From Dimorphilus gyrociliatus (Eukaryota > Animalia > Annelida), in contig CAJFCJ010000023.1 in NCBI GenBank assembly GCA_904063045.1, positions 1 to 64,000 on the forward strand: a stretch of 64,000 bases of DNA. Reading direction: 5' to 3'. The notes beneath the pieces were generated by a model. That model saw only the letters and a program-made list of their open reading frames with translations. It was not told where the DNA came from and made no database searches. Positions 1 through 64,000 of this stretch are shown here, in pieces (positions within the stretch are counted from its first letter, which is position 1; every line of letters begins with the position of its first letter). A program made the position numbers and the translations under genes.

Positions 1-290
1 AAAAATTAAAAGCTAATTCTAAGTATCCCTGATCAGCTACTGCCAAGAGTATGGTATTATCTATCGAAAGTTTTTCAACAGTCCTTCTGAGATTATCATC
101 TTCTAATCGATGTTTTCCTGTCACTTCTCCTCTATTCTATTCAAATTAAATATATCGTTAATTTATTCATGAATTTTTAATTACGTTATTTGTTATAAAA
201 ACTTACCTTTTTTAATAAAAAAATAACAAACAAACAACCTAACAAACCTAGAAACGTCCTAGACATACATTTCAAATTAAATACTTTCAT
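1..290 (-). CDS. Nucleotide-diphospho-sugar transferase (GT77/PF03407-like) Golgi type II protein, 5' part; runs off the window
   Basis: Exon 290-207 encodes MKVFNLKCMSRTFLGLLGCLFVIFLLKK (signal anchor). GT-AG intron 206-137. The next exon is in frame: NRGEVTGKHRLEDDNLRRTVEKLSIDNTILLAVADQGYLELAFNF, resembling the N-terminal 'ilt.~n.gy.d~~~Nw' motif of this family. Not in the ORF track. Confidence 0.6.
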
Positions 291-1748
291 GTCCGAACTT
301 TCTATGTAAAATAATAATATGGAGAATATTATCAAAATAGGAATATTCACTATTACACTTTAGCCACTCTCTGTCAGACGACGATGTGATACAATCTATC
401 GATTAGTACTGATATTAAAATATTTCTGATCACGTGACAGTTCAAGCTATCTACTGTCTCAAGCTTTTATTTATGTGGTGTTTAGGGAAAAAGAGCTTTT
501 TTTTATTATTATACATTAAAACCTAAAAACGTTGGAATTTTTGAGAGAAAAAGATATTGGATATAAATTACGAACCTCTAGGAGGTTGAGAAAATTTGAT
601 CCCTATAATTCTCTCTACAATATGAAAATTATTGCTATATTTAGATTAATAGCATAAGAGATAGTCTCCCTGACAACGCTGTGCAAGCTAGTTTGAAAAG
701 ATTTTCCTAAATCTGCACGATATATAAATATACGTAAATAATATATTATATAGGTTGCAATACTTTTTTCTATTCATTCTGGTAACTTGACTGAAGTGTC
801 CAACAGTCTTATGTCTTTTCTCCCAACAAAAGTTCAACTTTCATATTTTCATACCTACGTGTGACTATTAATCGATACAGACAGAGATAAGATTATTACT
901 TTAACACCGTGGCTAATAATATAATACGAAGATTATTTGTTATCAGTTTAGTGTAGTTCTTTTAGAACCTAATCCTAAAATTACCTATAATAAGAGACAA
1001 ATATGTATTAATGATTTTACATTTAACCTTAACCTTAAAGGGAAATGAAATCAAAAATAGTATTAAAGAGAAATAGAGCAAAAATAAAGAATATCTAACC
1101 TTAAATCAGAGAAAGAACAAATTTTTGATTAACAATAACCCCATTCACTCTATGTAAATATGACAAAATCTTTTTGGAAAGTCAGAAGAGAGAAAAAATT
1201 TCTTTTTAACAATATAATATCATATCTATGGGAAAATTGTATTTTACAAACAAAATATGTAAAGAGTATTGTGAATTGAACTAGAAATGTTCGAGAAACA
1301 ACAAGGTAATTAGGTAGTACTTAGAGTAGATTATCATGAGGCGTTACCCCACCCAAGAGTAATCCTATTGATTCTCAAGGGTTTTATAAGATTTCTCTTG
1401 CTTTATTTATAAGAATTATATATAATAAAGACTTTTACCTATATATTGGCGTTTGAGCAAATTTATAAAAACAAAAAAAAACGATATTATAAAAGTCATA
1501 TGCAAAAGAACACCAATTGCTCAACAAAGATTATAGTATATTTTATAGCTCTATACTATAAAAAGTCTAATATAACCGCTCTGTTTGCTTATTGGTTCAA
1601 TTTTTTCTCTCGTTTTCTTAATCCAAAACTGTAAGTTGATAATTTATTTAGGCTGAAATTCAATAGCTAAAGTTTTCTTGCAAAAAGAAAAGTTTGACTG
1701 TATTGCTTTATATCGTAAAAGCTAGTTATATTTTTTCTATTCAGGATT

Positions 1749-2893
1749 TTATACCCAGAGTCTGCTTTGTTTCTTCGATAGTCTACTGTAGAGACATGTC
1801 ATTAGTGAAGTTTTCTTTCTAGCAAAACTTCTTAAAACTCCATATAATCCATATGTTGAACCTTCTGTTATTGCGGCTTGATTACATTTACCCAAGAGTA
1901 AGAATTCTGTATATATATTTAAAATTTCTTGACAAGATATACTACTATCCCTGTAGTGTTTTTGTATACCTTCGATTAAATACGTTGAATATTTATTGAC
2001 AGTCTTTACATAATGCTTCGTAATAGAACTATCTAATGTAATGTATACAATTGACGATGTATCATCCCTAGGAGATATCATATGTTGAACGTCTAAGGCA
2101 TCATCAATACATTTCTCAGTCCATTTCTTTGGGTGATTATACTCAATCCAACCAGTTCTTATTTGTATGCATATAACATTTTTATACTTATCTAAATTAC
2201 TAACATGCTTCTGAAATTGGGCCAAGAGCAGTCCTTTTGGTTTGAATAATTTCTCAAAATAGTGCAAAAATATATAAGCGTCTGAGTTCTTTTTTAAGAA
2301 TTTCCTTACTGGAAGTTTAGCTAACTGTTTCACTCTTAAAAAATAAATAAAGCTTCTTATAGCAAGAATTTTCTCTTCACTACTCATTAGTTCTTTAACA
2401 AGGGTCAGGTTATTGCTAATAAAGTTAAAAGTAGATATTTTATGCTTGCTTAATTCATCATTATCCACCAATTGAACAGAATCAAGAGTAAAATACATAT
2501 TCATCGGACAGTTTTCATTCGGAATATTTGGAGTAATTAGAAGAGTTCTATTTGAGATTTCAGAAAAAATTTTACAAGATATTAATGCCCTCATAGTATT
2601 AGCTAATCCTCCTTCCGGAATACATAAGATATATAATTTTTTATTATCCAAATTTATAAGTTTAGTCTGTTTATAAAAACAATATGAACAATTTTCGATT
2701 ATTTTTAATATTAAACAAACATTTTCACCTTTTGAGCGTGGAATTTATAATGATTACCAATAGCATTATTACTAACTATATTAACTCCTTCTACAAAGTT
2801 ATTTTTGAGATCTTGTATATAAGTTAACGTTCCGTATATTAAAGCTATTAGGAGGCAGGAACCAAAAATGTAATATAATTTTCTTATTCGCAT
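1749..2893 (-). CDS. Fucosyltransferase (GT37/GT11/GT23 clan, GT37-like), two coding exons, about 360 aa, type II membrane
   Basis: Exon 1 2893-2729 (55 aa, TM anchor), intron 2728-2667 (gtgaaa...aaacag), exon 2 2666-1749 in frame. Motifs GGLANTMRALIS..SNRTLLI, ICIQIRTG, VYITLDS and EFLLLGKCNQAAITEGSTYG match alpha-1,2/1,6/O-fucosyltransferase motifs. Candidate 5'UTR acceptor at about 2925 and donors at 3315 or 3615. Confidence 0.8.
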
Positions 2894-4201
2894 GGTTCTT
2901 CAGTATCGATACAATGGCCTCTCTCTAAAAGAAAATGACAATATTAGTACTGTAATAATATTTGTTATCTCTAAAATACATCTGTAGTTCTACTTTATCC
3001 ATTCCGTAATATGAACAAGAATATAAGTATAATCATCTATAAAAAGGTTTCAACTGAAATCGATCTAATTCAACATAAGTAAACAAAACTTTTCTTTCAC
3101 TTGCAGACAAATTTAATAATGGCATATATTACTTTTTATCCAATCTTGTTTTTGTGTAAATCTCGCTAGGTGATAAGCTGTCTATTCTACATACATGTTC
3201 TATCTCTTTTTCTTTTCCTAATTCGTATACTTTCAACTGCGTTATAAAGATCACTACTAGAATTTTAATCCCAATATTTATCATTATTTTAAAAAAATGT
3301 GATAAGGTACATACCTGTATTGTAAAATATTGTATATAATATCATATCTCACCTATTTGTTTTAGTAGAAACGAAGGATTTTTGCAGTTTTTACGTTTTT
3401 TATCTTGCTCATTTACATTTATATATTTAGTTATTTTATTATTTTCAAATATATAAAAATTGGAAAAGTAAAGTCAACAAAACATTCTCTCTCAATATAA
3501 AGTATATATATATATATATAAATTTATATATACTGTATATATATGTAAATATACGTATACTATATACAAATTTACAAGTTTTCTACAGAAAATAATCTAC
3601 ATGAGAACGACTTACCTTATTTTTACAGAATATTAAAACTTCATATGAAATTTTTAGTGTAAATCTCTAGTACCTTTACTTATTCAGTTCTGTTTTTTTT
3701 ACCGTGCTGATAGATGGCGTTTTCACCACGTGCGTGGACTTGCTGAAGTTAAAGGGAGACGAAGGAAAGTGTATCAAGTCTTTTCTAATAATCTAACGTT
3801 TAATATAGATGTAATTATATATCTATTACAATGTAATTTTTCTGTGTTAGTTTCAATAAGCTTAGTATTTTCAAAGAACTATAATCTAATCCCTCATATA
3901 TTGATTTTTCTGTTATGAATATACCAAGAAACATTGTCAGAAGGAACCAGCTATCTCGCCTGCAAATACAATATCAAAAACCACTGAGCAAATGTAAATA
4001 ACAGTAATTGGTATTCTAATCAAAGAGTAGAAGAATTCTATGGACTTTATAAACTATGAAAGATCCACGAAATGCAAATATTTAATTTATACTCAATTAG
4101 AAAGATCACAGAAGAAATTTCGATTTGTTGCCCGACTTAACACTTTATGAAAACTCTTTCGCTGATAGCCTGTTGCGCATTCTACTTTATATTGTTAATT
4201 T

Positions 4202-4387
4202 TTTGATATACTTGGGCGTTAGAAAGGAGTGCACATGGTTATAGTCATCAGCTTTTCTTCTGTATTTTGTTGCTTGGTTTGTGATGTAATCTTCGTCACC
4301 GAGAATTCTTCGAGTTTCCCTTTTCTCATGTTTCCTTTCTACTTCCTCTCTGATACGTTTATATAAAGTTTTCTGACTTTCTTCTTC
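4202..4387 (-). repeat. 186-bp duplicate of coding sequence 10438-10623 from the titin-like gene
   Basis: By-eye alignment shows the same sequence (tttgatatacttgggcgttag...ctgactttcttcttc) at offset 6236, with no mismatch seen. Confidence 0.95.
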
Positions 4388-5021
4388 TGCTCGTCATACA
4401 ATTTCGCAAAGTCCCAATTTTTTCACTAGACTACTGCGACCTTCCACATCCATCCTCTTAAACTGTGGGAAGTTTCTCAAAGGGTGCGGCTTATCGCCTG
4501 CATAAAACTCTGACTCCCTTTTCTTTCCTTCTTTATGCTCACTCATGCCCTCATGGGTCATCATCTTACGTTGGTCTATCGCTCTTTCCAGTCCCTGACT
4601 TTGTACCTCGGTAGCTCTTGCCTTAACAGGTTCTCTTTTTTCATTTGTCTGAATTCAAACCGAGCTGTTTCTTCTTTTCTTACTCTTCTCTCCATTTCTA
4701 TCATTTCACTCAATTCGGCCAGCACATTTTCCTATTTTCCATCCTGCATTCTTCCCTATTTGTGTCAAATCGAAGAATATCATCCCCTTTTGGGGTGGTG
4801 TTAACTTCATCATCGTCACTCTCGTCTGTCATCTTATCAAAGGCGCTTAGATTTCCATTCTTTGCTTGGCATCGCGTGTTTGACGTGATGTTTTTCTTTC
4901 TTCCGTTCTCTGCCTGCTTTTCTGCCATTTCTGCATAATCTCTTTCATTTGCGCTGCCATACGCATTTCTTTTCCTCTTCCCTGAGGAGATACTTCTCTC
5001 ACTGTAACCTTAACCTTAACG
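4388..5021 (-). mobile_element. Degenerate BEL/Pao LTR-retrotransposon gag fragment (no LTR seen)
   Basis: Minus strand reads GDKPHPLRNFPQFKRMDVEGRSSLVKKLGLC(E/N)CM after repairing one frameshift. This matches the BEL gag pattern H.L..C..F..M....R...VKK..LC.NC. Purine-rich and more GC-rich than the flanks. Confidence 0.6.
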
Positions 5022-5748
5022 TTTTGGTTTGAATAATTTCTCAAAATAGTGCAAAAATACAGAGGCATCTGAGTTCGTTTTTAAGAATTTCCTTGCTGGA
5101 AGTTTAGCTAACTGTTTTACTCCTAAAAAATAACGAAAGCTTCTTATAGCAAGAATTTTCTCTTCACTACTCATTAGTTCTTTAACAAGGGTCAGGTTAT
5201 TGCTAATAAAGTTAAAAGTAGATATTTTATGCTTGCTTAATTCATCATTATCCACCAATTGAACAGAATCAAGAGTAAAATACATATTCATCGGACAGTT
5301 TTCATTCGGAATATTTGGAGTAATTAGAAGAGTTCTATTTGAGATTTCAGAAAAAATTTTACAAGATATTAATGCCCTCATAGTATTAGCTAATCCTCCT
5401 TCCGGAATACATAAGATATATAATTTTTTATTATCCAAATTTATAAGTTTAGTCTGTTTATAAAAACAATATGAACAATTTTCGATTATTTTTAATATTA
5501 AACAAACATTTTCACCTTTTGAGCGTGGAATTTATAATGATTACCAATAGCATTATTACTAACTATATTAACTCCTTCTACAAAGTTATTTTTGAGATCT
5601 TGTATATAAGTTAACGTTCCGTATATTAAAGCTATTAGGAGGCAGGAACCAAAAATGTAATATAATTGGTTTTTTGACATTGTTCTTCAGTATCGATACA
5701 ATGGCGTCTCTCCAAAAGCAAATGACAATATTAGTACTATAATAATAT
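5016..5748 (-). pseudogene. Truncated duplicate of the fucosyltransferase gene (start 5680, intron retained, stop 5016-5018 just past the breakpoint)
   Basis: 5022-~5748 aligns to 2235-~2960. It lacks the C-terminal catalytic motifs (IQIRTG onward). Confidence 0.9.
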
Positions 5749-6773
5749 AGTGGTCGACTAAAAAACCCAGACACCATGAGTTTCGATAGGCTAAACATTG
5801 TTTTTATTTTCCAGGTATAAATTATTATTTTTAAGTTGTATATTGTACGTATACATTCGTCAGCTATACTCTATTATAGAGAAGTAGTATTGAACCAGTA
5901 TTGTACTATGCGGAAAGCTCTGATAAAAACAAGCAGTATTGACCTATTTTTGCAGTATACACAATGCTGTTCTTCTTAACATGCATTAATCAGATATACT
6001 TCCTCCTTCTATGCTGATGCTAAATCTACTAACCCAATCAATTGAATATCATTATTAATGTAGAATATGAAAACGGTCAAATATACAATCCAAATGTTTT
6101 CTTGATTGTTGGACTTGTCCTATTAAAATTGTTAGATCTTAAGCAATTTTTCAACCTTCGAAATTCAATTATTATTCAGAAGAGGAAAAAAATAAAAAAT
6201 ATGACCATATTTAGAACTTTTCTTTGTCTTAAAATGTTACTTTTTTTTTGTCAACATTGAAATTTGTGAACTATCAACCTTTTAAAGAGTATATAAACCC
6301 TACAAAACTAACAGTTGATAGTTCAGTTTTCTAACCGTCAGCTAGTTGTTTAAACTAGCCTGTTTAGAACTAGAAACTCATTTTACTCAATACGTATTCT
6401 TTTTTCATATTTTTCCTATTAATATTCACAAATAGGATAATTTTGTCATTTTGTTTGCGATATTTTTTGAATGTTAAAGAGAGCTCAGAAACTTATTTCA
6501 CCGAAATATCATAAGCCGTCTATATCTATGAGTTACAAGGCGTGTCTTTTCAATTTGTAATTGTAATTGTGCCCTTCTACTGATAGAGCTTTCTCGCTGA
6601 AGGATTTGAATAAATCTTTAATATATTTTATAAGATTTCGTTTATTCTAAGAATTATCTGTTTTCAAGGTAGTTATTAAGCTTTTTTTGGTATTAAAATA
6701 TGCTTTACAAAAGACAAAGTGAAAATACTTAACAAATATTTTGAAGGGAAAATAAGGCCTATAATTCGTCAGT

Positions 6774-9700
6774 CTAGTCACTTTCTTCGCTACTCTCAGT
6801 TTCAGTATTTTCTGAACTAGATTCATTGTCATCATCATCATCATCATCACTATCATCATCATCACTATCATCATCTTCTCCATTGACTTCATCAGCGTCG
6901 CTTTTATCTTTTCTATCGTCTATTTTCTCTTTCACTTGTTCAACTGTTGACTTTTTGTTATCTTCTTTCTGATCTTCTTTCTTTTCCTCCTGCCCAACGT
7001 TATCATCCTCTTCATCTTCGCTAGATTCTTCACTACTTGTTTCACTACTTTCCTCGCTGCTTTCCGATTCAGTGTCATTTTTTCGTGATTCGGATTCGTT
7101 AGTTGAAGAACGTCGTGAACTATCGGTTGATTCAAAACTGTCACTTGTTGATATCGATTCAGATTTGGAGAGAATATTATCATTTGTCCCTGAATCTTTC
7201 TCTCTAACAACTTCTTTCTTACTTTCTTGGACAATCGTTTTAATAGTAACGCTTGTTTCAGTTGTTTCCATCTGCTCTGTCTTTGATTGTGTAACAAATA
7301 TTTTACCATCTATTTCTTCTTCCTTCTTTTCTTCTTCAACAACAATAGCCTTTGTCACTGTTTCCGTTTGATTTTCTCTGGAGATGTCATCTGCATTTTT
7401 AGTTTCGGAAATAGTAGTTTGAGATTCCAAGTCCTCTTTTATTTCTATTGATTTCACGACTTGAGATTTAACCTCGACACTCTTGTCAGATTCAGATACG
7501 ATCGACGAAGAAACATCAGAAACTGGAGTTTCCGACCTCGACGTAGGCGACGATGAGGACGTCACAGATTCAGAAACCTCTGAAGTCGAGGATCGTGCTG
7601 TAGAAGTTTCAGATTTAGAAGATTCTGAATAGGAAGATGAAGTTTTTGCTGGAGCGGATGATGAAGATTTCGTATTAGAAGATTCTGAACTTTCAGTTAC
7701 AGATGTTTTAGATTCAGAAGTATTGGATACGACGGATTCCTTTTCTGATACTGTGGATTTCGAGTCAGTCGATTCATCGGCCTCCGATGTTGTAGCTTCA
7801 GTATTAGACGTTTGTGAAGCTGCTGAAGATGAAATTTCGGAGGAATCTATCTCAGACTTTTCGTCTTTGTTTCCTTTTTCATTCGTAAAAACGTCAGGTG
7901 AATTATCTTCTTCAACTTCCACTTTAATATCAACACTGTCAACTTTTATCATTTCAGAACATACTATTTCTTCTTCAACAGTTTCATTCTGCTGGATTTC
8001 TTCTTTCTGATCGCTATCAACTTGATCTTTTTCAGCATTTTTCTCCAGCACATCTACGAAATCTTTAATTTCCTTTTCTTTATTTTCAACAGTGATTTTC
8101 TCTTCTACTCGAGTTTCCTCTTCTGCTTGAAGTTTAGTCTCAACAATTTTGGAGTCTGAATCCTCTCTCTCTTCAGCACATTTTGATTTTAGATCATCTT
8201 CATCAACTATATGATTAATAATAACTGATTCTTGTTCCTTATTTTTAATCTCTAGAATAGGTTTAGTCTGAATTTCTGCTGTTTTTTCATTCATATCAGT
8301 ATTATTCTCATTAGATGATTTATCCAGAATTTTCTCATTGTTAACATCTTCAGCAATTTCATTACTCTCAGCTGCAACTTCTTTTGTGGAATTTTCATTA
8401 TTCTCATTAACTTTTTTATCTAATAAAGCCTCTTTGTTATCTGAGTCATTGAGTAAATTTTGAGCATCATTGAAAGCATTATTTACGATTTGCTGTGAAA
8501 GATCGTTGAGTTTAGATTCGTAATTTTCTACGATGACCTCAGAGGAAACTTGTTCACTCTTTGTCATTTGAAATTCTTCAGTAGTTGTTGTCTTTTGAAC
8601 ATGATTATTAACTGAACATTCAATATTTATATTCTTTCCAGAAGATATTTCCTCTTCGTAGGGAAGTTTTTTAATAAATTTAGGTGGATATTTCCCTTCA
8701 GCATTAAGAGGAGTTTCGTGATCGAAAACGTATTTTTGAACTTCGATATCGTCCCTAAATCAATATTATTTATTAATACATTGGAGATATTTCAAGTTCA
8801 AAAGGTTAGAGTATATATACTGTATATTTATAAAAAAAACTTACCCTTCAATCCTTCTGGGCAGCATATTTATCCAACAGGTCGCAGCGATTTTACCATA
8901 TTGATTCTCAGCAGTAACAGCATAGTATCCAGCATCTGTTTCTAAGGCTGATCTTATCTGTTTGACACAAGTCATTATGTGTTTTTTTACTGTTTCAAAA
9001 CTATTATTTAAGGTTAATTACTTGAAGAATATAATGATTTCCAAAGGCAACCATTCGATGTCTTTCCGTATAAGTAAACTCTCTTGCGCCATCTTTTGAC
9101 CAAACAGCTATAAAATGAAATTTGTATTGTATTGGTTGAGAAATTCTGAAAAGGTTCACTTCCTTACCAACAGGCTTAGGATCGCCATCTATAACGACTT
9201 CTAAATCGATGGGATCACCTAAAGGTACGTTGGCCTTTGAAGGTAAAACTTTTAAAAACCAGGGTTTAGTTCCTTTTATTAAAGGTCCTCTATCGTCCAT
9301 AGAATAAGTCGGTTTATCCATAGTAGCATCAATACTATCCTCATCAACATAACGTTTCTTATTGGACAGATCTGATACAGAAATAATTAAGTATAATTCA
9401 GCCAATTAATTAAACTCTTTTTAAATAACTACCAGTTATAGTTACAGATGAACTACTAATAGTTTTACCAATACTATTAAATGCCAAACAAGAATACAGC
9501 CCCGAGTCAGATACTTGAGCATTTTTAACAAATAGCTTACAGGAACCGGCGTCATCGTTCGTTATTTGAACTTTTCCGCTTTCTCGAATAGTTGTATTGT
9601 CTTTCAACCTGATGAGATTAAAAAAATACATTTAACGAACATAGTTTATAATTAAAATAGAACATTTTACCATTTAAATGACGGTAGAGGATTTCCGGTA

Positions 9701-11951
9701 ACTTGAACGGATATTTCAAAATCATTTCCAACATCTTTCTGAACCATATTAGCTTCTTTTACGAAATGAGGAAATGTACCAGAATTTGGTATTTCGTATT
9801 CCTCATTAAAATCTATAAATTATTAAATAGAATAGTATTAAAAGTTATTTCTAAACATGTTTTTATAATACAGTTTATATATACAGTATATATAGTATGT
9901 ATTGTATATATTGTTTAAAGATGAAAAAACAATAGATACCATCTACTTCTAGTACTGCACTGCAGGATTTCTCTCCTTCTGAATTCCATATTTTTACTGC
10001 ATATATTCCGGCGTCAGAATGTTGAACATTATTAATTTCAAGAGTTAATAACCCAAAATCATTCTATATAGAGATTTTTGCTTAGGTTATTTCATTGTAA
10101 AGGTTCTATTTTAAGACAGAGAATTGTATTTTTTTTTACTTACAGTTATCCGTAGTTTTTCATCGCTTTTTAGTTCTTTTTGACCTTTGAACCATTTAAC
10201 TTTTGGGAAAGGATACCCTAAAACGCTACAAGAAAATTTTGCTATGCCTCTAACAATGGACCGTTTTGGTCTCAATCTTGCTGTAAAAGACGGGACTTCG
10301 GTGTATTGTTTTCTTCGTACTCGATGAATTTCTGGTTCTTCAGATCTACTTCTTTTAATTATAGAATGCTTTTCCCTAGGTTTCTTCTTCTTTTGATAAA
10401 TTTCATCGTATTCCGCTCCAGCATCGTGATAGATCGATTTGATATACTTGGGCGTTAGAAAGGAGTGCACATGGTTATAGTCATCAGCTTTTCTTCTGTA
10501 TTTTGTTGCTTGGTTTGTGATGTAATCTTCGTCACCGAGAATTCTTCGAGTTTCCCTTTTCTCATGTTTCCTTTCTACTTCCTCTCTGATACGTTTATAT
10601 AAAGTTTTCTGACTTTCTTCTTCATCATCTTCAGCAATTTGTTTTTTAGTTCTCATTTTAAGTACACTTTCATCAATTTCTTCTCTTTTCTTTCCGTAAA
10701 CCTTTGAGCGAATATGTTTATTGAAATTGAAAGAATAGCTAATATATTAACCTTTTTCAGAATGTATGCGCTGTCCTCAGAACCAGGTGGAAGAAGAATC
10801 TTCTCACGTACTTTAATTCCAATGATATTGGAGTCAGGAGATTCTCCCATTGCTCTTAATTCTTGCTCTGATAATTCAAAATATCTGATATTCTGATATA
10901 ATTCAACATCGCTGGGAAACATTCGTCTATTTCTTCGAACAAAATCTTCCATTGATGACATTTTATCTTGAATGTTTCTTGTCCTACTAACAGCATAATC
11001 TATGTGACAATTACCTTCTTGCTCAGACATTCCCCTCTCCGTTTGGTGAAATTCTGTCATGGCTGTTGCTTTTTTCCCAGATCTTAGTTCAAGAACTTGA
11101 ACGTCGTTTGGTGTAAAATCTGGGGGTTCGGCCCATCTGGACATAGAATAATCGCCAGTCGTAGAAAGTGAAGAACTATTCTCAATACAATCTTTCAAAT
11201 CAACAATATTTCGTAAAGAGTTGATCTGCTTGTCATTTCCTCTATCAATTTGTCTAGTTAAAGAAGAATTATGATTCGAATATTTCGTAACAGAAACATC
11301 TCTCTCCTGAGAATATCTATTTGTACTGGTAGCAGGAGATTTTGATGACGAAAATGTTGATGTAGCTGTTTAAATGAAAATAGTTTAAGCAGAGAAGATA
11401 GGAGAAGAGAGATTTTAAAATATATATATAATCAGAATAATTAAATGATTAAACAAATTCAACATTAAAACTTATGTTCACATGAATATTTAAGGTATCT
11501 GCCTTAGTTTGTTTATCAATTTTGTCTGCTATTAATTAGCTATGTGGTTCTTTTTAGTATGGAATAGTTCAGAAGTTTGTAATATATGTTAGAGATTTTT
11601 TGTTTGGCTTTAAATTTTACTCTATAAGCAATAAATATTTCTATAAAATATCTCACTTAGATCTGTTTGTCTCAGGGCTGCTAATTCTCTTTCTTGGGAC
11701 AATCTTCTTAACTTTCTAGCAGCAGTTCTTTCTTCAATTTCTCTTGTTATTGAATCAATATCCACAGATTCAGCTCTTAATCTTCTTGGTCCATTTTCTA
11801 AAGACCTATCTTCAGAGAAACTCCTTGTATATCTCGAATTTGTGTATCGAGACCTTTCGGAGAACATTCCATAGTTCCTTGTTAGATTGTCAGACTTACT
11901 GGTAGGCCTATTGTTTTCTTTATTTCCCCCATACCATGACAAGTAAGACAT
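6774..11951 (-). CDS. Titin/twitchin/UNC-89-like multi-Ig protein with a long acidic disordered C-terminus (multi-exon)
   Basis: I-set Ig motifs in successive exons: PSFTARL..FSCSVLGYPFPKVKWFK; DAGIYAVKIWNSEG; DSGLYSCLAFNSIG; PWFLKVLP..LEVVIDGDPKP; DAGYYAVTAENQYG; PPKFIKKLP. Last exon 8754-6774. First exon from ATG 11951 (MSYLSWYGG...). It may be joined to the upstream Ig/FN3 exons. Confidence 0.8.
6829..6875. repeat. Imperfect (ATC)n microsatellite encoding the poly-Asp tail of the titin-like protein
   Basis: tcatcatcatca...ctatcatcatc translates on the minus strand as DDDSDDDDSDDDDDDD. Confidence 0.9.
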
Positions 11952-12064
11952 ATTTCGAAAAGTTCTAAAAAAGAGAAGTCGATTGAAAAGACGATTCTTG
12001 AAGCTATTTGTGGCGAATCAGCGAAATCTCGTTCGTCTGGTAACAGCTAGCCAATCCTAGGAAT

Positions 12065-12078
12065 GTTGCCATGGCTAC
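12065..12078 (-). promoter_or_regulatory. RFX X-box about 115 bp upstream of ATG 11951
   Basis: Minus strand GTAGCCATGGCAAC fits the X-box consensus GTHNYY-AT-RRNAAC. A CCAAT motif lies about 10 bp away. Confidence 0.6.
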
Positions 12079-12869
12079 AGGTTTTGCGGTTGTTTGGTTT
12101 TGTATGGATAACTTCTATTTTGCAGCTTTCCGTATAGATGTTGGTGAAATTTTATAGTGATACCTCCCTTCAAAAGGGCTATTTTTGTGCTCAATATCTA
12201 TTAATAGGATATGTTTTGAGTCAAATATTATGAAAAAATGATAATTAATACAAAATATTTAATATTTAATATTAAAATGTATCTTAGACATAAGAGATTT
12301 CCATTTAATTATAGTTTTGTATACTTTTTCTCAAATAACATTTTCTGTTATCAAATACGCTTGATTCTATTACTTTTTATATCTTCTAAACACTTGTCCT
12401 AAATGTTCTATCACGTGATCTTAACTGTTCGTTTTTTTTTGGATTCTATTTGATCATTTTGTAGGAAAATTGTATTTATCAACTAGATGAATTATATATA
12501 CAGGTAAAAAAATAACTGTTTACACGCTATATTTGTATGTACATTCGTTTATACAGCTGATTGATAAAAGCTCAGATGAGCCATTATAGATTATGAAGAA
12601 AGTCATGATTGAATCGTGTATTCTAGAATAATGATATGCATAAATTAAGATAAAAATGTTCAAAACAATTGAATTCTTACCATATATGGTAAAATAATGA
12701 TTATGAAAATGGAGGGTTTTCTATGGTTTGCATTACAAGATTGTTTTTGCATAAGACTATTTTATGTTTGTTTCTTTAATAAAGAAAAGAGGACATAACA
12801 AAGTATATTTTATTTAAAAAAGATCAAAAGTCTACTAATTGAATTAATTAAATTAATATTAATTAAGAA

Positions 12870-14953
12870 TTATTCGTTATTCATTAATTTTACTCTTATT
12901 TGTTGTCCATATTTTACATTTAGTATTTTATATTGTCTAGAATCGGATTTTTCAGAATCAGTATCTTCTGTATCTAGTAGAAAAATAGATTAATAGTTAG
13001 ATTAGTTAATTAGTTAGTATCGTCATTTGTATACAAACTTCTATTAACTGTTAGTTTGCATTGGGATATTATACTACCAATTTCATTTTCAGCTCTGCAT
13101 TCTATATTTCCTTCTTCTAGTTTTTGAACAGATTTCATTATTAATTTACAATTATTATTTAATAGTTGATTCTTATATCCGTCAAATATTTCTCTTCCAC
13201 CTCTATACCATCTTACGTTGGGATGTGGATTTCCCACAACTTCACAATCGAACATTGCAACAGACCCCTCGCTGATTATAACATTCGTCGGATGCCTAGT
13301 AAATCTTGGTAATGATAGTTCTATTATGGATTATCAATTATTAATGAAAGGTAAAATTGAATAAGGGTAGTAAGAATCTATTACCGTAACTCTCTTTCCA
13401 CATAAAGGCGTCCGAATAGCCTGAAAATTTACCTATATTTTTACCGTCCAGTGCTAATCCAACTCTAAATTGATAACAATAACCAGGAGTCAAGTGCTTT
13501 AGTACTATCGACTGAGAATTTACTGGAAATCTAATTGTTCTAACGAATCTGGTTCCTCGAATCTCTCTTTGTTCAATAATAAGATTTTTTGCATTTTGTA
13601 CATATTCATTTATTTTTAATATAACTTTTCCATCTTTTTGTCTAACAATTTGTGGAATTTTTGGTACTTGGATATCTGTTTCTGTGTCGGTAAAGCAATA
13701 ACGATAAATCATTTTTTGTTTATTGTTTTTGTAATTGAAAAGCAGGTTAGTTTTTATTAATATTACATTATTACCTTTGACCTCTTTTAAAATAACTGGT
13801 TCACCAAGAAATGATGGTTCGCTTTGTCCAAATAAAGTAATATTACTTAATCTGAACCAATATTTAATACCAGACGTTAAATTGACCAATTCGCAATCTT
13901 TTGCTGTTGAAGGAATGTCGGAAACTTTTTCCCATCTTTCATATTTTGTTTATGGAATAAAATAACGATTAGGCAACGAAATTTAAGATTAAAACCTGTT
14001 TTTTGTTTTTTTACCTATCTTTCTTTTCATGCATCATTTCTAAAAGGTAATGATCTACAGGAATTTTAGAAGAGTTTTTAGGGCATTCCCAATATAAACA
14101 AACTCTTCCTCTTCCAATTTGAGAAGCTGATAACTTCACAGGACCCTGAGGCTTATCTTCAAAGAGAAAAGGAAAGAACAAAAAACTTCATTTTTTCTTT
14201 GTATCCACTTAATAAGGTAATTTAATACTTACCCGCTAAATTACGTTTATCTCCGTAGTGTGATCCATTTCTTTCATTCCAATTACGACATTTAACAATG
14301 GAATCCGTATCGCTTCCCTCGTCCCTTTCTTTTTGTAGGCCAACTTTAAAAGCGTTTATTTCATTGAAATCTCGACGACAGTCAATTACAATACTACTAT
14401 CCAAATCGAGATTAATCTACAATTGAATAAATAAGGATAACTAGAATGGTTTCAACTTAAAATCTATGATATATGGATTAGTATAGCAACAAAAAGGAAA
14501 AAGAAAAACTGGAACTCATTAACCAGTTTATTTTACAAGTTTTATTTTTGAAAGAAATTCAAGTGGTGTCGATATATTTCTTTACCATTTGCTTATCGAA
14601 TTATTTACAGTTAACTATAGAAATTATATGGATCTTTTCGTATTATCTTTTTAAATAAATATTTGATTAATAGATTATTAAAAAGATATCGTCGAGTTTG
14701 TTCTTGCGCAAAATTTTGTATCAAATTCAAGATGGAAATTATAAGGATTGTATAATGGAAACAATCGATTATTCAATCTATTCAATCTTTTTAAAAGCCT
14801 TACCCGAAATGGTAATTCTTCAACAAAAACCGGTGGTAAATTTTTAGATGCCTTACAATTGACCTGCAAATCGTCATCTTCGTACATTTCAACATTCCTT
14901 TGTAGTTTCTTTATAAAAACTGGCTTCATTTTTTGTTCTTTAGCCTTCTCCAT
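12870..14953 (-). CDS. Ig/FN3 protein (partial Ig, FN3, FN3, Ig); either a separate gene or the 5' part of the titin-like gene
   Basis: KPVFIKKL..LQVNCK; FN3 KPQGPVKLSASQIGRGRVCLYWECPK..DHYLLE joined to WEKV..LVNLTSGIKYWFRL; second FN3 ..LTPGYCYQFRVG; Ig FDCEVVGNPHPNVRWYRGGREI..IECRAENEIG. Possible terminal exon from 12974 with stop at 12870. Start and end are uncertain. Confidence 0.7.
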
Positions 14954-15109
14954 GCAACTATTCGGCGAAAAGCTTGGGCTAGAAATAAAAATTATCATAT
15001 ATTCTCATATTTATTTAGGCTATCCAGGTATGCATGCAACCGGCAAACACTTTGCAGTCTGCCCTTACTGCAGTTCGGGAGTCTGGCTCGTTGTTTTCAT
15101 ACTTGTGTT

Positions 15110-15123
15110 GTAACCATGGCAAC
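15110..15123 (+). promoter_or_regulatory. RFX X-box about 160 bp upstream of the Ig/FN3 gene start
   Basis: GTAACCATGGCAAC matches GTHNYY-AT-RRNAAC. Confidence 0.6.
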
Positions 15124-15402
15124 GAACATTTGGATTGCAGTTTTTCATATCATTTTTGACTTATTCATTAGCTAAAGCCTAAAGTAGAATAATAAAAAAG
15201 TTTTATTGTTCTCTTTTCAACAATTTCTTCTAAATTTCTATATACAAAAACAGTTTTATTACGATAAAAAACTGTGTATTAAAAGAATATACTGTATATA
15301 AAACAAACATAGAGGTATTGGAATGGACACAATTTATATACTGTATATAGAATTTATATTGTTTGCTTTCCTTTCTTTCAACTAACTTTAGATTGTATCC
15401 AA

Positions 15403-16380
15403 TTAACATTTTGTTTTAGTTGATTTTAAACAAAAACATTGTTTAATTCTATTCAATTTCAATAAGAGACTGCATTTAAAATCTTTATTAGTTGTCCCAT
15501 AGATAATACTATTAAAGAATCCATTCAGAGCTAGAACATAAATTGAAATTATACTAAATAAGTTATTACCATTTTGTCTTAAAAGAAATATAATTATTAT
15601 ATCAACAACAGTTGGAGTCCATGATAAGTAAAATGTCATTACAATTAAAAATAGGGTTTTCATTCCTTTCATACTATTTGATGATTTATTATTTCTAATT
15701 GCCATATTTAAATTTGTAATTCTCATTAATCTCTTTTTAATAATCGCAATATGGATAAAAATAAAACAAAGTAGAAAAGTTGTTACACCATATTCAAGAA
15801 AGAAGCCTGTAGTCCATAAAATTATGTTATCTTCTAGTGTGATTACACATAAAAAAGGGGAAAGGTATAGTTTGGCACCATTGCTTCTCATAGCCAATGT
15901 AATACCCAGAACGTGAAATATTACATTTAAAAGTACCAATATCATAGCCTTCTTCTTATTGACAAACCTCTGATATAGCATTGGTTTGGATATAAATGCA
16001 TACCTATCCAAGTTTAAAAACAATAAGGTTAAAATTGAAAATCCACTTGCTGCAGGGAACAATGTAGCTTGTATTAAGCAGTTACGTTTCGATAACTTCT
16101 TTGTTAAATCGGCAATGAGTGTTGACCAACAAAGAAACACTCCAAATAAAATATCCGCAGTGGACAGTATTAGCATAAGTAAACCATTTACGTTGTATAA
16201 TTTTGTTGTTGTTAAAATGGTACTGATGGTGCAAATATTTGCAATTAAAATTAGAGCAAAAATCAAATAACTGCACCGGTAAATCATATGAATATCCGGC
16301 ACCAAAATATATTCGTTTTCCGTTTCGTTGACAACGGGACAATAGAAACAGGTATAGTTGTATTCACTCTTAAAGTTCAT
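15403..16380 (-). CDS. Orphan class A (rhodopsin-like) GPCR, single coding exon
   Basis: Seven hydrophobic segments, TM2 ILSTAD, DRY (NLDRY), TM6 FYLSWTP, TM7 NSIIY. First ATG at 16380; the track start at 16401 is a GTG. Confidence 0.9.
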   Translation of the reverse strand: MNFKSEYNYTCFYCPVVNETENEYILVPDIHMIYRCSYLIFALILIANICTISTILTTTKLYNVNGLLMLILSTADILFGVFLCWSTLIADLTKKLSKRNCLIQATLFPAASGFSILTLLFLNLDRYAFISKPMLYQRFVNKKKAMILVLLNVIFHVLGITLAMRSNGAKLYLSPFLCVITLEDNIILWTTGFFLEYGVTTFLLCFIFIHIAIIKKRLMRITNLNMAIRNNKSSNSMKGMKTLFLIVMTFYLSWTPTVVDIIIIFLLRQNGNNLFSIISIYVLALNGFFNSIIYGTTNKDFKCSLLLKLNRIKQCFCLKSTKTKC

Positions 16381-17535
16381 CTTGAAATAACTTTGTACCA
16401 CTAGTAAACAATTGAAAAACTATTGTGATATAAACTCATAAGATTAATTTTAGGTACCTGGAAAATATACTTTAATTATTCTTGATGATGTAAAATTGAA
16501 AAGAAGATCAGATAATCAATTTTCTTTTTGTCTTTGTGTAACCCTGACAACTTGTAGCTTGAAAAAAAATTGAAAAAATAAGGGAGAAAGAAAAAGAGAG
16601 ATATATAGATCCAAGGAGGTAAAGTCTATCTGCACAGAAAGACAGAGTGACAGAGATTGAGGCCACTCACATACAGGAGATGACAGAGACGGACACATAG
16701 GGAACAACAAATCAGAAAAAAATGCTGTATCTTTCACTTATACTTATTAAAATTAAAAAAACTGAAGGATGAAAAGAAATATTAATGCCTGAAAAGAAGA
16801 GGAAACCGTTTATTGGTTCCTATCTTCTTCCTGTTGAACAATCTATCAATGTCAAGTATATACTGAAAAGGCACCTTCATCCGTAAAGGCGTATGTCTCT
16901 TTAACATAAAGAATAGGATAAAAATTGTGTACGTTGTAAAATATTTACTTTAAAGAAGTGTTTAATAACATTTCATTTTTTCTATTTTATATCAATCTAT
17001 GAATAATTAAAGAGGACAACCAAACCTAATAATTAATATGAACGTATAACTTTGAGGTTTTTATAAGGGAGAAAGGGAGTTTTCACTCTAGATTGTCTTG
17101 ATAAACATACAAATCTCTTTTTTCGTTTTACTGTTTTGTTTTTTCTTTCTGGTAGCGCCACCTTATTTATTTGGAGTAAGAATCATACTACATGTTTCTA
17201 TCTACTATCATTATCTATTTTCTTATTTTGATAGGGAATAAATAAATTTACTATTCTATTTAATTTATTCAAGCATAAATCAGATCGCACTGTAAGTATT
17301 TCGAGTATTTTAATTATCATTTGCATCCGAAAATGAAGAATTTAAAAAAATATAGGTCAAAGTAAAATAAACGCCTCATTATATAATGGATCTTTGATTG
17401 ATGGTGGAAAAACTCCAATTATTAGTCAAAAATGATAATTCCAATGAAAATTCACAATTGGACTGTGCTAATATGAGTTTATATTTACAATCTTTCATTT
17501 ACAGTAATAGAAACTACTACCGTTGGGAAAAAGAA

Positions 17536-19057
17536 ATGTCGGCTAAGGATATCATTATTCTCTCTATATTCTTAACAGTGTTAATAGAGAGAAGCTTTGA
17601 ATATTGCTCTACGGAAGAAAAATCTAATAGACATTATGGAACTTATACGTCATACGATAATTCATTCGAAGAGAGTCAGTTGACTAATTTGAACAGTAAT
17701 GTAACAATGATATATTTCATTGGGAGGCATGGTTCCAGACAGGAAAGTGGTAGTGGAATTCGAAACTGGAGAAAGTATTTACCCGAATTACAAGAAATAT
17801 TAGAGAAAAACCAATTGGCAGTTGATGTTTGTAGAGAAGATATTGAATCCATTATTAATTGGAAGTTAAATATAAGCATTAAAGACAGCTATAAATTACT
17901 AGAAATTGGTAAAAATGAGCAAAAATCAATAGCGAAACGACTTTTAATCAAATTTCCGCGTTTTTTTAATAATCTTCGAAATGTTGAACAATTAGATTTT
18001 CAATCTTCAAATACTGATAGAACTTATCAATCCGCTTATGAATTTCTTTCAACTATTTTTAAGGGTAGAAATATTAGTTTTAATATTAAAAGATCGCGTA
18101 AATCAGATAACTTAATTAGGTCATACAAGAATTTCGATCCATCGTATACGAAGAGATCTGAAAAGATTCAATTAAAAATTGAGAATTTTCTCAAGTCTGA
18201 TGAGATACAAGAAATTTTAAAATCAATACCAATGGTAACAAACTTAAATTTAGATTTTCATCCTCAATTACTGTTGACTATTTGGAGGTCATGCGCATAC
18301 GAATATCTATCCTTAGAATCATCGCCATGGTGCGCAGTATTTAATGACAAAGTATTGAAAATTCTCGAATTTCTAGATGATGCCAGATACTATAACCTTC
18401 AAGGTTATGGGCTATCACCAGCTCAAAAGTCTGCTTGTGTAATTATAAGAGATGTATGGGAAAATATCCATCTGTCAAAGGCAGGTATGTATTTATTATT
18501 ATAACTATAAATACTTCCATCTCCTGTCCGTTGGTCTCTGTTAAATAGAATCTAGCAGGTTTGTTGGACGGTGGGGTCATACTGGAACAATGAATACTTT
18601 ATACACAATATTGAATCTTTTTAACCAAGATGATGATAAATTAATGATTGGAGATATTCATCCAAATCCTAAGAGAAAATGGCGAATGAGTAAGATAACG
18701 CCTATGAGTGGAAATTTAATATTTGTCCAATATTCAATAAAAGAACGCTTTTATGTAAGAATACTTTTATCTACGACAAAACAGTTATAACAATCATTTA
18801 TTGGTCTATAAACGTTTTCAATTATCTCTTCCTTTCAGATGCAAGTCTATCATAACGAAAGGATAATAAAGCTAGACAGTTGTAAAAGCGAATTATGTAG
18901 TATGAAAGAATTAAATGAATCATGGAATATGATTATTCATAATTGTAACATTGATATCAACTATTTAAATTCTAGCGGTTGTTCGTTGCATTATTCTCTT
19001 TACTTTAATCTTTTATTAATTAATTCTCTAATATTATTTTACTTAACATATATTTAA
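17536..19057 (+). CDS. MINPP1: Multiple inositol polyphosphate phosphatase-like histidine acid phosphatase (3 exons)
   Basis: Signal peptide MSAKDIIILSIFLTVLI; RHGSR; CAYE..SPWCAVF; LEFLDDARYY..GYG; KWRMSKITPMSGNL. Exons 17536-18484, 18549-18754 and 18839-19057 are phase-consistent. Hydrophobic C-terminus. Confidence 0.85.
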
Positions 19058-19496
19058 AAAACTTGATAGAATAAAGAACAAAAAGTAGACAGAGGAATTG
19101 TCTATGTTCAGTATTCGTTAACTTTCTATGTTCAATATGGAGAGAGTAGTAATCTACATTAAAATCAATAGTAAACTATGTAAATACTCTCTTTTTAGAT
19201 GATAGCTCAACTCATATTGTTGCGTGTGTGTGTGTGTTTCAGTCTTTTTTTTAAATACAAATTGTGTGGCTAAATGTAAATTACTGCGTCACTAATTTAA
19301 CTGATTTTGATACCTTTAGATGTTGTCTCAAATTTGGAGCTATAAATCTCTACCAGTTAGTCAATAAATCCATCTTTTTGTTTAAACTAGCATCAACTAC
19401 AAACAGGTTAGACATATAGTGAATAGTTGTAACTGATTTTTGAGCAGTGAGAATGATAGATTTAGTTTCTTTTTTTATACTCTTAAAGATATTATC

Positions 19497-19970
19497 ATGG
19501 AATGGGAAGATAATAATAAACTATTATCAGAGAAACATAATGAAGGTATTCATATCGGAATCTGCAGGTCACCTCCTCCACCATACGATAACGAAGGAGT
19601 TAATAAGGATTTTCTTCAACTCAAAAAAGATAATAAAGAAATTAAAGATTTTCTAGTAAATATTAGTTTGTTTTTCTTTTGTTTTTTATTAAAAATTCTA
19701 AGTGATATTGAAATATTTTAGATTTTTAGTGTATTTTGCCTTATCTTATGGTCCTGGCCGTTTGGATTAATTGCAGTTTACTCTAGTCTCTATTGCAGAA
19801 GAGCAAAGGCAAACCATAATAATATACTAGCAAAAAAGTACTCGGGCAGAGCATTCTTGTGTAATTTATTGTCAATTCTATTCGGATTAAATAGCTACAT
19901 ACTATTAGTATATTACACATGTAGCCAAAGTAAAGGTTATGATAATCCTAATAACCCTTTAGTCAAATAA
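19497..19970 (+). CDS. CD225/dispanin family membrane protein (IFITM/PRRT/SynDIG-like), 2 exons
   Basis: Exon 19497-19655 (contains PPPPY), intron 19656-19721, exon 19722-19970: DFL|IFSVFCLILWSWPFGLIAVYSSLYCRRAKANHNNILAKKYSGRAFLCNLLSILFG, a typical CD225 pattern. Confidence 0.8.
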
Positions 19971-20107
19971 CCTGTTTCTGAAATACAAAGCCAATATTTA
20001 TTTTTCAACTATTCATTTACTTTTAACAATGAGAAAAGTATTTTTATTTCACTTTTAGAGTCCTTGGCTCCTTTTCACTTGAATATATACACACAGCATA
20101 TACCTTT

Positions 20108-20190
20108 AGAGAGAGAGAAAGGGGAGAGAAAGAGAGAAAGAGAGAGAGAGAGACAGAGAGACAGAGGAGGAGGGGAGTGAGAGAAAAAAG
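20108..20190. repeat. Imperfect (AG)n purine-rich microsatellite
   Basis: agagagagagaaaggggagagaaagagagaaagagagagag... Confidence 0.9.
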
Positions 20191-21088
20191 TTTCTTTGAA
20201 CTTTTTGCTCAAGGTCATGTAGATATTCCAAAATATTATGAATGCATACTAGAGAACTAACATTGCAATTGCACAAAATGATGATAAACTACATGTATAT
20301 ATATAGAGAGAAATATGATAATTATGGATTATGAAGAAACGTAACGCTTGAGGAGGAAAAAGATAAAGAAATACACAGACATCAAATACCTGGAATTTCG
20401 GTATGAGTCATTAAAAACAAGACGAAAACTGGAACAGAACTATTTTTATAATAAACAGTATATGCATATATATAAACAACATTTTCGAGGGACAAAATAA
20501 CAGTTGTTGAGAAAATATGAACGTTCTTTTGAAAGTAGATGATAAAAAATGAAGTACACTGCAATAAGGGATTAGGCTAAAATTCATAATCGATAAAATT
20601 CTTATAGTATATATATATATATATTAGATTCGGCGCAATAGGAGAAAATTTCGTCACGAAATATTTTTTACCACGCATATTTACAATGTATTGTAAAAGG
20701 AGGCCTAGATAGAGGAGGTAGACTACGCAGAAAAAAAATTATTGTGCAATCCTTCCAGCAACCAATCCCATCAATACCACAAAAATTTTACCCATAAAAT
20801 TCTACTTATAAAAAAAATATTTGTAAAGACCTTTACCGTTAGGTTTTCTTTTCTAACAAAGAAAAAGAGAAGGTAAAAGAGAGAAACGTTTAGGAGAGAG
20901 GGGGAAAAAAAGAAGAGAATTGGATTTAAAAGAGATTATACAGACTGACTAAAACTTGAGAAAATGTATGTTATTTTAATATTCTAAATAAATTAAGCAA
21001 AAAAAAAGGTTGATTTTTTTTTCTATTTTAGAAGAAAATTATTAAAAATTAATAATAAAATTTCAATTAAAATTATTATTAAATTACA

Positions 21089-24000
21089 ATGTTTGAAACT
21101 TGGAAAATTTTCATTATTCAAGTATTATTAACTTCAGGTACGTATCTTATATTCAATGCAATAAACCCAAAAAAAACAAGAAAAAAACCATGTCAATTAA
21201 ATTTTAATTAAATAGGAAATATCTAAACATTCTGTATCTTTTCCTACCATCTTCTCAACCATTCTAAAAGAAATTATTTAGAAATAGGATCATGGAAGTT
21301 CTCTTAGAAAATCATCGTTACTATAACTATTATTATTATTATTATTCTTGTTATCAGTACATATATACAGTATATATATATATATATTAATATTGTTTAT
21401 GCATCATCTTTTCTTTATTCAGTTTAAACACTAAAATACATACATTTACATTTATTTATTATTATTCTTAATACAATATTTCTATAGGTGAAAGACTTGT
21501 CTGGCACTGCGATTTTGATGATAGTGTTTGTCAATATTCGAATACTGAACTTGGCAAATACAACCTTTTCCAATTTCGTCGATTATCTGATTTAATACCA
21601 GATCATAGTTCCATAAATGGTTCTCTTTTTTTTAACCAGTGTTTTTATTTTTAATTAGTGACAACATTTAATCTTTATACAAACAATTTTCTAGTTATTC
21701 TCTTTAATAATAATCGCAGGTTCGTACATGTTCGCTGAAGTTAATCCTTATGAGAGGGAAGCGTATCTTATATCACCTGATCTTTCATTTCTGGATAAGA
21801 TTAAGATTAATGGAATATGCCTAGAATTCTACACTCATATAGATTTTCCCCACTTCTTAAAAGTTTACTTAGCTTTTAAATCAAGGATAGTAAAGAGAGA
21901 AATATTTTATACTTCTCCAAACCAAAACAATCTATGGGTATACCAAAAAATTCAATACGGCTCTCAAATCGATACAGTAAAATCTTCTTTCTTTGTTCTG
22001 TTTTTTTTTCTTTTATTGTTTACTTTCGTTTCATTCTATAGTTTATCATACATTTTTTTATTATATAAATAGATTATTTTTATTGCTGAGAGAGGGAAAA
22101 GAATAACTGGGGGTGTGGCTATTGATGACATAAGAATAATTGAATGTCAAGGTATAAGATTTCACTACTACTTGCTGAATAGACTGAATTTTAAATATCG
22201 ATATACAGTATAGGAGATAAACAGTATATACAGTATATATATTTATATGTTTACATTTTCGTCTTTATAGTTGCCAATGAAACTGCTGCAACGCCTTCTA
22301 AAAATGAAGAAAGTAATTCATAACATAATTCACATTCAAACGCTAAAATCTTATTGTTTTCTATTTTATTTTTGTTCAATCTGAAAAGAAAACTCCAAAA
22401 CATTACTCGAATGTTCATTCGATACCGATCTTTGTTTTTACGAACAATCATCAACTGACGAATTTAAATGGTTTGTTGGAGAGCATACTCTAACGCCTGA
22501 AACTGGTCCGCAAACTGCTCTTAGTGGAAGTTTCATTTATGTTGAAGCATCAAAAGGAGACGAAGGAAATGAAGCATATCTAAAATCGCCTATAGTAATA
22601 ATAAATCAAACGGTTTGCATAGTTTTCTTTTATCATATGTATGGCATGGACGTTGGAAATTTAATAGCAAATTTAATTATTAACGATGAGATGAATGGTG
22701 AAGAAAACATATCTAATTTTAGACACGTACTTGTAAATTCCAAACATAATCTTGGCGACATATGGAATGAATTTCGATTCAACTTTCCGAAGAAATATAT
22801 GAACAAAGTATAAAAAATTTCTTCAAAACCCTTTCCATTTGATTTTCTTATATTGTATATTCCTATATAGAAAGTTCAGTTAGAATTTATAGCTATAAGA
22901 GGTTCTGGTATAGAAGGAGATATCGCCATAGACGAAATAACACTGTTAGATGGTAATTGTCAAATATACTTTACACCAGAGGATTTAAATTGTTCTTTTG
23001 AGGTTAACGCCTGCCGATATCAGACAATATCAGAAAGTCGATTTAATTGGCGTATTGGAGATCATACCAGTACTTCAGATACTGGTCCTCAAAGACCAAT
23101 TAAAGGCATACTTTATTGCATATAACTATCCGAAAGGCCACAATAATAATTTTCTTATATTCCCTTTTATAAGGTAAATTCATTTACGCCGAAGCATCAA
23201 TGGGTAGCTGGAATGATAAGACATTTTTACAGTCTGTGAAAGTGAAATTTACTAAAGACTACTGCCTGTCATTCTATTATCAGATGTATGGAAAAGATAT
23301 GGGAAGTTTAGATATTTATTTGTTAATCTATAACTCAAATGGTACAGTTATTACAAATAAAATAGATGTATTGAAAAAAGTTGATAGCCTTGGTCTATTA
23401 TGGAGGTTGAAAACATTTAATATTCCTGAGAAAGTGTGGCAAAAAGTTTGTTTTATTTATCTATTTCCTTTTCTCTTCCTCTTTTTCTTCTAGTCTCCGA
23501 TATATTTACGTTTATTCCCATCTACTTCTTCATATTTCTTAGCCTGTTCAACTAATATTTAAAGCCATTAAAGGATTCGGTGTTGAAAGTGATGTAGCAA
23601 TTGATGAAATACAATTAACAAACGGAAAATGCTTGAAAAATTATAATCCTATTGCCCTACAATGTTCCTTTGAACAAGGCTCTTGTCAATACGAGATTGT
23701 ATCGGATAGTTCGTTTACATGGTACGTTTCCGGTGCTTTTTCGAAAACGTTCGAAACTGGACCAAATACTAAATTCTCAGGTATTTTCACTGTAATATTT
23801 CAGACAAATGTATAAATAAAATGTTCAAAAATATAGGAAACTATCTATATACGGAGTCTTCTAAAGGTAACGAAGCTTCTAAAACCTATCTAAAATCACC
23901 AAGAATCACTTTTGAAACTACTACTTGTGTGTCGTTTTATTATAATATGAACGGAAGAGAAATGGGAAGATTAAATGTTTCATTCGTGACATTTTCTAAA

Positions 24001-24974
24001 AATGGTAATGAAATATTAGAGGAGAATAAAATTCTAGAAGAGTCAAGCAACTTAGGTGATGTTTGGAATAAAATGAATTATCAAATACCCCAAAAAAGCC
24101 TCTATAGAGTTTAGATTTATTTTATTTGTTCTATTAATTTTTTTTTAAAAAAAAAAACAATTTTTATTGGAGAGATGTCGAAGTTTTTAACTATTTATAT
24201 ACGTTTCTTTTCGCAGCCTTCTCAAATTATCTTTCAAGCCACAAGAGGCAATGGTTTTAAAAGTGATATTGCTATAGACGAAATTAAAGTAACCGATGGA
24301 AAATGTATTGATATTGAAGGGGCTACTTATTTGGAATGTTCCTTCGATTTTTCATTTTGTAACTATATAGAACAGAATAATTCTAGTTTTTCCTGGTTGA
24401 TTGGAACGTACACACTGAGCTCTCAAACAGGACCGCAGTATAACTTAATAGGTTAGTGATTTAATGTAAAATATTAACAGATAATCATTATTACATTACA
24501 TTCCAACTTAGGTCCATTTGCCTACGTAGAAGCGTCAAAGGGTAAAACCAACGATCGAGCAGCTCTCTCTTCAAAAATCGTAAAATTTATTAAAACGACA
24601 TGCGTATCGTTTAATTTTCATATGTACGGAAAAGATATGGGAAGATTAATTGTGATTATAAGACTGTTCAAATCAACTGAGAAGAAAGAATATGAAAAAG
24701 TCTCCGATGCAATTATATTAAATGAAACAAGGAATTTGGGTAATATATGGAACTTTGTAAATTACGAAATAAATGGGGACTATTTACTAAAGGTAAATGA
24801 ATCATATAATTAATTAATATACCTTTAATAATTAAGCAGTATGAATTTCTTTTGTATACTTACAAATAATCTACATAGCCAGTTCAACTAATATTTGAAG
24901 CATATAAAGGACACGGATTCAGAAGCGATATTGCTATTGATGAAATTCATCTTTCAGAAAGATCTTGCAACTAA
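21089..24974 (+). CDS. Secreted protein with five tandem MAM domains (MAMDC2-like architecture)
   Basis: Signal exon 21089-21137 (MFETWKIFIIQVLLTS). Five repeats of C.FD/E..C...W...TGP....Y.EAS...CxxFxYxMYG..G.L...W...AIDxI..C. Stop at 24972-24974. No TM or LDLa domain seen. Confidence 0.85.
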
Positions 24975-25829
24975 AGATTTATGTTTAAAACTACAATATT
25001 TTTCATTTACTTTCATTTGAAGAGCAAAGATATAACAAAACAAAATGAACAAAAAACGACGCCTTCATTCAACAGGCTGATAAACTATTCAAACTTATAA
25101 AGTATTTTTAAACAATTCTAGAGTAGTCTTTTTCTAATAGACAACAAAGAGGTTATTACCTCTTTAAACAACTAGTAAATATTTACTGTATAAGGAATAG
25201 TTAACGTTTTTACATATAATACAAAATTATTGTTCAAACTAACATATACTGGAAATTGGAAATATATTGAAATGATACTTGTAATAGAAATACTAACTTA
25301 TCAATTTAAAGGTATCATTGAAAATGATCAATAGTAAAATTTATGACATTTACATCATTAAAAACCAATATAGTAATTCAATTATTTAAAAGTTTCCTTT
25401 TCTATAACCTAACTAAAAATGAAATAATTCGTATCTTTTTAAAGTTTCCCTATTGAAAGAAGGGGAGATGAGAGGAGAAAGGGGAGCGGGAGAGATGAAT
25501 GCATACTCTTTGATGATAAATCCTTTATTTTAAGTGAAATAATTAATTATTTCCTATTATTTATTTAATAAAAGGATCATGCATTTTTTATGAATCTTTG
25601 TAGAAAGTAAATTCATTGAATCACTTAAGCCATTAAAAACATCTTTTTTTTTCTCACAGTCAAACAAAGCTGATTAAATTATTTATAAAAGCTAATGGCT
25701 CGCTCTAGGGGAATATACTGTATAATCGTTAGGAAATGAACTAGTCATCTGAATGACGCAGTAGGTACAACAAATATCTTGTTATAGGTTAATAATAAAT
25801 TCTTTCGTTCATCCGCTTTGTGGACTGAT

Positions 25830-27588
25830 ATGAGCCGCTTCTTTACCAAAGTGAGACCACTAAATAACACCTCTCTCGAAGAGTCTCTGGAAGATGTTAA
25901 ACATGAAACGGAACAGTCTACAGAAAAAAGTAAAAGTTTAACCTATTTTTTGACTTTTCGTCTTGGTCTACTTCTCCAGGATATTAGTATCATTGGAATA
26001 AAATATACTGCAAATCATGGTATATCGTTTATAAGAAGATTACTATGGACTGTACTTATTCTATTTGGTTTTGGATTTATGATTTATCAACTTCAAGATA
26101 GATTCTCCTATTTCTTTAAATACGAAACAACTTCTCGGGCAAAATATACTTATAACAAAATGCTAAGGTTTCCAACCATAACAATATGCAACGAAAATAG
26201 ATTTTTCTATTCAAAAGCAAAGAGTGGAGGTATAATCTAACCAATCATCTAAGGAAGATTAACCTTATATTTTTATACTAAAACTAGGTCAAATGGTTAT
26301 TGACAGTCTATTAGCAGTTTTTCCGGCTCTCCCTGCCTTTAGAAAGAAAGTAGTAATAACTGAAGAAAATAAATTTCTTACAAATGATACGTTTTTTGAT
26401 TGGGGTGAAAAGTATAGGCTATTAGGACAATATCCAGAAGAAGCCATTCTTTATGTAATTAATTTTGCTGTAATTTCAAATAAACGACTCTCTTTTCTTT
26501 TCTTTTAATTTTTGCAGTGTAGTTTTAGGCAGCAAATGTGCAGTTCGAAAAATTTTACACACGTTGACACAAATATGGGCGGATGTTTTCAGTTCAACTC
26601 CGGTTAGTTGACTAGGACATTTCTCTTTAGATTCAAAAACAAATAGTTTGTCATTTTCTCGCCTAGAAGCCCATGAAGAAGTAACAAGATCTACTGGAGC
26701 TGCAAATGGATTAACAGTTTTTTTGAATATTAGTCAAGAGGATTATTTTATAGCAAATTCAATGTCGGCGGGATTTCGAGTTTGTACTTTTGAGTGTTAT
26801 GCTTCTTATGCTTTCTCTATTGGAAGATTGATATTTATATATTTTCAAATATGTAGGTAATGATTCACGACCCAAAAGATAATCCTGAAATGTTTGAAAA
26901 TGGTATAAAGATATCGTTTGGTTCAGAATACATTATTTCAGCAACATTATCTCAAACAAGATTACTTGATAAACCCTACGGAAAATGCATTACAGATGCT
27001 AATTACCGACAAAGTCGGTGTTTAAGCATTTGTTATTCTGATTATATTGCAAGAAAGTGTAAATGTAGACTACCAGATATGACAAGTGAGATAGAATTTT
27101 TATTAAAACATTCATATTTCAATATAGGTAATATAAATATCTCATCTCTCTTCCCTATAGCAACAAACGCAACGCCTGTTTGTGCACCATTTAGTCTAAT
27201 CTGTGTTCAGGAAGAAGTTCAACTTTACTTCAAGAATGAAGAATTTACTAAATGCCGCTGTGATAGTCAGTGTCTTATTACTCGATATCACACAGCTACC
27301 TCAGCATCGGGTTTTGGTCATCACTATATACAAACTATCGAAAAATCAAATATCTCAAAGCAGCATATCATGCAAAATTATGTTGCGTTAAACATTTTCT
27401 TCTCATCAATGGTTTCGGAGGAAATAGAAGAAAAAGCAGCCTATACATGGTTAGCCCTTTTGTCAGACGTTGGAGGAGCTTTTGGTTTAATATTAGGTTC
27501 AACCGTCTTAACACTCGTCGAATTTTTTGATTTTTTTTGCGTAACAATCGCCGATCTTATTGGAATGAGATATATTAAAAAAAAGTAA
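25830..27588 (+). CDS. DEG/ENaC (ASIC/FaNaC-like) ion channel subunit A, 6 exons
   Basis: TM1 RRLLWTVLILFGFGFMIYQL; FPTITICNEN; GCFQFNS; GLTVFLNI; KPYGKC; cysteine-rich thumb; TM2 LALLSDVGGAFGLILGSTVLTLVEFFDF. Confidence 0.92.
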
Positions 27589-29067
27589 GTAAAAATTCAA
27601 ACAAAATTCCCAATACTATATTTATTGAATCAACAGAATCAAAAAGAAGCAGATGAGCATTGATACAAACACATGAATAACATTCGTCATGCTTGAACAG
27701 TTTATTTAAATATATTTAACTAATTTATTTTAGACAGTAAAATGAAAATTCAAATTTATTAGAATAATGTTATTTATAGATTCGAGTAGGCTATAATTTT
27801 ATTGAACTAACTAAATATTTACGATTCTTTGTTACTGTCTAAAATAATTTACTGTTTTCCTTTTCAGTTGAAAATAATTAACTAATCAACTAATAAAAGA
27901 GTCTTTTTACTCGATCAATGTTGAGCAAGCTGTTCCAATTGTTAAGACAAATGAACATCCCATGCTTAATTTTAACAGTCAACCGCAAAAATAATGGGAA
28001 ACGACCATTTAGCTACACTCTTCTCTCTATAGCTGATAAGCGGATCTATTATTTAGGTTTTAGACAATTTAGTTAAACCTTTTGTAGGACTATTCAAAAA
28101 TATTATACTACTAATATTTGCGTATGTCAATAGAACAGTTTGTACAGCGAGCGTAATAGTACTTTTATCATTACTTGACGAGCAATTGTCTCAGTAATAA
28201 GATGAAAAATATATCTAAATACTGTATTGGACACTTTTTTAGATTACTTATGTTTCACAGCAAAATCCAAATATTAGCGTTTATTAGCTGAAGAGTTGGC
28301 TATGCAGTTATTTAAACAAATATTTTGTATGATTATTTTAATTATCTTTGCAGTTTCCATGTGATTGTGGTGAATTCCGTTGAATACAATACTGTATTAC
28401 AATTAAGTTAGCCGATACTTGGGTATTCGATTACAAAAGAGAAAATCATTTTAACCCTTTTCTTCTTTTTACTAGCTCAATTGAGTATTTAAATCATTGA
28501 ATTACAAGTATTTTACTAGATTTAACATATCCATAAACTTTCTGCATTCCTTTTTGTTGTCCAATAAATATAATGTTAATAACAACGCCATCTATACTTT
28601 ACTTTATGGTATTTCGTGACTTAAAAAGGCTTATTTTTAGATTTCTTCTACGTGCAAAGCAAGGTTAATATGATTCATTATCATTTCCAAAACAAATAGA
28701 ATAAATTCAAGTATATTCATGAATAAATGAAAAATGAAGTCCATGTGAATAGTGTTTATAGTAATTAAAAGTTTCATACGTAGATAGGAAAAATACCATT
28801 TAGTCTTAACATTTAAATTATTCACTTATCTTATCATACATTTGTAAATGTTTGTTTGCATTCAATATTTTATCAAAAACAAAACTATTTAAAGTTGGGA
28901 AACAATAAAAGAGAGGAGAGGGAGAGAGTTTTTGACTCTTTTAAATTATTAAATGTTCATTTTTTTGATTTATAATTTGTGACAAAAGTGTTTCAGTGCT
29001 TTTTTATATTACATCAAGTTTTTATAGATAAAATTTCAAGTTCAAGTGCTATTTCATAAATTTAATG

Positions 29068-30830
29068 TCATGCAGATCTTGCTTGTTTTTCGTGAGCTTT
29101 TACAGTGCAGTATTCAAAAGTTGAAACTACTAAGAAGTCTATTAACTCAACTAAAGTCAGGAAAGTTGCCCCCAGTATTAAACCAAATGCTCCTCCAACG
29201 TCCGACATGAGTGCCAACCACGAATAGGCGGCGCTCTCTGTTACTTCTTCGCTAATCATTGATGAAAAATAGATGCTTACTATGACAATGTTTTTGTCGA
29301 CTTCAGCAGCTGTTAAAGATGGCTGATCTTTATTTATTACTTGAAGATAGTAATCACTAATTGGTGATCCTGATATAGACGATTGATAGGTAATAATATC
29401 ACACTGAGATGGACAATCGCACTTTCTGAATTCTTGATTTTTGAAATAATCTATCAGTTTCTTTCTTGTGCACGGAAAGTTGAGAGGAGCACAAATAGGG
29501 ACCTTATCTTTTGCTGTTCAATTAAAAACATTTTTCCATTCTTGTTGTTAAAAAATGAAATAATTATTGATCTAAATACTTACGTGTCATATCTATATCG
29601 ATACATCCACAATGTTTAGCTACGTAGTTAGAAGAGCAATTATGAAAGCAAGTAGCTTGCCTATAAGTGGCGTCATTATTACAATTTCCGTATGGTTTTG
29701 GTAAGTATTTAGATTCTTTTAAAGTCGCTGAAACGACTGTTTCCATTCCCGGAGCAAGTTTAATACCTCGTTGATATATTTCAGGTACTGTATCTTTTTC
29801 GTGTAAAAGAATCTTTAGAATAAAAAGAGAATATAATTAGAATTTAGTTTTTCTTTGCAGCTTGAAATTATACCAACTCGGAAGCCTGCAGAAGGAGAAT
29901 TAGCGGCCAAGTATTCGTGCTGTTTAGTATCTAGGATCAAGATTAAAGGATCAGCACTTCCCGCTGCTGTAGCATAGTGATTCTGACCCCCTGATTAACA
30001 ATAAAACGGATAAAAATAATAATTTAATGACGATAGATTAAAATTACTAGGATTAAATTGGAAACACCGTCCCATTGTAGTGGAAACATCTATCAAGTAT
30101 GAATCTTTACATAACTCTCCTTTAAATACGCACTAAGAGAAAAAAATAAACAACATTGTAAAATATTTAATAACAATTCTTTTTACTTACAGAACTAATG
30201 ACCTCTTTCTGCGTATGTGACAGGGTTATATAAGCATTTTCCCAATTCATGAGAGAATTATTTGCTAAATCTCTATTATCATCGGTAATTTCGATTGTTT
30301 TTGATTCAAGTGGATCTGGCGACCAAATCAATTTAATCATCTCAACAGTGTACGGATCTATTTGTTTATAAGGCATTTTTATTACTGGTTCACCCTACAA
30401 AATATTATAACTAACCCATTACTTTTGCTTTAGATAGTACTACTCTATTTTCATTACAAATTGTGATAGTAGGAAATCGTATTCTTTCCTTATAGATTAA
30501 TCTTGTTCTAGTCGTCGTGTCAAATTTTAGAAAATACCTTATTCTTTCTTGTAGCTGAAAAAACATAAAGCCAAAACCGAATAATATCAGAGTTAACCAC
30601 ATTAGTCGTCTGAGGGGCGATAAGCCTGAATTAAAGACGTATTTTATTCCAATTATGCTAACTTCTTGCATAAAATTTCCAAGTCTATAGGACCATAGAA
30701 AAGTTGGCTTTTTTTCTTTTTCATCTTGCCAAACCTCTCTTATCATATTGTTTTTTAAATTATTTGTTGTGAGCGGAGCGGATGTTTGAGAAAGTGGTTC
30801 GACGCGAGTTGTTGATACTGAGCCATTCAT
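29068..30830 (-). CDS. DEG/ENaC ion channel subunit B, 6 exons, convergent paralog of subunit A
   Basis: Same motifs: FPTITICNEN, GRCFQFN, KPYGNC, LALMSDVGGAFGLILGATFLTLVELIDF. Intron positions match subunit A. Confidence 0.92.
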
Positions 30831-33383
30831 TTTTTTCTTTTTTTCAACCGAGCTGGACGTCCTCTTCTGTCTGAATGAGTGAATAATTGCTCTTAATACA
30901 AAATATAAAGAATTATTGATTGGTTTTTTTTATTTAGAGTCACTTACCTAAAGGATAGTTTTGCTTAGCAGATCTAAATTCATAGCGACCAAAATCAAAT
31001 AGAAGATTATTCTTATGTCAATCCCATAAGAGCTTAAAGTGTTTCTTTCATTTGTAATGAATTCAAGTGAAATACTGGAAGGCCTAATAAATATGTCCTC
31101 CGAGAAGCTTTTGTATTATGCTATATCGTAACATGTGCATTTTTGTTGGTAAAGCTCTTTTTATCAAGATCTAGCTTGATCCTAGGCTAAAGCAATTAGC
31201 ATAGAATAAAATGATTCAATAGGACAATAATCGAATACAGAAGACTAAAAGAAGTTTTCTTCCCTTTTTCTTAAAATAAAGCAATTTTATAATAAGCTAA
31301 AAATATAAAGAGTTTGTTAACAAGACAATAGATTTTTGATACATTTTTCAAGCAAATTGAATGAAGACTAAACTTTAACTAATAATCAAGTATTCACTAT
31401 TTACACTTGCGAATTGGTATCTTTTCTTATACTATTTGTCTTCTATTCAATATTTATACATCTTATGATATAAACATTTTAAATATGACTTCTAAAGTGG
31501 TTTTTCCACCGATAAATCTAATCATCTTTTAGATACTATTAGCACTTTCGGACAATTGTAATCACATGGTCAATTTTTGATAGTTTTATGAATGGGTTTT
31601 GAAAGCAAGTTTTTACTGGAGTATCTCATTAAAAAATCCCTATTAATTCATTAATAATTAATAAATTAAAACAATGTTACTTTTATTAAAGTACATCCTT
31701 GTATATATATAGAAAACCTTTTAAGTACTTAACTTGAATTAAAATAGAAACAATTATCCCTACTTGTTGGGACAGTTGCATTTCTTGTATTCAATAGTAC
31801 GCCTTTCAGGTGATATATTAATAAAATATTAAGTCTATTTAAACATAAACAAACTTTTAAAAATAGTTTTCTTATGACCTTTTGATAGAAAGAAGCTAGG
31901 TAAACATATAGATATTTTGACAGGAGAAATGTTCATTAAAAAGAATGCATTATTACATGTTATTATATATAAGAAATAACCTGTTCTGAATATCATTATT
32001 TAGACAATAAGATATCTTATATAAAGTAACATGACGTATTATGGTGCCAAAAGATAGCCATATTTAATTTTAACACTTTTTCTCTATCTAAACTAACCAC
32101 AACTTTTTATAGATTTTATTGAAATTTTCTAATTTACAAAGACTTTACGTTACACAATTTAACTTTTTCTGTTATCCAAAAATAGTAGAAAAAGTTTAAA
32201 CATCTTTCTTATCATTATTTATATCAATCTTTTAATAGCTCCTTATGGTTTTCATATACGATTACCTCCGGTTAAATTAGTTTCCATTCAAATTGAAACC
32301 TATTTATGTGATTACATACATTAGAAGGATTTACAATTATTAAAATCTATTCAATTTCTTTCAGATATTTTCACTTTTCTTCTATTTATATTCAATTACA
32401 TTCTAAATCGAATTAATATAAAATGCTTTCAATACGATATAGATAGTAGGTTTTTCTTTAATTTTTATTCAATTTAGTATCAAACTTTAAACGATTTTCT
32501 TGTAAAATGTCCACATGTCTTTTGTTTTTTTTCCTTTAACATTAATATTGTTTTGAATACACAGTTTGTTACACAACTTACATTTACATTGATAGATTAG
32601 TATAGTCTTTAATGAAACTCTTAAATGTTAATTAAATTGAAACTATTAGAATTATAACATTATAACCAAGTCATATAATATGCAGTCTAAGTATTTCCGG
32701 TTAGTTTTTACTTATTTAAATAATTTGCATATGCAGACTATTTGTGACTATTTTTCTTTTTTAGGACAGAGGTTAAAATATGTATGAGAATGATTGCCTC
32801 AGAAATGAATTGATATATTCATATTAAACAATGTTGATTTTATATATTAAATATTCTAGTAATTTTCCATCTTTTATAAGTTTTCTCTTTGGTTTTTAAA
32901 AAATGAAAAGTTTAAGCAATTTAATATTAATAAAGTATACAATTAGATTCTTAAGAAAGAAACAACTTTCATTAACTTTTATAGTATAAAAGTATAAAGG
33001 TATCTTTAAGAAATATAGTTTTTTTTTTCTGCGCCAATTTTTCCAACAGAACTTAAAAAATATACTAATCATACCCCCAGTTCAGATGACGTGACTAGCA
33101 GCCTCTTGTCAAAAATAATCTATTTTTAAATTGAAAACATATGCTTTTTAAGAAACGGAAATGCTTTTATCATTAAAAAAAAAAGTAAACTGTACAATTT
33201 AAAAAAAAAGAAAAAATAAGATAAAGTATCTTTAGAAACGGAAGTCGTGTAGAGAAAAATTTATCAATCAATTCTATTAATACATGAGAAAAAATTAATA
33301 AATTTCAATATTTATCTTTTATATTTTCTTCTTTCAGATAGCTATTTTAGTTGGAGATACACAAATATTTCTCATTTGATCTC

Positions 33384-34933
33384 ATGCCTTCTTCGGAGTC
33401 AAGTAAGTTTCAAGAAACGTATAACTCCTTTCTTTTCTTTCTTTCATTCTTTCTTAACTATTTAAGCATATCATATTTTTGAGGATAATAGAAAATTAGT
33501 TAAATAGAAAGCAAAAGAGGATAATTAACTAATTTTGTTTTATCAATACGAATTGCTCATTTGTTATTTGTCTTTCTTTTCAGTGGAAAACTACGATTCG
33601 TTGACGAATTCTAGAATGAATGAATATACGCCATATTTAAATGGTAACGGTTATCAATCGACATACGGAAAGAGAAAATACGAAGTTTCGTATCAAAAGG
33701 CTCAAGCCTACGAAGAGCACAGCAAAAAATGTTTGTTCTAATTTAATATTAAAGCTTGATTCACTTATAAAAAAGCAAGGCTGCATTCTATCGGTCTCTA
33801 TCGTTCCAGGCTTTAAATGTAACAATCATCCACATCCCCAAATGTACATGAGACGTTCTCACGAAAACTACTCCTCTTTTGGTATTCAGGAATCGAATTC
33901 TCCTAAAAACTCTGGTAAATATACAACATTAGAAATTATTATTACTTATTAAGAAAGCTACATTAATCTTTCACTTTTTTAGAAGAATTAGAGTGCGTCG
34001 TTCATAAGTTTGGCCTTAGCGAAGCGACTAATGAAAGAGTTGGTATTCAAGAGCAAACTCAAGTTGCAGAAAATATCACAAACTCTGAAGATTTATTGGA
34101 AAAAGAGAAAACTTACGATAGTGGCGACTCTTCGTCTGAAGGAAGTATTGTTGGTAAGTAAATTTTTATGAGAATAATTGAAAAAATCCAGATGTTGAGG
34201 TTTTTTTGTTGAAATAATAATCTCAAAATTTCTCATTACCTTCTGTTTATTACCTAATTTTTCCTTATCTTTTGTAAAAGCAGAACATCTAGAGAAAGAG
34301 ATAAAAGAACTAAGAAGAGAAGTTAAAGATTTACAAGTCTATAAGCAAAGATATCAGAATCTTAAAGTCGAAAAAACAACGACAAACAATTCTATTTATA
34401 AAATAGAAAATAAGATTGATAACAGTCTAATTGGAAAATCAATAATGGAAGGAGAACATATGGAAATGCAGCAAAACGAACCACCAGTTCATAAGCATCT
34501 AAAATACGCTAAAAGTATGATAGGAACCGTTATTCTAACAGAATCATATCCTGAAATTGTTATGTTAGAATACGACTTAGCAGTTGCTTCCAAAATCAAA
34601 TCGCCAACAAAAATGATAAGAGCACTCATAAGAGCAGTCTTCACTAGAGAATCTTTAAAAAATTGTTCAGCTAAGGGTGAAAAGAGTACACTTCCGGCCT
34701 TATTCGAAGACGGAAGAAAAGCAGTTTATATGCGCGTTGCAAAATCATTCGATATAACACTTGCTCAATTTAACGCTGAATTGAACAAATTATTAAATGA
34801 AATGCGAAGCGATTTAATGGAATCTCCCAAAAAGAAAAAAGCAAAGAAATTACCTACAGGTTGCTCCCTGAAAAATGATAAAAGTTCAATAAACGAGAGA
34901 AATCTCGATTTTCAATTGGGAGCTGTTTATTGA
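33384..34933 (+). CDS. Coiled-coil plus BEN domain protein (BEND5/Insensitive-like architecture); 5' exons uncertain
   Basis: The last exon encodes the coiled coil HLEKEIKELRREVKDLQVYKQRY, then PTKMIRALIRAVFTRESLKNCSAKGEKSTLPALFEDGRKAVYMRV..FNAELNKLLNEMR, fitting the BEN consensus. It ends in a PKKKKAKK NLS-like motif. Confidence 0.7.
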
Positions 34934-35340
34934 TACAATTTGTATATTATATATACTATATATATATATATATTAATATATACAGTATATATTGTTTACT
35001 GTTTATTTTATCATATGTATAAGTTATTCTTTGCCATTTTATCATTTTATATGCCATAAATAGTAATATATATATATATATATATTGTATGTGCTTGTAC
35101 TGTGTTTTCTTCTTTTCTATTACAACTTTATATTCTTAAACAATAAAGTTTATATATAAAAAATAGAGAATAGTCAAACATATTAATTCACAGGTTATCT
35201 TCTTGACCTACACAAAGATAACGCTATTCTATTCCTACTTTCAGCTACACTACACTGTAAGTTATTGCTAGGCCATTGTATAATCTAGCTACACTTTCTA
35301 ACAATGTGTTTTGCTACCTTTTTATTTTAGATATACCTTA

Positions 35341-37149
35341 ATGGCGTCCTTAGAGAGCTCTGTTTCAGTAAATTCTGAGCAGTTAGTGTGCTCAATTTGC
35401 CTAGAAAGTTGGGTACATAGAACTCCTAGACTTCTACCCTGCGCTCATACGTTTTGCCATAACTGTTTGGAGGATTTAGTAAAAACTGTACGAAACGGAA
35501 AGTTTGATTGTCCTACTTGTCGAAAGAGTACGCAGTTTGCAACGGTGAGCGAATTTCCAGTGAATTTCTACTTTTCTGACTTAAAAGATTATCAAGGAAT
35601 AGTAAGACAAAATAGTGTTAATACTCTTTGCCCTATTCATAATTCCTCGGCATCATTAATATGTGAAACTTGTAATTATGCGGCTGTTTGTCGAGCTTGT
35701 ACAGCTTTACACCCTGGTCACGAATTAAGAGGTTTACAAGAATTCTTGGAAACTGCTAAAATGGATCTATATTCAAAGAAATTAGATTTTGAGAAAGAAA
35801 AGGAAAGATTAATTGTTTTAGCAAGAAAAGAATTGGAAAGGAGAAAAGAGAAGCTAGATAATGATTATAATGATCTTTGTAAACAAATATCCCATCAAAC
35901 TTATAATTTAATTAAACCTTTTGATAAATTATACGAAAGAAATTTTACCTTAGACGACGCCAAAAACTTGTATGACATTACTATGAATTACTTGAGTACC
36001 AAATGGCACAAGTGGATAGATTATGAACAAAATTCATGCGGTATTGTTGAAGTAAAGACAAGAGAAATAAATTGGTTTGTACCAAGTTGTATGGAAAAAA
36101 CTGGTAAGGAAGATGAAAAGGATTTTTCTCTGTCGATTCCCAGACAAACGTCTGCGATTAATCATCAGCAAGGAGTATCTGTTAAAACAATTTTAACGTC
36201 TAGTACTTTAACAAACAGTAAAATACTTCCCAGTACCGAAGTAGATTTCGTTGAAAAGGACAATCAATTATGTATCTCTGAAAACAATAATTTTTATAAT
36301 AGTCCACCAATACGCCAAGAAGAACATCAGAAAAGTTATCTAAAACAAGCTAAAGCAGAAACGAAAAGTTATAAAAGTCAAGAGGTAACGTGCTGCTGCT
36401 GTACGGAAAATATAAGGAATATATCTGCAACAGCGCTAGGTTTATTTGTTCACTACAAAGTAGGAGAACACCGATTTGTTCATTTGCATAACCCAGATAA
36501 CTACAATCTGCTACAGGAAATAAACTTTCCTTATAAGAGTATAAGCTACGACGAGAACAACAAATACTTGTTTGCTTTAGATACCGATGATCAAATATTA
36601 TTTTGTAAATGCCAGTCAAGTACAGAAGAAATGATATTTACGTTTTGGCAATCTATGAATGAATCGTGGAAAAGTATCATTTCAGATCAGAAAAGTTTAC
36701 TTGTCCTACAAAACGACGAAGAATTATATTTATTTGATGTTATGTATGACCAAACTGCACCAGAACTATATGGAAACCAAACAGCTTATGATAATTTTGA
36801 AAAAAGTAGTGGAGTTTGTTTTATTGATAGAAGAACTCTTATATTAGCAGATAAAAAAGAAAATTGTCTTCATCAAATACTAATAGGTCGAGATAAGACA
36901 ATAACAAAATCAAAGCTGGATTATCCTTTAATAAAGCCACTTTCAGTGGCGTATTCACAACGTAACCGAGAGATAATTGTTGGACACGGCATGTTACCAA
37001 AATATAAAATTACTATTATTAATCATATGAACAACTCAGTTGTTCGTGACATACTCCTTAGTTACCAACCGAAACGTTTAGCATATTTTGACGATTTACA
37101 AATGCTATATGTCCTGGGAGGGGACGAGTTACACAGTTATTATCTATAA
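35341..37149 (+). CDS. TRIM-like E3 ligase: RING, B-box, coiled coil, divergent C-terminal beta-propeller (NHL-like)
   Basis: RING CSIC..LLPCAHTFCHNCL..CPTCR; B-box CPIH..CETC..VCRAC..H..H; beta-rich C-terminus (SGVCFIDRRTLILAD, PLSVAY). Single coding exon; ATG at 35341. Confidence 0.85.
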   Translation: MASLESSVSVNSEQLVCSICLESWVHRTPRLLPCAHTFCHNCLEDLVKTVRNGKFDCPTCRKSTQFATVSEFPVNFYFSDLKDYQGIVRQNSVNTLCPIHNSSASLICETCNYAAVCRACTALHPGHELRGLQEFLETAKMDLYSKKLDFEKEKERLIVLARKELERRKEKLDNDYNDLCKQISHQTYNLIKPFDKLYERNFTLDDAKNLYDITMNYLSTKWHKWIDYEQNSCGIVEVKTREINWFVPSCMEKTGKEDEKDFSLSIPRQTSAINHQQGVSVKTILTSSTLTNSKILPSTEVDFVEKDNQLCISENNNFYNSPPIRQEEHQKSYLKQAKAETKSYKSQEVTCCCCTENIRNISATALGLFVHYKVGEHRFVHLHNPDNYNLLQEINFPYKSISYDENNKYLFALDTDDQILFCKCQSSTEEMIFTFWQSMNESWKSIISDQKSLLVLQNDEELYLFDVMYDQTAPELYGNQTAYDNFEKSSGVCFIDRRTLILADKKENCLHQILIGRDKTITKSKLDYPLIKPLSVAYSQRNREIIVGHGMLPKYKITIINHMNNSVVRDILLSYQPKRLAYFDDLQMLYVLGGDELHSYYL

Positions 37150-37871
37150 AAATACAGCTGTAATAAGGTGATATAATATGTTCATATCATGTTACATACT
37201 AATATTTTTGAATATTGACTTATTTCAGCAAAGCAATATTAATATTTTTATTCATTATGATCGTAATACAATTAGATAAAAATCATCTCGACCAATCATG
37301 ACTTCAAAATGCTCATAATGCTACAGTTCACATCTAATTTTTACATAGTCTATACTTCTGACTCTTTTTTTATCAAATTTATAGTTTACCACAATATTCA
37401 TTATAACAGAAAACGACATCAAAGACAGTTAAAAATAGATTTACTTTCAGCTATTGACCTGAAAACTTTTAACAAACGACAGGAAGTTCATTGATAACAT
37501 TAAATGTAACAAAACCTCTTTAAAATCCGAAAATCTGTATATTTATTTGAACAACACTTACAACAACTTACTACAAACGGCTAAAGCTGGTTACAACTAT
37601 GCAAATGTAGGGAAAAATTTATTAATCAACAACTAATTATTTCTATCACTAATTCACAACAAGAGAATTACAACTTGTTTAAGTAAAATACATCAGATTT
37701 AACAATTCTGTTCTTCTGGACAATTCAAACGCTTTTAAAATGGTATACAAAATTTCGCACTGTTCTTGCCATGAACTCTATTTCACGTATACTTCTTCCT
37801 TCCATTCACTTAACATCCGTGAAATTATTCACGTTTACTACATCAAAGTGCATCACAAATACCAAATATAA

Positions 37872-37947
37872 ACTTCCGATCTACTGATAAACAGATGCAC
37901 CTTGTTATTAAACTTATCTTTTTCTCACGATTCATTCATTATATAAA
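37872..37947 (+). promoter_or_regulatory. Protease promoter module: ETS-like (ACTTCCG), GATA (TGATAA), GATA (TTATCT), TATA (TATATAAA)
   Basis: Motifs at 37872, 37885, 37914 and 37940, with ATG at 38009. Retained largely intact upstream of the other similar protease copies. Confidence 0.55.
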
Positions 37948-38008
37948 CGCCATGAAATTCTTCAATTTCATTATTCCACTTTGAATAACAACATCTCAAC
38001 AAACTATC

Positions 38009-39028
38009 ATGAAGGCTTTTGTTCTCTCTCTTCTCCTTGTTGCTGGTTAGTACATCAACCTTTTAAATAAAATGCAACAATATTTCTCTTTCTTGCATCT
38101 TCAACACTATTTGTTCATTTACAGTAAGTGCAGCTCCTAAACGCCCATTTGCTCAAGTCACTACAAACTTGGGAAGAATTGTTGGTGGAACTGACGCCGT
38201 TAAAGGATCTTGGCCTTGGCAAGTGTCCCTTCAACGATGTACTAGTACTGGATGTACACACAAGTAAAATAACATTCAATTAAAGCATTCATCAAATGCT
38301 AAACAGTCTTTTAATTATCATCCATCAGTTGCGGTGCAGTTGTTTTGAATGAAAATTGGGTGTTGACTGCTGCCCACTGCATCCAGAATCCGGATCTCGA
38401 ATCACATCGTTTAGTTTTTGGTCTTCACGATCAAACCAAACAAGATGAAGCCGTCACTCTTAAACCATCAATTGTTAGATTCCATCCTGATTTTATCAAT
38501 GACGGTCCTTCCGGATTCCCCAACGATATTGGTGTTATGAAACTAGAATCTCCAGTCGATCTCTCCAGACCAGGAATCAGTGCAGCCAAACTTGCTCCCG
38601 CCGATGACTCCGCCCTTGACGGAACCGAATGTACTCTAACCGGCTGGGGAAGATTATACGGATTCGGACCATCTCCCAACATCCTCCAACAAGCCAACTC
38701 TAAGGTATTGACAACTGAAGATTGTCAACTTCAAGGAATTCCTCAAGCAGAGAGACAATACCATATTTGTCTTAATGACGATGACGAAACGACTGGAAGT
38801 TGTAATGTAAGTATTTCAGAGTGAATGTCTTGTTTTGGATAGATAATAATAGAATATTGTAAAATTCAGGGAGACTCTGGTGGTCCATTGAACTGTGACT
38901 TGAACGGTGAAAAGATTGTTGCTGGAGTAACATCATTCGGAGTTTTCGGTTGTCCACCTACTGCTCCATCAGTGTACGCAAGAGTTTCGCAATACTTGAC
39001 TTGGGTCAACGACAACACACAAGATTAA
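38009..39028 (+). CDS. S1A serine protease copy P1 (chymotrypsin/elastase-like; similar to earthworm fibrinolytic enzyme A), 4 exons
   Basis: Signal, propeptide NLGR|IVGG, TAAHC, NDIG, GSCN|[17 protein letters not shown]. Confidence 0.95.
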
Positions 39029-40274
39029 ATATTTCACAATTGAGATTTCTGTTTTAAATAAATAAAAGATAAATGTTTTGAAAAAATATGAATTTTGTTT
39101 TGTTATGAAAATGCAGTTGCATTTTATCGAGTAAACATTTTCTTTAATTTACACTTTTCCCAACATAATTCAAGGCATAAGAAACACGTCAGAGCTTTTC
39201 TGTTCTTGAAAATAAATACAAGCTGTCGACGTGTAGACTACAACCCTCATGACATATTATAGAAAATCAGATGCCTTAAGTACATCACCTCTTTTAACTT
39301 TGCTAGGTTTCATTAATATACAGTGAAGTCAACTTTTTACCGTCTTTAATTGTTAATTGATTTTTCCTCCTCAGAAGAAAATTTCTTTTCTTACTAATGA
39401 AAAGACAATTGTGAAACGTCCCTTTTTTTCTCAAGTAGCAGAGAACAATTATTCGAATATTGCTAGAACTGCGATCACACATCATTGTTTAGAGTTGTTT
39501 AGTTCAACTAAAATATAGGTTTACTACCTTTTAATTAAACTTCAAAGATAGGAAAGTCACCAGTTGGAAAATTTCACATGATGGAATATGAATCTTTTTC
39601 AGTTGTTGAAACTGGAGATGCAATCAACTCTTGTCTGTAGTGCTTGTAGGCTGGACATTCATGTTTTACCCATTTTATCTTTTGCCACCTGGAAATGACT
39701 TCTTCATATTATTTTGTCTAAAACCCTAAACCAACAAAATATCTTTTAATCTCTTTCACAAGTTTCTGATGAATCGTTAAGTAATTTAAAAAATTCGAGG
39801 TCATATGAGGGTTAAAACAGTGTTTGATGACTTCATGCTTCATTTTATCATCATGACAAGTTATTATCTGACTGATGAAAAAGTTGTGTTCATTAGCTAC
39901 ATTCACGTACGTCTTCCTGTTCAACAGGCAATTTGCTGTGGCTGAATACATGTGTCGTTGTAGTAGTTTTCATCAGGAAAAAAAATCTGATAAGGCTATA
40001 AATAGAACCACTTTCTCCGTCTATGTGCTATTTGTTCTACTAACTACCGATAGTGTCACGCCAGTAGTAAATACAATGAAAGCGACCAACAGAAGTCGGA
40101 AATTCTATTTATAGATACATAGTACGTATATTTCCGGCATCAATCTTGATGGTTAAAAATATGCTCACTTCCGTTGAACGATATTCAACCGTTTCTCATT
40201 CCTTTTTCACCACATGTCGTTTGTATATAAACGATGCAGAATTCAGTAAGATCATTGAATCTGTTTGGAGCAAC

Positions 40275-41311
40275 ATGAAAACTTTTATTTTGTTAGCAGC
40301 TCTCCTCTTTGCCGCAGGTTTGTTCCACATTTCTTTAATAAGCGTGTGATAAGCTTACAAGTTCTTACTATACACCTTAACCAGTTGTGTATTTATTCAT
40401 ATGCTTTTCACTCGAAATAGAAGCAGCACCGCAGAGAAAGTCATTAACGCTCTCGGTTCACGCCAAGAGAATTGTTAATGGAGTAGACGCAGTAAAAGGC
40501 TCTTGGCCATGGCAAGTATCCGTTCAAGCTTGCACCGCCGGATTTTGCACTCACAAGTAAGATTGTCTTGAACAGCTAATGACAAACATTTGACAACACA
40601 TTCTTACATTTCTAGCTGTGGTGGATCCATAATAAATGCTGAATGGGTTCTAACGGCCGCTCATTGTATTACGAATCCTGATCCTGAAGCTCATCGTTTG
40701 GTTTTTGGACTTCATGATAGAAGTGACGAATCCGAGTCCTTAATCCGAAAACCAACTGTAATTAGACCACACGAAGATTTCATTAACGATGGATTTTTAG
40801 CCTTTCCAAATGACGTTGGCGTCTTGAAAGTAGATAGCCCACTCGACTTGGCTCGTCCCAATATATCTCCAGCAAAGCTCGTATCAGCCGACGTAGGGCC
40901 ATTGGATGGAACCGAATGTACAATTACCGGCTGGGGTAGACTATACGGCGGTGGACCAATCCCGGAAATACTTCAACAAGCCACAACCAGAGTCCTTTCA
41001 AATGACGATTGCATATCCCAAGGAATTGGTCAAGCGCAGTATCAATATCATATTTGTGTGAATGATGACGATGGTTCAAACGGATCTTGCAACGTTCGTA
41101 TAGATTTAACAGCCGTCGTATGAATGTGAATAATGAGATTTTTTTCATAAAACAGGGAGATTCCGGAGGTCCACTCAACTGTCCCGTAGGAAATGATCAA
41201 CAGGTTGCAGGTGTAGCATCATTTGTTGTGACAGGATGTTCGGTAACCGCTCCGGCCGGATACGCAAGAGTCTCAGAATATATTAGCTGGATTGAAGAAA
41301 ACACGCAATAA
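40275..41311 (+). CDS. S1A serine protease copy P2 (divergent paralog), 4 exons
   Basis: HAKR|IVNG, TAAHC, NDVG, GSCN|[15 protein letters not shown]. Same intron positions as P1. Confidence 0.95.
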
Positions 41312-42673
41312 ACTATAAATTTCCTCTATTTTGAATAAATACAGATTTTACTTTGAATTCAACATAAAACTCTTTAGTTTAAGTTTTCACAATTGACACT
41401 TTAATTATAGCATGTAATCGACAATATAACAATCAACAATTCAGATGTTTTTTGTCTCTGCAGCATATTTTATGCGCAAATATAAGACAAGGCGAATTTG
41501 TTCTTGAGATGTCAATGCAACAAATTCAAACTATTTAAATATAAGTGATCCATTTTTTCACCAATTTATTAATGTTTTCATTTTCATCCGTCTTAGTAGC
41601 TGTATTTCTGCAAGAATTTCACTGAGCATGTATATTAAAATATCAGTTTAAAGGCTTTCAGCTTCAAGATAAACCTTTGCTTATCAAAAAGATTAACATT
41701 TTTTAACGATCACTTGTTTGTTATGCAAATATTGTTTTTTAATTTGGGTTACAACTTTTATCCGCACTTAAACTGGGGAAATTTCCTTTTCGTCCAATTT
41801 GCCAGTTTACCACGACTCTCCGATTGAAGGATGGATTCATCAGAAACACGTTGATGTCTTTTTAATATTTCCTCTGTTCATCATTTTCCGGAAGGGAAAG
41901 CTTCAGTTTCTCGAAATATTCGAAATTTCTTTTCCAATCCCTCTTTTATGGGAATGAGGTGTATTTTCAGTATCAAATCTGTCTTTCAAATTTGTTTACA
42001 CATGCCAAACATCTCTTGTTTTTCTTCCCAAACATACATGTCCAAAATGTTTTATTCATCTTTTCGCCTTAATTGTACATCCATAGCAGTCACACGCAAA
42101 AGAAGGCTATTTGCATTCAGAGCAAAATTTGCCGTTGCTATACAATATTACTCTTAATCATTAGTTCCTTGCAATAGTTTTAAGCAAAAATAACATTTCA
42201 ATCTGATCTATTTTCGTGTTTCTATTTGTAAAAATACTGTTTCATTTATGAGCAAGCATTTTCCTTTCATCAATTACTTCCGATTCATGTCTAACATCAA
42301 CTTCTTCTTCCATCGCAGAGCTAAATCATTCTTTGGGCTCAGAGAGTGATGCTCAAAGGTGGCCACATTAGTTATCTTGAATTCTCAAAGCGATTCCTAT
42401 TTTTTAGGACTATAACAAAAAAAAGACGGAAATTTTTCAACTCCAAATTTCGTAATTAGCCTATTTTGACTTGAATCTAACTTAAAAAATATGTCTTTCT
42501 TTATAAATTGAAAGTTATCTTTGTTGCTAAATATAAACTTCCGATCCACTGATAAACAATTGCACTCTTTAGCTAAACTTATCTTTTTCCCACGGTTCAT
42601 TCATTATATAAACGCCATGAAATTCTTCAATTTCATTATTCCACTTTGAATAACAACATCTCAACAAACTATC

Positions 42674-43694
42674 ATGAAGGCTTTCATTCTCTCTCTTCTC
42701 CTTGTTGCTGGTTAGTACATCAACCTTTCATATAAAATGCAATAAATCTTCTCTTTCTTGCATCTTCAACACCATTTTGTTCATTTACAGTAAGTGCAGC
42801 TCCTAAACGCCCATTTGCTCAAGTCACTACAAACTTGGGAAGAATTGTTGGTGGAACTGACGCCGTTAAAGGATCTTGGCCTTGGCAAGTGTCCCTTCAA
42901 CGATGTACTAGTACTGGATGTACACACAAGTAAAATAACATTCAATTAAAGCATTCATCAAATGCTAAACAGTCTTTTAATTATCATCCATCAGTTGCGG
43001 TGCAGTTGTTTTGAATGAAAATTGGGTGTTGACTGCTGCCCACTGCATCCAGAATCCGGATCTCGAATCACATCGTTTAGTTTTTGGTCTTCACGATCAA
43101 ACCAAACAAGATGAAGCCGTCACTCTTAAACCATCAATTGTTAGATTCCATCCTGATTTTATCAATGACGGTCCTTCCGGATTCCCCAACGATATTGGTG
43201 TTATGAAACTAGAATCTCCAGTCGATCTCTCCAGACCAGGAATCAGTCCAGCCAAACTTGCTCCCGCCGATGATTCCGCCCTTGACGGAACCGAATGTAC
43301 TCTAACCGGCTGGGGAAGATTATACGGATTCGGACCAACTCCCAACATCCTCCAACAAGCCAACTCTAAGGTATTGACAACTGAAGAATGTCAACTTCAA
43401 GGAGTTCCACAAGCGGAGAGACAATACCATATTTGTCTTAACGACGATGATGAAGAGACTGGAAGTTGTAGAGTAAGTATTTCAGAGTAAATGTCGTGTT
43501 TTGGATAGATAATAATAGAGTATACTAAAATTCAGGGAGATTCTGGTGGTCCATTGAACTGTAACTTGAATGGTGAAAAGATTGTTGCTGGAGTAACATC
43601 ATTCGGAATTTTGGGTTGTCCACCTTCAGCTCCATCAGTGTACGCAAGAGTTTCGCAATTCTTGACTTGGATCAACGAAAACACACAAGATTAA
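42674..43694 (+). CDS. S1A serine protease copy P3
   Basis: Near-identical to P1; GSCR|GDSGG, SFGILG. Confidence 0.95.
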
Positions 43695-44124
43695 TTATTT
43701 CACAATAATAGGCAATCAAATATAAATTTGCTTTATTTTGAATAAATACAGATTTTACTTTGAGTTCTACATGAAACGAGTTTTCACCGTTATTGTAGTT
43801 TTAAAAATTGCAGAAAGTTTGTGGTTAAATAAGTGAAATAGTGAAATAGTTTTATGGAATTTTTTGTGTTTTTTGAAGATTCACAGATTGTATTGTAGAC
43901 TTTAACCGAATAATTGCGGCAGTGTTTTAACATTAAAACGTAAAATGTTCAAGATAACATGGAAATGTGGAGAATATGGTTTATTAGTTTTTGCATAAAG
44001 TTACTAGTTCACTTATTTTTTTGTTGAAAAATTCATTTTTGTGACAGAATATTTTTGTTAAGTCATGTGAAGAAGATTATTAATAAAAATATATTATAAA
44101 CAATGACGAATATTTTTAGGACTG

Positions 44125-45090
44125 TTATGTGCGTTTAAAGGAGAATTTTTTTTTCCAATTTTCTAGGTTTTTCTTTAAAACCTTCTTAAAAGTTGCATTT
44201 GTGCTGCCGTATATAAGGGTATTCCAGAATCCATTAAGTGCTATGAAATATATAGCTATTAAATGTAAATGATATAGATCGTTGGTTAATGACATGGTAC
44301 TTAGTGTTAAATCAACTGCAGTTATGGACCACGACATATAGTAAGTTATAACTATCAAGAACACTGTGCGGAGGCCTTTTCTATTCTTTTTAACACTTTC
44401 TGAAACGATTTGAGAAGTACCAATTTTATTTAATTTATTAAAAATTATTAGAATATGAGCATACATGAAGATCATAAGAGCTGATGTAAGTCCGTAATCG
44501 ACTAATATGATAACCAACCACCATACAGGTTCTTTATGAAAAGTAACTGTGCATAAAAATGCATCAGTTGTTAATGTTATATTTGAACTAAAGAGAAATT
44601 TTATTGCAAATATTAACTGAATTCCAAAAATGAATAAAACTATTGCATAAAGAAGCTTTTTCGTAACGATCGCATCGTATCTTAATGGTCTATGGATAGC
44701 GATATATCTATCACCATTAAGAATTAATAGTATTTGCAAAGATAATCCAGAAAAGAATGGATAAAATCCAGCTTGAATTACGCATACTGACCAAGGTAGG
44801 TTGTGAGAAACGTCAGCTACAAAACTTGAAAAACTCAAAATAGCTGATGTACAAATATCTATTGCAGATAATATAAGCATTAAGGTTCCATTAACAGTTA
44901 AAAGTTCTTTACAGCTTATAAATATGTAAATAGAGAAACAATTTACAAAGAGTACCATAAAAAAAAATATAAACATAATTTCATGTAGAAAATGAACACC
45001 TTCCGCCAAATAGAAACCACCTTCAAGTAAAGATATAGTTGGACAAAACTTACATGTATAATTGTACTTATTAAGGAACGTTGACGCCAT
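44125..45090 (-). CDS. Orphan class A GPCR, single coding exon, paralog of the 15403-16380 receptor
   Basis: 7 TM, ILSAID, NGDRY..RPLRY, YYMSW, NTLIY. Shares YNYTC..CP and ALNGF.N..IYG with the other receptor. Confidence 0.9.
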   Translation of the reverse strand: MASTFLNKYNYTCKFCPTISLLEGGFYLAEGVHFLHEIMFIFFFMVLFVNCFSIYIFISCKELLTVNGTLMLILSAIDICTSAILSFSSFVADVSHNLPWSVCVIQAGFYPFFSGLSLQILLILNGDRYIAIHRPLRYDAIVTKKLLYAIVLFIFGIQLIFAIKFLFSSNITLTTDAFLCTVTFHKEPVWWLVIILVDYGLTSALMIFMYAHILIIFNKLNKIGTSQIVSESVKKNRKGLRTVFLIVITYYMSWSITAVDLTLSTMSLTNDLYHLHLIAIYFIALNGFWNTLIYGSTNATFKKVLKKNLENWKKKFSFKRT

Positions 45091-46161
45091 TTTTTCTCAA
45101 TTGCAAGTATTGAAATGCATGTTTTTTAACATGTTCCATTCTTATATCATAATATTCACTTATCAATTTATTAGCATTAAAAAACTTAATTTATTAATGT
45201 TTCTTTCATTATGTTTCAATTGAAAAGAAAAATATAATCTTTTATTATTAACATTAGCTAGTTATAAAAACAGTAAACGAAACAATTATTCAATTAAGAC
45301 AATAATTGATGCAAAATAAAATACATTTCGTATTATTTCATATAAATTTTATTCTACTCTCCTTCACACTAATAACTATCTTCCAGAAATAAAGGATATC
45401 TCCAGGTTATCTATACACGTCATCCAACACCAAAGAATGAGAAAACATTAACATATTTTTCAAAAATTTCTATTCAGCACTTAGCATGATAATCGCTGTG
45501 CTTTAGCCATATTTCTTATCATCATTGAATTTACTACCAAAAATGTCTTTTATATTCATAAAAAACAAGACAGAAAGAAATCTTAATCGTTTCGTTTCCA
45601 ATAATTATTAGAAACGAAACGATTAAAATTTACAAGGTTGTATGTTGATAGCATTGGCTGTAGAGTTTGGTCAATGATCCATCATTGAAATCATATATAC
45701 TACCAAATCACTTCAAGCAGATTTAACATAGCATTCATCTACAATTTGGCAAAGAGACAATGAATGAAAACTTGAATGTTTAACCTATTAAAGCTATTAA
45801 TCAGCGCATAACATATCTCATATTATATTAAAAGAAAAAATTCAATCTATTCTCTTCAAAATCAATAATGATTGATAATCATCAATATTAATTAACTTGA
45901 GTATGAAGTTTATTTCCATTATATGATTTTATACAAGGTATCTAATATTCTAGGACATCTGAGCAGTCATCTACTATTACTCTATACTGTTGATAAGCTA
46001 AAATATCGTTGAAGTCTCTTTCTCAAAAACAGAAACAATATGAAATACTTTTTTTTCTTCAATGTTTAGTAAAAACTAAATTCATAGAAATAAGCCTTGA
46101 CATTCTTTTTAATTTATTTGTCATTTATTTATTTAAAACGGAAATTTCAATTTTGAAATAT

Positions 46162-47174
46162 TTAATCTTGTGTGTTTTTGTTGATCCAAGTCAAGAATTG
46201 CGAAACTCTTGCGTACACCGAAGGAGTAGAAGGTGGACAACCGAAAACTCCGAATGATGTTACTCCAGCAACAATCTTTTCACCGTTCAAGTCACAGTTC
46301 AATGGACCACCAGAATCTCCCTGAAGTTTGGAATACTCTATTATTATCTATCCAAAACACGACATTCACTCTGAAATACTTACATTACAACTTCCGGTCG
46401 TTTCATCATCGTCGTTAAGACAAATATGGTATTGTCTCTCTGCTTGAGGAATTCCTTGAAGTTGACAATCTTCAGTTGTCAATACCTTAGAGTTGGCTTG
46501 TTGGAGGATGTTGGGAGATGGTCCGAATCCGTATAATCTTCCCCAGCCGGTTAGAGTACATTCGGTTCCGTCAAGGGCGGAATCATCGGTGGGAGCAAGT
46601 TTGGCTGGACTGATTCCTGGTCTGGAGAGATCGACTGGAGATTCTAGTTTCATAACACCAATATCGTTGGGGAATCCTATAGAACCGTCATTGATAAAAT
46701 CAGGATGGGGTCTGACAATTGTTGGTTTAAGAGTGACGGCTTCGTCTTGTTTGGTTTGATCGTGAAGACCAAAAACTAAACGATGTGATTCGAGATCCGG
46801 ATTCTGGATGCAGTGGGCAGCAGTCAACACCCAATTTTCGTTCAAAACAACTGCACCGCAACTGATAGACGATAACTTGTTTAGTATTTAATGAATGTTT
46901 TAACTGACCAATATTTTACTTGTGTGTACATCCTTCGATATCACATCGTTGAAGGGACACTTGCCAAGGCCAAGATCCTTTAACAGCATCAGTTCCACCA
47001 ACAATTCCTCTCAAGTTTGAAGTGACGTGAGCAAATGGGCGTTTAGGAGCTGCACTTACTGTAAAGGAACAAATATTGTTGAGGATGCAATAAAAAGAAA
47101 TATTGTTGCATTTTATGTAAAAGGTTGATGTACTAACCAGCAAGAAGGAGAAGAGAGAGAACGAAAGCCTTCAT
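46162..47174 (-). CDS. S1A serine protease copy P4
   Basis: Intact catalytic triad. Propeptide ends NLRG|IVGG; loops CDIEGC and DGSIGF differ from the other copies. Confidence 0.93.
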
Positions 47175-48181
47175 GATAGTTTGTTGAAATGCTGTTTTTC
47201 AAAGTCGAATAATGAAATTGAAGAGTTTGATGGCGTTTATATAATGAATGAACCGTGGGAAAAGCTAAGTGTAAGTTTACACTGCATTCGTTTATCAGTA
47301 GATCGGAAGTTTATATTTAGCAACAAAGATGCCTGTAGATTTAGAAAGCGGGACATATTATTATTAATGAGATTCAAGTCAGAAGAGGCTAAATGTGAAA
47401 TCTAAAAAGGTCAATATAAGTTGTATTTGAGTAAAACGGGTATTTATATTTAGAAGGAAAGTGAACCTATACATTATATCCTTATATAATTTGAAGAATG
47501 TGAAAATGGCAAAGGTAGAAGTATAAATGACTGTTGAATGAAAGTTTTCAAAATTCTTTGCTAGTGTAATTAACCTTGGGAGAGAAGGAGTGATTGTGAG
47601 AACAATTGAATTATTAGGTGTCGCCTACTCTGCAGAATTTCTTATGTTATTTTTATATTGTTTTTTTTTCACTTTTTGTTCAATCAACACTGTCAATATA
47701 GAACAAAGCTTCACAAGTCTTATATTGTAAATCACTATAGATTACTTTAATTGTTTTTATCATAAGTGTGAGACTTCCGGTGGTTTAAAAAATACTAGGA
47801 CACAGAATGAGAAAGTAAATACATCATAGCCTTATCTGGTGTCCTTTTCTTCATCCACATTAGTTACTTATGGTGTAGGCAAGTACAAAGGAATGGAGCT
47901 ATTAACTTATATGTTTTTATTATTCACAACAGAATTCCCTATAAATGATGAAGATAACTATGGTAGCATTAATTACCCATTTTTACTTTTGAATGGTGTG
48001 AAAATTACTGTTAAAATGAATGTTGATGGCATTGGCTGCAGTGTTTGGTCAATGATCCATCATTGAAATCATATATACCGCGAAATGACGTCAGGTAGAT
48101 TCAGAATAGCATTCATCTCCAATTTGTAAAAGGGACAATGAATGAAAACTTTTATGATTAACCTTTTAAAGCTATAAATCA

Positions 48182-49390
48182 ACAGGACTGATAATAATGA
48201 GATTCTTCACGGCAGAGAAACTGCTGGATGAATGGGAAGAATCCATCACTAGGGAACTGGAAGACGGAGTAGCAGAAACCAGAAGAAAAATAAAGAAGTA
48301 TCTGACAATGATTGAGAACGATTATTCACCTAAAGCTGATAACAGGAAAGGAATGGGCTTGATTAATGAAATAAGAAAAGTAGATGTTGAAGCACACATA
48401 AAAAACATATACATAGGAGCAGTGGGAAACATGTCTGAGAAAAATGGTATTACATAAAAACTGATACCTCAGACACGACATTAGGGGTAGCCATCTATGC
48501 AAGTGCAGGTGGATTCAATAAAATACTAATGTCAAAGGCATTGATGGTTAGACCAGTGATGAAACAACACCAAGGCATGATCTTGCTATTGCATTATTGG
48601 AGGTGAAATTGGCACTAGAAGTGAGTGAGCAAAGGAGTGGCAAGAAAGCCAGCTCTATTCTTAACAGACTCTAAAGTAGTCTTAAGGTATATCAAGAATG
48701 ATGAGATACCCATGGAAAAATACGCCCGAACAAGGGTACTGGAGATACGGCAACACATGGACGCTGACCAATGGCGACACAGCAAGGAAAACCATGCAGG
48801 GTCCTGCTATTAAAAAAACTGGCTAATAATGAACTCGACCTTCTGATGTTCTTATCACAAAGGGCAGGAGGGAGGCTGGTCCATGAGAGTGCAACTCACC
48901 AAAAGGTGGAAAGGGCCATACGGGAAGCCCAAATGGAAATTGATCCAAAATGATTGGCGAAATATGCCAGTGTAAGAGGAAAAGACGGAATGCGAATCCA
49001 ACTGAGACGACTAGAGAAGAAGGAGAACAACATCGAGAACCATGGGGTCTTGGACGGAAAATCAGCAATTGGAAACCTACTGGTGAAGAAAATTAATGAA
49101 GAAAATTGTCACACTCCTTTGGCTAGAATGAGAGCAATCTTTAGGAAGACCTATTGGCTATTGAATGAAGTGGCAATAATAAGGCGGGTCATTACAGAAT
49201 GCGACCATTGCAGGAGGTAGAGAACTACAATCCGGCACAAAAAGAGAGGAAACAAAGCATACTCGTTCAAAATTGGAAAAGAATTGGAAGTTTTTAAATA
49301 TATTGGTTTCGACCACTTTGGGCCCTTTAAACTGAAGAAAGGAGGCAAGGTCAACGTATTGCTCCTCACATGCCAACAGAGCAAGGCGGT
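48182..49390 (+). mobile_element. Degenerate BEL/Pao pol fragment (RNase H/Peptidase_A17 region plus integrase N-terminus), no LTRs
   Basis: With frameshifts: TDTSDTTLGVAIY..ILMSKA, TPRHDL, TDSKVVLRYI, RVLEIRQ..QWRH, H..LARMRAIFRKTYW..RRVITECDHCRR, FKYIGFDHFGPF..VLLLTC..KAV. Confidence 0.9.
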
Positions 49391-49522
49391 GAAACAATAT
49401 AAAATACTTTTTTTTCTTCAATGTTTAGTAAAAATTCAATTCATAGAAATACGTCTTCATATTTGTTTATTAACTTATTTGTCGTTTATTTATTTAAAAC
49501 AGAAATCTCAATTGTGAAATGT

Positions 49523-50542
49523 TTAATCTTGTGTGTTGTCATTGATCCAAGTCAAGTATTGCGAAACTCTTGCGTACACTGATGGAGCAGTAGGTGGACA
49601 ACCGAAAACTCCGAATGATGTTACTCCAGCAACAATCTTTTCACCGTTCAAGTCACAGTTCAATGGACCACCAGAATCTCCCTGAAGTTTGGAATACTCT
49701 ATTATTATCTATCCAAAACACGACATTCACTCTGAAATACTTACATTACAACTTCCGGTCGTTTCATCATCGTCGTTAAGACAAATATGGTATTGTCTCT
49801 CTGCTTGAGGAATTCCTTGAAGTTGACAATCTTCAGTTGTCAATACCTTAGAGTTGGCTTGTTGGAGGATGTTGGGAGATGGTCCGAATCCGTATAATCT
49901 TCCCCAGCCGGTTAGAGTACATTCGGTTCCGTCGAGGGCGGAGTCATCAGCAGGGGCAAGTTTGGCTGCACTGATTCCTGGTCTGGAGAGATCGACTGGA
50001 GATTCTAGTTTCATAACACCAATATCGTTGGGGAATCCGGAAGGACCGTCATTGATAAAATCAGGATGGAATCTAACAATTGATGGTTTAAGAGTGACGG
50101 CTTCATCTTGTTTGGTTTGATCGTGAAGACCAAAAACTAAACGATGTGATTCGAGATCCGGATTCTGGATGCAGTGGGCAGCAGTCAACACCCAATTTTC
50201 ATTCAAAACAACTGCACCGCAACTGATGGATGATAATTAAAAGACTGTTTAGCATTTGATGAATGCTTTAATTGAATGTTATTTTACTTGTGTGTACATC
50301 CAGTACTAGTACATCGTTGAAGGGACACTTGCCAAGGCCAAGATCCTTTAACGGCGTCAGTTCCACCAACAATTCTTCCCAAGTTTGTAGTGACTTGAGC
50401 AAATGGGCGTTTAGGAGCTGCACTTACTGTAAATGAACAAATATTGTTGAAGATGCAAGAAAGAGAAGATTTATTGTATTTCATATGAAAGGTTGATGTA
50501 CTAACCAGCAACAAGGAGAAGAGAGAGAATGAAAGCCTTCAT
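49523..50542 (-). CDS. S1A serine protease copy P5
   Basis: The translated large exon is identical to P1 in the ORF track; triad intact. Confidence 0.95.
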
Positions 50543-51803
50543 GATAGTTTGTTGAGATGTTGTTATTCAAAGTGGAATAATGAAATTGAAGAATTTCATG
50601 GCGTTTATATAATGAATGAACCGTGGGAAAAAGATAAGTTTACCTAAGAGTGCAATTGTTTATCAGTGGATCGGAAGTTTATATTTAGCAACAAAGATGC
50701 CTGTAGATTTAAAAAGCGGGACATATTATTTGAATGAGATTCAAGTGAAAAGAGGCTAAATATGAAATGTAAAAAGGCCAATATAAGATATAGTTGATTA
50801 AAACGGATGTTTATATTTAGCAGCAGAGTGAACCTTGATATTATAACCATAAATAAGTTAGAGAATGTGAAAATGGGAAATACAGAAGTATAAATGACTT
50901 TTAAGTGAAAATTTTAAAAATTCTTTGCTAGTGTAATTAACCTTGGGAGAGAAGGAGTGATTGTGAGAACAATTGAATTATTAGGTGTCACCTACTCTGC
51001 AGAATTTCTTAAGTTATTTTTATACTGTTCTTTTTCACCATTTGTTCAATCAACACTGTCAATAGCGAACAAGTGTTTACAAGTCTTTTATTGTAAATCA
51101 CTATAGATTACTTTAATTGCATTCATCATAAGCATGAGACTTCCGGTGGTTTAAAAGATACTAGGACCTAGGACACGGAATGAGAAAGTAAATACATCGT
51201 AGCCTAATCTGGTGTCCTTTTCTTCATCCAGTTACTTTTGCATAGGTAAGTACAATGAATGGAGCGACTAACCTAAATGTTTGGTCAGTCAATGACCCGT
51301 CATTGAAATCATATATACTGCGAAATGACGTCTGGTAGACTTATTATAGGATTTATCTGCAATTTGGAAAAGGGACAATGAATGAAAACTTGAATGATTA
51401 ACCGATTAAAGCTATACATTAGCGCATAAGATATCTCATATTTTTTTAACAGAAAGAATTCAATCTATCCTCTTCAAAAATCAATACTGACAGATAATCA
51501 TTCGTTAACTTGAGTATGTATTGCATTATCATTATAACACAAACAGGAACAGTTTATAGTGAGTGAATTTTATAAAGGGTGTCTGTTATTCCAGGACATC
51601 TCAATAATCTCTAATTATTACTCTATACTGTTGATAGCTTAAATGTTGATGAATTTTGTCAATGCAAAACAGAAACAATATAAAATACGTTTGTTTCTTC
51701 AATGTTTAGTAAAAATTCAATTCATAGAAATACGTATTCATATTTGTTTATTAATTTTATTGTCGTTTATTTATTAAAAACAGAAATCTCAATTGTGAAA
51801 TGT

Positions 51804-52823
51804 TTAATCTTGTGTGTTGTCATTGATCCAAGTCAAGTATTGCGAAACTCTTGCGTACACTGATGGAGCAGTAGGTGGACAACTGAAAACTCCGAATGAT
51901 GTTACTCCAGCAACAATCTTTTCACCGTTCAAGTCACAGTTCAATGGACCACCAGAATCTCCCTGAAGTTTGGAATACTCTATTATTATCTATCCAAAAC
52001 ACGACATTCACTCTGAAATACTTACATTACAACTTCCAGTCGTTTCATCATCGTCGTTAAGACAAATATGGTATTGTCTCTCTGCTTGAGGAATTCCTTG
52101 AAGTTGACAATCTTCAGTTGTCAATACCTTAGAGTTGGCTTGTTGGAGGATGTTGGGAGTTGGTCCGAATCCGTATAATCTTCCCCAGCCGGTTAGAGTA
52201 CATTCGGTTCCGTCGAGGGCGGAGTCATCAGCAGGGGCAAGTTTGGCTGCACTGATTCCTGGTCTGGAGAGATCGACTGGAGATTCTAGTTTCATAACAC
52301 CAATATCGTTGGGGAATCCGGAAGGACCGTCATTGATAAAATCAGGATGGAATCTAACAATTGATGGTTTAAGAGTGACGGCTTCATCTTGTTTGGTTTG
52401 ATCGTGAAGACCAAAAACTAAACGATGTGATTCGAGATCCGGATTCTGGATGCAGTGGGCAGCAGTCAACACCCAATTTTCATTCAAAACAACTGCACCG
52501 CAACTGATGGATGATAATTAAAAGACTATTTAGCATTTGATGAATGCTTTAATTGAATGTTATTTTACTTGTGTGTACATCCAGTACTAGTACATCGTTG
52601 AAGGGACACTTGCCAAGGCCAAGATCCTTTAACGGCGTCAGTTCCACCAACAATTCTTCCCAAGTTTGTAGTGACTTGAGCAAATGGGCGTTTAGGAGCT
52701 GCACTTACTATAAATGAACAAATAGTGTTGAAGATGCAAGAAAGAGAAATATTGTTGCATTTTATTTAAAAGGTTGATGTACTAACCAGCAACAAGGAGA
52801 AGAGAGAGAACAAAAGCCTTCAT
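51804..52823 (-). CDS. S1A serine protease copy P6
   Basis: Near-identical to P1/P5; GPTPN and FGVFSC variants; triad intact. Confidence 0.95.
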
Positions 52824-53399
52824 GATAGTTTGTTGAGATGTTGTTATTCAAAGTGGAATAATGAAATTGAAGAGTTTGATGGCGTTTATATAATGAATGA
52901 ACCGTGGGAAAAAGATAAGTTCAAGTAAAGATTGCAATTGTTTATCTTTAGATCGGAAGTGTATATTTAGTGTTTGTGATGTATTTCGATGTAACAAACG
53001 TAGATAATTTTACGGAGGTGTAAAATTGAAGAGTATTGAATAATCATGAAATATTATTCATAATGAAAACTTTATGAAAAACTTATGTCATTTGACAAAC
53101 GCATTGACTATCCGAATTGGTGGAAACGTTAAAAGGAGATATTTCCTGTTTGAATTTATTGTTTTTGAATAGTGTTTTTTGATGATTCGTACCTATTTTT
53201 TATTTTAATGTGTAACCCAGTATTGTTTAAATCCTTTTAAGAAGAGATATTTTTTATATATGTGTTGATGAGTTAGATTTCAGTGTGTAAAATGAATGTG
53301 TATGCATATTTACAATCGGAAGGGTTCTAGCGCATGTTATATGTATATATTGTGTACTGTATACAGAATATGTGTTTATTAATGTTATAACTGTGAAAA

Positions 53400-53530
53400 A
53401 TTGATGTAGAACCCATTAACAAGTTGAAAAGAGTGAACGAAAGTCTTCATGATAGTTTGTTTAGATGTTGTTATTTAAAGTTGAATAATTGAATTGGATA
53501 ATTGAAGGCGTTTATACAGTGAATAAATGG
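53400..53530 (-). pseudogene. Relic protease promoter and first exon (seventh copy remnant)
   Basis: gaaagtcttcatgatagtttgtttagatgttgttatttaaagttgaataat..ggcgtttata matches the protease 5' region. It reads MKTFVHSFQLVNG, and no downstream protease exons follow. Confidence 0.7.
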
Positions 53531-54829
53531 CGAGAAATGCCAAATTAAAGTAATGTGTTATGGGTTTTCGGTAGGAGGGGATTTTTTTATAACACTAAGG
53601 GAAATATCCAAGAAGAAGTATAAGCAGGAAAGTTACTGCGGAATGCTTTATCTAAGATATGATATAACAATAAGGAAATATGTAAACTGTTAAATTTTTT
53701 TAACATGTTTTATAAGAAATCTTCAAATACTTTATCCATTATATACGTATTCATCACTAATGTTTTGTTTAAAGAAATTAAAGAATAAGATATATTCATT
53801 AGGAATGGAGAGAGATCTAAAGAAAGAAAACGACTTTGATAACTACGACAGAAAAAATAATTAATAATATCAATATCAATGTAGAAATTTCGTTATTTAA
53901 TATTTCATAACCTTAATTCATTTTGTGCTGATCTATTCAAGAACAGTAATTTAATATGCTCAGAAAAAAGCTTTTAAACCTTTGTAATAGTTTTATCCAG
54001 TTTGAATAGATTTGCTCGAATATTATGTTTTTCTATATATGTACAAAGTGTTCTTATTGTTTGTATATTAACACTTCCGGTAGTTTTATACTATTTAATA
54101 ACTAAATGCAGTTGTTTAGTTATGTGGAAAGAAAAGGAAGAAATATCTGGGTTAATCTTCCATCATACAATTAATTAAGAAAGAAAATGGAAAGATTTTG
54201 CTTTCGTGACGAAAAAGCTTACATGAAGCTCTCTTCCTCTCTCCTATTCCAAAAAAGGGATAAAGCAGTTCAAGTTTTATTAAATGGAAGTTAATTATAT
54301 TGTCCAATACAAACAAAAAAGATAATGCGTTCAGAGTTTCCATTTCATATCTGCAATATTCATATTTTTTTATATTACTTTACGTTTTAGAAGAAAAAGC
54401 CTTATACAAAGCATTAGAGTAAAGGACAAACAAAATTTGTGAATACAAAGCAGTTTATTTAATCGACGAGCCATTTTTATTCGAATATGAAAAATCAAAC
54501 TATAGCAGCTGTCTTTAACAGGAAGCGGATATGAACAACAAAGACACCATTTACTAGTTTTTTTTTCTTTTCCTTTTTAAAACGCTAAAAAAGGAGTAAG
54601 TATGTAAAAATAAGGACAGAGATAAAGAGAATAGTAAGAAGGTAAAAAAGATCATTATAACGACTCTATCCTTCAATAGCATATATAGTATTTTTCTATA
54701 ATTTACTAGCCGTGGATTAAATTTGAATAGATTGATATATATATATATATAAATTTATATATTTGTATACATACTGTATACTGTATATATATATATATGG
54801 ATAGATACATGTGTGTACACGTATGAGTA

Positions 54830-54850
54830 GTGTGTGTGTGTGTGTGTGTG
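54830..54850. repeat. (TG)n microsatellite next to TA-rich repeats
   Basis: gtgtgtgtgtgtgtgtgtgtg. Confidence 0.9.
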
Positions 54851-56953
54851 TTCTCGTTCAAGACTATATGTAAAAGAAAATATCAATGCGGAGTGAATGT
54901 AGGCTGACAAAATCGTATTGAACCTGCGATACTCTGACCTATCGATATTCTCTATAAGGCCTATTTACCTGAGCGACACAGCCCGAGCTTGTTTTTGCAC
55001 TATTACCTGGATAGTATAAAACCTCTTTATTCAATTTTACGTTGGATTTCAACGTAAATCCGAATATTATTCTGTTTCTAATTCGCCTCTTAAAATAAAA
55101 TCAGTTTAACGGATAGTCGCTCATGTAAATATCAACGTTAGAAAGTGAATATTCGTTTAATAATTTGGATTTATTCGGAATTTTAATGAAGAGGAATATG
55201 TTGGTTTGTTAGCCAGATCAAACTACATTAGTTGAAAACAAAATAATATATTGCCCGGCTTATTCGTCTTTTTACATTTTTCTCACTCTCTCACTCAAAC
55301 CCTCCGTCTTTTTGTCATTTGAGGATTAGCAACGCTTGGGAAGCGTTAGTCAATAAGGTATTATATTATTTTTTTCCCCCCAAAGGTTTGTAGTTTGTTC
55401 CAATTTAAATAATTGGCCTATAGTTTCGTTAATGATCCATAAAATGAGTTTATATTACAATTCAAGTCTACAATAACGTAGAACGTTTAAAAAAGAACCC
55501 GGTTTTTTTTTCTGTTCGATTATCCCTTGTCTATCGTTGATATATTGCCATTAGTGTACCTGACTAGAATAGTTATGTTTAATTATCACGTTGATTATTG
55601 TGTAAAGGATAAGGTAGTAAGTACACTTATTAGTGAATTGATATTTTAGACTTGAAACACTTTTTCGAAGGATTTAGAACAAAGAACATTTTCAAAATGA
55701 TTTCTTTTTAAAAAAACATATCTTATTTCTGGCAATGGAATTTTAAATATTAATTGATTGATATATTAGTTGAGCTAAACAACATTCCGCTTCAGTCTAC
55801 TAAATAATAGTTGTTTAGCGAATAAATTTTACAAGCGTGAGAAAAGAATCTTTTTTTTCGTTATTCTTTAAACTTCATAATCTATAGGCCTTTGAACACT
55901 ATAGAATTTGCAGTCACACGAACATTAACAAATTTATCACAAAAATATCGGTACGTTATGATTGTATATTTTGTAAAGAATCACATTTGAGAAGGTTAAA
56001 TAAAGGTCAGGAAAGGTGCGGAAGAATGGAGAGTTATATTATTTTGATTGAATGAAATTACCAGTCTAACTTTCTACAGTTTGAACATTTCTTTTATAGT
56101 AATGCTTCGCCTGGAATCCTTTTTTCTATCTCGCCGCTACAAAGGATTACGCATTTAATACGATTTTTGTACAGTGTTAAAAGTATTAGTGTAAAATCTA
56201 CCTGCGAATTTCGTATATTAAAATATAGAAAGGTATACAGCATAACAAAATTGATTCATTCACGGTTTATTCACCTGAGAGGTAAAAAGTCTGAAAACGT
56301 TCTTTTAAAAAAAATAAACAAATAACTTAAAATATTGTAGGTCAACTGTCTGAGTACTATTCAGAGTCATAAATCAACCTCTTAATTACCGACTTAAACC
56401 ATATAATCAATTTAATATACCCGAGTGTGTATTATTAAATCCAATGAAAAGAGGTTTTTCTTGGCAAAACTGCCTATTAAGGTTCAATTCTTTTGTTAAT
56501 AGACTGTATACAACGTTCAAAGTTTTATATTTAGTGGATGAATATATAAATAATTAATGTTATTTAAATACTGATTAGTATGCTCTTGTCACAGTAATAA
56601 ACTGTTGAACTTTTACTATAAAAAGAAAACTGAATCCTAAAAATATACGCAAAGAAAAACGAAATTGAGTTCTCTTTTTATTAAAATAAAAACGATTATC
56701 CTTTGAAATTATAACCATTTCCCCTAGTTATTTTAAGTATCTATAACAAATACTCGAAAAAGAAAGGTTCTCTATGCTATAAATAGAATCTTTATTATTT
56801 ATTTGATGCTGTGAGAAGAGAATATATTTTATTATTAAGATTATTTAAGTATTTTATTTCTATTCAATAACTTAATTAAAATATTTTCTATTTCAATAAT
56901 AAATAATAATACAATTGTTTTATATTTTTTCAGGTGGTGGATAACATTTAAAT

Positions 56954-59900
56954 ATGCCTCCTATTCATCTATCGAAGGATACAAGTTCAACTTACCAGAA
57001 AAATGTAGGGATTATTGATTTTATTGATTATTATTAAATATATTTAGTTAGCTAGCCTTTTACTACTATTAAAAGTGTATTTTTAACAATAACTTTACAA
57101 GTTAACCCCATTTCTATCCGTTATGCTTTACGTCTAGCTCGGGATACGGGAATATGATGGTTATAAATAGCCTTATCAAACAATATGTAATGATAAATAC
57201 AGTATGTTTAGGCTTGTAAAATTCACATATACAACGTATATGTGTATATACACATTGGAAGTTTACACCTGGAATTATGATCGTATGTACATCGAACATT
57301 TAATGATTATTTTTCAACTACCATTTTTAATTGTAATAAAAATAAATGCTTAATTTTATATTTTACTATACAAACAGCAATATTTTATAATACGATATAA
57401 CTAATCTCTAACAAACCTTTCTATGTAAAAATATCAAAATACATCGTTTTATTCAGAATATAATGTAGAAATCAATCATCTAAAATACATCTATACTTTT
57501 ACGTACTAAGCTCTACTCAAAGTAGATAAAATTATAATGTATATGAAAATATAATCGATAAAATGTTGCAGGTTTATGAACAACTGACAAGCGACTATAA
57601 GGAATTCATATCAGAAATCGATGGAGTTCTTCACGATGAATCGTTCATCAGTGAAGAATCTCCCAAGGATCGAATTTTCGGTGTCTTTGACCCAATTTAT
57701 AGAAAATGTGAACGCTTATTAGAAGAAGGTGAACTGTTATTGGATAGAGGTATGTTTTTATAGAAATATATATTTATTAATAATTTAAGATACTTAAATT
57801 AACTAGCTCGAATGCATTTTTAATAAACAAGGTCTTGCTTGTGAATAAAAATCAATAAACATCTTTATTACAGGTCATCAATTACATTTAAGATATAAAA
57901 ATGCTAGTTTTCTCAAGAAGAAGTTTAGTAAGGAGAATAAAAAGATAGTAGATAGCCTAGTACAAATGACTGGAGAGTTACGCTCAAAACTTACAAAGGT
58001 AGGTGGATCAATACGTGTTTCCCTAAGATAAATATAACCACTCCGTAATTTAAACTAATTTAAATAAAATCGCGAACTGTGTATCTAATTTTCATGAGAA
58101 TAAGTTCTTTATTTTATAACGAGAGGATTTACCTTGAAATTGACACCCAAAATTACAGTAATAACCTAATGAAAAGTCAGCCTTATAGTAAATACCTTAT
58201 TAATTGAAAGGAAATGTAGCAACTCTACATGTATAATTGAAGCACAAAAATAAATATGTAAATTTGGAGTAGTTTAAAAGTATTCAATTTCCGTTTCTTT
58301 CAAATCAAAGGAAACCGAACGGGTAGGCTATAAACTTAGCTTCAATAGCTTTCTACAAATTTGGAAAGGTGCAAGCAATAAAAAAAAATTAGGTCATTCT
58401 GATTGTATATGGTTTCTTTCTCAAATTGAAATTCTTTGTTGTTGTATCAGTTAATTGCGAGAGATTAAGTATTACACTATTTCTGAGAGACTATGATATT
58501 TCTTTTTTGTTTAAATTTGTTCAATTGAACATGAATTAATGGGTCCTCTGATAGATATCGGAATTATCAAAAGGAAAAGTTTTTTTTTGTGCTTTTAACC
58601 TATTCAAATTCTATTTTGATAAGTAATCAATCTTATGGTTTATTCACGAATTATTGTTTATTGAGACTTTATACTTGTTATAGAAAAAAATACTCAATAA
58701 TTGAATTATTAGCAAGAAATTGATAATTTTTTTGATACATTTTTTAGCTTCGATCAATTTATATCGCGAAAAATGACGCCCTGATTAACACTATTGAAAC
58801 AACTGGGCTCGAAGAAGGGTTTAGGAGTGTTATACAGTGGATTAAAGGGCCTGGTGATAAGCTTCTAGTTTCACAAACAGAAATCGGTGAGGATTACACA
58901 ACTGCTGATAAATTAAGAAAAGTTCATGAGGAGCTAGAATTAAAATGTGCCGATACCTACTCGAATTATGCTGAATTAAGGCATAAGGTTACGCTACTAC
59001 TAGAAAGTGGTAAAGGGGAGAAGGCGGATTTAATAAATCAGTGTGATTATATGGAAAGTGTTTGTAGGAACTTTGCCAATATACTCGAAAAAAGAAGGAT
59101 TTTAGTTATCACCTCAGTGAGGTTTCATAGGTTAGTATTATATCTCTGTAATAATCTATTAAATATAAGCAATATGTTTATTTTATTTTTAAGGTTTTTC
59201 GAAGAACTTTCCAGATCACTAGATGACCTCTTAAGAACTTTGCATAATGAAACAGCATTCGAAGATGTTCAAAGTGCTGAAACAGCTTTGAGTGACCTTG
59301 AAGGGAAAGTTGAAGAAATTCGTAAGTTTAAAACCCTTACTATTGTTGCATAGCTAATTTATATACTTACTTTATACTCATAGTTCATCTCTACGACGAA
59401 GCAATCGAAGAAGGTCATGAATTGCTGAATCTCTTAAGTTTGTCAGTGAAAAATTGGGTAGGTCAAGATGTTACCCCTGACCGAACTAAACAGGTTTGTT
59501 AAACAAAAAAAAGATTGTTTGCATAAGCATTTAGCTGACCCTATTTTTTACTGTTTATTATTGTAGATCGAGCATGTGGAAAATCTCTTGGATGCTCTTC
59601 AGCAACGTCGGACGAGATCTGATGAACTTGCAGGTGCTAGAAAAAAGAAACTTCAGCAGCTTCTTGAATTAAGAACTTGTGAACAGAATGCCATACAAGC
59701 TATTCAATGGATTGCTGAACTCTGTGATACTGTGAATGAACGTAATGCTGCCACTCCTAAGCCAGGAGAAAGGCTAACAGATTATCATAATACCCAACTT
59801 CAAGTTCATAAAACAGCTTTAGAAACTTACAATTATGGTAAAGAATTGCTACAAAGAGCTCTAGTTTTGAGGCGAGTTTTACATCAGGATCTTGAAGCTA

Positions 59901-62900
59901 ATCATGAAATGATGCAAGATCTTAATGATACTTGGAAGAGATTCACGAGGGGTGAACTTGAACATGTACAAAGATTGAAAAATGCTTCTCTATTTCATCA
60001 TAATGTCGAACAATTTGAAAGCGATATGAATGATATATACCAAGAAATGAAAATGGTTGAAAATTATCAGCTAAAACCAGCTGATGCTGTTTGGCAAAAT
60101 TGGCATAAAAAAGAAAGAATTTATCAACAAGGCCCAGAAATTATTGATATAGGAAAGAAATTATTAGAAAAGTTACAAGAGCCTGTAATTAGAGAATATG
60201 GAGAAAATAGAGAAATTGAATTTATGGATGAGACAGTTGTAAACAATCTTCGACAAAAATTAAGCAAATTCGAAGATAATTTGAAGAATTTCACTTCCGA
60301 TTGGGAAAATATGTTTTCCGCTTATAAGCTAGATCAAAATGAAAACCTTGTTGATGGAGATGGCAATATTCTTCGATATGCTTATCAAAGAAAGCAAGAA
60401 GATTTTACACCGACTCACACAAGCACTTTGATGAGGCCACCTGATTCAAGTTTATACTCTACTCGAGATGAAACATTAAGTAGTGTACCAATGAGAGAAA
60501 AGTCAGACAATCAATCAATAGAAAAGTTGGAAAATCAATCTAGAGAACAATCAACTAATTTAGAGCGTAATACATCTTTTTCCAAATACGAAGATGAAAA
60601 ATTTTTCGCTGAGAGAAATAAAATTTTGAACAAGTATGGAAGACCGTACAAGCCATTTAGTTCATTTTTGGCGAAAAAAGAAGATTGGTATCACGAAGGA
60701 ACAGATAGAACATTAGAAAGACCAAATCAACGTAATGATAATCAATCGCCATATGATGGCTGGCGATCGGATCGTGCAAATGATAACCAACACCCTGAAG
60801 GACAGAATAAATGGAGAGATGAAGAATCCATACAAGGTCGTTTCTATTATCCTCAGAAAGCTGATGTATCTATAGATACTGAACAGAAATATGCTGAAAT
60901 ATCTGAACAACCTAACAGTCAAGCACAGTTACATCAAATGCCTGCTAAAGCTTCATACTTTTTTCCGAGTGATCCATCAAATCTGAATAAGGAACCAACA
61001 TCGCGTAATCGACCACAATCAATGCCTCTTGCTGTTGAAAGAATACCGGTTAATAATACCTATGATCAAACAGACAGAGGAAATATAACAAGAGAAGATC
61101 GCAATAGGTACAGTGATCCAAACTATGCGTCATACTTTCAAAGAGGTCACCCCAGGGATTCTGATCCATACGCCTCCCATATGCATAGAAATATGGAAAG
61201 GAGTATCCACCCTCACCCACAAGAGCAATTTAACCGAACTAGTGAAACGCCAGTTCAGGATTTAAACCAAAAAGATCAAATTTTGGAAGTTGATCCAGAG
61301 CCACCATTCCACGGAAAATCTAAACCACAGGATCAGAAACCATACGACGGGCCAGGATATTGGGATAGTGACAGACAAAAGTTTGCAGATCCAAGATATA
61401 GCTCTCAACCAAACAGACAACATAATCAGCCACCAAACACTTCGCGTGATCCAACGCAACCATTATTCATTGACACATCATTTCCTAATGGAATTGCTCA
61501 ATCTGGAAAACCTTTAAATAAATATGATCCAGAATATGAAAGACTTGCCTCTGACTATCGTATGGAAGAACGTCAGCCTAGAAACTCAGGAACTTATCCC
61601 GGTCCTTGGTATCATTCATCCCCAAGAGTCATTCCTTTCCAGCAGCCAACTGCTCCTTTTTATACTGGTGCTCAAGAAACTGACGAAAGTAAATACGATG
61701 TTGGTGAGAGAGATGGGAGATTTAGTGAACAATTTGATCATAGACGTACAGCCATTCTAGATCATAATATAGCTACTACAGAAACTCTACCAGAAATGAT
61801 GCCTACTGCTAAAGATGAATATTCTGATAGAGACGATTCGGTTTTCGTAGAAGATGATCACCCGAAATATGCTACTGGAGAAGCTCTAAAGTATGTACTC
61901 GAAGAGGATTTCTTAGAAGATCCTACCGAGCTAGTCGTCTTTCCGCACTGTGGAACTCGAACACATTTTCCACTGAGTGGCTTACATCCAGATCAACCAA
62001 AGAATACTTTTCCAATTATCAATGACGATAGACGATATGTAATGAATGGACACGATACAGAATTGGACGAAGAAAATTATAAAACAGGTAGACCCGACTA
62101 CCATTCAGGAAATCAGGATGTTTCCAAGGAGAATTATTCACCTGAGGAGAGAGGTCATTATAGAAACTATCATGAAGGAATTGATTTTGCTACTCCTGTC
62201 AGCGCACAGCAAGATGATAGAATCAACGCTCTACCTGAGCAGCAAAAGCCTACCGAATCTATACAACCGGAAGGACAACGTATATTCAAAAGTGGAAAGC
62301 TGATACGCTTGATTGGCTCAGAAAAGCCGCAAGACAATAGACTGCAAGATGAACTTTCTCAGGAAATAACACAAGCTGATAGTTTACCATCGCAGCATCT
62401 TTCAACCTTTCGAAATGAACCTTTGCATGCAGCTCCTGGAAAGAGCCATGATGATTCACTTTTATCCGACAGTTTAGAGAATGAGTATGCCTATAATAGG
62501 AAATATGCCGATGTAGGAGAGCCTCTTACTCATCCTCCACATGCAAGGCAAAATCTTGCTTTAGATCAAAATTCTGCTTTTGCCGATCTAGTAATAGGAA
62601 AAAATCAGGAGAACACTACTAGCAAATTTTTAGAAAATTATCCTCAGTTCAAGGAATACCCTCCGCCACCAGAACCCCAAGTATCTAGATATATAGGAGG
62701 AGAATCATACGCAGCCCCAGAAGAAAATTATGAACCTGCAAGAGTAGGAGAAAGACCTCTTGAAAAGTTGCCAATATTTGGCTTAACAGGAGCTAAAGCT
62801 TTACAACAATCAAAAGACGCCGGAAATGACGAAGAATTTAGAGTAATTGACCAAAACGATCCATTGCAGAGGGATGATAGATATCCAGCTGAAGATTTTA

Positions 62901-63496
62901 GAGAACGACGACGTCGTAATATTATTTCAAAAGATAAACAAATATCTGATTCACGTTCTTGGGAAACATGGAGGGAACCTCAGAAAATTGACGAACAAGA
63001 TGTTGGCTACGGACGTTTTAGTGAAGAACCACGTCAAGACGAAGATAATTTCAGAGATTATAGAATGTATTCAACTGAGATACCAAGGAGTAGTCAAAGA
63101 CAATCTGACCTTCAAATATGGCCAACTGAACCTATTGAATATTCGAAATTGAATGATAAATATTTAGATCAAAGTATTACAGAGATTATTGATCCCAACA
63201 GTACCGATGATCGTGGCATTCACGATGAAACAACATCTCATTTATCTAGAACATCATCAGTGGTTTTGGAAAATCGTCTTGAAAAAGTCACAGGTAAGTG
63301 ATGGAAAAGTATAAAAATTTTGTTTGCAAAATGTGTTTTCTGTTTAGAACTATTTGCAAAATCCCAAGATCCAAACAAAAGTCTCGAAAGGCTTAACAGC
63401 TTCTTGCAAAGGGATACAAGACCGGATATGGACGATGCCTTTATTGATCCAGAAAACCAAGAATTTTGGAACGACTTAAATAGAAAATTAAGAGAG
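56954..63496 (+). CDS. Spectrin-repeat protein (SESTD1/CCDC141/zormin-like N-terminus) with a long disordered region; probably continues beyond the window
   Basis: Phase-consistent exons 56954-57004, ~57572-57749, ~57874-57998, ~58750-59130, ~59193-59341, ~59384-59493, 59567-63293 and 63348-63496. Spectrin-like helices VIQWIKGPGDKLL..EIG..LRKVHEELE..DTYSNYAELRHK..DYMESVCRNFA..RR..ITSVRFHR and AIQWIAELC..WKRF. Confidence 0.75.
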
Positions 63497-64000
63497 GTTT
63501 GTTGATTCTCTTTGTTTGCTACTCTATTAACAGAATTTTACTAATTCTCTTGATTGACAAAAACAACTAATATTTATTAATTTTATTTTGAACAAAAAGA
63601 TTTACTTCTTGAACTTAAATAGCAGGTGGTGGGCCTTATTTCAGACAAAACTGTACGATATCTAGTATCTCTTTTAGCATATTTAGAATAATGATTTTAG
63701 TTCTGAGTTAATTGCTGTGTGCATTGTTGAATATGATGTTGCTTTCCGCGACACATAAAGTTGGCAACAAGAAGTGTAGTCAAAGATTTCGATTTGAAAC
63801 GTGAGATATTACATTTTATATAGTGTATATAGGAATTTTCCGAGATTGGTAATCTATTATGCGACGTGCCTCACGTTTTCCGGAATCAACTGCGCCGTGC
63901 ATTGTTGAATATGATTGTGGTATAGTAGCTTCTCCAGCAAATAAAATTCTAGGAACACTTTTGTCATCAAGAATAGGATCAGAGTAGTTAGCATAATCGA

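Follow-up and report, generated by a model that had tools for sequence, protein, structure and literature searches.

A mosaic of neighbouring gene pieces and BEL/Pao DNA in the annelid Dimorphilus gyrociliatus that looks like a scar of repeated break repair

How did pieces of two neighbouring genes come to lie on either side of a retroelement fragment, and do they add up to a gene? The question is raised by a 1.5-kb block in the tiny marine worm Dimorphilus gyrociliatus, within the first 64 kb (positions 1 to 64,000) of contig CAJFCJ010000023.1 of assembly GCA_904063045.1; this whole stretch is referred to here as the window. An earlier note, made from the sequence alone, had proposed that multi-template switching, or else reverse-transcribed RNA patches, fused a fucosyltransferase (FucT) copy, a BEL gag piece and a copy of a titin-like exon into a chimeric proto-gene. 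All three components of this mosaic are confirmed, with refinements (Table 1); the block is non-coding and has the look of a common scar left by several rounds of break repair, not of a new gene.

Table 1. The block, its donors and neighbouring features, in window positions
Feature	Position	Strand	Description
Probable filler donor	1024..1038	+	Probable local donor of the 15-nt filler core; exact match
FucT-like gene	1749..2893	-	Intact; exon 1 2893-2729, intron 2728-2667, exon 2 2666-1749
FucT donor segment	2235..2961	-	68 nt 5' of ATG, exon 1, intron and 144 exon-2 codons (139 of the listed ORF)
Exon patch	4202..4387	-	186 bp, identical to a stretch within one exon of the adjacent Ig (I-set) domain gene; young
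BEL/Pao fragment B	4388..4609	-	Last part of gag, then the beginning of the following ORF
GGT	4610..4612		3-nt insertion at the ~730-bp gag deletion junction, from alignment against L007 and L036
BEL/Pao gag fragment A	4613..5003	-	gag aa 138-268 of the relative L034, with stops and frameshifts
Filler	5004..5021		18 nt between gag and FucT copy; holds the TAA that ends the FucT frame
FucT-like 5' copy	5022..5748	-	Truncated; ends before the conserved IRTGW arginine motif
Identical tract	5136..5667	-	532 bp with 0 mismatches to the intact gene; contains intron 5515-5454
Ty3/gypsy LTR	5844..6402	+	Truncated and internally deleted; abundant young family
Patch donor	10438..10623	-	Charged linker directly upstream of an I-set Ig domain

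The pieces and their donors

The earlier note had derived the segment at 5748-5022 from 2960-2235 and a further 186 bp from the titin-like exon at 10438-10623, and comparison within the window bears out both derivations: 5022-5748 repeats 2235-2961 in direct orientation over 727 bp, with 21 mismatches and 0 gaps, and the exon donor and 4202-4387 differ at 0 of 186 positions. BEL/Pao gag DNA does lie between exon patch and FucT copy, at 4388-5003; the gag piece that had been drawn as 5021-4388 is in fact two fragments, and 5004-5021 is filler. The host donors share their strand with the block and the copies stand in direct orientation, with donor distances of 2.8 kb for the FucT piece and 6.2 kb for the exon patch, in line with the roughly 3 and 6 kb first estimated, and of 4.0 kb for a 15-mer within the filler. 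Each host donor segment is single-copy in a search of the 78-Mb assembly; the only near-identical matches to the host-derived pieces in the worm's own genome are 2235-2961 and 10438-10623, and the block with its flanks is likewise single-copy, with no second copy of the block found.

The intact FucT-like gene was analysed exon by exon. Its intron is a 62-nt, GT-AG, phase-0 intron, and exon 2 has no match in Pfam, in PDB sequences or in a large protein database; no sequence profile places the protein in the GT-B fucosyltransferase superfamily (NodZ/FUT8/O-FucT/plant FUT1-like). Its ESM Atlas neighbours carry NodZ, O-FucT or FUT8 domains, and a Foldseek search with a weak AF2 model (pLDDT 53.5, pTM 0.58) returned, among the matches listed to rank 50, the fucosyltransferases AtFUT1, FUT8, NodZ and POFUT1 at TM ~0.5, the sole non-fucosyltransferase listed being trehalose-6-phosphate synthase at rank 50. 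An alignment of six paralogs has the IRTGW motif (R165) invariant. The family numbers ~9 intact and ~10 fragmentary members in the genome, some clustered on one contig and some internally deleted; since the other paralogs are only 49-56% identical in protein sequence, there is no other recent duplicate. In the exon donor gene, Pfam places an I-set domain at aa 122-177 of ORF 10111-10656, and a further I-set match lies within 9410-9631.

A search of the gag piece for a full BEL element elsewhere in the genome, as the earlier note had suggested, found one, L034, with DUF1759, Peptidase_A17 and DUF5641 domains (Pfam). The piece is 75-92% identical to other genomic copies: fragment A reaches 88% with L035 and 92% with L036, and fragment B resembles L034 6126-6336 at 75%, with tblastn matches to gag aa 509-548 and ORF2 aa 6-35. 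The two fragments are colinear, with a ~730-bp internal deletion between them that is joined by GGT; L036, the closest relative, runs uninterrupted through the 4609/4613 breakpoint. Decay by internal deletion is common both in the FucT-like family and in these TEs. No local donor for the gag DNA and no BEL LTR near the block were found.

An LTR of another kind had been overlooked when the block was described as having none in view. The Ty3/gypsy LTR starts 95 bp from the block, which it does not bracket and from which it faces away; it is 88-94% identical to a 936-bp LTR that starts with TGTAC, ends with GTACA and whose copies are ~99% alike (40 scored of 650 first-look candidates), and it carries a 194-bp deletion at 5954|5955 and has lost its last ~183 bp. 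A complete copy, L039, codes for RVP, RVT_1, RNase H and integrase, and the family has the TG...CA termini, the PBS after the 5' LTR and the RVP-RT-RNaseH-IN order of Ty3/gypsy elements; it is probably Dingle, a name inferred from PMC7854359. As a candidate for the missing BEL LTR, 5844-6402 was rejected: it is gypsy-type and has no similarity to BEL gag/pol.

The idea of a chimeric proto-gene is not supported. No reading frame crosses any junction: the filler supplies the TAA that ends the FucT-copy frame, stops and frameshifts break the gag frames, and a stop codon stands directly upstream of the exon patch in the patch frame. A search of 1-12000 for ncRNA found none. Annotators should treat both the truncated FucT-like ORF and the copied exon part as pseudogenic.

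Unequal ages and a perfect tract

All 21 mismatches in the FucT copy fall within 5060-5135 and 5668-5739 and amount to 21 in 195 edge positions (~11%), and the 532 bp between them match the intact gene perfectly; an identical run this long arose in 0 of 200,000 shuffles in a permutation test. The 186-bp patch is also identical to its donor, which at the FucT edge rate has P ~ 6e-10. With FucT edges that are ~11% diverged and a core and a patch at 0%, the single multi-template event of the earlier note's model is not supported. The 532-bp tract is probably a gene-conversion tract from the intact gene. Non-allelic gene conversion between nearby paralogs leaves a perfect tract in a diverged duplicate just as seen here, and the window offers a parallel, a BEL LTR pair whose two repeats differ by 6-8% and yet share a perfect tract of 468 bp, so local gene conversion is active. 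Conversion accounts only for the identity pattern of the FucT copy; it explains neither the junctions nor the exon patch, which has no flanking homology.

Junctions, filler and competing origins

Neither the BEL relatives nor the FucT gene have sequence homologous to the filler, whose 15-nt core is identical to 1024-1038 on the same strand. This 15-mer has 2 copies in the window, where 0.01 are expected, and 7 in the 78-Mb genome; we roughly estimate the odds of a copy this near by chance at ~4e-4. Other short local templates, sought as 13-mers, occur at chance level only. The 15-mer's probable donor lies ~700 bp beyond the FucT stop codon; the FucT donor and this one follow each other in colinear order, 2961 to 2235 and then 1038 to 1024. 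A telomere-like source of this TTAAGG-type filler was rejected; the genome has no such arrays. Searches for the nematode marks SL1 and TTAGGC likewise found nothing.

That colinearity is what a decayed tandem paralog would leave: a whole-gene FucT duplicate that took a BEL/Pao insertion in or behind it and later suffered deletions, with only the exon patch, and perhaps the 15-mer, as repair filler. The ~11% edge divergence would mark an old copy, and the family, with its fragmentary, clustered and internally deleted members, provides precedents. The homology, however, breaks off abruptly at either end of the FucT copy with nothing beyond, diverged sequence included, and no FucT remainder or BEL sequence was found in 2962-4201; at least three independent deletions sparing a 15-nt island would be required, and the remaining paralogs are too distant for another recent duplicate. 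We consider this origin unlikely.

The colinear 15-mer does count against reading the block as a repair duplication, as it could be all that is left of a longer duplicate which once took in the entire gene with its 3' flank.

At the gag B/exon junction, the one junction where both parents are readable, the run GAAGAAG had been proposed as microhomology; it lies wholly within the exon piece and BEL relatives differ there, so that at most 1 nt is shared. This bears on the idea that a single replicative event, whether MMBIR/FoSTeS or serial polymerase-theta switching, built all the pieces. Several short segments with nearby donors, joined head to tail in direct orientation, jumps both forward and backward within ~10 kb and a templated filler at one junction are what such switching would produce. 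The block departs from MMBIR/FoSTeS in that its segments differ in age, that the readable junction has 0-1 nt of microhomology rather than at least 2 nt, and that one of them, the gag DNA, comes from a TE for which no template exists nearby. The earlier note's idea of template copying is partly right, and the single event does not fit the unequal ages; we regard such an event as quite improbable. With polymerase-theta end joining (TMEJ) the block shares a short templated filler of 15-18 nt at a deletion junction and the 3-nt insertion elsewhere. The templates used in TMEJ are usually found no more than tens of bases from the break, whereas the only filler match here is 4 kb away, and the 186-bp and 727-bp pieces are far above typical TMEJ inserts.

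No poly(A) tail and no retroposition-type TSD was found at the junctions, including the 3' end of the exon patch, and the block boundaries carry no TIR or TSD, as the earlier note had observed. A search for inverted repeats or palindromic termini around the block gave nothing beyond weak, AT-rich pairings of the kind expected by chance, and these do not coincide with its boundaries. Gene capture by a Helitron or a Pack-MULE, or transduction by an LTR retrotransposon, could likewise set co-oriented fragments of different host genes beside a TE; the block differs in being single-copy and in having no TIRs, Helitron-type termini or bracketing LTRs. Terminal repeats of a Pack-type or Helitron element bracketing the block, which the earlier note had named as evidence against its own proposal, were looked for and not found.

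Under an RNA-mediated origin, a retroelement reverse transcriptase would have jumped between gag RNA and transcripts of host genes, or a break would have taken up fragments of cDNA, as was reportedly shown for Ty1 in yeast by Moore and Haber (1996) and by Teng et al. (1996). All pieces are sense-oriented, the FucT piece starts 68 nt 5' of the ATG at a plausible transcript start, and the gag fragment is internal and without LTRs; the intron sits inside the later conversion tract, and its presence is therefore compatible with an original copy that had none. Against this stand donors that are immediate neighbours, which fits DNA copying and not cDNA drawn from an RNA pool, a filler donor well past the stop codon, and junctions that lack poly(A) and TSD. 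The proximal duplications of a human survey never carried poly(A) either (PMC2671141). We judge an RNA origin very improbable.

Still less credence goes to the idea that the block is an artefact of assembly, in which a chimeric read was used or haplotypes were wrongly merged close to the end of the contig. The block does lie 4-6 kb from that end, and the assembly was made with PBcR, Quiver, Pilon and HaploMerger2. Against this, there are five junctions within 1.5 kb, with fillers of 3 and 18 nt, the FucT edges are diverged, and no other assembled copy matches the gag piece more closely than at 88-92%; a ligation chimera or a merge error produces none of these features.

Proposed repair patches beside a decaying retroelement

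Donors that are unique, nearby and in direct orientation, the absence of poly(A), TIRs and a second copy, and a 15-nt third donor together argue for template copying during DNA repair or replication. We favour, at a probability of roughly 45%, the reading that the block is the scar of at least two error-prone double-strand-break repair steps around a decaying BEL/Pao remnant, with later gene conversion. In its favour also stand the fillers of 18 and 3 nt, the near absence of microhomology, the abrupt ends of the FucT homology, with flanks in which neither a FucT remainder nor a TE remnant is seen, and the two ages of the pieces. Under this account a break at each edge of the gag remnant would have been patched by copying nearby unique DNA, either as a repair-mediated duplication or as filler DNA that arose when synthesis-dependent strand annealing switched templates. 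An older event may have set the 5' part of the FucT gene, together with the 18-nt filler templated ~4 kb away, beside gag fragment A, and a younger one may have set 186 bp of the Ig-domain gene exon from 6.2 kb away beside fragment B. The gag remnant would have lost ~730 bp and gained a 3-nt insertion, and the intact gene, 2.8 kb away, would later have overwritten a 532-bp part of the old FucT copy by ectopic conversion. The data show the pieces, their donors, the junction sequences, the unequal ages and the absence of a fused reading frame; from these we infer how the breaks were repaired, which event came first and that the gag remnant was already in place.

On our best reading the block belongs to a known class, the repair-mediated duplications of Pace et al. 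2009 (PMC2671141), who described 824 human insertions into TEs with donors <5 kb away, a mean length of 162 bp and a maximum of 619 bp, some of them chimeras of two donors, with fillers of 1-68 nt and with proximal duplications that never had poly(A). The likeness extends to a unique donor on the same chromosome a few kb off, an acceptor associated with a TE fragment, a patch of 186 bp that is near the mean, multi-donor chimeras, short fillers, the lack of poly(A) and the duplication of exons and UTRs. Unique donors, a distance of ~5 kb (slightly exceeded by the exon patch) and the absence of poly(A) and TSD, three of the marks by which the class is recognised, are found here. The block differs in that its patches lie at the edges of the TE remnant and not demonstrably inside it, that the 727-bp FucT piece exceeds the proximal maximum, that the exon-patch donor at 6.2 kb is just past an ad hoc 5-kb cut-off, and that the host is an annelid, a group outside that survey.

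By itself a single block alters no current view. On this reading it is a clean, dissectable case, from neither a vertebrate nor a plant, in which break repair has set parts of adjacent genes next to a dying transposon. The probable local template of its rare 15-nt filler can be located precisely, and the block illustrates how later gene conversion blurs the record, possibly re-installing an intron. We also entertain, as a long shot, that TE removal by break repair routinely leaves patches of neighbouring exons and promoters in this strongly compacted annelid genome, or else that one catastrophic multi-template event with junction-proximal hypermutation was at work. If such patching is routine, TE graveyards would keep supplying duplicated and shuffled exons. 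A genome-wide census of patches in Dimorphilus could show the part of deletion-biased repair in genome compaction.

Composition of the mosaic block and its donors

Repeat search and pairwise alignment bear out both host pieces reported in the earlier note: 2235-2961, covering the 5' part of the intact FucT-like gene (1749-2893), is copied directly at 5022-5748, and 10438-10623, an exon stretch of a neighbouring Ig-domain gene, is identical to 4202-4387. In the whole-genome search each of these donors is single-copy, and a search of the same genome (the 77.9-Mb assembly of 349 contigs, the window being the first 64 kb of its contig C23) returned no further copy of the block or of its junctions; the published assembly, ~78 Mb, was built with PacBio, PBcR, Quiver, Pilon and HaploMerger2 (PMC7854359). 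The 144 exon 2 codons in the FucT copy correspond to 139 codons of the listed ORF of exon 2. The piece at 5021-4388 is gag as had been proposed, but its first part, 5021-5004, is filler and the gag itself lies in two fragments.

Features of the block and its surroundings (window coordinates)
Feature	Position	Strand	Content
FucT-like 5' copy	5748-5022	-	68 nt 5' of ATG, exon 1, intron, 144 exon 2 codons
Intron within FucT copy	5515-5454	-	62 nt, GT-AG, phase-0
Filler	5021-5004	read on minus strand	18 nt; TAA closing FucT frame comes from filler
Gag fragment A	5003-4613	-	corresponds to L034 5001-5392
GGT	4612-4610	read on minus strand	joins gag fragments A and B
Gag fragment B	4609-4388	-	corresponds to L034 6126-6336
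Exon patch	4387-4202	-	copy of 10438-10623
Unique intergenic DNA	below 4202 to intact FucT-like gene, ATG at 2893	minus-strand reading order	
Truncated LTR	5844-6402	+	194-bp internal deletion; 88-94% identity to 936-bp LTR

The gag DNA between the two host pieces is 75-92% identical to several genomic loci, and a full BEL element does exist elsewhere in the genome: L034, a complete relative, codes for DUF1759 (gag), Pao peptidase A17, an integrase zinc-binding domain and DUF5641, which is the BEL/Pao signature. Fragments A and B correspond to separate stretches of L034, so that the mosaic lacks the ~730 bp of gag lying between these; L036, the closest relative (92%), is uninterrupted across this breakpoint. 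In a second BEL/Pao remnant (48180-49384, +), gag (L034 4711-4979) runs straight into pol (8138-9174) at a join with GGT-type microhomology; only 24 nt separate the gag breakpoint of this remnant from the gag start of the mosaic (window 5003 (-), L034 5001). These 24 nt, absent from both remnants, hold a perfect 12-bp palindrome (GAGCAGCTGCTC in the relative L035); the shared gap could mark a site prone to breakage, the two remnants could be parts of a single element, or the agreement could be chance. Between 37800 and 53500 lies a cluster of BEL-type LTRs, ~1.2 kb each, direct and inverted, in an LTR-internal-LTR-internal-LTR layout with heavily deleted internal regions.

The gene that donated the 186-bp patch encodes I-set Ig domains together with long tracts that are acidic and rich in Ser; its earlier description as titin-like is a loose one. 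An open frame of 597 aa (6774-8567, -), high in Ser, Glu and Asp and with no Pfam match, is presumably its low-complexity C-terminal exon. Just past the gene lie a single-exon rhodopsin-family GPCR ORF (15403-16401, -; 7tm_1, E 2e-20) and a histidine phosphatase branch-2 ORF (17398-18504, +).

Ages and junctions of the pieces

The 21 mismatches of the FucT copy are confined to 5060-5135 (10) and 5668-5739 (11), and the 532 bp between these zones are identical to the donor, an identical run of a length reached in none of 200,000 random placements of the mismatches. Since the edges are ~11% diverged while neither the 532-bp core nor the 186-bp patch differs from its donor at any position (P ~6e-10 for 186 identical bases at the edge divergence rate), the mosaic cannot be one neutral event. 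One MMBIR-type event, the multi-template switching of the earlier note, is thus weakened by the differing ages of its pieces, and also by a lack of microhomology: at the gag B/exon junction the BEL relatives differ from the exon donor right to the breakpoint, with at most one base in common, which leaves the proposed GAAGAAG microhomology unsupported. Most naturally, the FucT copy is read as old, and both the 186-bp patch and a conversion tract donated by the intact gene, 2.8 kb off, as recent. A BEL LTR pair elsewhere in the window (37864-39040 and 42529-43706) bears this signature too, a 468-bp perfect tract in repeats otherwise 6-8% diverged, which suggests gene conversion. The intron of the FucT copy falls within the conversion tract and is therefore no proof that the original copy arose at the DNA level.

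FucT homology stops abruptly at both ends of the copy, with none beyond them by local alignment, and no remaining FucT gene or BEL sequence was found in the flanks of the block. The 15-nt core of the filler (5005-5019) recurs on the same strand at 1024-1038, ~700 bp beyond the FucT stop codon and colinear with the FucT donor; 0.01 matches are expected in the window (shuffles), and only seven copies exist genome-wide. Either 1.2 kb was passed over in the copying, or the copy originally spanned the entire gene. No reading frame crosses any junction and the gag frames are interrupted by stops and shifts, which tells against the suggested chimeric proto-gene; the truncated FucT copy cannot be an active enzyme, because its ORF ends before the family's invariant IRTGW arginine motif. 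An assembly artefact might be suspected so close to a contig end, but five junctions with fillers and the diverged edges of the FucT copy speak against it, and the block structure is real and well resolved.

Proposed break repair and the alternatives

In the survey of Pace et al. 2009 (PMC2671141), repair-mediated duplications are TE-associated insertions from unique donors, mostly <5 kb away, with a mean length of 162 bp (maximum 619 bp) and fillers of 1-68 nt; some are chimeric from two donors, and poly(A) never occurs on proximal cases. The block's features agree with these, and we therefore favour at least two break repairs followed by gene conversion. A BEL remnant would already have been resident and decaying at the site; breaks at its edges would each have been patched by copying nearby DNA, the pathway and order of these events being those we infer, and gene conversion would have come after the patching. 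Patching mediated by reverse transcriptase is a rival to which the sense orientation of the pieces and the plausible transcript start at the FucT-piece boundary are congenial, but the position of both donors next to the site argues against it; inspection of the junction found no poly(A) on the exon patch. The block is best read as a repair scar of a known type, and not as a proto-gene.

As had been noted, no TIRs flank the block. The earlier impression that no LTR was visible does not hold, since a truncated gypsy-type LTR lies 95 bp away, but the block is not bracketed by it or by other terminal repeats. Its 936-bp counterpart, with termini TGTAC...GTACA and a PBS after some copies, occurs in many genomic copies ~99% alike (40 scored of 650 first-look candidates). 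L039, a full element carrying two LTRs, codes for protease, RT, RNase H and integrase; as it resembles BEL in neither gag nor pol, the truncated LTR is unrelated to the gag piece. N runs, either withheld or gap sequence, occupy the post-integrase part, where env would lie, of gypsy-type elements that are putatively Dingle (L039 5791-6727, L038 5407-8461). The truncated LTR lies ~370 bp beyond the stop of the 6774-8567 frame. The ~80-bp self-complementary, AT-rich repeat at 3495-3574 is perhaps a MITE-like element or a low-complexity palindrome; across the genome, on either strand, numerous loci match it (82-100%, over 40-80 bp).

The FucT-like family

Searched exon by exon, the FucT-like gene had no match in Pfam, PDB sequences or a large protein database, nor did a profile of six paralogs. 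Its ESM Atlas neighbours bear NodZ, O-FucT or FUT8 domains, and Foldseek with a low-confidence AF2 model (pLDDT 53.5) gave, among the matches listed, almost only fucosyltransferases (AtFUT1, FUT8, NodZ, POFUT1) at TM ~0.5, so that a putative label of fucosyltransferase-like is reasonable. In the family, ~9 paralogs are intact (aa identity 49-56%) and ~10 members are fragments, truncated or with internal deletions. This abundance of intact and fragmentary members is in keeping with a rival to break repair, in which the FucT piece is a decayed tandem paralog struck by BEL. Nine FucT-like loci (L041-L049) lie on C56, C59, C61, C66, C76, C100, C145, C163 and C194, mostly small contigs; at L047 3784-4194 an internal deletion joins the N- and C-terminal parts of a paralog in frame, and an N run at L048 3444-4354 adjoins a fragment. 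Dingle, a Ty3/gypsy family, is the most frequent transposon in the assembly (PMC7854359), and Dingle-type LTR or ORF fragments occur in all four FucT-like neighbourhoods examined (L046-L049).
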